Below, one piece after another: positions 1 through 64,000 of a stretch of DNA of 64,000 nt. Under the pieces are notes generated by a model, which searched no databases, was not told where the DNA came from, and saw nothing but the letters and a program-made list of their open reading frames with translations. The stretch spans positions 44,516,001 through 44,580,000 of the forward strand of contig CM114271.1 in assembly GCA_050084515.1 (NCBI GenBank). Reading direction: 5' to 3'. The position numbers were made by a program, and so were the translations under genes. Every line of letters starts with the position of its first letter. The stretch's first letter is position 1. This DNA is from Blasia pusilla (Eukaryota).

Positions 1-745
1 CTGGTCGTAGAAGAACTTGCACTTGCCTAGATGTAGCTTCAACCCATGAAATTGCAATCGTCGAAACACCTCCTCTAGATGTCGCTCATGCTCCTCAACC
101 GTGGCGCTAAAGACTACGATGTCATCAATATAACACCTAGAAAAATCCAGACCAGCCAAGATCCTATCCATGACCCTCTGAAACTCACCCGGGGCATTCT
201 TTAACCCAAATGGTAAGAACCACCACTGATACAAACAATCCTTCTCGTAAGGATCGATGCCCCAAAATGTCGTCTTCTGCCTGTCCTCCAATCTGATAGG
301 CAACTGATAGTATCCGGCTCACAAATCCAATGAACTGAAAACCTTTGCATGACCAATGGCATCGAAGATCTCCTCAGGGGTGGGCATGGCATACCTATCA
401 GACTTTGTCTGCCGATTGATAGGTCGGTAATCCCCACACATCCGCCTATCTGTCCAGTTGCCATGCACATCCTTCTTGGACATACTCCCCATGCGACATC
501 TCCAGTAGTCCTGCTCCAACCAAGTCCTGGCTCCTACTCTGAATCAGAGCCCTCTCCATATCACTGTACCTATAGGGTCGTCGGAAGATCGGCGTATCAC
601 TCGACAACTCAATGCGGATCCCCAGTCCCTTCAGCATACCCAAATCCTCCATGCTAAACGCAAAGCAGCTCCTATAACTCTTGAGGAACTGATGTATTCG
701 GCGCCGCTCTCCTCCTGTCAACTTAGGGCCCATATGTGGCTCCAA
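1..745 (-). pseudogene. Gypsy reverse transcriptase (frameshifted, truncated by window edge)
   Basis: PIFRRPYRYS, RMCGDYRPINRQT..DRYAMP, VFSSLDL, PFGLKNAP, YIDD at 121-132. Confidence 0.92.
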
Positions 746-799
746 AGTCTCTATCGTGACTACGGTAGGACTCTCCTATGCGGGTATCGGTGGTTGCTA

Positions 800-3700
800 T
801 GGTGCAACCCTAACCCTACCACACACAGAGAACGAAATTTGCAATGAGAGAATGAGTGGAGGCTGGTCCTCTTCTCAATTATATAGGGTATGTACAAGCA
901 ACCCTAACCCTACCCTTAACCATAGTCTCGAGTTAGACTAACTGTGATGAACTAACCTTAGTTAAGATAACCATGCTTAACTGACTAACCAAGATTAAGC
1001 TTCCCTACTTCGTACCAAATGTAGTAGTTCACGTGTCTCATGAGCTTGATTGTAACTCAATCTTCAATACTCCCCCTCAAGCTCATATCGATATCTCTAA
1101 CGCCTATATCCTTTCTAAACATCTCAAACTTATCTCTAGACAATGCCTTTGTAAAGATGTCAGCAATTTGTTGATCTGTACCTATATACACAAGATCAAT
1201 TTCTCCTACAAGCACTTTCTCTCTGATAAAATGATAGTGTGCCTCAACATGCTTTGTACGAGCATGAAACACAGAGTTATTAGCAAGCTTGATGCTACTA
1301 ATATTGTCTACATATATTACACTAAGTCCTAAGTTACTAACACCAATCTCAACAAGTAATCGATGAAGCCACACCGCCTCACATGCTGCATTGGTTGCTC
1401 CTCTGTACTCAGCCTCTATTGAAGATAAAAAAATTGTAGGTTGCTTCTTTGAAGCCCAACTTATAGCTACGCTTCCCAAAGTAAATGAATAACCAGATGT
1501 GGAGTATCGATCAGACACGCTTCTTGCCCAATCAGCATCTATGAATCCCTGTAATTGAAAACTTGGAGAAGGTTCAAATTAAATCCCGAATTGAATAGAG
1601 AATTTCATATACCGCATAATCCTCCTCACAGCATCAAGGTGAGGTTTTCGAGGTGCTTGCATAAATTGGCTCACTAGGCCAACAACATAGCTCAAATCTG
1701 ATATGGTTATAGCTAGATAGATCAAACTTCCAACCATGGGCCTGTATATATTAGAATCTGTAAGCAACTCTTCTTCATCGACTCTTAGATTCACGCTCTG
1801 GTCCAACGGTGTAGAGATTGGCTTACAAGCCGTCATACCATATTTTGAAAGCATATGAAGAGCATATTGTCGTTATAGTAACCACATGCTCTCTCCAATC
1901 TTGATAAACTCAATACCAAGGAAGTACTTGAGTTCTCCCAAGTCCTTCATATCAAATTTTGCTTGTAACTTAAGCTTGACTTGTTGTACCATTTCTTCAG
2001 TATCCCCAGTAATCAAGAGATCGTCAACATACAACACAATGAGAACTGTATGATCTTGTCCTCTCAAGACATATAACGAGGAGTCAAAATCACATACCCT
2101 AAAACCTGACTCTTGTAGGACATATGTAATCTTGCCATACCGAGCTCTTGCAGCTTGTTTGAGCCTATATAGAGCTTTCTTCAACCTGCATACGCGAAAT
2201 GGAAACTTGGGATGCTCGTATCGAGGTGGTTGAATATATATATCTCCTCGTATAGATCTCCATTCAAGAAGGCATTCTTGACATCCATGTGATATAATCT
2301 CCACTTCTTACTTACTGCAATTGCAACCACTGTTCTCGTAGTCGCCATCTTTGCAACATGGCTAAATTTTTCCTCATAATCGATACCATATTGTTATGCA
2401 TAGCCCTTAGCCACCAATCTCGCTTTGTATATGTTAATTGTACCATTTTGATTATGCTTGATTTTGTAAACCCATTTGCAAACAATAGCTTCCTTACCGG
2501 AAGGTATATCAACCAACTTCCATGTTTGTTGATGTCTTAATGCAACAAGCTCTTCCTCCATAGCTTCAACCCCTTCGATTTTACTTGCAACTTCTTCAAA
2601 ATAACTCGGCTCCTATTCTTGAAGGATAGTCATCATATATGCATGATGTGTCGTAAGGAAACCTTCATTTATAAATCTATGAATTGGATGTGTAACTCTA
2701 CTTGATCTACAAAGTTGTTGATCAGAGGTAGATGCGTCTAACATCTGACCCGAGCTCTGACTAGTGTCAACACACTTAATACGTACTCTTCCCGTCCATG
2801 GACTCATAGATTTAACTGATGAATCTAGGACTTCTCATAATCCTCCACTAGTACTCGGGGAAGTTGAAGACAATGTCTATTGGTTTACAGTCATATTCCA
2901 CCCCTCAACACGCGAGTTTAGAGGTCGAATAGGCTTAGATGGAGCATACCATGACTTTAGCTCATCAAAGACAACATCCCAACTAATAATAAGATGCCTA
3001 GAGGATGGAATGTAGCACTTATATCCCTTAGTTCCATCAGCATAGCCAATGAAGATACATTTTTCAGACTTGGGGTCTAATTTCTGACGTCTCTCAGAAG
3101 GAACATGAGCATAGCAAATACAGCCAAATACTTTCAAGAAGGAAAAATCAGGTTTATTTCTTGTGAAAACTTTGAATGGAGTTTTATTATGAACTCTTAC
3201 TGTTGGAGTTTGGTTGATTAAGAAGAGTGCACATGCTACAGCCTATGACCAATACACCTTAGGCATGTTCTCATTCAACATAGCTCATGCCGCTTCAGCA
3301 ATATGTCGATTCTTCCTCTCAGCCACTCCATTTCGTTGTGGAGTGTAACGGCAAGTCACTTGATATTGGATGCCATTCTGACGTAAATAGTTATCAAACT
3401 CTGTTGAAATATTCTCTCCTCCTCCATCACAACGCAATTTCAGAATGTGTTGTCCAGTCTGCTTCTCTACTAGAACTTTGAATGTTTGGAACACTGAGAA
3501 TACCTCTTACTTGGCTTTCAGAAAGTATACCCATATGTACCTAGAGAAGTCATCAATAAATGAAACCAAGTATTAGAAACCACTAAGGCTATGTTGTGAT
3601 GTTGTCCACACATCACTGTGGATCAACTCCAATATCTTGGATACTATTCTACCTTGCTTTGGAAAAGGAAATCTTCCTTGTTTTCCAAATTGGCAAGCAA

Positions 3701-5713
3701 GACATACCTCTAACGTAGCAGGACTCGCTAATTTAGGGAGTCATATTACTATATTAGATGATAAAAGACTCAGTAATCTTTGAAGATTCATATGTCCAAT
3801 TCTTTTATGCCACACATTTAGATCTGTGACTTGTTGGCCGGTTTGAGCATACATTATTGTTTGAATCTCTAGCATAGAAACATCTAATTTGAACATTCTG
3901 CCAGATCTAGTTCTTTTGGCTATCGTAGTCTGGTCATCCATTGTTTCCGAAGGAGGCTTGGGATGCATTGGAAAAGCTGTTCCAGACATCTACAAAGGCC
4001 AGTAAGCTTCAATTGAAACAACAATTGAACGAAGTGAGGAAAGGATCGCGGAGCATCGATGATTATATTTTGAATATTATATATATTGTTGATGAGTTGA
4101 ATAGCATTGGAGAGATAGTAGAAGATGCTGATTTGATTTTATTCACTCTTCAAGGCCTTCCAAAGGATTACAAGTCCTTTGAGACCTCTATCTCTGTGAG
4201 AGAGAAGTATCCAATCTTTCAAGAGTTAGTTCCTCTGTTGATCAGTGAAGAGATCGGCCTAGTAGGCAGCGGTAGGCCTCGTCTAGTTTGCAAGAGAGTG
4301 CGCTATTTGCAGGTTATGGATCAAACCGAGGCAGGGGTAGTGGCAAAAACTTCCGTGGTCGTAATGGATATCAAGCATATGGAGGAAGAGACACTCAATA
4401 TAACGTCACTCAATCAACTACGAACTAGTACCAGACACAATCACAAGGTGGTGATGGTGGAAACCATTGGGGTTGAGGTCAGCAACAGAAGGTCCCTGGA
4501 TCTTGCAATTACTGTGGGATAAAGGGTCACTATGCAAAGTTTTGCTTCAAGACGAAGGCACATATGAGAAAAGGAGCCTTACAACAACAAAACTATGTAA
4601 AGCAACAATACCAAGAGGAGTACCAAGAACAATAATATTCACAAACGGAGCATCTCTTGGTCATGACTCATCATATGGGAGCAATGGTCAAGAAAGACTC
4701 GACAATAGATTGGTACATTGACTCTGGTACATCAAATCACATGACTTCACAAGCTAAATGGTTCAGTAGTTTGGAGCCGGTGAAAGATCTTGTAATTGTG
4801 CTCACAGGAGATGACACTCAACATCATATCACGCATACTGATAAAGTTCCAATAGCATAAGATGGTCTTTGTGCTCTTGGAAATGTTCTCTATGTTCCTA
4901 CCATTGCAAGAAATCTGATCACTGTAGGATAGATAGTAGAACATGGTTATTAAGTGAAGTTTAACGCACATGGTTGTTTCATTGAAAAAGTGGATGATCA
5001 GACTACAATAGCCAAAGGAATTAGATCTGGAAAAATATTCAAATTAGATGTTTCTATGCTTGAAGATTGAGTTTCCGAAGGAGATGTGGGATTCTCTACA
5101 AGCCAATTCCGACTAGTTCTTTCATACAGTTGATCAATTTTGGCAAATTTCATGTCTAAGCCTCCTTTAGAAACCATGGATGAACCAAAAATTGACCAAA
5201 AATTTGCCAAAATTGATAAATTGTATGAAAGAACTAGTCAAAATTGGCTTGTAGAGAGCAAACTGCACAACTTTTCTTCACTAATTGCACTTTCCTACAC
5301 TGAAATTGCTACTGCATGAGCTCAAAGAGTCAAAATCAAGCAATTTTGGATGCATTGAAAAGCTTTCGACGAGCTCTACCAGAAAGCTAGAACCAATTGT
5401 TGGCATCATTCTAGCTAAAGCGGACCCAGACGGCTGAATCGATCGGGAAAGCCCTAAAAAATGCCTCCAAAGTTTTATCACCGTCAAAGCTCCACCTGAA
5501 ATCTGCACCCACTAAGCTCTGAATAAAATTTCTTTCTCCCAAACTGAAATTGTGCCTTCTCTTGCCTCTCTCCTCTCTTCAAATACCAAGAATTTCAAGT
5601 GATGTTCTCCTCCCGCTCTGATATCATATGACAAACTGCTAAACAAGCATAATTGGTGGAAAACGGCTCTCACACACATCCCCCCCCATGGAGAACGAAA
5701 TTTGCAATGAGAG
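800..5713 (-). mobile_element. Decayed, internally rearranged Ty1/Copia LTR retrotransposon
   Basis: RNase H (ISWASKKQ, EAEYRG, ARTKHVE, ADIFTKAL; 1057-1518). RT (LKKALYRLKQA, LYVDDLL; 1873-2304). Integrase (LRCDGGGE, TPQRNGVAERKNR; 3285-3494). PPT GAGGGGGAG on - at ~1069-1078. PBS-like TGATATCAGAGC on - at 5615-5626. LTR remnants ~800-1066 and 5629-5713 share GAGAACGAAATTTGCAATGAGAG. Confidence 0.9.
3941..5070 (+). pseudogene. Copia gag (UBN2-like, CCHC knuckle) and protease, inverted relative to the rest of the Copia pol
   Basis: PKEAWDALEKLF...TLQGLPKDY; knuckle CNYCGIKGHYAKFC at ~4504-4545; protease WYIDSGTSNHMT in ORF 4657-4860. Confidence 0.88.
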
Positions 5714-5829
5714 GATCTCGCCCCCAGCCACTACCTCCACCGTCTCGGTAGGCATGGAGCTCACTAACGCAACCCAGCTGTGATCTGTCGCGATCTCATA
5801 CGACGCTGCTCAGCCACTCCCAAGCTGAA

Positions 5830-6768
5830 GATCCATGTCGTGAAGTTCAGATCCATCGCTTGACCCAAGACATGGCGTCGTGATGCCTTTGACACTGACG
5901 GTACTGCCGTCACTCTTGTGGGAAATCCCATCGCTCGCTCTCCCTCGTCGACGTTGGGCTCCACCAACCGCTGAACCTGGTCATCCCAAACCAAGCTTGA
6001 ACCGGCCTCCTTGTATGCATAGAAAGCAGGAAAACTCACAAACGTGGGCAAGGCTACCCGCGGCCTATATACCCTATTGACCACAGTCAACGGTGGTCGA
6101 TCATCGTGCCTCACTACCTGTGATCGACGACATGGATCCATAATGGAATCCACTAACAAATGGGAGGGGCGCTCCACTCTCGCATACGCCCTGTGGAACA
6201 CCGCATGGGGCACCAAGTTGGTCCACCATGGACGCGGGAGATGGGCTCTAGAACCTACACTTTCCGCATCGAAGAACATTGCTGGGCCGATCCAGGCACG
6301 CACTTGATGAGCACTCGTCACCATCCGTGACGTGGAGACTCCTAAGATTGGTATATTCTCCAGAATGTAGGCTGGAGAACAAGACTGGTGCTCCTACAAC
6401 TGCCATAAAACCCTCAACATCTCCCAAAATAACCTGGACCGAGTGTCAGTCAACCCGCTGTCTCGTCCAGCACTCGATTGGCCCTGACATGGCCGAGCGG
6501 CAATGACCGATTCAATGGTCCCTACCCGCTCTAAGTTCTACGCTCCCAACAACGAAATATCCCTTGGTAGGGAACTTTGGTACCCCAATACCGCGGACGC
6601 AGACAATAAGTTGGGAAAATATAGGCGTAACTGCACCACATGTCGTAGTGAGACGCGCCTCGCAACATCATCACTCTCCACATACATGTACTCTTGTACT
6701 CGCACTCATGCTTGCAAAATAGCAGCTAACCCGGTGCTAATCCCTCCAAAGAGATCTAACACTCGAAT
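5830..6768 (-). pseudogene. DNMT3-like C5-cytosine DNA methyltransferase domain inside Gypsy pol (3 in-frame stops)
   Basis: Single reading frame. Motif I IRVLDLFGGISTGLAA (starts 6768); motif IV VIAARPCQGQSSAG (PCQ at 6492-6484); motif V GLTDTRSRLFWE; motif VI YILENI (6360); motif VIII DAESVGSRAHLPRPWWTNL; motif IX EGERAMGFP; motif X RRHVLGQAMD. Stops at 6708, 6540 and 6396. Confidence 0.9.
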
Positions 6769-9700
6769 ATCCTCCTCCGGGATACATCACACAATGGATG
6801 TGGTATCCAAGGGTATCATCGTAGCACTCCTTGCTACCTCGGGTTCCTTAGATCCGTCACATTCTGATGCAAACGCCTCGCTCCATGCGGTCTGCACGTG
6901 CTCATCTGCCAATTTTCGAAGCTCCTCAGTCAAGCCTCACAACGGCACCTCTCCTCCACGGAATGATGCGGCTACCATAACACTCCTCTCCATAGAAATG
7001 TCAAGAACGGGAGTATCCTCTGCATGGACATGTCCCTCAATCAAATCACTAGGCCAAGTGATGGCACTGCTAAATGCTGCTAAGGTCGCCACTTCTCCTG
7101 ACCGTCGCTCGATCACTACACCTGTGGATCGAACGGGTAATGAGCTAAGGCGCCCATCACCTGACTGCCATCCTGGTATGTAGGACGCTGAATCCTCCCA
7201 GTAATCCAGGGAAAACCCCATCGGGTATAACACTGCTCCACCAACCAAGATGTCGTAGGACTCTGCATCAGTCACTATCGCGTTGGCTCGCACCACGGAC
7301 TCATGTGTAGGATGTCACGGGCGAATCCTCACCACGACCTCTTGTTGGGTGCTATATTGTGTGGTACTCGCTCCACACAAGGATGTCTATATCCGGAATG
7401 GATGACGCTCCACATCGGCTCTCGTCAAGCCCAATCCTCTAAATGACGCTATCCCCAACATCAGGGGTTGAGCTCCTCAATCCAACAAGACGCGCTGCGG
7501 ACTAAAAGCTCTACCTCCAGGACTCACCAACTGGAAGACCTCTCCTCGGTTATCCAGCAACACAACACCAGGAGAAGCCATGGCACGCTCTATCGGGGGT
7601 CTAGCGGGCATCTCCGCCATCCTAGCAGCTGCAGCCTGCCATGAATCTGACGTGGACGGCCCGAGCATCCGCTCCAAGGGCAAGTCCATCACCTCCTCTG
7701 CAATCACCTCTGAACGTGATGCAAGAACTCCAACTCCATGCTCACATAGCGTAGCGGCCAGCCAAAAAGCCTCGGCGGGCGTACCCCCCAATGTCATAAC
7801 ATCGGAAGCAGAAAATAAAGGAGCACGATACACAATGGTGGCCGCCCCCCAACAACTTGCTCGACGCATGCCCCTCTTGAGCATCAACAAAAGGAGTCGT
7901 CACACTCGCTTCTCCCATCGCCCTCCGTGCTTGCACACCAACAACATCACCAACTCTCCACGAATTCTGATTAGGACCCATCGATGGAGTCCTCATCGCC
8001 TCGGACAACGTGAAAGACTGAGGAAGCCTAGTATGTTTCCTGGCTTCCCCTCGCGGTGGCCAACTCTGCGGCTGCCTTGCACATCCAACCACGATCCTCC
8101 ATATCTCTCGCTACTCCATATTATGTCGATGCCACGGATCTCGCATCGGGTAATCTCAATGCCATAACAACAATCTACTCTTATAGCTGATGTATCTGAG
8201 CAGCCATCCTAGCCTCACGCCTAGCATCTCCCTCCACGCGTCTAGCTGGTAGGACTCTACCTCCTCCACGGGCAGTTCCACCTCCGTGTCGGGCAACTCC
8301 AACTCCTCGTCCCCCAACGGGACCACCTGGTGCACGATCTCTAGGCCCCCCCAGACCAGCTACTTACTCTGGTGCCCTCTCTGGCCCTCGGTCCGGACGT
8401 AACTCAGGATGTAAACTGAAACAACTAGCGCGTGTATGACCATACCTCTAAGAATAGTCACACTGATAACCTCCTGGTGCAACACCGTCTCCTCCTCCAT
8501 GTTGAGACACATGTCCATGACCCTGAGGAGTGCAATCGCGCTGATGATGGCTCCAGCACATGACCAACAAGTAATAGTAGGCTGCTGTTGCTGAGCCGCA
8601 TATGAAGGCGCAGGTCTCTATGGCGCGGCCTCCCGGTATCCTCCCTGAGCTCATGGTGCCACAGTCGACCTATCTCGGAGTCCACGTTGCTGCACAGATG
8701 GTGCAGACAATCGCGACTGCTCTCGCCGAGAACCCATGGTGGCTACGCTCTCCTCCGCCATGTTGCGCTCAATGTTCTCGGCGGTCCTAAGAACATCTCT
8801 CAACGTAGGGAAGGTATTCATAAGAATCACCCCTCCTGCACCCGTGTCCGCAGGGTTCGGTCCAGCATCGCGTACCAAGACTGGATAGCCTGAGCCTTTG
8901 TCACCCCTGAGTGACGTTGATCAACCAGCACAAGTGAGTGTAAGCCTCACGCAAACTCTCACCTGGGCGCCTCAAGAAGTTGTGGATGCTCCGTAACTTC
9001 TCCGTCCGTACCCCTTAGTAGCTCGTCCTCAACTCAGCAAAGAACTCAACCACGAGGTTGAACCTAGGACGAACCCGACTAGACGGTGTAACTGCTCTCA
9101 TGCGAGTGACCCCTCCTAAAGCGTCACTCGTGGAAGAGGTAGTAGCCTCTCCTCACTCCTCCTCCTCATCTGGGAACGGCTCCGTCCATGACACATAATG
9201 TGGGTCATAGTAGAGCCTCCACGCCTCGATCTCATGTGCATATCTGTGAGAGAACTCATGGTAATCGTCCATGGGCGCCCCCTCTAAATGCTCAAATATA
9301 CCGTTCCATGTTGTAAATGGGTTTAACTTTCTAGAGTTCCTGGCCCGCAGGGAGTCGCACCAACTCCTAAACTCTGCTATGAAATCATGCAACTCAATCG
9401 TACCTACAGCACCTGAAAACCTACACGGTCCTCTTCCTTGGTCGTCCATCTTGTACGCCTAACTGGTAGGACCACTCTCAATGTGCGGTGATATGCTCAC
9501 AAACTCCTCTACATCCTCCCCCCTGTCTGACGATGACACAGAAGGAGGTCGAGGTGGTCCCTCACGTGGAGACCCTCGGAACCTCGTGCCACTCTGCGTA
9601 AAATCTCTAGAGCTACTCTCGGGTTCACCACCTCCCCTCTCAAAGTCCCGAATGGACGCCGTGATGACCCTCGTGCCCCTCTCACTCGATCACTCTCAAC

Positions 9701-11027
9701 CTCATGAGTAATCCCTGAATCACTCATCCCAAACATGCGGCACTCGATCTACACTCTCCCTCCCCGAGACATGTAACATGCGGCAACAGCGGCGTGGTGC
9801 GGTAAATCGACGAGGCTATCATCTTATCGACAACCTACCCTCAACTCCGGACATCCCACACAAGTCTATGTACCCTAAACCACATACATAAATGATGCTC
9901 TCAACATCCACAAAACCCAATATCCCCAAATAAACTACCCAAAACCCAAAATCCCTCACGCGTGCAAGGTTAAGGACCATAATGGATAACTTGAATACAT
10001 GTCGATGTCGCTCCTCAAAAATTGCAAATCTTGACCCGAACTTGGTCGTGGAGACAATTCCTCCAATCAGCAAGTCATACTCCTCCCGTACTAATGCTGC
10101 TCAAAACTCCTCGATAGACAATGCGGTTCCAGTGGAACGGTGCGGCGTTGCAGGCGGTACGAAACGGCTATGAACCGCACGACCCTCGATAGTGGGATGC
10201 GGCACTCGGTGGCATACCCTCATCAATCAACAATAAACCCACACTCTTCTCCACAATGACGGAGTGGTTCCATGATCGGGACGGTGCGGTGCGGCCACGA
10301 GCGACACGGAGCGGCAATCGGCGGTGCGTTGCGGCTACGGGCATCACGGCACGGTACTCGATCGTCGTCGAGTGGCTACCAATCACAACATAGCAGGATG
10401 AAATCAAAACTCAAACACCATAATTGAAGGTCATCTGCCATCACTGGTTGATGACGAAACTGCGATGACGGTGGCGGCCAAAACAAAGTACGTGGTGGCA
10501 ATGAACGGGGAGATCCGGGGTTTAGTGTATTCGTAGCCGGCAGTTTTTTGAAATTGCCGTCTTTGCTCCAGAGAGGCCAGCGGAGATTCCGGCGTATATG
10601 ACCGAGTTCCCGGAAGTAGGCAGAGTAGAGTCAATAGAGCCGAAAACTCCCCGGGAATTTCAGAGGCTCGACCAGAATTACATCGGCGACGGGAGGAGAC
10701 ACCTGAAATTGACCGATTTTATATTCCGGGATCACGGAATACTACTAGAACAGTTTCCGGCAACCGGAAAACTGATGACTTGTGATTGGAGGGGAAATGG
10801 AGGGACGGATATGCACTCTTGTGGCAGTTAAAAATCCTGGCCGCACAATAGAGGGTTTACCAAAACCCCAAAATCCGCCGCATCCTAAACCTTCACTGCC
10901 CTCCGAGAACCGTTCGATGCCTCATCCGAGCGACACCGAGCAAACCAGGTGCCGCGATTCCCATGAACAGGGGTGAGAGGGTGCGGACTCGGAGTCAGGC
11001 CTGGGGACCGTGGGGTATCTCCTCTCC

Positions 11028-11425
11028 GGCTCATTGTGCACGCTGCTTTGCTCTAGCCTCTAAGCCGCGGCTCTGCGTTTTGCACTCTTGCTCTTGCACC
11101 TTCGATTGCTCTCGCGCCTTTTCTGCCGACTCGCTCTTGCACCTTCGATTGCCATCGCGCCCTTACTGCTGGCGCTCTTGCTCGTTGTTGCGCTCTTGCA
11201 CCTTAGATTGCCGCTTTGCTAGGCTCATTGTGCAGGGTCGCTTTGCTCTGTTGTAAGCCGCGGCTCTGGATTTTGCACTCCTGCTCGCTGACTCGCTCTT
11301 GCACCTTCGAGGCTCTGATTGGTGTCGCGCTCTTGCCTGTTGAGCGCTCTTGGTCATTGGGAACCTGTCACTGCGTTCTTGCATGGTTAGGACGCTCTTG
11401 CCTGGTATTTGCGCTCTTGCTCGTT
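11028..11425. repeat. Imperfect tandem repeats (GCTCTTGCACCTTCGATTGC-type units; ~195 bp higher-order duplication) upstream of the hAT transposase
   Basis: GCTCATTGTGCA at ~11028 and ~11223; TAAGCCGCGGCTCTG at ~11061 and ~11254; many GCTCTTG units. Possibly subterminal repeats. Confidence 0.6.
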
Positions 11426-12116
11426 GATGCGCTCTTCTGCTATTATGTCTTGTTTTTAGTGCCCGTTTCCTTTCTTTCTTTGCGTTGAGAGCGACTGTTC
11501 CGAAACGTGTCTTTTCTTGCCGAACTTCGGCCGCCTTTCGTTCGTGCTACAACTCATAGTTGTGTCTCTCACTTTGACATGCTTCCGCTCTTGGAGTTTG
11601 AGTGCTATTCTCTAAACCTTATCAGCCCGCGTTCATAGGTCTCTTCTTTGCCTTGTACCCACGCTTTTGCTCTTGTTGCGGTTCCGTAGTTCGTTGCAAG
11701 ATCATTAGTCGCCTTGTAACCACGCTGCTAGCAATCTTTGTGTCATCTTTGCAAAGCCCTAGTCATGCCGAATGTCCTCACCCAGATGTCTCCTTGATGA
11801 TGAATTTGGTCGAGCTTGATTATGGCATCGATTGAGATCGATTGCTCTCTACTGTTGTAGCTTTTGCTGTACTACATCAGAGATCCTACTGTTGCTCATA
11901 ACTTGTGCATTGGGGCAGCATAGGCTTCTTCTTGACTTCATTAGTTTAAGACATTTAGAGTCGTAGTTTCCTGTGCTTGACGATGTGAGTGGGTTCAGAT
12001 TGTGGCATTCTACACCTCTTACTCATAGCACTATTCATAATACCCTCACACACGGCCTCTGTGTACTCTCGACTCAAGACTTCCCTAGCTTTGCCCTACT
12101 TTGGATTGGGTTTGGT

Positions 12117-14270
12117 ATGGCTAAACGCCAGAGAACCATGAATGAATTGCTCTCAAAGGAGGTTCCAAAGGAACATCTTGATATCATAGCTTTGTCGGGA
12201 TCATCTGATGAGAGGGAAGACCAGAGTACGTTAGGCAGCACTCCATCCATACCTGAGAAAAATCGTGTAGCTTGGAAGGATGTGTGGTATACAATGTATG
12301 ATTGGATCAGCTTTGATAAAACAAGTGGGAGGATCCATTGTAATGTATGTAGAAAGGGTAAAGGAAAGAGTGTATTTGCTAGGGATGGTGCAATCAATTG
12401 TAAAGTTTCGACATTCATAGATCATGCAAAATCGAACGAGCATGTAAAGCTTGCTTGGGCAGCCAATGGAGGTAAGAAATCTATGGCAAAGGCCATCGCC
12501 ACATCCAACCGAACCTGTGAGGTTGCATTCTTGACTTTATTCAAGTGTGCATATTTTCTTGCAAAGGAGGCCATGCCCTTCTCAAAATTCACGGGTCTCT
12601 GTAAATTGTTGCTTGCTGTGAATGCACCTATCACCAGGGACCTTTATCAAGATGAAAAGAGTTGTAGTGTCATGTGTTTTTTCATTAGCCAAATTTTGAT
12701 GAAGAGGACTCTAGCTAGAGTTCAATCATCTCCTTTCTTTGGGATTTTGATCGACGAATCTACAGATATTTCGGTGACAGGGCATTTAGTTGTGTTTGCA
12801 ACATTCATAGAAGAGGGTCAAGCTGAGTGTTGTTTTCTAGGGCTGATTCGTTGTGAATCTAAATGTTCTAATGCTATCACTAATACTTTGTTGGAGTTTA
12901 TGAAAGATGGAGGGCTAGAGTATACCAAAATGGTTGGATTTGGTTCAGATGGGGCCTCTACAATGGTAGGTAGCCAAATTGGGGTAGCTTCTCAATTGAA
13001 GCAAAAGGTTAACCCGTTTCTACTCTCTATACATTGTGTAGCGCACGGAACCAATCTTGTTGCTTTAACAGCAGCAAGAGCACCTGATTGTAAAGTCATT
13101 TCAACATAAATTGATTCTATTTTGAATGCCGTAGCAGGGTATTTCAAAAGGTCATCAAAGAGGAAAGCTAACCTAGCATCACTTCAAGAGAAGTTGAATG
13201 ACTCTCAACGAGTTATGAAGAGGTATCATAAAATAAGATGGTTGTCACGTTGGCAGGCTGTATGTACATTGTGTGATTCACTTGAGTCTCAGTATTGACA
13301 TACTTTAGGATATTTCCCCTTGAAGATGACGGCAATGCCTCAAATTTATACAACAAGTTAAGATCATTCCAAATGATCTATCACTTATATTTTTTAGCTG
13401 ATATTCTTTCCAACCTTGCTAACTTGAGCAAGATTTTCCAATACAAGTTTGTTGATGTTAGTACTATTGGCAGCATTGTTACTTCAGAGATTACTTCTAT
13501 TACCATGAATTTTGTGATGGAAAGTCGAGATTTGAATGCATCTTTATTTTCAGAAGAAACAGGTTATCATATCCTACCTGATTTTGGTCCCCCCGATGGA
13601 TATCTTAGACGTTTGCAATCAGAGATTAGGGGTAATAAGTTTCATAGCATAGAAATGTTGAGAGACCGCACAGGCAAGGATTTGGAATATGCTCTCTTAT
13701 TTCAGAAGTCATATGCTGAAAGTGTTTGTTTAGCATTGCAAGAAAGATTCAGGGACAACAATCTTATTGGTGCAATGAGGATTTTGAACCCATTGTACAT
13801 GCCCTCTCGGCAAGTTGGGTTAAATAGCTGGGGATGTAAGGACTTGGAAGATTTGTGTGCACATTTTGGATGTGAGTTACCATTGAGGGGACATCTCAAC
13901 CCTCTGTCATAAATTGTTTCTTTGTGAAGCAAGAATTTCAGTCATTCAAGTTGATGGCTACAACCGAGTGGAAAGATCGTAATTTCCAAGACTTATGGGC
14001 AATGGTGAGTTGGAGCCCCACTTTACAATGTAAGTTTGCTAACTTGCTTGTTTTGGCTAATGTTGCAAGGGTTCAATGTGTTAGCACTGCCATATGTGAG
14101 AGGGCTTTTTCAATTCAGAATTTGATCAAGACTAAGACTGTAATCGACTAGGTACTAAACATCTAGATGATGTATTAAGGATTGCTTTAGAAGGACCTAC
14201 AAGTGACTATGACGACATGTTGTCCGAATCTGTCATATTATGGAAGACTTTGCTAATTTTAGGTACTTGT
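12117..14270 (+). mobile_element. hAT-superfamily transposase pseudogene (ZNF862/KIAA1586-like)
   Basis: TTF-like Zn finger (HCNVC...HAKSNEH), IDESTD, GSDGASTM, HCVAH, RWLSRW, C-terminal STAICERAFS dimerisation motif. Stop at 13107 and frameshifts near 13290 and 13910. TIRs not found. Confidence 0.9.
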
Positions 14271-15619
14271 ATTCTAATCTGATCGATACATGAACCCTCA
14301 AGCGAAAAGCAAATGTGGTGCCCCATCGGTTGACTTGTTAGGTTGATGTGAGTTTTTTTGTAGGACTTAGAGCCCTTCTATAACACTTGGAGCTTAGAAG
14401 CTCCAAATATTATAGAGGGCATGATCCTTGGCTCCCAACGGTGGGGAGGCTTGGCGGAGTTCAACTCCCGCCAAGGATATCTCAAGGTAGAGAGCATAAC
14501 ATTTCCTTCATGCAAATTTTGGAAGGGAGGTTTTGCTCCAAGGTAAACAGATACAAGGTAGATGATGAGGTGAAGGTAAAAAGAAGAAAAAAATGTGAAA
14601 GTAGAAGAGAGAAAAGGTGAAGGAAAAAAAGAAAAAAAGGCTTGTTTCATACATGCCGGAAATTGGCAGCCGACTCAGAAAACACCCAGAAACTAGATGG
14701 GTCCATTTCCAAAGTACCAGAAACAGAATGGGTTCCTTTTGAATAAATTCGGATAAAAACCGTCTGAAAAAAAAAAAAGTAGTTTTTTATTGCCTTGTTC
14801 TAATAATACCAGCCAGGATCGGCTAGGAAAAAAAAGAGCCGACTTGATAGTCTAAATAGCAGAAATCGGCTGACAGATTAAAAAAATCTCCCCAGACCTG
14901 CGTGGTGGCGACGCAAGTCAGAGAATCAACGAACGTCGTGGAAGACCCTCCACTCCGTAACGACGGAAATGGCAACCAAAGAGTGGACAAAAGACGGTGG
15001 ACCATTGACGGTGACGGTTGATTGGTGATGGTGATGGTTGATTGTTGACGGCCGCCGCTGGCATGGCGGCTGGTTTAGGGTTTGAACAATTTAACCCTAA
15101 AAATCGCCTAACGGTGGCAGTTTTGCAAGATTGACCATAATTTTTTGCTCACAACTCAAAATTGTGCATTGTTTGTTGCATAGCGTGCACAGCATCACGA
15201 TCTACGACAACATAAAAAAATATTTGGAATCAGGAATTCCAATAAAAATTGACAGGGATTGTCGTAAAGCCCAATGTCTCTTTCTCCTACACAAAATTTG
15301 GCAGCGCTTCCGCGCTGATTTCTCCCAACGAAAATGTAAAACCTGTAAAAATACAAATCAGCAAGCTACATGGTGCTCTCAACAGCACCGGCATGGGGCA
15401 ATCCGCCCCCATAATCAATCCCTATCAGAAATTGCAGCGCTTCCGTGCGCCACTCCTCCACGCGAAAAATCGGCAAATGCAAAGAACAATCAAAGCAGCC
15501 CTTGCTTCGGTGAGCACTCCCATGAGCTGCTAAACGGGGAACACGATCCCCAACCTGCAAAAACAGCGAGTGACCAGCGAGCTCCCTCATGAAGCTCTCT
15601 CACTCTCTCATTCTCTCTT

Positions 15620-16135
15620 TGTAAAATAAGATCCAATCTCTCTCTACACCATCTCACACCATAGCTCTCAAAGGTGTGCACTCTCTCACATGTCAAACCA
15701 AACCCACTCTCCTAATGAGAGGCTTGGGTTACACTCACAAGGCAAGGGACCATAGCTCCGCCGCCTTATGCCAAGAGGTTCAACAAAGAGAGAATGAGCT
15801 CTCAAGCTCTCTCTCCTTGAGGTATACCCATCCCCTCTCCCAAACTCTCTCCATGGTAACCTATTCTCCCAAGTCACCTCCTTGGCTCTTGACCTGATGT
15901 AGGAGGTCAAGGGCCACTTACCCAAAATATAAATTCCATCATATATTCAAAAAGGTATTTACCTAAAATAATAAGTTCCAAAATATGGCTCCAAATGAGC
16001 CGAAACGAAGGGAAAATCTGCTCTCTCAGGTTTCCCAAGGCCTCAACAGGTCATCTTCGACCTACTGAGCTTGTCCTCCACTACTCACGAAAGCGCTCTA
16101 CTAGATCTCACCGATCTATCCTAAAAGACGTGACA
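15620..16135 (-). repeat. LTR-like repeat (family X), copy 1; may extend further left
   Basis: Clearly similar to 49649-50171; both end in ...AAAAGACGTGACA (TGTCAC start on -). No TSD found. Confidence 0.7.
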
Positions 16136-16516
16136 TAGGGGGTAATTTGGTTGCAAAATTGTCTTCAAACTTCCAGGTCTTTCATCTCTTCAAAGTCATC
16201 GTTCACATACGTCACCAGATCATATGGAAAAATGCAAATGTTTCAATAGACAACGTAACTTTTAGGTTTTCCTAGTCCACCTCAGCTAACTCTATCTTTC
16301 TCCACGAGTGATCGAATTGCATAGGTGGCATACTTTTTTTACTCTCAAGACCTTCTAAGACTTACATCCCGCTATATTGTATCGGCCCCGCCATAAGGAT
16401 TCCCTTGGCCAATGGGAATTGGGGATGATCGGATGCGGACCAGACATGGAGGCGTCTGTTTAGGACTGCCCCGCTGAGAAAGACATCGGAGAGAGACATT
16501 ACTTGACCGTCGCTGA

Positions 16517-16731
16517 TCTATATTCTTATTGGAGAGTGCCTTCTTGATTTGCAAATACCTCTCTGTTTGACACGTGGCAACTGGGCACCAAGATAATGTT
16601 TCACATGCTACGCGCAACAAGAAAAAAATTGAATTTTGTGCAGCATCATTAATCCCTTCATAGACTATATACTAACTAAAACTCTTCAATCACTTCTTCT
16701 TTTTCGTGCATCGCAACGGGCACCTCATTAG
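16517..16731 (+). mobile_element. Putative short non-autonomous Helitron
   Basis: Starts A|TCTATATT; ends with hairpin CGTGCATCGCAACGGG followed ~8 nt later by TTAG|T (canonical is CTAG|T). Confidence 0.5.
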
Positions 16732-18859
16732 TAATACATTGCACGGTGGTTCTTACGGGTAGGACGATCTTCTATCGTTCCCACGCTGGCCCCGCTAGAG
16801 AAATGAATGTAGAGCGTGGGCGAGCTTCCATAGAGCCTTTCCTCGTACCTACAGTATCCAAGGATCGGTAGATTCACCACGACATGACGCATGTTGCCAC
16901 CTGTCTAGAGGGTGGGAGTTATAGAATAGAGGTGGTGGCCGCGAAATGGGAAAAAGTGAGGGGCGGATACTCTTTAGAAAGCTTCCGTCGGATTCAGCCT
17001 CCGCGGAGAAATCGGGAAACCTAATTGTACGCGATCCGTAGGCGTTCCCGTCTCGTTCCACCCGCGCAAGAATTGAAGGAGCGTTACGTGGCCCCGCGGG
17101 AATGGCGCCCCCCGGTCCAGACTCCACTGGTGGTATTTGGGGCGGGCCGGGCCCGGCCCGGCCACCGTCTTCGTTCCGATCCGGGTGAAGGCGTAGGGGA
17201 ATCTGCTTCCTCCTCCGTCGAGGCCATGGTAGCAGTTGTGGGACGCACAACGGTCGCTGTTGGGGATGATACACGAAGCACAGTAACGACCGTGAGACTT
17301 CCTGTGAGGTCCTCGAAAAAAAAAAAAAGTGTAATAATAAATAGAAAATAGGATGGGAAACCTATCAGGATACAAATAGAGAGCCAAATAGAGGATCAGG
17401 ATTGCTTCCCAGCCCTTCTTTCTCCTCGGAGCCAAAACCGACCCTGAGGAGAAAGAAGGGGGCTCGGAAGCAATCTCCATCGTCCCACCGTCCTCTTTTC
17501 TATCCCCGCTCCAGCGCCTGATCTCCCGGGGCCGCCAAGACGCTTCTGGGGCGAATGGGTCCTGGCGTTCCTATCGTGGAGCGTATGCGCTTACTGTTTC
17601 CATCTTGTTCGTAGTAAAAAAAGAAAGAGCGTTTCGCTTGGAATGTGAAACGCGTGCTGCGATTTGCTGCTGTCGGTCTATATTTCGTCTGTCAGTCTTC
17701 GAAGGAAAGGTGAGATCCGCAAGAAACAACGCCACTCAGGCCGGGTGATCTCCGTCCTCGCACCAATTCAGACTTATTAAGACTACGTGCCATGAATTTA
17801 CTACTGCGAGCCTTTACTCGCTCGCAGGCCTTTTCTCACCAGCTGTAGGATGAGCTGACGCGAAGCTTGCGGACAGGGCGCGGGCTCCCGCGGACGAGCT
17901 TCATGCTTGCTCAGAGGGCACTTCTGTTGCTCGGAGCTCGTTCTGCGTGATACCTCTCCTCAGGCGCATGTTCCCACACTGCCCGAGAGAACATCTCTAT
18001 CTTGGGATTAACCATAACTGGTTTCTCGTGATAGATTTAAACCCTCGAGTGAACAGGGTGTACAGATATGTCCTTCGCCGGTGAAGACTCGAATTTGAAA
18101 GCGAGGTGGCGTGAACTGTCCTCCGTCTGTACCAGGTTCGCGACCACGGTTGCACGTATGGGCATATGGTCCTTCACCTGGCGATCGGGCCTTCACTGTT
18201 GATTTGTGGTACACCTCAACACGTTTCTGGAGTATGGATCCGGGGGCAGCTTCATCTCAAGGATTCGCTTGTTATGGACAAGCCCGGGCCACCTTTTCTA
18301 TACAATTGGTGGCTCAACTTGAAGAGCGGTATCAGCTGAACTTCAGTTGGGATGCTGGTGATTGTCTTCGACGAGCTTGATCGACGTCTGTTGCAGTTGG
18401 TTCTGGGAGTGTAATCTTCCTCTGGATTCAATCGACCTCTTGAAGATTCTGCTGCACTTGTGACCAGGGTTAATCCGTTGTCGGAGGGACTCTATCGGGA
18501 CCTTCCTTGCCGTGGCACCTCCATCCAGATATGCGCCGTTACAGTAGACCTGTGAATCAGGATCACGAATTCTCCACAGGTTCCGGATCGAAGTGGATTA
18601 GCGCAGAGCCGATGAATTCTCATCGAATGGTCGAGGGGGAGATCGCTGGTTTGGTAGGCCGGGAGTGAACGTAGGCCGAAGAGACGAGGATCCACAATTT
18701 GCACGCCCTCTAGCTGCGTGCAGGTCTGGGAGTGCTCTTCCTCCTCCTTCCTAAACCTTGCATTTCCCCTCAAACGTTTTGGGCGAAATGGAAGCTTTCC
18801 CGGCTGAATTCGGTCCGGACAAAGACGAGTCTTGGTCTTGAGTCGAGAAAGGCGGTGCG

Positions 18860-20212
18860 ATGGCTGTGGCGAGACGCTACGATGCGACCGTGACCGGCCC
18901 CACGAGAGGAAAAGACTCTTTTCCAACGGCCGCAAGTCGGTGGTGCTCGCTCTCCGTATCTGTCCAATCTATGCTCAGGCTTCTACTTCTACTTCTTGCG
19001 GCTTTTAGTGTTGTCAGCTACTCCCTTTTGGGAGCAAATCGTGTGCAGATCGTTTTGTCGGGCGTGTCTATTAGAAATTGGCGGAGTGATTTTCCCTCAC
19101 CACACTATGATTTCAGAAATGATGAAACCCACGTCAGGCAGACGGAGAGTACTTCAAATACCACATTTCTCGATCTCGCTGCTATTGATCCCAACGATGA
19201 TCTAGACAAGCAGAAATTCACGATGATAATGGATGGGAAGGTTGATGAATTTCAGGACACGCACAGTAGGTGGAGCTACCAGAGGAAAATGGATCACTAC
19301 ATTGATTTAGAGCAGGTTCGACGGAGGGCGAGACCCAGACACGAGACTTGGATAGTTGAGCTGCAAAGTCCAAAATTGAAGCCCAGCTGGTCCAGATTTC
19401 GCCAGTTGCTGCAGGGATGGTTCAGGAATAAGCGGCACGAGCCCCAAGTGATGCAGGAGTTGCTGCAAACTGTGAAGGGCCCGATTGATCTTTTTTACAG
19501 CTCGAAATCTAATCAATCGGTTGAAGTGGGCAAGCGATACAAGACTTGTGCTGTCGTCGGTAACAGTGGCATCCTCCTGGAGAAGAATATGGGGTCATTT
19601 ATTGATAGTCATGACATGGTGATGCGCCTCAACAATGCTCGAGTGACTGGGTATGAGAGTTCTGTGGGCTCCAAGACTACCATAGCCTTCGTAAACAGCA
19701 ATATCTATCACAGTTGCTCACGTCGTGTGAAGTGTTTCTGCCACCCCTACGGAGAGATTCCACTCGTCATGTACCTCTGTCAAATACAGCATATGATGGA
19801 TGTGGCCTTTTGTGAGGTCAATTACGAAGCTCCAGTACTTGTCACGGATCCTAGACTCGACAATCTCTGCTCGAGAATCATCAAGTGGTATTCCATGAAA
19901 CACCATGTGGAGGTCGTTGGGAAGCCTCTCCATTCGTGGAGTAGAGCTCACGGCGGTCTAGACTTCCACTACTCTTCTGGCTTGCAAGCCATCGTTCTTG
20001 CTCTTGGAATTTGTGAAAAGGTGGACATTCTAGGGTTTGGAAAATCTCCGGCTGTAAGGCACCACTATCACACCAATCAAAAATCAGAGCTCGATTTGCA
20101 TGACTACGCAGCTGAATATCTCTTCTACGACGACTTGAGGAACAAGAGCTCTTTCATACCTTTTCTGAGCGAGGCAGGCATCACCATACCTCCCGTTGAG
20201 ATACACAGGTGA
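18860..20212 (+). CDS. Glycosyltransferase family 29 (plant sialyltransferase-like / GALT29A-like) type II membrane protein, 450 aa, intronless CDS
   Basis: N-terminal hydrophobic TM (LLLLLLAAFSVV); sialyl motif L CAVVGNSGILL...IDSHDMVMRLNNA; motif S YSSGLQAIVLALGICEKVDILGF; HHYH; VS motif HDYAAE; uninterrupted ORF. Confidence 0.93.
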   Translation: MAVARRYDATVTGPTRGKDSFPTAASRWCSLSVSVQSMLRLLLLLLAAFSVVSYSLLGANRVQIVLSGVSIRNWRSDFPSPHYDFRNDETHVRQTESTSNTTFLDLAAIDPNDDLDKQKFTMIMDGKVDEFQDTHSRWSYQRKMDHYIDLEQVRRRARPRHETWIVELQSPKLKPSWSRFRQLLQGWFRNKRHEPQVMQELLQTVKGPIDLFYSSKSNQSVEVGKRYKTCAVVGNSGILLEKNMGSFIDSHDMVMRLNNARVTGYESSVGSKTTIAFVNSNIYHSCSRRVKCFCHPYGEIPLVMYLCQIQHMMDVAFCEVNYEAPVLVTDPRLDNLCSRIIKWYSMKHHVEVVGKPLHSWSRAHGGLDFHYSSGLQAIVLALGICEKVDILGFGKSPAVRHHYHTNQKSELDLHDYAAEYLFYDDLRNKSSFIPFLSEAGITIPPVEIHR

Positions 20213-22348
20213 TCTGGAGTGGATAAACGACCGGCGGTATGGAATCTGAACGGCTGTGGGGTTCCATCTCTTTTGGACCGAAGTCAAAGGGCAATAAGGC
20301 TGGATGCAGATGGCCATTTTCCGTCAGTTTCATGGCCTCCCGCCTATGAATGTGAAGGAACTAGGTGTACTCCGAGGCGATTAACATGATTAGTCACTCG
20401 TTCATAAGTGGCGAATTGCTGCCGCTGTCCGATTGTATAATACTGAAAGGGCTTGAGTGTGAATTAGCAAGAAAATATTATGCTCGTGTCTAACCCTAGA
20501 CCCACTGCTTAAGCTTGTGGGTGGCGTATGGAACTAGTAAAGGCATTACACAACACCGGCGCGTGACTTCTTTCTCCGAATTCTTTAGCTCTCTCCGTTT
20601 CGGTCTCGAGATGCATGATTCTTCATCACTGCTTTGAAGCGTTTTTCCCACACCTCAAGTCAGGCAGTGATGGTCTCACCATGATTAGTTTGTCACTCGT
20701 GCCCGGCTGCGATCTTCCAACAAGTTTCCACTATCTGGCTCAACTAACCCTCCACGGTGCCGGATCTCCTGGCACAGTGTCAGTTTCGCCGAACATTTGG
20801 GTCGCCTCCTCTATAGATTGTTCACTTTCGGGTTGGAGCAGGCTGCGGGATGGGATGTCTGACCCAGTGCTCGGCAAGGATTTTGACGCATACCGGTACT
20901 TTTCCGAGAGAAAGATCATTGTAGCCGGTTTTTTTTTAATTTAACAAAGAAAACCTACTTTTCACGTCGGGAATTTTCCTAAAGTTTCACATTTGAATCG
21001 GAAATCACACATTCTCAACCGGCTGCTTTTACAAAGAATGCCGGTTCTTGCCGAGCATTGGTCTGACCGCACGCCATCCCGATGGTCGAATGTGGAGCAC
21101 ATCCCGACGTAAGCTCCAGGCTATCAAGCGAAAGTTCCGAGGTGTCTGGGACACTGTGTGCGCACCGGACTGCGGTGCTGTATGGCAGATATAATGTCAT
21201 GAAATTCCTCGCTGTTTCCTATTAGACGAGTCAGCCTGACTCAGCCATGGTAAGACTGTAGGAATTAGGAACCCAGAGATTGTGGTACTAGCACTCTGCC
21301 AAAGCTCCTGTACTTCAAGAAGTGAGCGAAATTCTGCCAACTTGCCGGTCTGCTGGGCCAATTAATGTCCGACATTTCAAGTCCGAGCAGTAATTTTCAC
21401 CTTTGGATTCTTGCCACCGCGACTCGTTCCTTCTGAGTGTAGAAAGGCGAGTGTTGAGTTATAAGTAACTCGCCCTAACCCTAACTCGTCCTAACTTCTG
21501 CATATTCCCAGAAAATGCACTACGCGTCGGACGTCAAGGACGGTCGGACTCCTGCGTGCACAGTCTGCGCAAGCACTACAGTGCCTCTCATCTCAACGTA
21601 AGTCTCTCTCGAATGAGGCAACTCCTTCGAGAGATGGACGGATCCTTCCTCCACGAAGAGACACTGTGATGATAAGACGGACTCTCCATTCCAACGAACT
21701 TCATCACCAATGGATTGTACCCTGCGTCTAATAATACACGGCGAAGCAGTGCCGGGCGGATAAATCAGCAAGCATATCTCGGAGCTTTCAAGGCGAGGTC
21801 CGCACAGCTTGACACAACCCCTCGAACCGTCTGGACCACTTCTGTAGTACCGGAATCGCATTCTCCTTGCTCTCCGACATGACTGATGAACTTTAGTAGA
21901 AACTTGGATGGAAAAACCATCGGGATACAAAGGAGGGGGGCATAGAGAGCCAAAAGACCCTCGGGCCAAAACCGGTTCCCTACTAAGTTACATTTCCACT
22001 CGCGCATCAGCGAATGAAAATTCGCTGGGTTCAGTCCGTAGCCCTTGAAGTTTGAACGGGCAGTGTCATGCGAAAGCCCCCAAGTGGAGCGGCTGTAGGC
22101 CGGGTCAAACAAACTCACAGGGGATTCGCGAGGAGGTGAAAAAGGTCAAAGCATAATTATTATACACTTTTGGAGGAAAGGGGCAGTCGTTAAGTGAGAG
22201 CAAGTTACTGAGTGTTACTCTCCAAAACTCCTACTTAACTAATAATAATAACAACTGCCTTCGTCTTAACAAGGCTGCTTATCTTTCGAGTGTGCCCTTT
22301 ATTCTAATTCGTGATCTAAAACGTGTCAAACATGAATATGAATGTAGG

Positions 22349-25300
22349 TATATCCATTTTATTATAAAAGAAACCTCAGAAGAGGACAAAGAAAGGTAAT
22401 AACAACTCAAAAGAGGAGTCAAAAAATGCATACAAGAATGCAAAAAGAAAATGACAACAAGCTAACGTAAACACCCGTTCAACGACGTACACGATTGATA
22501 GCCTAAAACAAATCTGACAAGAACACGAGTGGTTGGTCGACGTGAATGGACGAGGCGGCGACCCCACCACCTCCGCACGACGTATCAATGACGTTGTAAG
22601 GCCACCGAGATGCCGAAAATAAAAGGGGCAAGGTGATGAAGTGGTGAGCACATGTTTTCAGGAAAGTATCAAAAGACACATGTAAATGACCAAATACTTC
22701 CCTTTGCAAAGGAATAAATCCATTCCATGTCTCACAAAGATAACTTAACTCCTTGATTCTTTCAAACCTTTGGTATGCGGGGACACACCTCGACCGTGTT
22801 GGATCAACAACCAACATCACCTAGTGTGAATCCATCGAGACATAACAAGATCCACTCTCCAACGAGAGGTTGCTTGTGTGGTTGAAGGTAGGGCGTGGAG
22901 TTGCTCTTGCCCAACGGTGTATCAAGCAAAGTACAAGCCACCGATGCACCGCCTCTCTAATGACATCATGTGTGGCCGTTCGTTTCTCCACCATGTGCAC
23001 ATCGGAGAATATGGATACCCTTGGCATCAATGGGACATACACAATTCGGCACACCTAAGAGAGAAGGATGGGGAAGTCCAACACGTAACCGCAAGTCATC
23101 GAGAATATACTTGAGGAAGACGAAATGGAAGAATAAGAGGATTTGTAGTAAGCCACGCCCCGCTCCAGTACCATACATGGGATCGAGCTCGATTAGCCTC
23201 AAAGGATGCCTTGGAGAGAATCTTTGGAAAAGTTGATTTGATGCAAACGGAGATATGCTCTTTCGATCAATAGAATCAGCAAAGGGGGTAGAATTGCTTG
23301 TGTAGCAAGAGGAAGAAGAGCTCATGCATATCTCAGTTGTTGTTGAAATAACAAGTCCTCCTCCTCTACATGGGCGATATGATCCATCAAGATAGGTGTA
23401 TCTCCTTGGAGAAACCTTGAAGCCATAATCGGTGCTACCAACGCCTGACTCCCCAAAAAGGCTGCGGGAGCATATGCAACTGTGGAGGACAGTCCCACCT
23501 CTCCAAAAGAAATAGGCAAGATAGCTTGTCGTGAAGTAAAGACACCATCCTCTCCCTCAAAGGTATTTGGGCCAAGAAGTTGACCAAAAGTTGCCAAGAT
23601 AGAAGCATCAAAAGAGGCCAACCGATGTAAGAACCTTGAAGTGGGAGGACAAGTGCGAAGAAGGTAGGAAGGTCGTCGTAAAAACCTTGGGAGAGAATCC
23701 CATAAGCCACTTGGGGATTCCCTAGATGAGGTAACAAATGAAGCCATTCCACGTCTTTCAAAAGGGCCTCATCCAAGAACTTTGAATATCAAAGGTTGGA
23801 AGTCGATGCGTTAGCCACATCGACTTGAATATCAAGAGTGGAGTGAATCCAATGCACCACATCCTCACAACCTCCAGGAGTTGCCACTCCAAATTGATGA
23901 GGAAATAAGTGTGCACTAAAGTGAGGACGAAATTGCAAGCATAGGGATCGACTAACCAAGCGGTATAAAACCTTTCCAATAGCCAAAGGGCGCACACCTG
24001 AAGGAGGCTTATCCATAGCCAACAAACGACAAGCCCCTAAGAGCCTAGAGATAGAGAATGGGAGACGACCTGCCGCCATATGTGCATACACCTTATATAG
24101 AGAGACAAAGCCACTTGTTGAATCTGCTGGGATAAAGCAATCGCGGAGATGCTCAAAAACCATCCCTGATAGCCCGCTTGTTGATAAGCGAGGAATATGT
24201 AGAAAAGCCCTTGTGAAAACCTCCAAGTCAAGCTCCAAGTCAAGGTCCGTTGTATAGTCTTCCACCAAAGATGGAGCATCGCCACTTGAAGGAGGATGAA
24301 GAGCTTCTAAGAGAGCCATTGTTTCCGCACTTGGAACCGCCGGAGAAAGAGGATCCAATGCTCGAGCTGCACGTGAAAACTCACCAACCTGCCCCAAAAG
24401 TAGACTTTGTCGAAGGCGTTGTTGTATTGAATGCCTCCCATGATTGGCATGTTGAGTGGGATGAGCCGCAGCTAAGGCCTCTGCTCGAAGTACATGCTCA
24501 TTCTGAAGATTCTCCCAATTCCCAGACATAAAGCATTGAATACGTGTGGAGGTTTCACGATGACCCGTTGCACCCCCCCCTTGGAGCGAGGACAAAATCC
24601 ATTGTGGGAAGAGTAATAGGAGATACCAAGAATTTATATCTGTGGGGTCACGCGCTAACCTTTCTAATGGGAAAAGCAAAGGTTGTTGGGTGATGGGGCG
24701 AAGAGCAATAGGAATGCAAGTGTAGAGTCTAGGATAAGGAAGACCTGGATGGAAAGAGCGAAGAAGATCAATTTGGCTTAACCAGGTCCAAGCAATTGTT
24801 GTGGGGAGTGCAGTAGGAGGTGGTATCGGGTTAGGGATTGAAGGCCCATGCATGGATTGACAGTACCGCTGATGTCTTTTGATCCCATTAGGAGCAAACT
24901 CCTTACCACAAGGTATGCAATGAACCTTTGGTACAAATGGAGAAGTAGAAGGGTTACAAGGAGAGGAGGTAGGAGGTGCAAGTGATGGCCGACGATGAGG
25001 GGGTAAGTAGGTTGGGGAAGGAGGAGGAGGAAGAGGGGAGATTCGGGTAGAATAGATGGGAGTTGGAAGCAAGGGCATAGATGAGATATGTGGGGATGGC
25101 AAAGTAGAAGGATTCGGTAATAATGGATCAAGATTAGGCTCAATAGGACAAGGCGAAGAAGGGAGAAGTGGAGAATCTGGAAGAAATGTAGCAAGTGTAA
25201 TGGGTGTATTAGCATCTAGAGGAAAATGGCGAGATCTACGATGAGGAGGTGAACCAGGGGGAGAGGTTACGACTGTAGGAGGGCGTGTAAAACCAGATAA

Positions 25301-25480
25301 GCGAGTAGACGGAGAATCCAACTCCATCTCTGATGACATAGAAGTAAAGGTAGGCAAGTCATCGAAGACACGAAAAGACATATGAAACGTGGTTTGGAGA
25401 AAGCATGAGGATAACGAGCAAAGCAAAAGTAGTGGAATCCGTCCAAAAGAAATTAAGATGGAGAGATGAAGATTAGGCAA
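22349..25480 (-). mobile_element. CRE/R2-type non-LTR retrotransposon with restriction-like endonuclease (decayed, internal RT deletion)
   Basis: Pro-rich N-terminus; C2HC finger CIPCGKEF...HQRYC; GEFSRAARAL; SGLSGMVFEHLRDCF; KPPSGVRPLAIG; HQFGV; QVDVANA; downstream CVCPIDAKGIHILRCAHGGE, HDVIRE, and a REL-like tail (LVVDPTR...ERIKELSY...FIPLQREVFG). Confidence 0.82.
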
Positions 25481-25779
25481 TACCGAATATATGATTGAAA
25501 GTTACTATAAGAAAAATATAAAAAGCAATTGAAAAGGAAAAGTGATCTATATGGCATCGGAAGAGGTGGCTCAAGAATATGAATTTCTAATGTCCTTAAG
25601 GAGATGGCAAACGTATGTAGGGGCGAAACAGTAAGGTAAGGAGTTGGAAGAGCAAGGAAGACTTTTGGGAGGAATTGACCTAAAACAAACCCGTACACAA
25701 AAATAGGCGTGAGAGTGGGAGAGAATCATTTTATATTCTCGTTGAGGGGACTTCCATCTTAGGTTATCATTTGTACCTT

Positions 25780-25823
25780 AGGGGTATCTACTTGTGGTTT
25801 GAAAACCACAAGTAGATACCCCT
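25780..25823. repeat. Perfect 21-bp inverted repeat with 2-nt loop
   Basis: AGGGGTATCTACTTGTGGTTT-GA-AAACCACAAGTAGATACCCCT. Confidence 0.9.
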
Positions 25824-26109
25824 TTAATTTTAAGGTAATTTAAATTTATCCATAGTGTGCAAATATGGATTTTGTTCATGTGTAATTTTGGATGGAACCC
25901 GATCACAAAACAAATTATATTTAGTTTTTGGATATTTAGACTTCATAAGTAACAAATTACTCGGCCAATCCATTTGGGTGATTCAATCCTCATAGTTTTC
26001 TAATTACTCCTCACCGTTTCCACTTGCCTTGATTGTGACCAAGTATGCGGCCCTAGGTTTTTTTTAAATTAAGAGGGTTTGGATGGTACTGCGGAGGGCA
26101 TGGAAACAA

Positions 26110-26430
26110 GAGAGGGTAGGAAAAGCACTAACACAACTAACATCATGGTAGTAACAACGGCCTGGAAGGAAGAGCGCAGGAAACGCACTAACACGGTGGG
26201 AGAAGCATATGTAAGACGGAGGAGGGCATGGAAATGCACTAATACTACGGGAGAAACACTAGCACGGCCTGGAAGGAAAACATGGCGTGGAAGGAAGAGC
26301 AGAGGAAATGCACCAACACAAGGAAGAGCAGAGGAAACGCACCAACACGACAAGAGGAGCACAAGGTAAGAGGGGCATGACATAGAGAGTAACGCGACAT
26401 GGAGTAACACGGGGGAGTAACACGTGAAAC
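26110..26430. repeat. Degenerate purine-rich minisatellite
   Basis: About 6 recurrences of GGAAA(C/T)GCAC(C/T)AACAC with variable A/G-rich spacing. Confidence 0.6.
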
Positions 26431-26799
26431 GAAAAACAAGACATTTTTATTCACTCCATCCAATGGTTTGAAAAGTTCACATCCAACATATCCAAAGGCT
26501 GCATAATAGTTTGCATTCTAGAGCCTCTTCACTCAAAATCGACTATAGTAGGGGCCGTAAGCAAGGGGCCAAAGTTGAATTGTCTTTTATGAATAAGGCA
26601 AAGTAGGGAAAAATTGACCTACTTATGAGAGGGAAATATATATATATAAAGATGATTAATTGCCTCTAGAAGTGGGAAACCATATAACTTGCTACTATTT
26701 TGCAATACACAAGTAGATGTCATCCAAAAAAAAAAACAAAGTGTTGGAAGATTTGAAACGGACATGTTGTAGCAACCAGCTTGAGAAGACCAACGCAAT

Positions 26800-28090
26800 C
26801 TGTTAGAGGCTCTTGAGTGTTGGAAATTAATTGGTGAGACTTGGTAAGGGCATACATGATAATAAAGCTAGTTTGTAGATGAGGTGGATAGATGAAGTCA
26901 AGAAGAGCTTAAGTATGAAGCATATCACACTCTAAGATAGAATCTACGATGGAAGCAAAGGAGAATATAAGTTCTAGAAAGTGGAAGATTGTGGTTTTCA
27001 TTCTCACTTGAGATAGTATCATGACATTGAAAGAAGTCCATATTTTATTGGAAAATGTGTTTAGACATTAAGACTTGTGAAGCGAGTTAGTATACTATAA
27101 AGATACCAAGATTTTCTCTAAGCTTAATTTTAACTTTTTCATTAAATATTGTAAGAGTGGTTTTTTTTGCAAAGTCGAGGTTACTTCTTAAAGACAATCA
27201 ATCAAGTGAAAAGGGTGAACTTAAAACTTGAGAAATATCCAACAAACTATGAGGACTGAATCACCTAATTCATAAAATAAAATTGACCTTTGGGCCCCTT
27301 GATTCACAATACTATTACCATCCTAGCCCCATGCCCTCTTCCCCTCCTAAAATGCAAAGTGAGAAGCATATATCCAAACTTTGAGTGGGAAACCAAAGTT
27401 AGTAAGGCATATGAGGGTTACTCACCAAAATATTCAATTCATCGCATGCCTCTTGGAGGTCTATGATATTTTGGGTTCTTGTATTGATACTTGCACATCA
27501 AGTCATAGAGTTTCCCTCAAAATCTTGGAAAAATCTTGTAAGTAACTTTAATAGAAAGTCACAAATTCAATTATTTAGAAAGTCACAAACCCAATACATG
27601 AGGATGTTATGAAAAAAAATTGCCCCTCCTTTATAAAAAAAACATCGTGAAATATTGAATTCATGAGAGTGATGAAGGTACCCGATGCATTGGCTAATCC
27701 TAACGGCACCCAAAACTTATATGCACTATAATTTTTTCTCATGCCCTTCTATAATTGAAATTTAGTATAACTTTTCAAGTTTATATTGGAAAATACTTTG
27801 ATCTTGCCACCACATCAAAAGAATAATCCACCAAAGGACATGTGTGCTTTTCATGCATTTCCTTCTTGTTCAGCACTTTATAATCCACACACAATTGCAC
27901 ATACCCATCTTTCTTAAAGATAAATAGGGTTGGAGCTCCAAGAACAAACTTATTTGCAATTGAGATAGTGAGCATACCCTCCTCCAATGTCTTCATGTGC
28001 TCATGTAAGACGTGTTTTTATTGAGCACTCATTAGCCAAGGGTTGCTAGATATCAATCCTCTCCTCAAATTGAGTTTGATCTGATGACAT
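26800..28090 (-). pseudogene. Highly eroded Gypsy pol remnant
   Basis: GAPTLFIFKKDGYVQLCVDYKVLNK in ORF 27781-27996 and VPLGLANA-like motif at ~27685-27710; boundaries approximate. Confidence 0.65.
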
Positions 28091-29964
28091 ATATCCAAGA
28101 TTGCACACGGGCATGTCTATGTTTGCAGACTTATGTCCATCCCTAAAACGGACATGTCCGTGTGGGCCCACGTACTCGCGGCCCGTACCCGAGCCCACCT
28201 TGCCTGCAACATAGACCCAAGCTCGGCCAACCTGAACTCAATCTAGGAAGCCGTTGCCCATTCTTACCACCAATTCTATAGCCCGCACCGGTCTGCCCTA
28301 AGCCCACACTAGCTTGCAGCAGGCCCGCAGGGTGGGCTGCGAGCTCGTGGCTATCCCGCGCAAGCAACACCTGTTGCCAGCCAAGAAATGGCTCATATCC
28401 CGCCTACCTTAATTCGGGCCCGCACCTATACTTATGTTTTGAGCCTACGCGGGTCATAGAGGCTGAAAAATCTTGGGCAAGGGATCCGTTGGGCATGTCT
28501 ACCCCATGGACGTTCACCCTAAGGTGTTGGATGAAGTTGGAAACAACGCTCCCGCGTCATGATCATCGATTATGGATTTAGGACAATCCCTCTTTTTTGC
28601 TATTTTGGTCCAAGGGACTCATTGTCTAAGTCAACAATTTTCCAATAATCTATGAGCACATGTTACCATTTTGGGCTATTTTTGGGGGAAGAACTCTTTT
28701 GACTCTTTGTAAGTGCATAAAGTAGAGAGAGATTTCTTTAGCAAGTCGTTTTTCTCATGTACACAAATAAAGTACTGAGAATTTAGCTCGGATTATAGAA
28801 TTAAGGATAGGAGAATATAATGGAAAAACTAGAGTGGAAAGTCATTTGAAGAGCCTAATATGATGTCACCATGGGAATTCCATGGATGGAATACTACAAT
28901 CCAAGAATGATTTTTTCATAGCAAATAGATTGATGAATGGGAAATTAAGAAACACTCTCATTCCTCCTCCACCTATCATCTGCAAACAATCCTTCCCCTT
29001 CTTCTACCTTGCAATTCAATGGTGAATGCCAACCTGTAGTAAGACTCTCTTAAACTCAAAGCAATATTTCATTGTTTGATCATTCTTCCAAGAGGGGAAA
29101 TCCACTCTCTTTGGAAGATCAATCTTGTCTGATTCTATTGTAACCCGTACGCTCCTAGGAGAACTTCCAAAATTTTGCAAAGGTAGGTTACCCCTCAAGG
29201 CCCTTTCCCTACCATTTTTTAGATGTCATCTTATAGATGGATCTCCTTGACTAACCATGATATCTAAAATCTGTTTATAAATTCTTAACCTATGACAAAG
29301 AGGATTAATATCCTTTTTTTTATCAAATTAAAAATTCAATGAAAGAATCTTTATATTTTAAAAAAAAAGAGTACATGCATCAATGAACATAAATCTTTTC
29401 CATTGGAAATTTACATTCCCTAACCTCTGAGGGTGACAATTATATAGAAGATCCAAAAAATTTCAATTGTTTTGTATGCAATATTATCAATCTTGTGTTT
29501 AGCTTAGTTTACTTGGAAATCAAAAACTTTTTAGGCGTTACAATGAGTTTCTCTCTAGTGTATTGGCAGCTATATGCTAGTAATGGGTGGTGTCATGACA
29601 AGCTTGGAGATCATGGGAAACTAGGTAGGTATGTGCATCCACACAATATAGAATATGCAAGAGATACAAAACTAAAGCATGTTTTCAAATTTGGTGACAA
29701 AGACATGTTTTCATAGGGTAGGAAATGTTTGTCATCATGTCTCAAATGAAGAGGTGTAGGCCATTGGGAAGGTAATCCTCCCCTAATAGTTTAGATTTTG
29801 GGCGAGAAGTAGTGACCTCAAAGTGATGCAAGTTAGAATCCAAAAGCTTTTAGGAAGAAGAGGCCCCACTATGAGAAAAATGTTAAAATCTCCAAGCTAT
29901 TAAAATTCATGCATGCCATGATGCCCACGTGGTAACATAAAATAAAATATGAATGAAGCTAGTT

Positions 29965-30008
29965 TCGTCGTCCTCTTTTGAGGTTTATTTTTATAATAAA
30001 GTGGATAT
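29965..30008 (+). repeat. ~45-bp 3'-terminal fragment of the CRE-like element
   Basis: CCTCTTTTGAGGTTTATTTTTATAATAAAGTGGATAT matches the reverse complement of 22350-22387 (CCTCTTCTGAGGTTTCTTTTATAATAAAATGGATAT). Confidence 0.6.
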
Positions 30009-33000
30009 TATATAGTTTCGACTAAAAGCTAAAATGAAGGGAAATACGATCCTCGTGGAGTGGTGGTTTGCTCGGGATTTAATTTATCAGCATTCACTCA
30101 ACTCCGAAATGGAAATACATTGATTCGCGCAATTTTGGAGTCCACGTGGTTTCGAAGACTGAACTCTTACTCTTACTTGTCGACGAGGCGTAAAATACGT
30201 AAGCAAATAAATAAATCCGAACAAAGGCATGTGAGTCCCGTCTACTCCGGGAAGATTCAGAGAAAAAATGCTCGCTTTGCGACGTTATTCGCATTTTACG
30301 ATACTGAAGGAATGTACTGTAAACGCGATTCATATGCCATTTGCCATAAGAGGAATGTTGTGCTGTCCAGTTTGTCTATATCTGTCGCGGTCTTGACCAG
30401 GTCCCCAAGAGTCAAGACTTGTCTCGGGGGGTGTCATTGCGTGCTCGCACTAGGAAACGAGCCGAAGGGTGGGCGCCCGTGGGCAGGCCATCAAACCGCC
30501 AGTCTGCCGAAGGTCACGTCGCCACGAGATTTGAAACAGCGTGTGCCGCACAAGGTACAGAGTACTGGCGACTCTGCATGAAAGCATCAAAACTCCCCCT
30601 GATTTTTGCGGACTTGTGGTACTTCAACTTAAAACTGACCAGGTCCGGTCTTTAATCGGTTACAATAGCCTTGCAATATTGTATGGAATGGAGTATCCAC
30701 TGAATATCATGATTACCTCCATCAGAGTTTAGTCACCGGTAATTAAATTCTTTTTTTCTCATAGCTAGAGGGACGTGTAGATCTTAGGGTTTAAACATCA
30801 TGCTTTGGTATGGCAACGAGTAAGGTGTCTCATGGAATGGGCACCTTACTTAGTGCAAAAGCATACCCTGCTTTCAAATTTGTACCATTTTGGGTACACT
30901 CATATGGTTCTACTAATGTCAGTAACATCAAGACAAATACTTGAGTTAATAAAAAACTCCATAGGAGACCGTAGTGTGTCGGAAGCTCATTGGCTCAAAA
31001 GGGTGGGTGTAAGAAGTTAGTGGAGGTTCTAAAATAGTAGTATAGATTTTAGGAGATGAAGAACCAAAATCTGATGGGTTGAATATTTATGTGACAAAAT
31101 GGTGTATCTATTTGCTCTCTTTCTTAAGGATATGGATTATTTAGATTAATACTTTAATTTCAGCCTTTTTTATCTTAGTCTAATATAAAAAGAGGAGTGC
31201 AAATTCCTCACAAAAGAAAACATAACGAATGAATATAAGAGGATGGGAGAACCCATTGGAAAACCAAGAAGGATGACAAAAACATAAGATATATGATGGT
31301 ATTTGAAGTGTTGAATATCAATGGGAGCGATTACATCAAGAGTTGTCCTCTTCTTAAACTTTCCTACTTATTCATATTCATCATAGTAAAATTTTCCTTC
31401 CTAATAAATTAATTTTAATAAAAATGGTCCAATTTTGTTTAGGGTTTTGAGGTGTCATCCCACATGCATCAAAAACTCCCTATTTCTAGTATATATATGT
31501 ATATGGGAAAAACCTTTTTTTTTAATTACTCTATTCAAGAGATATCACCCTACGAGGTATATATAAAAGTGCAGATTTTGGGAACGGTTAAGGTCTAACT
31601 CAGCAATAGTTTGATTAATTTCATGAGAAAATGGAATGGGATGACGAGGAAGTTACAAAACGACAAAAAATATTTAGGAAAGAAATTCTGAAAAGAAATC
31701 CTCATTTTGTGTGCAAGAAAGAAGAACTATTTTTTCTTCTAGGTTATGATACACTTTTTTCTAATTTTTAAAATAGTTCAAGTTGAATGGAGACAAGTCC
31801 ATGTGATTGGTGGATAGTGTGAACAGAGTTTATAAGCTTGTCTACATATAAGTCAAAAGTAGTATATGCATACCCATGCAATGCAAAAAAACCTTATAAT
31901 CTTAACATTTATGAAAGCTCTAAGTTTATTTTTAGGACTTCAAGCCTTGCGTTACATGTGTGAGATCACAACAGTTTGATTGGGGTGTAGAGGTGTTGCT
32001 CTAATAAAATGAAACGGAATCGTGTGTAAATCTGGTTGGAAATTTTGGAAAAGTGGTAGCATAGGACACTTTAAAAATTATTGGTTGGTGAAGGAGGTAG
32101 TTGGAATGGTTTCCAATTTTTCCATAAATGATTATGATGTGATATGCATTGCAAATGTCTTGACAACCGTATATGCCCCAAATTCTTACCTTATTGCTTG
32201 ATTTCTGGTCTGAAGAACATTTCTTGAAAAAGGAGGAAGATTTGTGAAGACATATGTTTATGCTTTATGGACGACCCATGTTCTTCTAATAACATTCATT
32301 CTTGGTCTATTTTTGAATAGCTTTATAGTTTGAAAAGAACTATACACAATTGTGAAAATTCCTTCTCAATTGTAGTCTAAATTCTAAAATCAAATTTAGA
32401 CTTTTAAGGATCTCTTATAGTAAACTTCTTTAAATGGATTATAAAAATTATTTTAGATGAGTATTTTTTCCCTCACCTTATAACTCAAACATTAATGACT
32501 TTCCACTAATCTTTGTATGGGGTTGTAGGGAAGGTTGATATGGCAATCGAGATGGTTTTTACTTATCCTTTGCACCAAATGGTTTAGATCCGCTCAAGAG
32601 AGATGGATCGAAAGAGCAATGGCGTTGGGAGCAAGGAAGAAGATGCAGACATGTAGGTACTTCCATTAGGGATATTGCTGCCACCTTAGCTACGAGATCA
32701 ATGAGGAAATGGGTGAGAGGTTTATACTTTTCTCTTGAAGTCCTAAAATTGACCTTATTAATTCTCCCTTGTATATCAATATGATGATGAGTTAGGGTTT
32801 TGGGGAAAAAAAATCAAAGAATCTTAACATGGTTTGAGTTTGATCAAAGTGAAAATACCAGATCCTATTGCAAGGTATGTGCTATGCACGAAGTGAAAAC
32901 ATGTTCCATGCAATCTAGTCAATGCTCCATTAAATGCTTGTAAAAACACTTTCTTGTTGCTTGAGTGATAAATGTCAAATAGAAAGACTCTCTTGATAAG

Positions 33001-36000
33001 TCAGTAATTTATCTCACGCTAATTTTTTTAATTATTGGAGAATATATTTTTGATTTTTGATTTCATGTTCTTTTAATACTTGGCCCTTTCAACCAATAAG
33101 ATTACTCAAGTTGGTTTAAAAGATTGATTAACAAATTAGTGACGATTTTCAATTTTTAATTCTCACAAATTTTCAATGATGATGGATAGTTTCAATTACC
33201 TATTTTAACATTGATCTCCACTCTTTTTTCTTTTCTCATTTAAAATGTCATTCACATTACCTAAAAACATATGGAAACTCCGGTCTATAACTTCTTTTCT
33301 TGTCTAGTAATTTGTTTGTCTTTGGTGCTTTCTTTCTCTACGGTAATAAGGAGGATGTGTAGGGCCCCGAAGCTCATCATCATACTATACGAGTATGATG
33401 AAGAGATAAAATGATGACGAAGAAAAGACAACATAGATGAAACCATGCATATCTCGAGGGCAAATAGAGAAATATAAAAAATTATAAGATAAATGGAACA
33501 TGCGATTCGCGGAAGCACACTTAGAATTTTTTTTATTAAAAATAGTGTGTAACAAGAGTGAACCACCAAAAAGAAGGTACAGTAGTGTTAAAAAAATCCA
33601 TTCATTTCGCACTTTAGAAAGGGTAAATGCCATAAAGATGGCATGCGAAAGAAGTGGATACTCTTATTAGACCCTGGAATAAGAAACATGCATAGAAGCA
33701 TAAAATAAATCCCCTCCACTTTCGCTTTATGGATTCTCTCGACCACTTTTATCCAGCGTGTCTGCTTTTCACTTCCCATAAGCTTCCCAAAATGGAATCC
33801 CTAACCGTAGTTTAGTTGTTGATCAAGATAGAAAGAAAAAGTAGGTCTAGGGATTGCCGTAGCGACCATCATTCGTTCGGGATGGTTGGTCGCTCGCTCA
33901 AACACTGCCATGAATCCTCTTTCTAGGGATGTGCAGTGATAGCGAGCCCTCATGATGTGAAGGAGTCGGATCGGGGGCTGCTGCTGGCGGCCCCTGGCAT
34001 GTGGTTGATTTCTTCTCTAATGTAATAATAAATACTCTGTATGATGATTAAATTTATTTTGTTCTTCTGCCTTCTTGAGTCCTGCTCCTGCCTGAAAATG
34101 GATCGATGAGGAGGCTCGGCTCGTCTGGAGCGTCTGCCAAATCCTGATAGTATCGCCGACGAGGAAGCCCAACACGGAGTCAGACAGACAGACAGACATC
34201 ATCAAAATCACCAGCGATAGAAAATGCATTGGGTGCTGTCTGTCACTGTGGCAGACAAAGGCATTCGCTCCTGTTTTCTGTGCAGTGCGTATCCATGATG
34301 AGAAGTGAATGAACAGTGCACATGCGGATTGAATGCTTGTTACGCTCATGCTCTAGTGTGGATCTTCATTCCCTTGATTATGTGCAAGAGCTAAAATGTG
34401 AGATTGTGCAACCATGGATAGAAGGGGATGGGAGAGAGAGCCTACAAGGTGGGGATTGGAGAAAATGCGCCGTCTCTTGTAGCTTTTTTCACGTTTCACT
34501 TATTCCGTCACGGCTTTCAGTGAGCGCTTGCGGTGACAATTTTCTGTGGTACATGGACCCACAAGCACTCCACAGACGTGTGAAATCATATCAAGCGCGC
34601 GATCCAGAAATTACGATTCACGAACTGGATGGGATCCAGAAATTAAGTCAGATCGGATATGCAAAGGACGGAGAACACGCTGCGAATTCATGAAAGGTAG
34701 GACGATTCAGAGCTTCGTCCTTCGGAAGTCTTGAAATTGTGCACTCCGATAGCCAACCAGAGAATCGCTTGCTCCGCTCCGCCAGTGGGGATCACGATAG
34801 GAACCGATACGTGCGGTGTGCAGCGGACTTCTCCGCAGTGCACGATCAAGAGTGTTGCCCGCACCACCAGACAATCCGTCACCCGGACGGAACCTGGAGA
34901 TGCCGGATCGCGAAATCGACCACACTCGACTGTGCGATGTCAGGTTCGAGTACGTGGGGAGGAGTCGTGGAGGAACGGGAATACCGTAGTATTAGGGCCA
35001 ATCACTGCCGGAGTTGGGAGGCCCCGGGAGTCGTGGCAACGGGCGATGGGACGTCCGAAAGAAATTTTTGTCCTTTTTCGGACGATACTAATTTTTAAAT
35101 TATTATTTATAAAAAAGTTATTATTATTATCAATAAAGTCCATTCGTGTGGACTACACAGGAATTTCCTCCGTCTCCCGTATTTGTTCCCCGTCGGGGGG
35201 AAATGAGTGGCCCTATTGTACCTCCGCGAGTCCGTCAATATGACGTGAGAGCAACAATACGTTCGAGGACTGCGAGTAAAGGAAGCCGGTCGAAATTGCG
35301 ATTTCCCGTTCGCCGGTTAGGACCGCTGGCTGGGTTACCGACGAGTTTCAGTGGCTTACCGGCAGCTGGCGGCCCCCCTTCACCGACACCGGCTAGTAAC
35401 CAGAAGCCGGCGCCTTCTTGCCAGCAATTAGTCCCTGGAACTTGTCTGTGGTGCGAGTTTCGGCAGTCCGAACCGCGAAGCCTTCGTGGCAAGGACTGAT
35501 GGGAGGGAAGGGGTAAGTGTTTAATCACGGAACCAAGACAGGCTTCGATAAAAAGCGGGTGATGGAAAACCCATCCGAAATTTTAAAAGAAGGGAGTGCG
35601 TGAAGGCCATAACCGGCACGGACCCTCATTTCTTTTCTTCCTCACGCCGTTTGTTCCTCCTCACCCCGAATCGCTGCCGCCACTTTCAGAGCCTTTTCGT
35701 TGCCGCTTTGCTAACTTGGCGTTGCTTCTTTGCCGCGAATAGGGCTACTGAGCCCCCGTCGTCAAGTCAAAAGAAGCATTCACTGAAGTCGTCGTATGGC
35801 CCCTAATGTGCCCCTAGCTTTCGAGTTTCACCTCGGAGCAATAACATAACCTTGCAAGGAAATCGGGAAGAAATCTACTGCTAGTTTGGAGTGCCAATTC
35901 CTAAAATCCCGTATTTGAGAATGGTCGGACGTATTGTTAAGAGCACAAGCAGCCTTGGAATTTCTAAATTTTCACATGAGATATTTTCAAAATAAATGTA

Positions 36001-36926
36001 AATATGGGACTTGCAACTTACACCATTGGTTTTTTGGGTTTGGCTCCTATCAATTCCTTGGAAACAAGAGTACGATACTCCTTACCCTCGCGCCTATTCA
36101 TCCTCCGTTTTCTAACCTCACGTTGGTTTAGTTCACCCTGGTCCTTCTTTGAAATCCTCATGTAAACTAAGTTTATATCTTTTATTTTCCCCTTACTAGT
36201 GTGGAGGAGTTTAGCACAATTGACAACTTCTCCCCATAATGGACGGCAGGTTGCATGTTGGAATCCAACTTGAGACCTCAATTTTGCCTAAGTGTTCCTC
36301 ACGGATGAACTCGACTTTCACCCTACATGGTTTAACATGAGGATGAAGAGGCACGAGGCTCTTTACGCTTGAAAATGGGCTATCCCCATCATCGGCTATT
36401 CGCTTCACCCTAAACTGCCAATTTTGCGAAATGGTTGAAATGGAACCCTATCGGCAAGTAGCTTTACACTCGTGAAAATTACAATACGAGGCACTTGCGA
36501 GGAGCCATTCACGTTATCGCCATCAAATGTACATAAGCTTTATATCTTCCCCTATAAAGCCCTACGGGATCGCTCTGAGTCGCCCTAATGTGTTCTTTAA
36601 TGATCTTCACTTCAACTATCCCACTCCTAGTGTGTTTCTTGCTAGAAGATATCCGCCTAGAGTTGAGTCCCACGTATTGCCATCAAGGCATTGTCATCTT
36701 GCTGCTCCTTTAGTTCGATCCATTGCCATCATGTTTTCTTTTTAGTTCTATGCATTGATGCATTTTTCCCTTGTGAGTTTATGGTTGTCCACCTCACCCT
36801 CACTGACTTGCTTCCCTTGTGTGAGTCCAAGTCTGATGAACTTTGGTACTTGGCAGTTGTTGCCTTTTGCTCTCGTTTCCTGTTGCACTTGCAGAGTTGT
36901 CACCCTAGCTGTAGTTGGCCCACAAC

Positions 36927-38378
36927 CCAAGTTGCACATAGACAAAGTCCATATTTGCGAACTTATGTTCCAAGGACAAACACGTGCGGGCCGGCCCAAG
37001 TGCCAGTGTCCTACACTCAGGCCCACCTGCCCGCTTGCAAAGTACACCCAGGCTCGACCAACCCACACCCCAACCCATCACCCAGTTTTGGCACTCGATT
37101 TGTGGCATGCATCAGCCTTGCCTAGGTTTTGCGTCCGAGATGTCTCGAGCCCTCGTTCCATTTTCCGTCGGACCGTCATGATTGGTCGCTTCTAGCCCGC
37201 TAAAGGCCCGTAAGGGGCCAGCAGGGGGCTTGGGGCTTTTTCCTTGTGCGTCCAATCCTATGAGGTCACGCAACCTTTCGAGATTTGCAACTGCTTCCCG
37301 AACTTGGCCCGCATTCTAGCAAACCCTTTGCTGCCATGTGTTGTCTCCTCATTGGCTCCGGGTAAGGTTCATGCCCACTTTCCCCTTCCCACCATCTAAA
37401 ATATGTTTCAACAAAAACCCATAGGCAAAGGGCCCACAAGTGGACCCCAAAATGCTTATAAGGGAATTTTTTGTGAATTAACCTCTCTTACCCTCACTTC
37501 TCCTTCATCTTTCCCTCCTTTTCTTTGAGAGTAAGATTAGTCTTGGATTAGGCCTGAAATTTCTATTGGTGCCTTGAGAGCTTTGGGCTTTCATGGTTGG
37601 TAAGAATTTCGGGAAATCCTTTGTGAACCTTTGGGGATAGTTAGAATTTGTTTGTGATTGACTTGGATATTTGTATTCCTTGTTGTGTCTCAAACAAACT
37701 CTAACTTATTCCACATTAGGTGAGAGGTTGTGAGAGTGGAATTTGCTTACATCATTGAAATTTTTTGGTAATCTTGAGATTTTTTATTCATCATCTCAAG
37801 TTTAGATATGTTTCATTAGCTTTTTTAGCACATTGGGAATGTGGAGATGGTCAAGGAATCTTATTTGAGTGGACATCTTATTCTTGTGTTTAAGGAAGAA
37901 TCTCGGTTATATTTGAGACAAAAAATAATGCAACATAAGATTTTTACTTTTATTTTATACAAGGAATAGTTGCCATGGTGGGAAGGTAGAGGATCCATTG
38001 TGTGCCATCTATCCATATTGGAAAGGTGGACACCTTGAAAATTGAATGCGAGCATACCCTACCTTGAAGAATGGAGGGTAGAGTTTAGGGTGGATTTGAC
38101 GAACACGGGTGGAAAAGTCTGGACATATCCACGAACATGGGTTCTAGGAGGTGGGACCCATACTTTTAGTCCATGATGGAAGGTAAGGCAAGGATGAGAG
38201 GAGCAATGAGGGAGGAGGGAGTAGAGGTGGAGGGAGGAAGAAATGGAGGAGTACGGAATACGAAGGCAAGTAAGGGGAATGAGAAAGAAGGGAAAGGTGG
38301 GGCCCATACAGACAAGTCCTTCCATAGGACGGACATGAACATGTCGACAGACACGGACTTTGTCCATATGCAACCTTG
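36927..38378. mobile_element. Possible old TIR (hAT-like/MITE) remnant; related end at ~28096-28140
   Basis: CCAAGTTGCACATAGACAAAGTCCAT (36927) is an imperfect inverted match to ACGGACTTTGTCCATATGCAACCTTGG (~38353-38379). A similar CCAAGATTGCACACGGGCATGTC occurs at 28096. No TSD. Confidence 0.4.
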
Positions 38379-40644
38379 GGCTCCAAGAACAAGAAAATTC
38401 ATGTTTGGCACATAGCACTATAGTGGACAACAGGGTCTAAGAATATGTTTTTTAGCATAGCCAAAAAAACTATGCCATAGGAATGATTGTAAAGAATTTG
38501 AATTATGTGACATACCACCTTACTATCAAGGATGCTTCTGCAAATATTAGATGGACCTTCCGACAAAGAAGAGGAAGTTAGTAAGAAAGGTATTTATCAA
38601 GCTCAAAGTTGTAGAAATAATGAAGGAGATGGAGGTTTATTATGGCCATGTGAAGATGGGTTATCAATAAGAGATAAGAGATCGCGAGCTTAAGATGAAA
38701 TATCCCCACAAATGCACTCAAAACGATTAAGGCTTGACACTTCGCCAAACTTGGAAGTAGGGGATTATACCCAAAACATTATCATCGACCATCATCCTCT
38801 TGGCCAAATAGAGCATAGGATGGAGGGGCTCTATCACGACGAGCTTCATCATTGACTTATCAAGCCAACACCAACAAATTGGATTATCGAGAAGCCTTAG
38901 GGCCTATTATCTTATATGGATGGAAACATAACATATCATCTACGTAAAGAGAAGATAGATGACACGTATGAAAAAGAAGGTCAAGTCGAGTTGGAGGAGG
39001 AGACCTATGAGAACATGAGAGGTGTTTTGAATTGTCTAAATGTAGGTTGTAATATGAGTTTTGATGGGCCTAGAGAGAGTTCCGATGGTTATGTACAAAA
39101 CGGTACTATTCTCAAAACCTTCTATGGGGAAAATGCTTCAGATAATAACGAGAGGTTATTTTCTCATCTATCAAAGTTGGAGAGTTTAATAAGAATTCTT
39201 AATGAACATTTATTTGGAGGCCGAATTCAACATTTTAAATGGGAAGCACAAACAATTTTCTCAAGAGCATGAGAGTGTGAATAGAGAGATGGAGAGGATT
39301 TTTCATAACTCAATTTTCACAAATGAGCTACATAGGAGACAAAGAGCAAGAACGGCAAACCATACGGAGCAATGGAGGAGGGCATATGAATCCATCATGC
39401 CAAGCTAATACCAAGAAATGGATGAATTGTTGCCATGGAGAGCAAAGGGCAACATGGAAGAACTCACACCTAAGACAACTCCACACAAGGGTCATTTCGT
39501 GAAAGAGGTTAATAAGATCTTATTCCAACCTATTGAACACTTGTGGTCGCTTACTCTATGCGCACCATAGAAGAATGCAGTTTATCCAAACATTGCCAAC
39601 TATGTTTATATGATGTTGGCATTAACACCTCTCAATCCAAGTAGACAAAAGCAAGATATGACTAATTGGATGAAATCGATTGCCGTAGCAAGAGGGGTCA
39701 TGGCACCAACAACTACCCAAAAAGCCTGATTTTCTTTTACCCAATTACCACATAAGATTGTTATATGATAGACAGCATATTTATGGGCATCCATATTGTC
39801 TTCAAAAGACCATATTACTATCACAAAGGTATCCAACTTGTAGACAACCTTGGTCATGAAGACTTTATCAACTTTTTGTCACATCATCGTGTTGGATACT
39901 AATGCACCAGTTGTGTATCACAAGTTATCCCAAGAATTAGGAAAGTGTGAGTGGAATAGGTAGGAGAAGAAAGTTGGCTTTTCCAATGATTAGGAAAGTA
40001 TAAGTGGGGTAGGGGAGGAACGAGGAAAGGGATTCAATTGAGGGCAAATAGAGGATGGAAAACAAGAAGGAAAGGAAATTTTGAACGCAAAAGGCAGTGA
40101 TCACTTTCTATGGTCACCCAACAAGCGAAATCACCTAGGAACATCATCAGATCAACCTCCGACAAGGTTGCTTATGCAAGAGAAGGTAGGCACAAGGATT
40201 TGCTGCCAATTTATAGCTCACCAAGGCCACAAGACATTCTCATTCTTCTTGCAGCTCCACAGCTCGAAGATGAGTGAGGATCTAGTGGTTGGGATTCTGT
40301 TTCAAGACGTGTTCTTGGTCTCATGGTAATCATGCTGGCAGTTCAGCCACTTTAAGTTATGTTCCACCCTTGATTGAAGATCAACTCATATTGACGTCCA
40401 TGTAAGCATTGTTCTTGGAGTACTTCTGATCTTGCATTGCAGAACGGATTTGAGCAAAGATTCCATTTAACAGTTATTATGTGTATCTCCCAATATAAGG
40501 ACTATTCAGAACCAGGCATGCAGTTTGGTTTAGCCAGCCATGAAAATGGAGTGAAACTCAGTTTCAGTGAGTGGATTGGTTTTAAATCCAATGCATGCCA
40601 ATTGTTTTCGGTTCCATGTGCTATTTGCCCTATGACCTTCCTAG

Positions 40645-43600
40645 TCAATGTGCAAGATGCAGTCTATCTTTCATAGCTTGTTTGCAGCACACGTCTGCAA
40701 CTAGATGCCGGATATGTGGTGCATACCACTTCACTCTTTCAACATGCACAATAGAGATGTCCCAACACCGTCCTGCACCACAGCCGAAACCAGAATGCAA
40801 GTTAGTCACCATCCTCTCTAATAACAGCACTGACCTGCACCTGGAGACACTGGCACCCATCTTTACCACGTATTCTTACAGTGAACCAGCAGCTCCTAGT
40901 AGTGAGTTCATAAATCCAGATCGAATCGGCTCCTATACTAAATGTCGTCTCCTCACCTTGAGCCATGGCAAGTTGTCTTAGTGATCTCAGAAGGTTCTCC
41001 ATCCACACCTTCTCCTCAGCATCGTTCACGTTTTCATGGACAAGTAGCAACCCTCCTTCAGATCTGCATTTTTAACAACATATGTGAAGCACGCATCAAC
41101 TCCCAAAACTATGTACCAACTCAACAGCGGAGACATGCCTCTAGCCATCAGAAAGTCAGGGCTCTGCATAGCTCCCAGATTCTCCACAAGTGATCCCCCT
41201 TGCCTACACCTCAGAACTCCATCAAACTGCAGCATCCCCCACCAATTCTGATCTAAAGCATGACTGCACTCCATTAAAGCCTCGAAAGTGCCTGGTCACA
41301 ACTATCTGAATAGTAAACACTGCAGTGGGGTTGGACAAGTTAACTACTCCTTTTGTAGTCATCTTTCAATTGATGACCACAGGTAAATTTTAATGAAGTT
41401 TGTCCGAAAACAGCTCAGAAAGGAGTCCAGAGTTGGATAAAATAGCCAAGTTTAGGCATCTCACCGAAGGGCTCCAATGGCTGTAGCCCAGCTACCTTCA
41501 CTTGTTGGCAGTAGCCCCAAGCACACAATATCAGCCACCCCCTGTGCAAACAGAAAGATTAAACACAAGCGTACTAAAGACTGGTCCTAACTACCTAACA
41601 TTTAGAAGAACGCTCCTACTGCTGCTAAAGTGTGCACCTCAATGACAAACTAGCTATCAAGCCACTCTTTAAGTTAGAACACACTCATGCAAGAAAATAT
41701 ACCACCAAAGCTTTTAGTCCAGAACCAGGTAAAATATTGTTTCATGGGATCACCTGAGGAGCTGTCTCGCGGTTATCTCCTTCTATTACTGTGCACATAT
41801 CCTCCACTCCATTCACGCGCAAATTGTGATGAAGAGCCTTGATTGCATGACGGTTCCACTCACAGGCATAGACCTTTTGTGCACCTGTCCTGCTTGAAAA
41901 GAGACAAACAAGTGAGTATACAACACTCAACTCCACAATTAAACTAGCCAATAGTACTCCTTGCTTCACTGGATAGGTCCAGTGAAGGACATCTACCGAC
42001 AGAATATCACAAGAAAGAACCAATACTGTTCATGTCTTATTTCACTCCTGATGGACCAAGTGACACAGTTGCACCACAACTTTCCAACTGAGCCTGGCAA
42101 AGTCTGACTTAATCAGATCAACTTTACTACAACACCAACTGTGACATTAAATGAGTAAATGTTGATGTGGTGGACAATCAACTGACATCCCAAAGAAAGA
42201 TGGGGTATTTTCCTATAGTAAATTCAGTTCCCACAACTTGACTTGGGCTACATGAGAGGGCGGTAAGAAATGGAAGTCAACCACACCAGGATCATACAAT
42301 TGCAATTGTAATCATTCACATGATTAGAACTGTGTTTGCACACTATTGCTCACATTTTCATCTCCAAAACTTCTCAAAGAAAGTGAATGGTATGCACTGT
42401 AAAACTCACTTCAGCAGGAAGGGTAAGACATAATATCCAATGCCAGCGAACAGATCAACAACTGTTGCACCTTGGCACTGCATGTTTGCAATTCGGAGTT
42501 TCTCTGACACATTGCCAGATGAAAACATGCATTTGGTGGCATCAAAACAGTATAGGATTCCATTTTCTCGGTGCTCCACCCATGCATCAGATCCATACAA
42601 CAACTGCAACTGACTGTCTCTGGTTCCTGTAGCAGCCACAGGTGCCTGAAATGACACCACAGCTTTCAAAACAGAGAACTTATCCATGGCAGACACTAGC
42701 TTTCCCAAAATGTATCCAAAACCATTTGCGACATGCATCCTGTGAGAAAACAAAATCATAGCAAGCAAGGTTTGAAGGTTTGCTTGTCCATGATTCTCCC
42801 TCCAGACAATGCAAGGGAATCAAGTTATAAGCCATAACCATACACTCTTGCGGCAAGAATCCATGAGCAAATAACAAACCGAACAGAAAAGTGGTGGAAT
42901 GGTATTACCTGGCGTGCTACACGGGTGGCACCCAGAGATTCCGCAATGGTTCTCCACAGCTGTTCACCAAGAGAGGACCATACACTACTGCTCAGGGAGC
43001 CTGCAGGAAGTACAACCATATCCCCAAGTCGCTCCCATCTGCAACCATTTAGATTTTTACACTCACACATGCATGCTTTTAAAAACAATGTACTGGTCAT
43101 TTCATTCAACTGGCCCAAAAAATGAAAAACGAGAATTATTGGTAGAGGTAGTGGCTACGGTGGCTCTCTTGCATCATGTGTGCAGCCTTACGTAAACTGC
43201 AGGTGAAGAAGAGGCCCAGAGGCTTAAAGTCCAATCTTTCAGGAGCCACTCAAGACTATTAAGAAGAGTTATCACCCCTCACAGGTACATCCTCAATGAA
43301 ATGGAGAATCCAAGACTCAGTAGCCATGCAGAGGAGGAAATGACATCAAAAAATCAAGAATGCCATAAGCCTGAACAGAAATTCAGGAGACATGAGATTA
43401 AGAGTGATGAACTGAATACAGAGACAATTCATGGAGGAGTTCAAAAATTACAACCCTTACAAACACAATGGTGTCGTGAACGGCAAACTGGGGAGTAGTG
43501 TGGGATCCAACACCTATGAAATGCTTACAAAGGATACACCGGGTCGCTCTTGCATGGAGGGAATATGAAAACTAAAAAACGTCTAGAGGGAGATGGAAAT

Positions 43601-46600
43601 CTAGTTCCCACCACTAGCTCTTACCAAGTGGGTTGGGAGTCCCAAGACTTTACCTTTTAGGTAGTTCTTCGAGTAATGACTGGCACAGGTTACTCTGCTC
43701 CAATACAGCACCAACAGCTGTCTGCAGCATGACAAATGGAGAGGTGTGCTGTTTGGTGGTAAATGGCATTGCCAATTTCACGACTTCACCTCCCAATCCA
43801 CCAAGTAACATACTCCAAGCCCCTTTCATTGTGGCGTTTTCCAGTTCTGTTGCTACCGCACTCTTGCTTATCAATGAATTGACCTCTTGAGTTCTGCAGA
43901 TTCCATGAATGGTTGTACACCCAACTTCCAAGTAGTATGAAACTGCTTCACCTAATATTGGAAAAGCAACATGAGTTCCTTGATTAAGAAGTCTTGGTTT
44001 CCTATTGGGGTCCAACCAGTTCAATTCCTTCAATGCATCCTTGGCCGTCTTTCCCACCTTTCTATCGAGCTTTAGTGCCCAAGTCAATGGATTTTGATCC
44101 TCACAATTGCTCTCTATTTTATTCAGGTTTTCCATGTGCCTATTCTCCCTTTGCTGCTTTTGGATTGAAAATGTTTCATCGGCTAAAAATGGTGTCAGGT
44201 TTAGACAGAAAGGTGGACTAAAATTAGTGCCGAACGCATAGCAAGCTGCACCTCCCCCAACTACAATAAGAGATTTACCAATCGTTGCTGTTGTGTGCCT
44301 GACTAATAGACACTTGTCTGGCCACACCACTTGCACCCTCACCCAAGTAGTGTCTCTCACATTCAATAGAATAAGATCTCTTTCTTTGGTGATTGGACAT
44401 CCACCAATCACTGCTAAGTAATGACCCATAACTGTCATCGTATGTGAGAACCTAGGGGAAGGAGGCCTTCCTGCATATTTTGGCCGATCCCAAAGATAAG
44501 TCTCAAGATCCAAAACATACAAATCTCCTAACGCTTTGTTCCCTTCTCGGCCACCAAAAAGATAAAGTTTCCCGTTTATGGCAGCTAGTGAGTGTGAATG
44601 GCGCGCACATGGAAGCCTTCCTCCACATTTGATCACTGACCATGTCCAGGAGGATGTGTCCAGCATGTGCAGATCATCCAGTGCCACAGAGCCGTTTAGA
44701 CCCCCATAGACATATATGTTGCAACCATCCACTGCAGCAGCATGTCGATGCCTGTTAACAATTTTTTCCAGCAGGGTTAACAACCTTAAGAGACATGAAC
44801 TGCATGTTGGTAGCAGACACGTAGTGCATGTGAAGGTCACAATGCACTGTTCTACCAGGCTCCCTCCTTGAGATTTAGGCTCAATGTATGTCAGGTGCTA
44901 CATCCATGGAGGGAATTGGAAAATGTTTGCATCGCTCAAATAGATAAAATTCACCCTCAAACAAAGATAGAATGAGTGCAATGCAAAGCAACAGAGCAAT
45001 CCTGCAAGAAGCTGTCAACCGACATAAATATGTTAAAGCCGGGTATACAGTTGGTTGACAGCCTTTACCATACTTTTGAACGCAGGGTTTTCTCAGTTGC
45101 TGACTTCTGAATGAAAATAAGTGACTGCTCAGCATTGGACGGGCCTGTAAAGTACTCATCCCAGACACAAGGAGAGGTGAGAGAAACACCTGGGAGTAAA
45201 TTGGGAACCAGTGACCATAGGAAACCTCCACTCCAGTGTTTTCATGTCAAGGACAATAATATCATTAAGGATGCAAGTGGGAGATGTCCTGCCCCCAATT
45301 ATAACCATCATATCAGCCACCTGTGAAGTCGTATTTGCCATCATTGGGGCTGGTGCCCCAAAAGCTTGAACAGACCTTAAGGACCCTTTCTCTGTATCAA
45401 GGATCAACAGATCATTTTTGCGTGCATGCCTTTGAGGTCCACCATATCCACCGAAAATTATGACAGAAGATTCATATCCCGGGTTGGAACCCACCATGGA
45501 ACACGCTGAGTGGCCCCAGCGAAACAGCTTCTCAACTGGTTCACCAGATACTACGAAGCAAGCAGCAAATAAACTGCACATATCAGATTGCCCCAATCCT
45601 GTAAGTACAATGACCCACTCATTTCATTCAGTTGAAAACGGAATGAAATACCAAAGGCTGTTCCATACAGTAATGCAGACCAGATGTCTATTTCAACACT
45701 GTATGGACAGTTTATTAAGATCTGGATGCTCAGGCCAGAAACTAAAGCTATACACTGTCCGGACAACTTACAAACATCCATGCAATTCATAGGTAATCAG
45801 CTCAGAATTATTGTTGATACGATGGTAGAGGAACAAAGGTAGACAGTTGCATCAGAAAGTCGGTTGAATCAAAGAGACAGCAAATGACTGAAGCTAAAGC
45901 ATAATGCATCAACTGAGCCTGAAATTGTCTACATTGGGCATCATTTTTCTGGAATAGATGACATATGATTCCCTGCATCACCTTGACAGCCTTCTGCACA
46001 GTTGGAGTCACTTTTCTGCATTGCGTGTGCTCTATGAAATTCTTCCTCTTTGTCGTCATTTAGGTGGTGATCCACATTCATGTGACAACGGAAGGATATA
46101 TTAGATTTTTCTTTCCCACTAGTGATCAATGGCTTGGTCGTAGGTAGCTCCATTTGCTTACAACCACTAGTACCATTGGAGGCACTCGTATTAAGACTCA
46201 AAAGCTCAAGGGACACGATTTTTGATAGCACATTTGTTTGTCTCTTTTCAAGGCTTGACAAAAGCTTCTGTTGTACTTCTGGATTGGTTCTCTGGCGCCT
46301 TCCCTGCCCAGTACTCTTACTCAGTGACTTCCTTCCACCACAAGTTTTGGTTCCTGGATGAGATGACCCCCCTTCAAGCTGCACCATGTCAAAGTTATTT
46401 CTGATGGCCTCGTACATTAATTTGTGTGGCCCAAAGCATATGCAAGGAATTACAGTAGCATTTCCAACAACAAAGCCTTTACAACTAAGATAAGAAACAC
46501 ACCGGACTCAGCCATATGGACAAGAAAATACCATCTCCCTGAAGGTTAACAAGAATCTGTCGATTCGTTGCTGGTTAGCAACTAATTTCTTATTTGCTAG

Positions 46601-48087
46601 TGCAACGAGAAATTTAATGTAGTTATCAGCAACTAGAACCTGGCCCTCATCTCCAATAGGGACCTCCATGCGGATTGAGCAGCGCACAGCCACTATCACC
46701 CTCTTTCCAGAGCTTGTAATTCCTGTCCAATCAGTATTAACTTTACGGGATCAGAAATCTCCAACGTTCTAAGATTGTCTGAAGAGCCTTACAGTATAAC
46801 TCTAAGCAGTACAAACATCGATTTCATTGAACCAGACTTTGAAGTCGACAAACCTGGGCAACCATAGAGTAAGAAGCGGTACAAGGGAGTTTTCCATCAA
46901 ATGTCCATCTACGTACAATTGTTCTCAGGCACGTTTTTCATGATATTCTATGGTTCATCCTTGCACTGGAAGTCAGAAACGGGTAATCTATTTAATTTAT
47001 GGTTCACAAATGTAACGTATCATTCTATATGAAAGTCTTCGATTAAAGGATGGATCGTTTCGGCTTTGGCAACCCTTGTTGTAACTTCTTCTAAGCTTAG
47101 CTTCAGCAGACATGGAATGTTATAGATGTTTCCCCCAACATCCGAAACACTGCATTACATGCTCACAGGGAATGAAAGAATGGGTGACATGATTTAGGGT
47201 TTAGGGTGGCCCAACAGGGCCATGGGACTTTGATTTGCAAAGTGCCAACAATTTGAACACGACAATGCATGACCGGAGAGGTCCTCTGCTCCACGTGACT
47301 ATCTTTAGCTTTCCCAAAATTGCGTACGAATTTAGCAATCTGAACCTGGTTCTTGCTAGCCATGAAATCGATATGACCATGAGGGCAGGGCTTTGGAAGA
47401 GATCGGCGATCTCTGGTCTGGTGTTATCACTGTAATTGCGATTGGAAAGGTAATGCCGTTCGTTATTTAGAGAGAGAAAGTGTACTCATTAAGTAGTGTG
47501 TGTCGTAGCCTTGAGACCATAGACCCCGCGCCATGGTTCGACGGTGCTAGAGACTGGGATGCGTGTAGAGAAAGGAATAAGTGAAGAAGGTACCATATGA
47601 GAGGTGAGAGGAGGGAGATACTCTCATATAGTGTTGGTACTGACCAGACAACGTGTTGCAGCGTAGCTTCCAAGTGTCAACCAAGAAACTCTTCACCACA
47701 CCATCTACTTTACCTGGTTGGGATCCCCAACAGACATTACTTACGAGTGCAGCAGCTTTGGGCAATGAATCAAGGCGACTGAATGTGTGGAACAATTCTG
47801 GTGTTACCAGCTTAGAAATATCAGCATATGCTCTTGCTCTGTATATTGTGAATTTTGTGCGGGAGACCCAAGTAGTGACTAGATGTTTCATGCCCATCGT
47901 CACACAAGGCGAAAGAGTTTAGTTGCATTCCCTTCCTGCTTTTCTTATGGTTCAAGGAAATTGCCCCCGTCCTGAACTTGAACTTGAGCCGGGTTTCCAA
48001 GCAAAGGGTTCCCCGCAAATAGTTCTTCAGTTCTGCCGTATCGGGATATACCGGCAAGAGAGAGGGGTCAGACATTTTCATGATTTC

Positions 48088-48136
<49 letters not shown>

Positions 48137-48601
48137 AGATTCTCGAAATCCAGACGCAAGAGCGCAGGTGACAATCTCTTGACCAGCATCCAAAGAACGG
48201 CACTCGAGTGCCAATATGAAAGGCTCAAATCGAAAGACCAGCAATCCTTTCTGTCTGACATCGTATTTTTCTCTCACAGCCAGCATCACCTCGTCCGCAT
48301 CCGCTGCCTCGTGACTTACATAAATCCAATCCCCTCCTTTCTTGCTCTTCCTCTCAATTACACCGTCTCTCTCCAAGTCAACCGCAGTAGAACTTGACCG
48401 TATACAGGGTTGGTCCAGAAATAGAGAAATGCGACCGGAACAGGAGCTGGTGGTGTAGAAGTGCGGATGACAATTGATTCGGCTGATCAGGTTCGCAATC
48501 GGAGCATCCACGCCTCCCTTACGAGACTTATCTTTCTCCTCAGAGGCCAGTCCTGCAAGCACTAATCGCTTGCGCATTTCAAATTCCATCCCACTTCCCA
48601 T
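40645..48601 (-). CDS. tRNA wybutosine-synthesizing protein 2/3/4 (TYW3 - Kelch/TYW4-C - TYW2 fusion), ~11 exons
   Basis: TYW3 motifs DKSRKGGVDAPI, YTTSSCSGRI, GFRESG|ITSSGKRVIVAVRCSIRMEVP. Kelch repeats (GHSAC, FGGYGG, RHRHAA, ARHSH, PRFSH). TYW2/Met10+ motifs WERLGD, KCMFSSGNVSEK, VVDLFAGIGYY, ACEWN, HENV, KWYAPH. Exons with phase-consistent GT-AG: 48601-48136, 46722-46532, 46378-(~46156 or ~45981, uncertain), 45598-45190, 44751-43654, 43038-42909, 42645-42410, 41889-41754, 41541-41465, 41063-40957, 40772-40645. Confidence 0.93.
47479..48087 (-). mobile_element. 5'-truncated LINE (RTE/RTEX-like ORF2 C-terminus + 3' UTR) in TYW intron 1
   Basis: YLRGTLCLETRLKFKFRTGAISLN...ALCDDGHETSSHYL; homologous to 62681-62983; flanked by (TC)n on both sides. 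Confidence 0.75.
48088..48134. repeat. (GA/TC)n microsatellite
   Basis: Direct reading; begins immediately after the GT donor of TYW intron 1. Confidence 0.97.
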
Positions 48602-49648
48602 TTCTCCTCGACCTCCTGTCCGCCTCCTCCCTGCCCTTATCAACCTCACACCGCATCAATCTCTCTCAGAATTTTGCATTGCAATGTCAGGGTGACCGTC
48701 GCCTGCACGATCTCCTTCCCCTGACTCCATTTCCAAATCTCCCGCCCCATCCCCTACACATCAGTCTCGGACACAACCTCTCCCGCATCGAGTCCCTCCA
48801 TTGATCAGTCTGAAGCTCCCCAAACCCTTCTCGCTGGTTAAACCCCACCTTGACTTGGAAATGCGTGTGCCGTGGACGGAACACGCTCGTTTGAATGGAA
48901 TGTGCTATTGTGACAAGAACGCTCATTTCAAGAGGAACTTTCATCAATATGTAATATTTTGAATACTCACATGATAAATTCGTCCACTTTTTTATAAAAA
49001 CAAACCTCAAAAGATTGAAGGAAGATGTAAACCTCGATAAATCATCCTAAAAACAAAAGAGGGAGACTCAAAGAGTCAAGTATCCGGAGGTCACAATCGG
49101 TCCTAAAAGAGTAAAATATAAACTTTGATGGAAAACCCATCGGGATACAAAGGAGAGGGGCATAGACAACCAGAAACCCGCGGGCCAAAACCGGCCCTAG
49201 AAAGGAAGAAGGGGAAATTCTCCCTATTGACTAAACTCACCAACAACAGAGACACAGTATCAACAACTCCTAGAGAATTTTGATTACTATTTTGAACACT
49301 TGGAAGGATTTCCTTTTACGATCCTTGAAATGATATACGTTTGAAAAATAATTTTTTTTGTTTAAGTGTTAAATCTCTTTTTAAGTGGTTAAAAGAGGCT
49401 AATAGTATAGACCTTACTGGTCTATACTACTATTGGCCTTACTATACTACTATTAGCTAAATGAGATTGTTAACTAGATGTGAATTGTGTCACGATATGA
49501 AGCCATCCAAATGGATAGGTGTCGTGCTTGAAGGCTTGTTGTGCGCATACACATCGATGTTACCGAACACACACACACAAACACGCACGATCCCATGCTA
49601 ACTCATGGCATCCAAATAACGAGACAAGAAGTACTAAAATATCTCCAA

Positions 49649-50171
49649 TAAAATAAGATCCAATCTCTCTCACAACACCATAGTTCTCACATGTGTGCAC
49701 TCTCATATGTCTCTCTCTCAATGTCAAACCAAACCTACTCTCCTAATGAGAGGCTTGGGTTACACACACAAGGCAAGCAAGACCAAAGCTCTGCCGCCTC
49801 ATGTCAAGAGGTTCAACAAAGAGAGAATGAGCTCTCAAGCTCTCTCTCTCTCCTTGAGGTAGACCCCTCCCTTCTCCTAAGCTCTCTCCATGGAAACCTA
49901 TGCTCCCAAGTCACCTCCTTGGCTCTTGACCTGATGTAAGAGGTCAAGGGCCACTTACCAAAAATATAAAGTTGATCATATACTTTAAATGGTACTTATC
50001 TAAAATAGTAAGTTTCTCAATATGGCTCCAAATGAGCCGAAACGAAGGGAAAACCTTCTCTCTCAGGTTTTTCGAGGCCTCATTAGGCCATCCTCGACCT
50101 ACTGAGTCTGTCTTCCACTACTCGTGAAGGTGCTATACTAGATCTCACCGATCTATCTAAAAGACGTGACA
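49649..50171 (-). repeat. LTR-like repeat (family X), copy 2, flanked by two copies of the PHD-Gypsy LTR start (49538-49647 and 50172-50301)
   Basis: Similar to 15620-16135; flanks share CATCCCATGCTAACTCATGGCATCCAA...GAGACAAGAAGTAC..AATATCTCCAA-like sequence. Confidence 0.7.
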
Positions 50172-51851
50172 GTTGTCGTGCGCATACACATCGCTACACA
50201 ACTTACATCATTGTCACCGAACACACACACATAAACACGCACCATCCCATGCTAACTCATGGCATCCAAAAAATGAGACAAGAAGTACCCAAATATCTCC
50301 AATCGCCCCCCTAGCTGGTGGTTAGGTCCCTCTAACTCTAGATAGCCATCTATCCCTACGTACCATGATATACATCTCTCGGACGTTAAGAGCAAGAAGG
50401 TCGGGTGCTCATGTGGCCCTATCGTTAGTCGCCTTCTCGTCATCCATGTCATAGACACAATTCGGAATGTAGAACTACCTACTCTATGGACATCTGGGAC
50501 ACATCCATCGTCCCTGAGGAACCCATATGGCGTCAAACATGCCATATGCTATCCTCTCAAACAACCATCACAAACTAGCATAGTGGCTGCACCACGGGCG
50601 GAACCACACAACATACACCGCAAGCCTGCAGGAACTATTGCTAAGTTCGGATCAACTGTACCGTCAATGTTTGGAAGATGCCATAGCGTACAGTTACGCG
50701 CATGGTCCTTCCAAACCATACCATCGTGTCCCTCTAATAAGAGAACACCGGATGGCAAAACCTCATGCACTCTCAAGATGGTGCACCATGCAGTTACATC
50801 CAATGTCGTAGGTGCCGTGTGCTGCAAGTAGACATAGTCTCCTTAATGAAAACTCCAGATAGTAGGTCGATAACTATCTCCCCGAATAATCGCATATCTC
50901 AATGTATCCCGATGTTGCGCAATCCCCAAGATCTCACACGCCATGGGCATCACTCTCTGAAACAACTCAGCCCTCTGAGAACATGCTTGCATCCATACAT
51001 CGTGGTCATCAAGGTTCAACACCTCACCAACATCTCGACACGTAAATCTGGCTCTCGGCCATAAAGCAACAAGTACGGTGAGAAAGACGCTAAGGATGTC
51101 TGTCTGCTGAATTTGTATCCCATCGCCAACCATGACAACTGAAGGTCCCAATCTCCTAGATGACCTCTCTGCAAGCCATACTTACGTAGTCCTCTCTTCA
51201 CCATCTGCACAACCCGCTCCACTAGTCCATCCGCCTCAAGATGATCTCGCAAAGTAGTACGGTGGTCGATCAATGCTTGATCACACAAGGCCTGAAACTC
51301 CCCGCGGAACTGTGTACCCTGGTCTGTCAACACCTCAGCTAGTGCGCCGTAATGACTCAGCACTTGATATAGGAAGGCATACGCTACTCCCTCACTCGCT
51401 TTGTTAGGCAATGCAACCAACTCTATCCACTTCGAGAAGTGCTTGACCATCACCAACACATAACGACTATGGCGCTCCGTCAAAGGCAAAGGTCCTGCAA
51501 AATCCAAACTCCATTTGTAACCTAAATCCATGATCGGAAGTGGATGCAACTGTGGAGTCGGATCATTGAACGATGCTCGGACTCGATCACACACCATGCA
51601 TCTGGCAATAAATTGTTGAACGTAAGTATGCATGCCTCGCCACCAATACTGAATCTAGAGCAAGTTGTACATCCGCTTCACTCCAAAATGACCCAACTCC
51701 TCACGGGCATGACGCACCAAATGTGCTCTCTATAAAGGATGAGGCACTACATGCACTCTACCATCCTCCCACACTCTCAACATATGTGTGCCCTCCCATC
51801 GGAACCATCTCGCTCGTTGTAGGATCCGATCCCGCTCTCTAGCACCCACTA

Positions 51852-54800
51852 TGTCGCGCCCCTACTCTCCTTGAACGTCAATCTTTATTGTTGCGGAAGC
51901 ATATATTCAGTAGGACACGATCTCATCGCCGATTTGCACCCAAACACGCACTCTCGTTAGTCGGGTCTAGGCCAACCAACGTTCCAACCCACCGAGTTCT
52001 CAACTCGGCGTCTCATCAAGCTCAACCTTCCTTACTTCCTAGTTTCCAAAATATGGCAAGTCCTCCAAGACTTGGAACAGACTTCCTGATTAGTCCAAGA
52101 ACCTAAAATGGCACTTGCGCGCCTAGCGATCCCAATTGTTCAACGGACCTCGTGTGAGTTCCAAACCGAGATCCAAGTAATTGAGTCGCGGGGTGAAATC
52201 CAAGAGGGATGTCTAAAATCGCCTCCATAGACTTGGTTCAAGTTTTCCAACCCAACCCCAAACTCTCAATCCGTTCCATGCCTGTCGCGACCCTCATGAC
52301 CAAACAAGTGCCAAGCGGAACATCGGAACATTAGCGGGCTCACGCTAAGATGGTTTGCGCGTTGGAGTTGTCTCAAAGAGGAAACAAGAGACGAGACAAG
52401 AGACGAGACGCGAGCGAGGAGTCGCGTTTCAGATGTTATGGTCGCGACTGAGAAACTTGGACCAAACGCGAAATGAGACTTGAAAGAAGTCGAGTCTAGG
52501 AAGTGGGTTGCCAAAGGAAAGATCCGGATTTGGAACGCCACTAGCGTTTGAGAGTTTCCGACTGTATTTATGGCCATAACTTTTAGCGCCAAGATGCGTT
52601 TGGAAAAAATAAGGGTGCGTTGGAAAGCTTATGGAGAGCCGGTCCAAACGCACTAAAGATTGCTGCAAACGCATAAGTGACGGCCGAGATACAACCCAAA
52701 AACGACTACAAGTGGAGTCGGGTTGAGGGCCACAATGAAGGGCCCGACCCTCTTTTCTCATAGGGGAGGGGTTATTGGAGAACCCCAGAAGTACTAGTAA
52801 AGGGGAAGGTCTCCGAGAGTGCTTGGAACCCAAACCCCACTTTGGGCACCGCAGGGCAGCCCAAGGGCATGGAACGGAACGCGAGTTTGGGGATTGGGTT
52901 GGAAAACCTGCACCAAGTCCATTGAGGCGATTTGAGACATCCCTCTTGGATTCCACCCCGCGACTCAATTACTTGGGTCTCGGTTCGGAACTCACCCGAG
53001 GACCGTTGAACAGTTGGGATCGCTAGGCGCGCAAGTGCCGTTTCAGATCCCTGGACCAACCAGAAAGTCTGTTCCAAATCTTGAAGGACTTGCCATATTT
53101 TGGAAACTAGGAACTAAGGAAGGTTGAGCTTGATGAGACGCCGAGTTGAGGACTCGGTGGGTTGGAACGCTGGTTGGCCCAGACCCGACTAACGAGAGTG
53201 CGTGTTTGGGTGCAGATCAGCGATGAGTTCGTGACCTACTGAATGTACGCTTCCGCAACACCAAAGATTGACGTTCAAGTAGGGGCGCGACAAGTGGTAT
53301 CAGAGCTAATCCTTGGTGAGCGAGAACTTGGGGTCGTGGGATCAACCGGACGCTTGGGGAAACTCAAAGGTAGCGGCTAGACTCAGACGCTCGAGGAGGG
53401 ACGCAAGACCGAGGAGGAGATCTGAGTGAGTTGGCTTGGAAATGGCGATCGAGGGAGAACAAACCAAGAAGCGCCGAATCAAGCGACGTGAACCAAGAGA
53501 GGAACCAATGCCGGACCGTGAAGCTATAGAGGAGCGGAGACTCAAGAGCGAACGCCATGATCGTGAGGGCGTTAGGAGGCGAATCCTTCCGCGGGGCCAA
53601 TGGGCCCAAACTCAGGGGAACGGACCGAGTCGAGCCAGACGTTGGACTTGTTAAAGATGTTGGTGGAGCAGATGTCCCAGCAAAGCAAGCGGACTGCAGA
53701 GTTAGAGGCCACTCGAACCCCGGGTGCAGGCAAAAAGCTCTGCAAGACAAACCTGCCCACGCCATTCACTAGAGTGGGGCGCTCGCGGAAAGTGAAGGAT
53801 TTCCTTATGGAACTGGAACTGTACTTCGAGGCGCAGAGGGCAGCTGAGCAGGACAAGGTGACGATAGCCGTTACTTTCCTAAAGGATCATGCTCTACAAT
53901 GGTGGACAGCTCAACGAGAGGAATATCTGGGCGGCGAGTCACCTCTGAGTTGGGAGGAGTTCAAGGAGTTGATTGGGGATCGGTTCACTCCGAAGTACCA
54001 AGGGTTGCGCGACACGATGGAATGCGTGCGGATGCGGCAGAGTGGTTCCTTAAGCGCGTATGTGAGGGAGTTTAGTGCGAAACTGACTTCTAGTCCAAAG
54101 ATGGATGAGCACGCGAAGAAGGCTATCTTCATTAGTGGACTCAAGCCGAGCGCTGAAAAGGCCCTTTACCGAATGCCGACGTTGCCAGAGACCTGCGCGG
54201 ATCTTCTCAGGCTAGCGGAGCGGATTGGGGACGATGAGGTCCAAACCCAGAAACCCTTCGAGCCAAAAGGTTTTTCGAAGAAGTCAAAAAATAAGGAGGC
54301 GTTCAAAAGAGGTTGGAGTGGGGGCTAGCACAAACCAGGAGAGTCGTCTGCCCCGGCAGTAAAACGAGTGGAACTTCATGCGAAACCGAAAGGAGGACAA
54401 CACTCAAAGTCAGGGAACGGCAAGGTAGTATGCTACAACTGTGGCGAACCTGGACACCTGGCAAAAGGGTGTTCAAAACCGAAGGTTAGTAATGGGAGTA
54501 TGATTGCGTTTGTTGCTAAGCATCTGTTGGCGGGCGATCTCGAGACGTCCCTTCAAGTCACCAAGAGGACGCACAATTTGGTGTACCTAAAATCCAAGAT
54601 TGCTGATTGCGATGTGTTGTTGCTCGTGGATACAGGTGCTTCGCACTCCTTCCTAATCCCGAGAATCGTGAAGAAACTGGGGCTCTCTACCTCTAAGGCG
54701 GATGAGCCCATTCGAGTAGGATTTGCAGGAGGCAAGTCTCATCGGACTTCTGATTTGATCTTGGGTTTGACAGTAGGATGCGGGGTATTCGAGTCGAAGG

Positions 54801-57800
54801 AGAATTTCACTGTGTGCGAAATGGATGGCATTGACGGAGTCTTGGGGAATACATTCCTAGATGCGTATGAGGTGGAGTTAAGACGTAGACCCTTGAGGTT
54901 GAGCGTCTTGCTAAAAGGCAAACGGTTAGAGGTGCGGTTGGTCCGTGAGGTTCCAACAAAAATGGAGTTAGTGAACTTGATCACAAGGAGGAGCATGACT
55001 GAGTTGGAGGATGGATTTCTCTGCTTGATGAGACAAGTGGAGGAGGCTACAAGCAGTATACGCAGAGATGAGGACACTGCCTTGAGGGGAGTCCCAGAAC
55101 CACTCCAGGAAGTGGTCAAGGAGTTTGAGGATGTCTTGACAAATGAGCTTCCGACAGAATTGCCGCCGCATAGAGCCGTAGATCATAAGATAGAGATCAT
55201 ACCCGGTTCCCAACCGCCTTCAAAAGCACCATATAGGTTGAATCAGGAGGAACTTCTTAAGTTAAAAAAGAAGTTAAGTGAGCTCTTGGAAAAGGGTTAC
55301 ATTAGGACTAGCAAGTCACCTTATGGAGCACATGTTCTCTTTGTAAAGAAGAAGGATGGAAAGATGAGGCTGTGTGTTGATTACCGTGCACTGAGCAAAG
55401 TGACGGTTCGGAACAATTATCCTCTTCCGAGGATAGATGATCTCTTTGATAGGGTGGCAGGCGCGAGATATTTCAGTAGGATTGACTTGAAGTCAGGATA
55501 TTACCAGATTCGGATTGCCGAGGCAGATGTGGAGAAAGCTGCGTGCGGGGGCGAGATCTGGTTCCTTTGAGTTTGTAGTGATGCCTTTCGGTCTATGTAA
55601 CGCGCCTCCAACGTTCACCACATTGATGAACTCTATTTTTCACAAGGAAATGGATGAGTATGTTATCATCTATATCGATGACATACTTATCTATTCGAAG
55701 TCACTAGAGGAGCACGTTCGACATGTGAGAGCGGTCGTGTCTAAGCTAAGGGCAAATAAGTTGTATGCGAATGTAGAGAAGAGCGAATTTGGTTTGAGTA
55801 AGATCAAATGCTTGGGTCACATGGTCAGTGCAGATGGCGTCAGTCCAGACATGGAGAAGGTGAAAGAATTTCCGAGCGGGAACCCCCATCCACTGTAAAG
55901 GGGATGAGGAGGTTCATAGGTGCGGTGCAATTTTATCGTACTTATGTGAAACTTTTCGGGAATTGTTAGACCTCTCACGGATTGGACAGTAAAGTTTGCC
56001 AACACGACTTGGACCCAGGAAGTTAATGAGGCATTCAACCGAGTGAAGCAGATTCTATCGCATGAACCAGTGTTGAAGCTGCCGGAGTTTGACAAACCGT
56101 TCGAAGTGCATACCGATGCTAGTGATTTCGTGGTTGCAGGAATGTTGGTGCAAGAAGGGAGACCGGTGGCATATGAGAGCAAGAAGCTTAGCGATACTGA
56201 AAGGAGATGGCCTACTCACGAGAAAGAGTTGTTTGCGGTGGTACATTGCTTGAGGAAGTGGTGGCATTATCTAGGGCTCCACAGGACTCGAGTATTCACC
56301 GCTAATATATCACTCAAGTATTTTGAGACCCAGGATCGAGTGACACCGAAACAATTGCGATGGCATGATACCTTGGCGTTGATGGATGTTGAGTTGATTC
56401 ACAAGCCAAGTAAAGATAATGTGATTCCAGATGCGTTAAGTCGCAAGGAGGAACACATGCCATCGACGACACAGGTCTTGAGAGCAATGTTCCCTAAAGA
56501 AACAGATCTGGAAAGAAGGATTCGTGAAGGATATATGAAGGATGCTCAAGCAAGGGAGTACCTGAGGAAGTTGAAGCAGGGGGAGAAGGTGGCCAACATA
56601 AGTTTGAGGCACGGTTTACTAAGGTTCAAACAGAGTAGGATCTATGTAGGGCAAGGCGGGATGCGAACCAAGGTGTTAGCGAAGTGTCACGACAGGCCCT
56701 TGGCAGGACATAAAGGAGAGAAATCTACGCTAGCTGCTTGTATTCGGCGGTTCTTCTAGCCCAACATGAAAGAGGATGTTGCTCAATATGTGAAGACTGT
56801 GTGACTGCCAAGCGAATAGAGTCTCTTATGATAAGAAAGCAGGGCTTGTTGCATCCCTTGCCGATCCGAAGGACCCTTGCAAAGTGTGAGTATGGATTTC
56901 ATCACGAGTCTTCGGAATCCGAGGATACAACGCTATACTTGTGATTGTTGATCGGTTTAGCAAGTTGGCGAGATTCGTGCCGGCGGTGGATTCATAACGG
57001 CTTATCTGACAACGCAACTATTCCTCGATAGGCGGTGGCGTGCTCATGGTTTTCGAGGAGCATTTTTGGATTGGATCAAAGTTTACCAGTGCTTTCGGAA
57101 GCACTTATTCAAAAGGTTTAAGACCAAGCTGAGTTTGATCGGCTTTCCACCTGAGACGGATGGACAGATGAAAAGGTAAACTCTATCGTAAATCAGATTA
57201 AGGAATTATGTCGGTCTTGATCAACGCGATTGGGTCAAGTGGTGAGCATGGCGGAATCTTTGCTACAACTCGACCAAGCATGCAAGGAATGGAGAATCTC
57301 CGTTTCTCCTGGCAAATGGACGAGAGCCACAAGGGCCTCTTGATCTAGCCCTTTCGAAGGATACTACATTGGCACAAACACGACAAGCGACGGCAGAAGG
57401 TTTGTTGGTAGAGATGCGAGAACGAGAGGAGCGCGCGAGGCGAAGTCTTGCAAAGGCTCAAATGAGGTACGTTAAGCATGCTAACAAGAGTCGGGGCCAA
57501 GTACGATTCCAAGTTGGAGAACAAGTGTGGTTGAGTGTCAAGAACCTCACTCTTCCAAAAGAGTTGTCTGCGAAGCTGTCTGCCAAGTATGTTGGACCGT
57601 ATGTGATTGTGGCAAACCCGTTTGAGGATGTGTATACGTTGAGGCTGCCGGACGAGTTCAAGATTCACCCAACCTTTCATGTGTCATTGTTGAAGAAATA
57701 TCTTCAAGATAATGGACGTTTCGCGCGGAGACAGGTGGTGAGACCACACTCGGTCATTGTAAATGAAGAGCCGGAGTTTGAGGTGGGGACCATCTTACGT

Positions 57801-59581
57801 TCGAGGCGTCGGGCCAACAAGTATGAATACTTGGTAAAATGGAAGGGCTACCATGTGAAGGAGGCGACTTGGATTGCGGAGGCGGATTTGGAACATGCGC
57901 AAGACTTGTTGCGCCACTTCAAGCGAACACAAGCGAAGCACATACGTTAGTACGAGGAGAAGCTAGAGACAGGACTTGTAACCAGTGGAAACTTGGGCCG
58001 AAGGCCATTGTAACTAGAATATGCTAGTATTGCAATAAAGGAGTGTATGGATTTGGAGATTCGATGCCAGAGTTGATTGCAATTTGTTATGGTAGTGCAT
58101 GGCTATGAGTCGTTCATCATAGGCTTAGGATGTACAACAAGAGGACAGACAAGGAGTATTTGAGGTGAGAGCTCGTATGTGGATAAGCACCTAGAACAGG
58201 ACCTTGTGTTGGATTACACTCGGGCTCGCCCTAGCGTCGGCGGGGCAGATGAAGTCTGTCTTGGGGCTTGGGGTGATCTTACTTGTGGCCACATAAGTAA
58301 ACTTAGTGACGCACCTAAGTCGAATATGAGAGCGACCCAATAGTAGTACAATTTGTGGACCAGGTAAACAGGTGTGATGTTTACAGGAATAAGTCAGAAG
58401 AGTCTAAGGTTGCACACTTAGTTAGCTTATTTGATAGGTTAGTTCCTTGGAACTAGTCCAGGCTTATCAAAGAAGAGAGGGTAATAATTCTAAGTGGGGC
58501 AAAGCGACAACTAGAGACTAAGAGGAATTGCGGGTTAGCCACCAGAACGCAATTCAATGTCAAGGGGTAGGCTGCCCAAGAGACTTGACATAACAAAGGT
58601 TTGCGTTGATAAGGACATCAACCTCTAAAAGAGGGGTGAGTGTCGCGACCCTCATGACCAAACAAGTGCCAAGCAGAACATCGGAACATTAGCGGGCTCA
58701 CGCTAAGATGGTTTGCGCGTTGGAGTTGTCTCAAAGAGGAGACAAGAGACGAGATGCAAGCAAGGAGTCGCGTTTCAGATGTTATGGTTGCGACTGAGAA
58801 ACCTGGACCAAACGCGGAATGGGACTTGAAAGAAGTCGAATCTAGGAAGTGGGTTGCCAAAGGAAAGATCCGGATTTGGAACGCCACTAGCGTTTGAGAG
58901 TTTTCGACTGTATTTATTGCCATAACTTTTAGCGCCGAGATGCGTTTGGAACAAATAAGGGTGCGTTGGAAAGCTTATGGAGAGCCGGTCCAAACGCACT
59001 AAAGATTGCTGCAAATGCATAAGCGACGGCTGAGATACAACCCAAAAACGACTACAAGTGGAGTCGGGTTGAGGGCCACAATGAAGGGCCATAACCCCTC
59101 TTTTCCCAAAGGGGAGGGGTTATTGGAGAACCCCTCATTATGGCCCTCAACCCGACTCTACTTACAATCGTTTCCGGGTTGTTTCTCAGCCGCTGCTTAT
59201 GCGTTTGCAGAGATCTTTAGTGCATTTGAACCGACTTTCCATAAGCCTTCTAATGCACCCTTGTTCAATCCAAACGCATCTTGCCGCTAAAATTTGTGGC
59301 CATAATTACAGTCAAAAACTCTCAAACCCTAGTGGCGCCCCCAAATCCGGATTCCTTCCTTTGGCAACCCACTTTCTAGACTCAACTCCTTTCAAGTCTT
59401 GTTCCACGTTTGGTCCAGGTTTCTCAATCGCGACCAGAATATCTGAAACACGAAGCCTCGCTTGCGTCCTATCTCTTGTCTCTTCTTTGAGACCACTCCA
59501 ACGGGCAAACCATCTTAGCGTGAGCCCGCCAATGTTCCAATGTTCCGCTTTGGCACTCGTTTGGTCATGAGGGTCGCGACA
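51852..59581 (-). mobile_element. Split solo LTR (51852-52282 + ~59135-59581) of the chromovirus family, with 5-bp TSD CACTA
   Basis: Both pieces are reverse complements of parts of LTR 52283-53292; TG...CA termini; CACTA at 51847-51851 and 59582-59586. Confidence 0.88.
52283..59134 (+). mobile_element. Near full-length chromovirus (Ty3/Gypsy with chromodomain); 3' LTR truncated
   Basis: 5' LTR 52283-53292 (TG..CA); PBS TGGTATCAGAGC (tRNA-Met) at 53295-53306; gag 53600-54328; knuckle [14 protein letters not shown]; protease [16 protein letters not shown]; RNase H HTDASD; integrase; chromodomain EFEVGTIL...EYLVKWKGYHVKEATW (to 57950); PPT AAAAGAGGGGTGAG at 58627-58640; 3' LTR 58641-~59134. 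Confidence 0.95.
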
Positions 59582-62500
59582 CACTATGCTCGCAACGCTG
59601 CCAGTACACAAGTACTCCAAGACCATGCCATCATCGTGAATGTCTCGTCCACCTGTCGTCTCCTCACCGGCCTTTGGATCTAAGGACTCTCCATCAGACC
59701 TCGCCATCAAAGTCTCAGCAATCTTGCTCTCCATAGCTAACAAGCCCACATAGGCTGACGCATGCCATCCTGGCACCTACTACCCTATACACATCTCGCA
59801 CACATCCATCGTCTTGTGGGAACTACCACTAGTAGAAAAAGGGCCATTTTAAACCTATATCATTGTGACTCGTGTTACCTAGAGTCTTTTTATTACTCTT
59901 AGTTACTCCGAAACTGGCATTGTGACTTGAGAATTACTCAAAGGGTAGGGGAGTCACAATTTGATACTTATTAAACAACATGAAAACATTTAGGAAGCCA
60001 ATTTAACTTGTATATCAATGTTTAAAACCCAGCCATGTAATGAGCAAAATGAACAATTTCTTTCTCCTCTCTATTTTCCAAAGAGTGACTTGGATAATCT
60101 AACCTACAACTATTCTGAAGAAAATGACTAAAACTTAATAAAAAAAGATAGAGAAAAAAGTAAGAGATAGTGGAGTAAAGGGAAATAGGATTTAGGCCCT
60201 AAACCCTCTTGAAAACCCTAAAACCCGCGTTTAGGGATTGTGAAGTGTCCGAAGAGAATGTGCGAAAATTTGATTAGCCTCGGCGGGCCGTTTGTGGCGA
60301 TCAAAATTCCTGAGAGTGTGCGGGAAAGGCCGAACACTCCTGAGAGGGCTGTTTGGGGTTGTTGAATAGAGAGCGGGGATTTTGGAGTGGCTGGGTTGTC
60401 ACCGCTTTCCAGGAGAGAGTGGGGATTACGGAGTGACTTTCTGGGAAATCTTAGGGTGCGAAAGCTTGCTAAGGCATGGCCGATGAGGATTGAGTGTTTT
60501 AGCAGTGGGCAAGGATTGTGGAGGGGCCAAAGAAATACTCAAAGGCTTTCTTAGTGTGGTGTTTGGGTTTCTAGAGAGAGAGCGTGGCGGAGTAACCCAG
60601 ACGTTCGAGTTGCTTGTTTGTAGGTAGGCAATGATTTTCCTCACTGCTGACCTCTCTCATCATCGATAGGGCTTTGCAAAGACTCGGATTGTGGACAATT
60701 ATCAACTTCTTTCCCTGTTTCTTCCTCTTTTCCTCTCGCATTACCCGTTCTCTCTCTTTGGCCATCGAGGCGGGTTGTGAAGAAAGTGAAAATTCATCAA
60801 AAGAAGCTCTTGGTCCCCTATATTGCCATACAAAGCCAAAAGCTTGGACTATTTGTGTGTCCTTGAGCGAGGCAGACAGATTCTACTACCAATTTTGAGG
60901 GATGCCCTGTTCAGAAATTGTACCCTAGAGAGCGCCGAGAGGGAACTTTGCCATTTGATGTAGAACTCTAATCAGTGCAATTCACAACAAGGCAAACCAA
61001 CAAACATGTCTATGCGGGTCATTGGCTGCTTCCCCTCCCCCTTTGCCCCTGCACTCATTCTCTCTCTCTACTTAGAGCATTGTCTTTTTCCAAAACTCTG
61101 TCCTCACAGTCTTCCAGCCACTTCTTATGGCTGGTTCCGAAATGGTTTACTTGCGCTCAACTTCGTCTTTGTGCCTCTTTTAGGGACCAGAACAATAAGC
61201 TCCGTTGTTCCTCGCATTGGTCGTTGGTGTTCTTCCTGCGATTTGTCGTCTGTGGAGAAAGGTGAGTTGTCCAGTTCGTGCTTCACCTAAGTGCCGCGGT
61301 TTCGCTCCTTGATTTCATTTCCATATGCACTTCTTCTCACATTTTTATTGACACGCTTTCATCATCTCGAGGCACGCACAACTCCTTGTGACATTTCAAA
61401 CTAGCCGAGGTTTGAAATCTCATCTCTCCCTTACGCGCACTTTCTTTTCATCATTGTTCTTCCTGTTTTGCAGCTTCATCATCGAGTGTGAATTCACTTT
61501 TGACAATTTTTGAATCGTGGCACGGCGATTTGTGCTACGGTTGCAAATTCCAAGTCTCTTATCCATTTTACTTCACCTTTCTAGTGAGTAGCGACAACAG
61601 GCGCAAGCCGAGGCTAAGCTCTTGACAATCGGGTTTGGACAAAACTGCAACCTATTTACCTTTCTACAAATCAAGTTACCAACCTGCTCCTTTTTCATCT
61701 CTATCAAAATTTATAGTTTTTTGAAACTAAAACCCCGAGCTGCCAATTCTCCAGTTTGTACAATTTGCTAGACCGTTAAGGGTTGATTCCATACATTCCG
61801 CCTTTTCCACTATTGCAAAGTTGCAATGGGATGATTTCCAATGATAAGGCCCTCTTGCGTTTGTCTGAGTTGTGGATCTCTTATGCTGCCTTTGTCCCGC
61901 TGGTCCAAGGCAATGTATTTCACAACTAGCTCATAGCATGGGGATCCTCATTGCATATTCTACAGAAACCTTTCTCTTTACTCCGGTTTCTCTTCCTTAG
62001 TGGTCTTCATCTTAAGATTCGCTAGGTGTACGAGCAAGGTCAAGATGATACACTATCAATGAAAATACATATGTGTTGTTTATTCTCTCGACTTAAGCCT
62101 TAAGTGTTAGTGTTTAGTGCAACGAGCGATTGATCTAGCTTGTGGATATGTTGTGCTGCTTTTATTCCCGTGGTCCAAAGAAATGCATCTCACAACTAAG
62201 TCCTACAATTGAGTTCTTCGTCGAATCAGATTAGGACTTCCGCCCAAAGTACCTGGAATCGAGCGAATAATTGCAACAGACGCAATCCCGAGGGCAAGCT
62301 TTTGACAGTCGCCCTCAGGCAAAAACTCCAACCTAACTACTACCTATTCAAATCGACTAAGCCCTATTGAAATTTGACGATTCACTTCAAATATATTTAC
62401 CCAAAGATTAGCATTGATAAATCGCACGACATACATTAGTAAGCTTACTCACCGGCTTCACACCATAGTGACATCGAGTATTGTATGACAGTTATGCTTA

Positions 62501-62594
62501 GGCCTTTTCCGCATTCCTCTATACCACGGAATGCTTGAATGTACCAAAACTGATATTTGTTGCACTTCATGTCACCTTTCAATTTCTTCTTCTT

Positions 62595-62598
<4 letters not shown>

Positions 62599-62672
<74 letters not shown>
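62599..62672. repeat. (TC)n microsatellite
   Basis: Direct reading. Confidence 0.97.
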
Positions 62673-62675
<3 letters not shown>

Positions 62676-62680
62676 TCCCT

Positions 62681-62983
62681 GAAAAGCAGGATGGGAACAC
62701 AACTAAACTCTTGCGCCTTGTGTGACGATGGGGATGAAACCTCTAGTCATTACTTGGTCTCTTGCGCAAAATTCCCAACACACAAAGCGAGAGCATATGC
62801 TCATATTGCTAAGCTGGTAGCATCATAATTGCTCAACACATTCAGTAGCCTTGATTCATTGCCCAAAGCTGTTGCACTGGTACGTAATGTCTATTGGGGA
62901 TCCCAATCAGGTAAAGTAGATGGTATGGTGAAGAGTTTCTTGGTTGATACTTGGAAGCTCCGCACAAACATGTTGTTTGGCCA
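62681..62983 (+). mobile_element. Second fragment of the same LINE as 47479-48087
   Basis: Reverse-complement similarity to ~47640-47945; encodes CX2CX8HX4C finger SCALCDDGDETSSHYLVSC. Confidence 0.8.
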
Positions 62984-63047
62984 CTCATTGAGCCTTACCC
63001 GAATTTGAAAATATATTTGAGATTATACTACAGGAATTGAGCCTTAC

Positions 63048-63545
63048 CCGAATCTGACTCGTCGCGGATCGGAGTGGGTACTCGTTTTTTATGATCCACG
63101 ATTGCGCCATCCTCCACTTTAGCGACCTCTTGACGCACTGTAGGTTGAAGAGCTCGTCCTTGCTCCTTCCAGTCAACACCAAGAAGCAGCCCCTGTCACT
63201 CAGATAGGCGTCTGCAAAGGAGAACAATAGCGCGATTTGGTCATAAGAGAGCGGCACATTCCACTCAGGTACCCCGTCCGACGGATTCTCGCCCCAAAGT
63301 CGCAACCCCAAGGGCAGATCAGCGATCAAGAGATCCACCGCAACCTCTTCGACCACTCCATTCACCAAGCTCGTGAGTCTTTCATAGCAGTGGATGAAAA
63401 TTTTATGTCTGTTTGATTTCTTCTCCAAATTGGAACCATCTTTGTATCCAAAGATGTTAGGGTGGACGGTACGCAAGACATAATAGGTGAGCAGATCCAA
63501 AGTGACCTCGGACCAGTAAAGTATGGAATCTCCTACCTTTAGCAA
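63048..63545 (-). CDS. Exon encoding an N6-adenine/N4-cytosine (amino) methyltransferase-like N-terminal half; catalytic motif degenerate
   Basis: KIFIHCYERL...VAVDLLIADLPLG...WN...LLFSFADAYLSDRGCFLVL resembles beta-class 'svDliitDPPYg...rvLkpgGsl'; followed by donor CGG|GTAAGG at 63047. Confidence 0.5.
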
Positions 63546-64000
63546 ATGGTCAATCTGAGTTACTGCCCGCCTCGAATTTGTCTGTTTCCCAAGTAGACGG
63601 TCTAGAATTTCCTAGTGCTCCGAGCTCTACGTTTGCAACTCCAAGCTCTGCAGATCCGGCTTCGACTCCAACTTCACATGCTCGTACCAATGTTCTTCCT
63701 AAAGAGATTCCGGATGTTATCAACCTCATTGGATCTGTCGGACAATAATCGGGCCCTTTGTCCGCTTACTCGTTCCTCTTGCGAGTATCAGGCAATAGTT
63801 TGCTTTCGTCTCTGGCCTTGAAAATGTTCAAGCACATTCTCGTCGACAAGCTGCCGCCCATGTATGATGGTAATTGCATTTTTGAGTTGCCTCCACTTGC
63901 TGCTCCTGCTCAAAAAAAAGATGGAGGACGTCTGAAGGGTATGGACAGAAAGTCTCATTGTCATCGATGGTGCAGGCTTCAACGGACTAGTGCTTCAATT

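Follow-up and report, generated by a model that had tools for sequence, protein, structure and literature searches.

The window, by which we mean the whole 64 kb stretch of DNA analysed, carries at its beginning a damaged copy of a Gypsy-type retrotransposon, whose parts are collected in Table 1. When positions 7890-5764 were translated on the minus strand, a single frame of 709 codons was obtained, interrupted by 8 internal stops and closed by a terminal stop, which codes for an aspartic protease (PR) and, after it, for a C5 cytosine methyltransferase (MT) of the non-permuted kind. A previous sequence-only reading of this DNA had linked several open reading frames of the region into one minus-strand frame; translation bore out the single frame, but the limits given for the ORFs needed correcting, and are 7477-7899, 6937-7314 and 5764-6393. 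All the MT motifs quoted in that reading were found in the translation in canonical order, with PCQ at 6492-6484 as claimed, and the three stops it had counted in the MT domain do lie inside 6774-5812, with one more just upstream.

Table 1. Parts of the Gypsy-type element and of the insert that splits it (positions refer to the window).
Feature	Position	Strand	Evidence
gag region, decayed, in several frames	8400-9450	-	tblastn of Marchantia relatives
Aspartic protease (PR)	7174-7566	-	own PR HMM, residues 109-239 of the window frame (P0001)
PR-to-MT linker, same frame, poorly conserved	6775-7173	-	translation; alignment to P0004 and P0005
DNMT3-like MT domain, motifs I, IV, VI, VIII, IX and X; 3 internal stops	5812-6774	-	PF00145; DNMT3A in PDB; own HMM
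MT-to-RT linker, frame change near 5767-5775	5717-5811	-	tblastn of P0207 and P0202
Foreign insert, about 4.9 kb, rearranged Copia-type element	776-5716		Pfam domains; direct repeat; reads
Linker end and N-terminal part of Gypsy RT, frameshifted	1-775	-	RVT_1 at 318-1; collinear Marchantia RT

The flanking parts of the element were recognised mainly through its relatives. In tblastn searches, residues 9-354 of the Marchantia protein P0200 matched 9434-8400 with 36% identity, and the matches of P0202, P0207 and P0214 started at about 9450, whereas a Pfam search of the gag ORF pieces and of the PR of the window copy gave no match. The PR is collinear with that of P0004 and of P0038 from Klebsormidium nitens, and in two other relatives, P0248 and P0265, a precomputed PF13650 annotation falls on the protease; in the window copy a stop codon falls within the LLD-x-GAQ active-site motif. 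On the other side of the MT, P0207 and P0202 placed a linker peptide at 5767-5702, in a frame other than that of the MT, and a 2-letter indel at 5775 distinguishes the window from many RNA reads. The window start cuts the element off inside the RT, so that the RNase H (RH) and integrase (INT) of this copy lie beyond the edge. As for its LTRs, no repeat of 9400-12000 was found elsewhere within the window; a 43-nt tandem repeat family is present at 11078-11204.

Between 5716 and about 776, within the MT-RT linker, Pfam domains of a different element were detected (RVT_2, SH3_retrovirus, rve, Retrotran_gag_2 and Pol_BBD). This element is rearranged: its gag-PR part runs on the plus strand, its INT-RT part on the minus strand. 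The upper edge of the insert is supported by other copies, seen in contigs and in RNA reads, which diverge from the window sequence at 5716, and the lower edge can be placed only approximately, at about 776. Close to the two ends lie the copies of a 26-nt direct repeat (828-853 and 5691-5716); beyond it, nothing that could represent LTRs of the insert aligns between the ends, and an inverted repeat is found inside (3868-3947 and 4984-5063). A 12-mer at 5615-5626 resembling a primer-binding site was dropped, having 3 matches against 5.0 expected by chance. Marchantia polyproteins are collinear with the window across the insert in tblastn searches, through PR-MT (7842-5767), linker (5767-5702) and RT (751-1), the last being 61-71% identical to the RT of P0205 and P0207. 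Since this collinearity holds on both sides of the insert, the RT at 775-1 is part of the MT-bearing element, and the sequence-only reading was right in having the RT resume after a Copia insertion.

The identity of the MT was evaluated by profile searches and by structure prediction. The PF00145 search that had been suggested returned a score of 26.6 bits for the window copy, above the gathering cut-off of 22 (E 5e-6), and the match was confined to the stretch of motifs IV-VI; relatives scored 30-45 bits. In a phmmer search of PDB, the window copy matched DNMT3A with an E of 1e-8 over motifs I-VIII and IX-X, in canonical order. A profile of 27 MT domains of the family matched DNMT3A at 1.4e-25, DNMT3C at 2.6e-22 and DNMT3B at 3e-22, while the other families followed with DRM at 1.4e-17, in two stretches only, M.HhaI at 4.6e-9 and DNMT2 at 1e-6; no DNMT1 was listed at or below 0.01 in this search. 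The AlphaFold model of the relative P0162 was confident over the whole catalytic domain (pLDDT 89.1), and all the matches listed for it by Foldseek were DNMT3A, B or C, the best with an E of 3.8e-19 and a TMt of 0.84. Thus, the claim that the domain is DNMT3-like rather than a permuted DRM was upheld by the profile (DNMT3A 1.4e-25 vs. DRM 1.4e-17) and by the predicted fold (TM 0.84 to DNMT3A), and we classify the MT as DNMT3-like and non-permuted, an assignment that is drawn from PDB profile matches and a fold model rather than from a rooted tree. The window copy retains the catalytic Cys and the ENV Glu and is altered at 7 of 44 family-conserved columns; its motif IV reads PCQ, where DNMT3A has PCN in the printed alignment. 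PF00145 is the sole Pfam domain of the window frame, which has neither the PWWP nor the ADD of animal enzymes, nor the domain of unknown function that accompanies plant DNMT3, and in which the neighbours of the MT are PR and RT: it is a transposon-borne domain and not a DNMT3 gene of the host type.

The sequence-only reading had put the MT between the protease and the RT of a Gypsy element, and the Marchantia proteins P0205 and P0207 agree with it, being collinear with the window as PR-MT-linker-RT. The polyprotein of the family has the order gag-PR-MT-RT-RH-INT-PHD, with a PHD finger C-terminal to the integrase in the relatives, and the part from PR to PHD was found in this order in gene models of Marchantia, Calypogeia and Sphagnum and in Closterium; dozens of copies already stand as 'hypothetical proteins' in the public annotations of Marchantia, Sphagnum and Calypogeia. 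When 271 MT-bearing proteins were mapped with our own HMMs, 62 showed PR-MT(-RT-RH-INT), here called type A, 120 had the second layout described below and 89 were fragments. Among 80 metagenome loci, PR lay just upstream of the MT in 50 and RT downstream in 58, the MT was alone in 7, and none had a different domain order inside one element; one of them, L002, reads through PR-MT-RT-RH-INT in a single frame. A second layout, type B, has the order RT-RH-MT-INT-PHD(-Tudor) and belongs to chlorophyte algae, with Haematococcus, Chromochloris and Cymbomonas as named hosts. Small shares of the sequence words of the window were also matched in air metagenomes.

Two raw-read runs labelled as the organism of the window were searched at a likeness of at least 80%. 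Contig pieces from diverged copies were matched in large number (10,469 and 12,016 in the two runs), and the summed depth was about equal in the MT bins (3,344-7,321) and in the gag bins (2,278-7,703); no joint lacking the MT was seen among the best-supported joints of these runs. Where the sequence-only reading had allowed for other copies of the family lacking the MT, we found instead the 62 type A proteins, the 80 metagenome loci and an MT depth close to that of gag. RNA reads numbered 1,720 and 1,332, at a ratio of about 10:1 or more in favour of the sense orientation if the library is, as assumed, of the dUTP type. No RNA read of the two runs was at least 99% like the window copy, whose expression was not seen; the sense transcripts come from other copies of the family.

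The MT is conserved across the family at the positions expected to matter for catalysis and, at the same time, most of its copies are decayed. In an alignment of 27 MT sequences, 9 columns are invariant, the catalytic Cys and the ENV Glu included, and 21 more are conserved in at least 90%; conservation of motifs I, IX and X, and of the R-x-R in motif VIII, is complete or at least 88%, though the sequences are only 31-45% identical. From Klebsormidium to bryophytes, conservation of the MT exceeds that of PR in 5 of 6 cross-lineage pairs (36-50% vs. 24-42%) and falls short of that of RT (51-56% in two pairs). Pairwise dN/dS was 0.57 for MT (median over 677 pairs), 0.60 for PR and 0.44 for RT, stop-skipping estimates on mostly dead copies that are below 1 but inflated by decay, and by this measure MT and PR show the weakest constraint of the domains compared. 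Stops are densest in the MT among five domains (1.66 per 100 codons vs. 1.02-1.38); most relatives examined contain them, only 2 of the 80 metagenome loci have an MT that stays open across 93% or more of the model, and of 46 copies in frame just 2 are open. The window copy is itself dead. Its private C/G-to-T/A differences, taken from only 21 of 40 listed rows and thus too small a number for interpretation, are mostly in CHH context, and the CpG observed/expected ratio is 0.79 in the element and 0.69 in the window.

The presence of DNMT-carrying retrotransposons in dinoflagellates and charophytes, which the sequence-only reading had mentioned, is documented by the dinoflagellate and K. nitens cases described by de Mendoza et al. 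2018 (PMC5890265). There, the K. nitens copies were placed as a divergent Dnmt3-related clade and a Ka/Ks below 0.2 was reported for the retrotransposon MT domain (PMC5890265). The K. nitens protein GAQ93235.1 (P0038) encodes PR and then MT, aligned with ours over both domains, and its MT is 33% identical to that of the window over 319 aa (E 8e-46); we infer that it is one of the published KnitGypsy-Dnmt3 copies. In an IQ-TREE quick tree, with which FastTree agrees, the window MT falls in an 11-row clade with Marchantia, Calypogeia and Sphagnum (SH-aLRT 100); in the IQ-TREE tree this bryophyte clade is separate from that of K. nitens and type B lies on one side of a branch with an SH-aLRT of 99. 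Moss and liverwort MTs lie surprisingly near each other in it. The Closterium copies are of type A. The Gypsy-DNMT3 type was first described in K. nitens, and the clade of the window copy otherwise consists of liverwort and moss copies, so the proposed extension to a land-plant lineage is real as far as these nearest relatives show. By this placement, the window element is a land-plant member, most likely a bryophyte one, of the lineage that de Mendoza et al. described in 2018 from K. nitens. In the openly searchable main texts of papers, we found no earlier report of Gypsy-DNMT3 in land plants and no published description of the chlorophyte type B layout.

Taken together, we interpret the locus as a dead Ty3/Gypsy copy split by a nested insertion, whose MT is an integral and inherited pol domain of a streptophyte Gypsy-DNMT3 lineage, and we assign to this reading a probability of roughly 85%. 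In intact copies the MT would be translated within Gag-Pol and then released, or kept on Pol, by the protease of the element; the putative enzyme would methylate cytosines in the new cDNA of the element or in the DNA at the integration site, and the C-terminal PHD finger on the integrase could supply chromatin targeting. The cleavage from the polyprotein, packaging in the VLP and methylation of cDNA that the sequence-only reading put forward are likewise hypothetical. The element might benefit by mimicry of host methylation, by self-limitation, or by avoiding another silencing route.

That a fragment of a host DNMT3 was captured once, inside a single Gypsy copy, might be suspected from the one MT copy in the 64 kb window and from a region rich in nested insertions. 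The PR and MT, however, share one frame, 62 proteins, whose sources are Marchantia, Calypogeia, Sphagnum, Closterium, K. nitens and metagenomes, repeat the PR-MT-RT order, and the 80 metagenome loci hold no other domain order; in the organism, MT depth matches gag depth and the best-supported joints include none without the MT. A one-off capture is therefore refuted by the depth in the organism runs, the type A proteins and the metagenome loci, and we give it practically no chance. A different question is whether the domain, as a family trait, is still a DNA methyltransferase, or has become a relic in decay, a module that binds SAM or DNA, or an RNA methyltransferase whose substrate is the genomic RNA. 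The scarcity of open copies (2 of 46 in frame), the top stop density, the dN/dS of 0.57 and the PCQ of motif IV in place of the PCN of DNMT3A all point in that direction, as does the K. nitens domain, which gave no de novo methylation in yeast (PMC5890265). The authors, however, call that result inconclusive, and human DNMT3B likewise failed in the same assay (PMC5890265). Moreover, the catalytic Cys, the ENV Glu, R-x-R and motifs I, IX and X have been kept, the MT exceeds PR in conservation in five of the six cross-lineage pairs, and the predicted fold is confident over the whole catalytic domain; a loss of DNA methyltransferase function appears unlikely to us.

It could also be that the MT is active on host chromatin and not on its own cDNA, acting on the neighbourhood of integration, on other transposons or on host genes, perhaps with the PHD as reader, and so adding to the host methylome. 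The family is transcribed and has many diverged copies, the integrase of its polyprotein is followed by a PHD finger, and de Mendoza et al. raised the idea that retrotransposon Dnmt3 might act by accident on host DNA (PMC5890265). Against this, the methylome of K. nitens is reported as plant-like despite its retrotransposon copies (PMC5890265), and the CpG observed/expected of the element, 0.79, is not below the 0.69 of the window. We regard action on host chromatin as doubtful, and retain the inherited pol domain, with the cDNA or the integration site as its putative substrate, as the preferred reading.

KnitGypsy-Dnmt3 of K. nitens is the closest known system, being a Gypsy-type element whose Pol ORF includes a Dnmt3-like domain that is not permuted (PMC5890265). 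Its figure legend gives an A-coding-B-A-B arrangement of repeats (PMC5890265), which is also present in a relative of the window copy: among 10 relative loci it was complete in one (L073), the A pair alone was found in L006 and L040, and neither in 7. The host of the window element, by contrast, is of land-plant type, its MT belongs to the separate bryophyte clade, and many diverged copies occur in its organism, whereas those of K. nitens are described as few (PMC5890265). The chlorophyte type B elements share a homologous DNMT3-like domain (33-42% identity), Gypsy RT, RH and INT and a C-terminal PHD, but carry the MT between RNase H and integrase instead of between PR and RT. SymbioDIRS-Dnmt3 of Symbiodinium also has a Dnmt3-type domain in a retrotransposon Pol, with a proposed methylation of the cDNA and a de novo CG methylation demonstrated in yeast; unlike ours, this element belongs to the DIRS group, has a tyrosine recombinase and lives in a dinoflagellate, and the authors regard its acquisition as independent (PMC5890265).

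With the host DNMT3A, B and C the family shares the catalytic fold and the order of the motifs, but it lacks PWWP and ADD, is intronless, lies within a polyprotein and has a longer region between motifs VIII and IX. Plant DRM2 represents the next-best family; DRM is circularly permuted and the MT of the window family is not. Other retrotransposons carry epigenetic modules in pol: in chromoviruses a pol-encoded chromodomain serves as chromatin reader. In the Copia-MBD elements of arthropods (PMC6673714) the pol-encoded module is an MBD, and in our family it is a PHD. Chromoviruses and Copia-MBD elements have readers only, whereas the window family would combine a putative writer with a reader.

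Retrotransposons encoding an enzyme class by which hosts silence them are a paradox, and few lineages have been documented. The K. nitens type is now extended to mosses and liverworts, among them Marchantia polymorpha with its tractable genetics, and the question of the function of the MT is thereby moved into organisms that can be studied by knock-outs, methylomes and transposition assays. The chlorophyte sister layout and the common PHD finger suggest that green-lineage Gypsy elements have an epigenetic toolkit that is both old and modular. A broader view, possible but put forward here only tentatively, is that of an ancient green-lineage superfamily uniting writer and reader (DNMT3-like MT plus PHD), arranged as PR-MT-RT in streptophytes and RH-MT-INT in chlorophytes, persisting in land plants as many diverged and transcribed copies, whose MT may be active on its own cDNA or on landing sites. 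If this were true, part of the de novo methylation of bryophytes would be transposon-encoded.

When positions 7890-5764 are translated on the minus strand, all 709 codons fall in one frame, broken internally by 8 stops; this frame opens with a stretch resembling an aspartic protease (PR), where a stop interrupts the active-site motif LLD-x-GAQ and YDILVGG follows, and then passes into a C5 cytosine methyltransferase (MT) whose motifs I, IV (PCQ at 6492-6484), VI, VIII, IX and X follow the canonical order. The succession of PR and MT in one minus-strand frame, proposed by the sequence-only reading, was thus borne out. The Pfam profile PF00145, which that reading had named as a check, matched the window copy above its gathering score (26.6 vs 22 bits, E 5e-6), and in phmmer searches the best solved relatives were the catalytic domains of DNMT3A (E 1e-8), with motifs I-VIII and IX-X aligned. 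Our own HMM delimited the MT domain at 6774-5812, a region that holds 3 of the stops, as had been predicted. A tblastn search revealed no second MT within the 64-kb window.

Homology search and alignment showed that gene models of Marchantia polymorpha are collinear with the window element, as reported in the table.

Features of the window copy and of the element inserted in it
Feature	Position	Strand	Basis
gag	~9450-8400	minus	collinear Marchantia gene models
PR-MT	7842-5767	minus	collinear Marchantia gene models
short linker, different frame	5767-5702	minus	collinear Marchantia gene models
linker end and RT, past the gap	751-1	minus	collinear Marchantia gene models
RVT_1	318-1	minus	Pfam
Copia-type insert in the gap	~776-5716		RVT_2, SH3_retrovirus, rve, Retrotran_gag_2, Pol_BBD (Pfam)

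This collinearity, the RVT_1 match, the Copia domains in the gap and the fact that contigs and RNA reads of other family copies diverge from the window sequence exactly at 5716 together confirm the proposed layout, namely a Gypsy polyprotein in which PR and reverse transcriptase (RT) flank the MT, and a Copia-type insertion in the MT-RT linker. The element exits the window start inside RT; the ends of the insert are marked only by a 26-nt direct repeat, and repeat searches within the 64-kb window found no boundaries of terminal repeats for the Gypsy copy. The insert is itself rearranged, with gag and a protease-side domain on the plus strand (3929-4860), integrase (INT) to RT on the minus strand (1057-3506), and the flipped part bracketed by an 80-nt inverted repeat (3868-3947 / 4984-5063). 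Just upstream of the 5' region of the Gypsy element lie hAT-like or ZBED-type transposase ORFs (11967-14151, plus strand; zf-C17orf113 and DUF4371 by Pfam), and an unrelated Gypsy RT-RNase H, ~30% identical to RT-RNase H (RH) of the Gypsy-DNMT3 family, occupies 55181-56447 of the plus strand.

The DNMT3-like nature of the MT was supported by both sequence profile and predicted fold. A profile of 27 family MTs, searched against the PDB, ranked DNMT3A first (1.4e-25), followed by DNMT3C (2.6e-22), DNMT3B (3e-22), DRM (1.4e-17), M.HhaI (4.6e-9) and DNMT2 (~1e-6), with no match to DNMT1 at 0.01 or below; the DRM match was broken into two stretches, in line with the permuted order of that enzyme. 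The AlphaFold model of an intact relative, P0162 (pLDDT 89.1, pTM 0.88), had only DNMT3A/B/C chains among the structural matches listed, the best being 6w89_A (E 3.8e-19, TM 0.84 on target). In the 27 MTs 9 columns are invariant, including the catalytic Cys and the ENV Glu, and a further 21 reach 90% conservation or more; of 44 strongly conserved columns, 37 are intact in the window copy and 7 have changed.

Could a single Gypsy copy have captured the MT as a one-off event? Searched exhaustively with HMMER, the MT domain matched 1,409 cluster representatives at E ≤ 1e-3, of which 130 reached E ≤ 1e-30; many of the matches are proteins of 1,000-3,400 aa with the MT in the middle. The nearest relatives, from word-index searches, were 45-62% identical: 8 of 35 near-length matches were named, all from bryophytes (Calypogeia fissa, Sphagnum troendelagicum, S. 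jensenii, Marchantia polymorpha), as were 16 of 19 longer ones (14 Marchantia, 1 Calypogeia, 1 Sphagnum fallax). By mapping our own HMMs for PR, MT, RT, RH, INT and PHD finger, made from Pfam-delimited segments, on all collected proteins, 271 MT-bearing proteins were sorted into 62 of type A, PR-MT(-RT-RH-INT), 120 of type B, (PR-)RT-RH-MT-INT-PHD, and 89 fragments; Pfam confirmed both layouts on example proteins. A scan of metagenome contigs gave 80 loci with DNA, all with MT, of which 50 had PR directly upstream, 58 RT downstream and 7 MT alone; the order PR-MT-RT-RH-INT-PHD was observed wherever the contig extends far enough, and one locus (L002) holds PR-MT-RT-RH-INT in one frame. From two DNA runs labelled as the window's organism, 10,469 and 12,016 contig pieces with a likeness of at least 80% mapped on 5702-9460, with summed depths of 3,344-7,321 in MT bins and 2,278-7,703 in gag bins, and no well-supported joint excising the MT among the mapped contigs. 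Since MT depth runs alongside gag, no such joint was found and the relatives share the layout, copies lacking the MT, which would have spoken for a one-off capture, did not emerge; that origin is excluded for all practical purposes. The DNMT3-type catalytic domain, with its motifs conserved, is an inherited part of Gag-Pol, adjoining PR and upstream of RT.

Streptophyte-type copies with a PHD finger downstream of INT were seen at L006, L040, L042, L073 and other metagenome loci. A second copy of the family in the window (50303-51853, minus strand) comprises the INT and PHD-finger part, with 75% amino acid identity to the L042 INT and 71% nucleotide identity to L073; the window contains no PR, MT or RT of this copy, which is therefore either truncated or interrupted by additional insertions.

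The Klebsormidium nitens protein P0038 (GAQ93235.1; PR 587-710, MT 829-1152) matches the window frame with 33% identity over 319 aa in MT (E 8e-46) and 26% over 112 aa in PR (E 1e-4). Closterium species host four further type-A representatives, P0036, P0045, P0049 and P0097, and the cluster members P0280 and P0281. In an unrooted IQ-TREE quick tree confined to 50 element MT domains, the window MT falls in an 11-row clade with Marchantia, Calypogeia and Sphagnum (SH-aLRT 100), Closterium forms one clade (SH-aLRT 99), K. nitens lies in a separate clade, and a branch (SH-aLRT 99) sets all 16 type-B rows apart; the same picture emerges from a FastTree of 108 rows. The window element is therefore a land-plant-type, most likely bryophyte, member of the streptophyte Gypsy-DNMT3 lineage. 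The Sphagnum MT groups with Marchantia, at only ~0.36 changes per site, and Marchantia does not group with its fellow liverwort Calypogeia; this moss-liverwort closeness is compatible with strong constraint as well as with horizontal transfer from one bryophyte to another. Type-B elements with a named host come from chlorophytes (Haematococcus lacustris, Chromochloris zofingiensis, Cymbomonas tetramitiformis). Type B is the more numerous layout (P0008, which also has a Tudor domain, P0012, P0020, P0034, P0093, P0231, P0262, P0111 and ~110 others).

De Mendoza et al. (2018, PMC5890265) describe a Gypsy element of K. nitens whose Pol ORF includes Dnmt3 domains, with key residues conserved and Ka/Ks < 0.2, and place the acquisition 'in the K. 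nitens lineage'. In the accessible text of a 2026 preprint (10.64898/2026.05.21.726589) and of PMC12344493 this case is cited only as 'streptophytes', and the portions of PMC11982613, PMC10952607 and PMC6453930 available to us make no mention of transposon-borne DNMT3 in bryophytes. Full-text searches, with subscription journals and supplements outside their reach, turned up neither an account of these elements from land plants nor a paper on the chlorophyte type-B layout. The ~9.2 kb element at L073 has DIRS-like terminal repeats in the arrangement A-coding-B-A-B, which matches that of KnitGypsy-Dnmt3 according to the Fig. 4c legend of PMC5890265; of the 10 loci examined, 2 others had the A pair only and 7 nothing.

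The window copy is dead: its reading frame is broken by 8 stops and changes at the MT/linker junction, gag and RT are frameshifted, and the insert of 4.9 kb splits the element. Nearly all other copies, in DNA and RNA, differ from the window letter at many places, including two window stop codons among the 40 rows listed, and those defects are therefore private to this copy. Over 5702-9460 the window mostly has A/T where other copies have G/C (in run X1, A>G 77 and T>C 81, 158 of 292 places), the pattern expected of cytosine deamination in a silenced copy. Despite this excess, CpG observed/expected is 0.79 in the element, 0.69 in the window and 0.46 in the Copia insert. From two stranded RNA-seq runs with the same organism label, 1,720 and 1,332 reads were recovered over all 30 bins from gag to MT, in an orientation (~10:1 or more) that is sense, assuming a dUTP-type library; 40 and 25 reads were 95-99% like the window copy and none, in either run, at least 99%. 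Thus, other family copies are transcribed, and the window copy itself was not seen to be.

Metagenome relatives are mostly decayed as well; the MT stays open across 93% or more of the model in only 2 of 80 loci. Pairwise Nei-Gojobori dN/dS (stops skipped, pairs with dS 0.05-0.3) was 0.57 for MT (677 pairs), 0.60 for PR, 0.44 for RT, 0.39 for RH and 0.45 for INT, and MT had the most stops per 100 codons (1.66 vs 1.02-1.38). Across lineages, conservation was higher in MT than in PR for 5 of 6 pairs (36-50% vs 24-42% identity) and lower than in RT (51-56%, two pairs). Taken together, dN/dS, stop density and conservation suggest that selection, less strong than on RT, has maintained the MT domain; they are no proof that it is active today. 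When tested on its own in yeast, the KnitGypsy domain produced no methylation, a result that its authors (PMC5890265) call inconclusive because human DNMT3B failed too. An inactive relic, or an RNA methyltransferase or binding module, appears an improbable description of the MT. If it is active on DNA, the MT would be produced together with Pol, carried with the particle or pre-integration complex, and would methylate the cDNA of the element or DNA close to its landing site, the PHD finger possibly reading a histone mark; de Mendoza et al. (PMC5890265) put forward the same idea for SymbioDIRS-type (DIRS) elements. Action of the MT on host chromatin seems to us unlikely, if slightly less so than the relic or RNA-directed module.

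The finding is real and was read correctly from the sequence, and copies are already present, unremarked, in the public annotations of Marchantia, Sphagnum and Calypogeia. Its value is that it extends the lineage to tractable land plants, with evidence of many diverged copies and of transcription, and two by-products come with it: the PHD finger, and a sister layout in chlorophytes.
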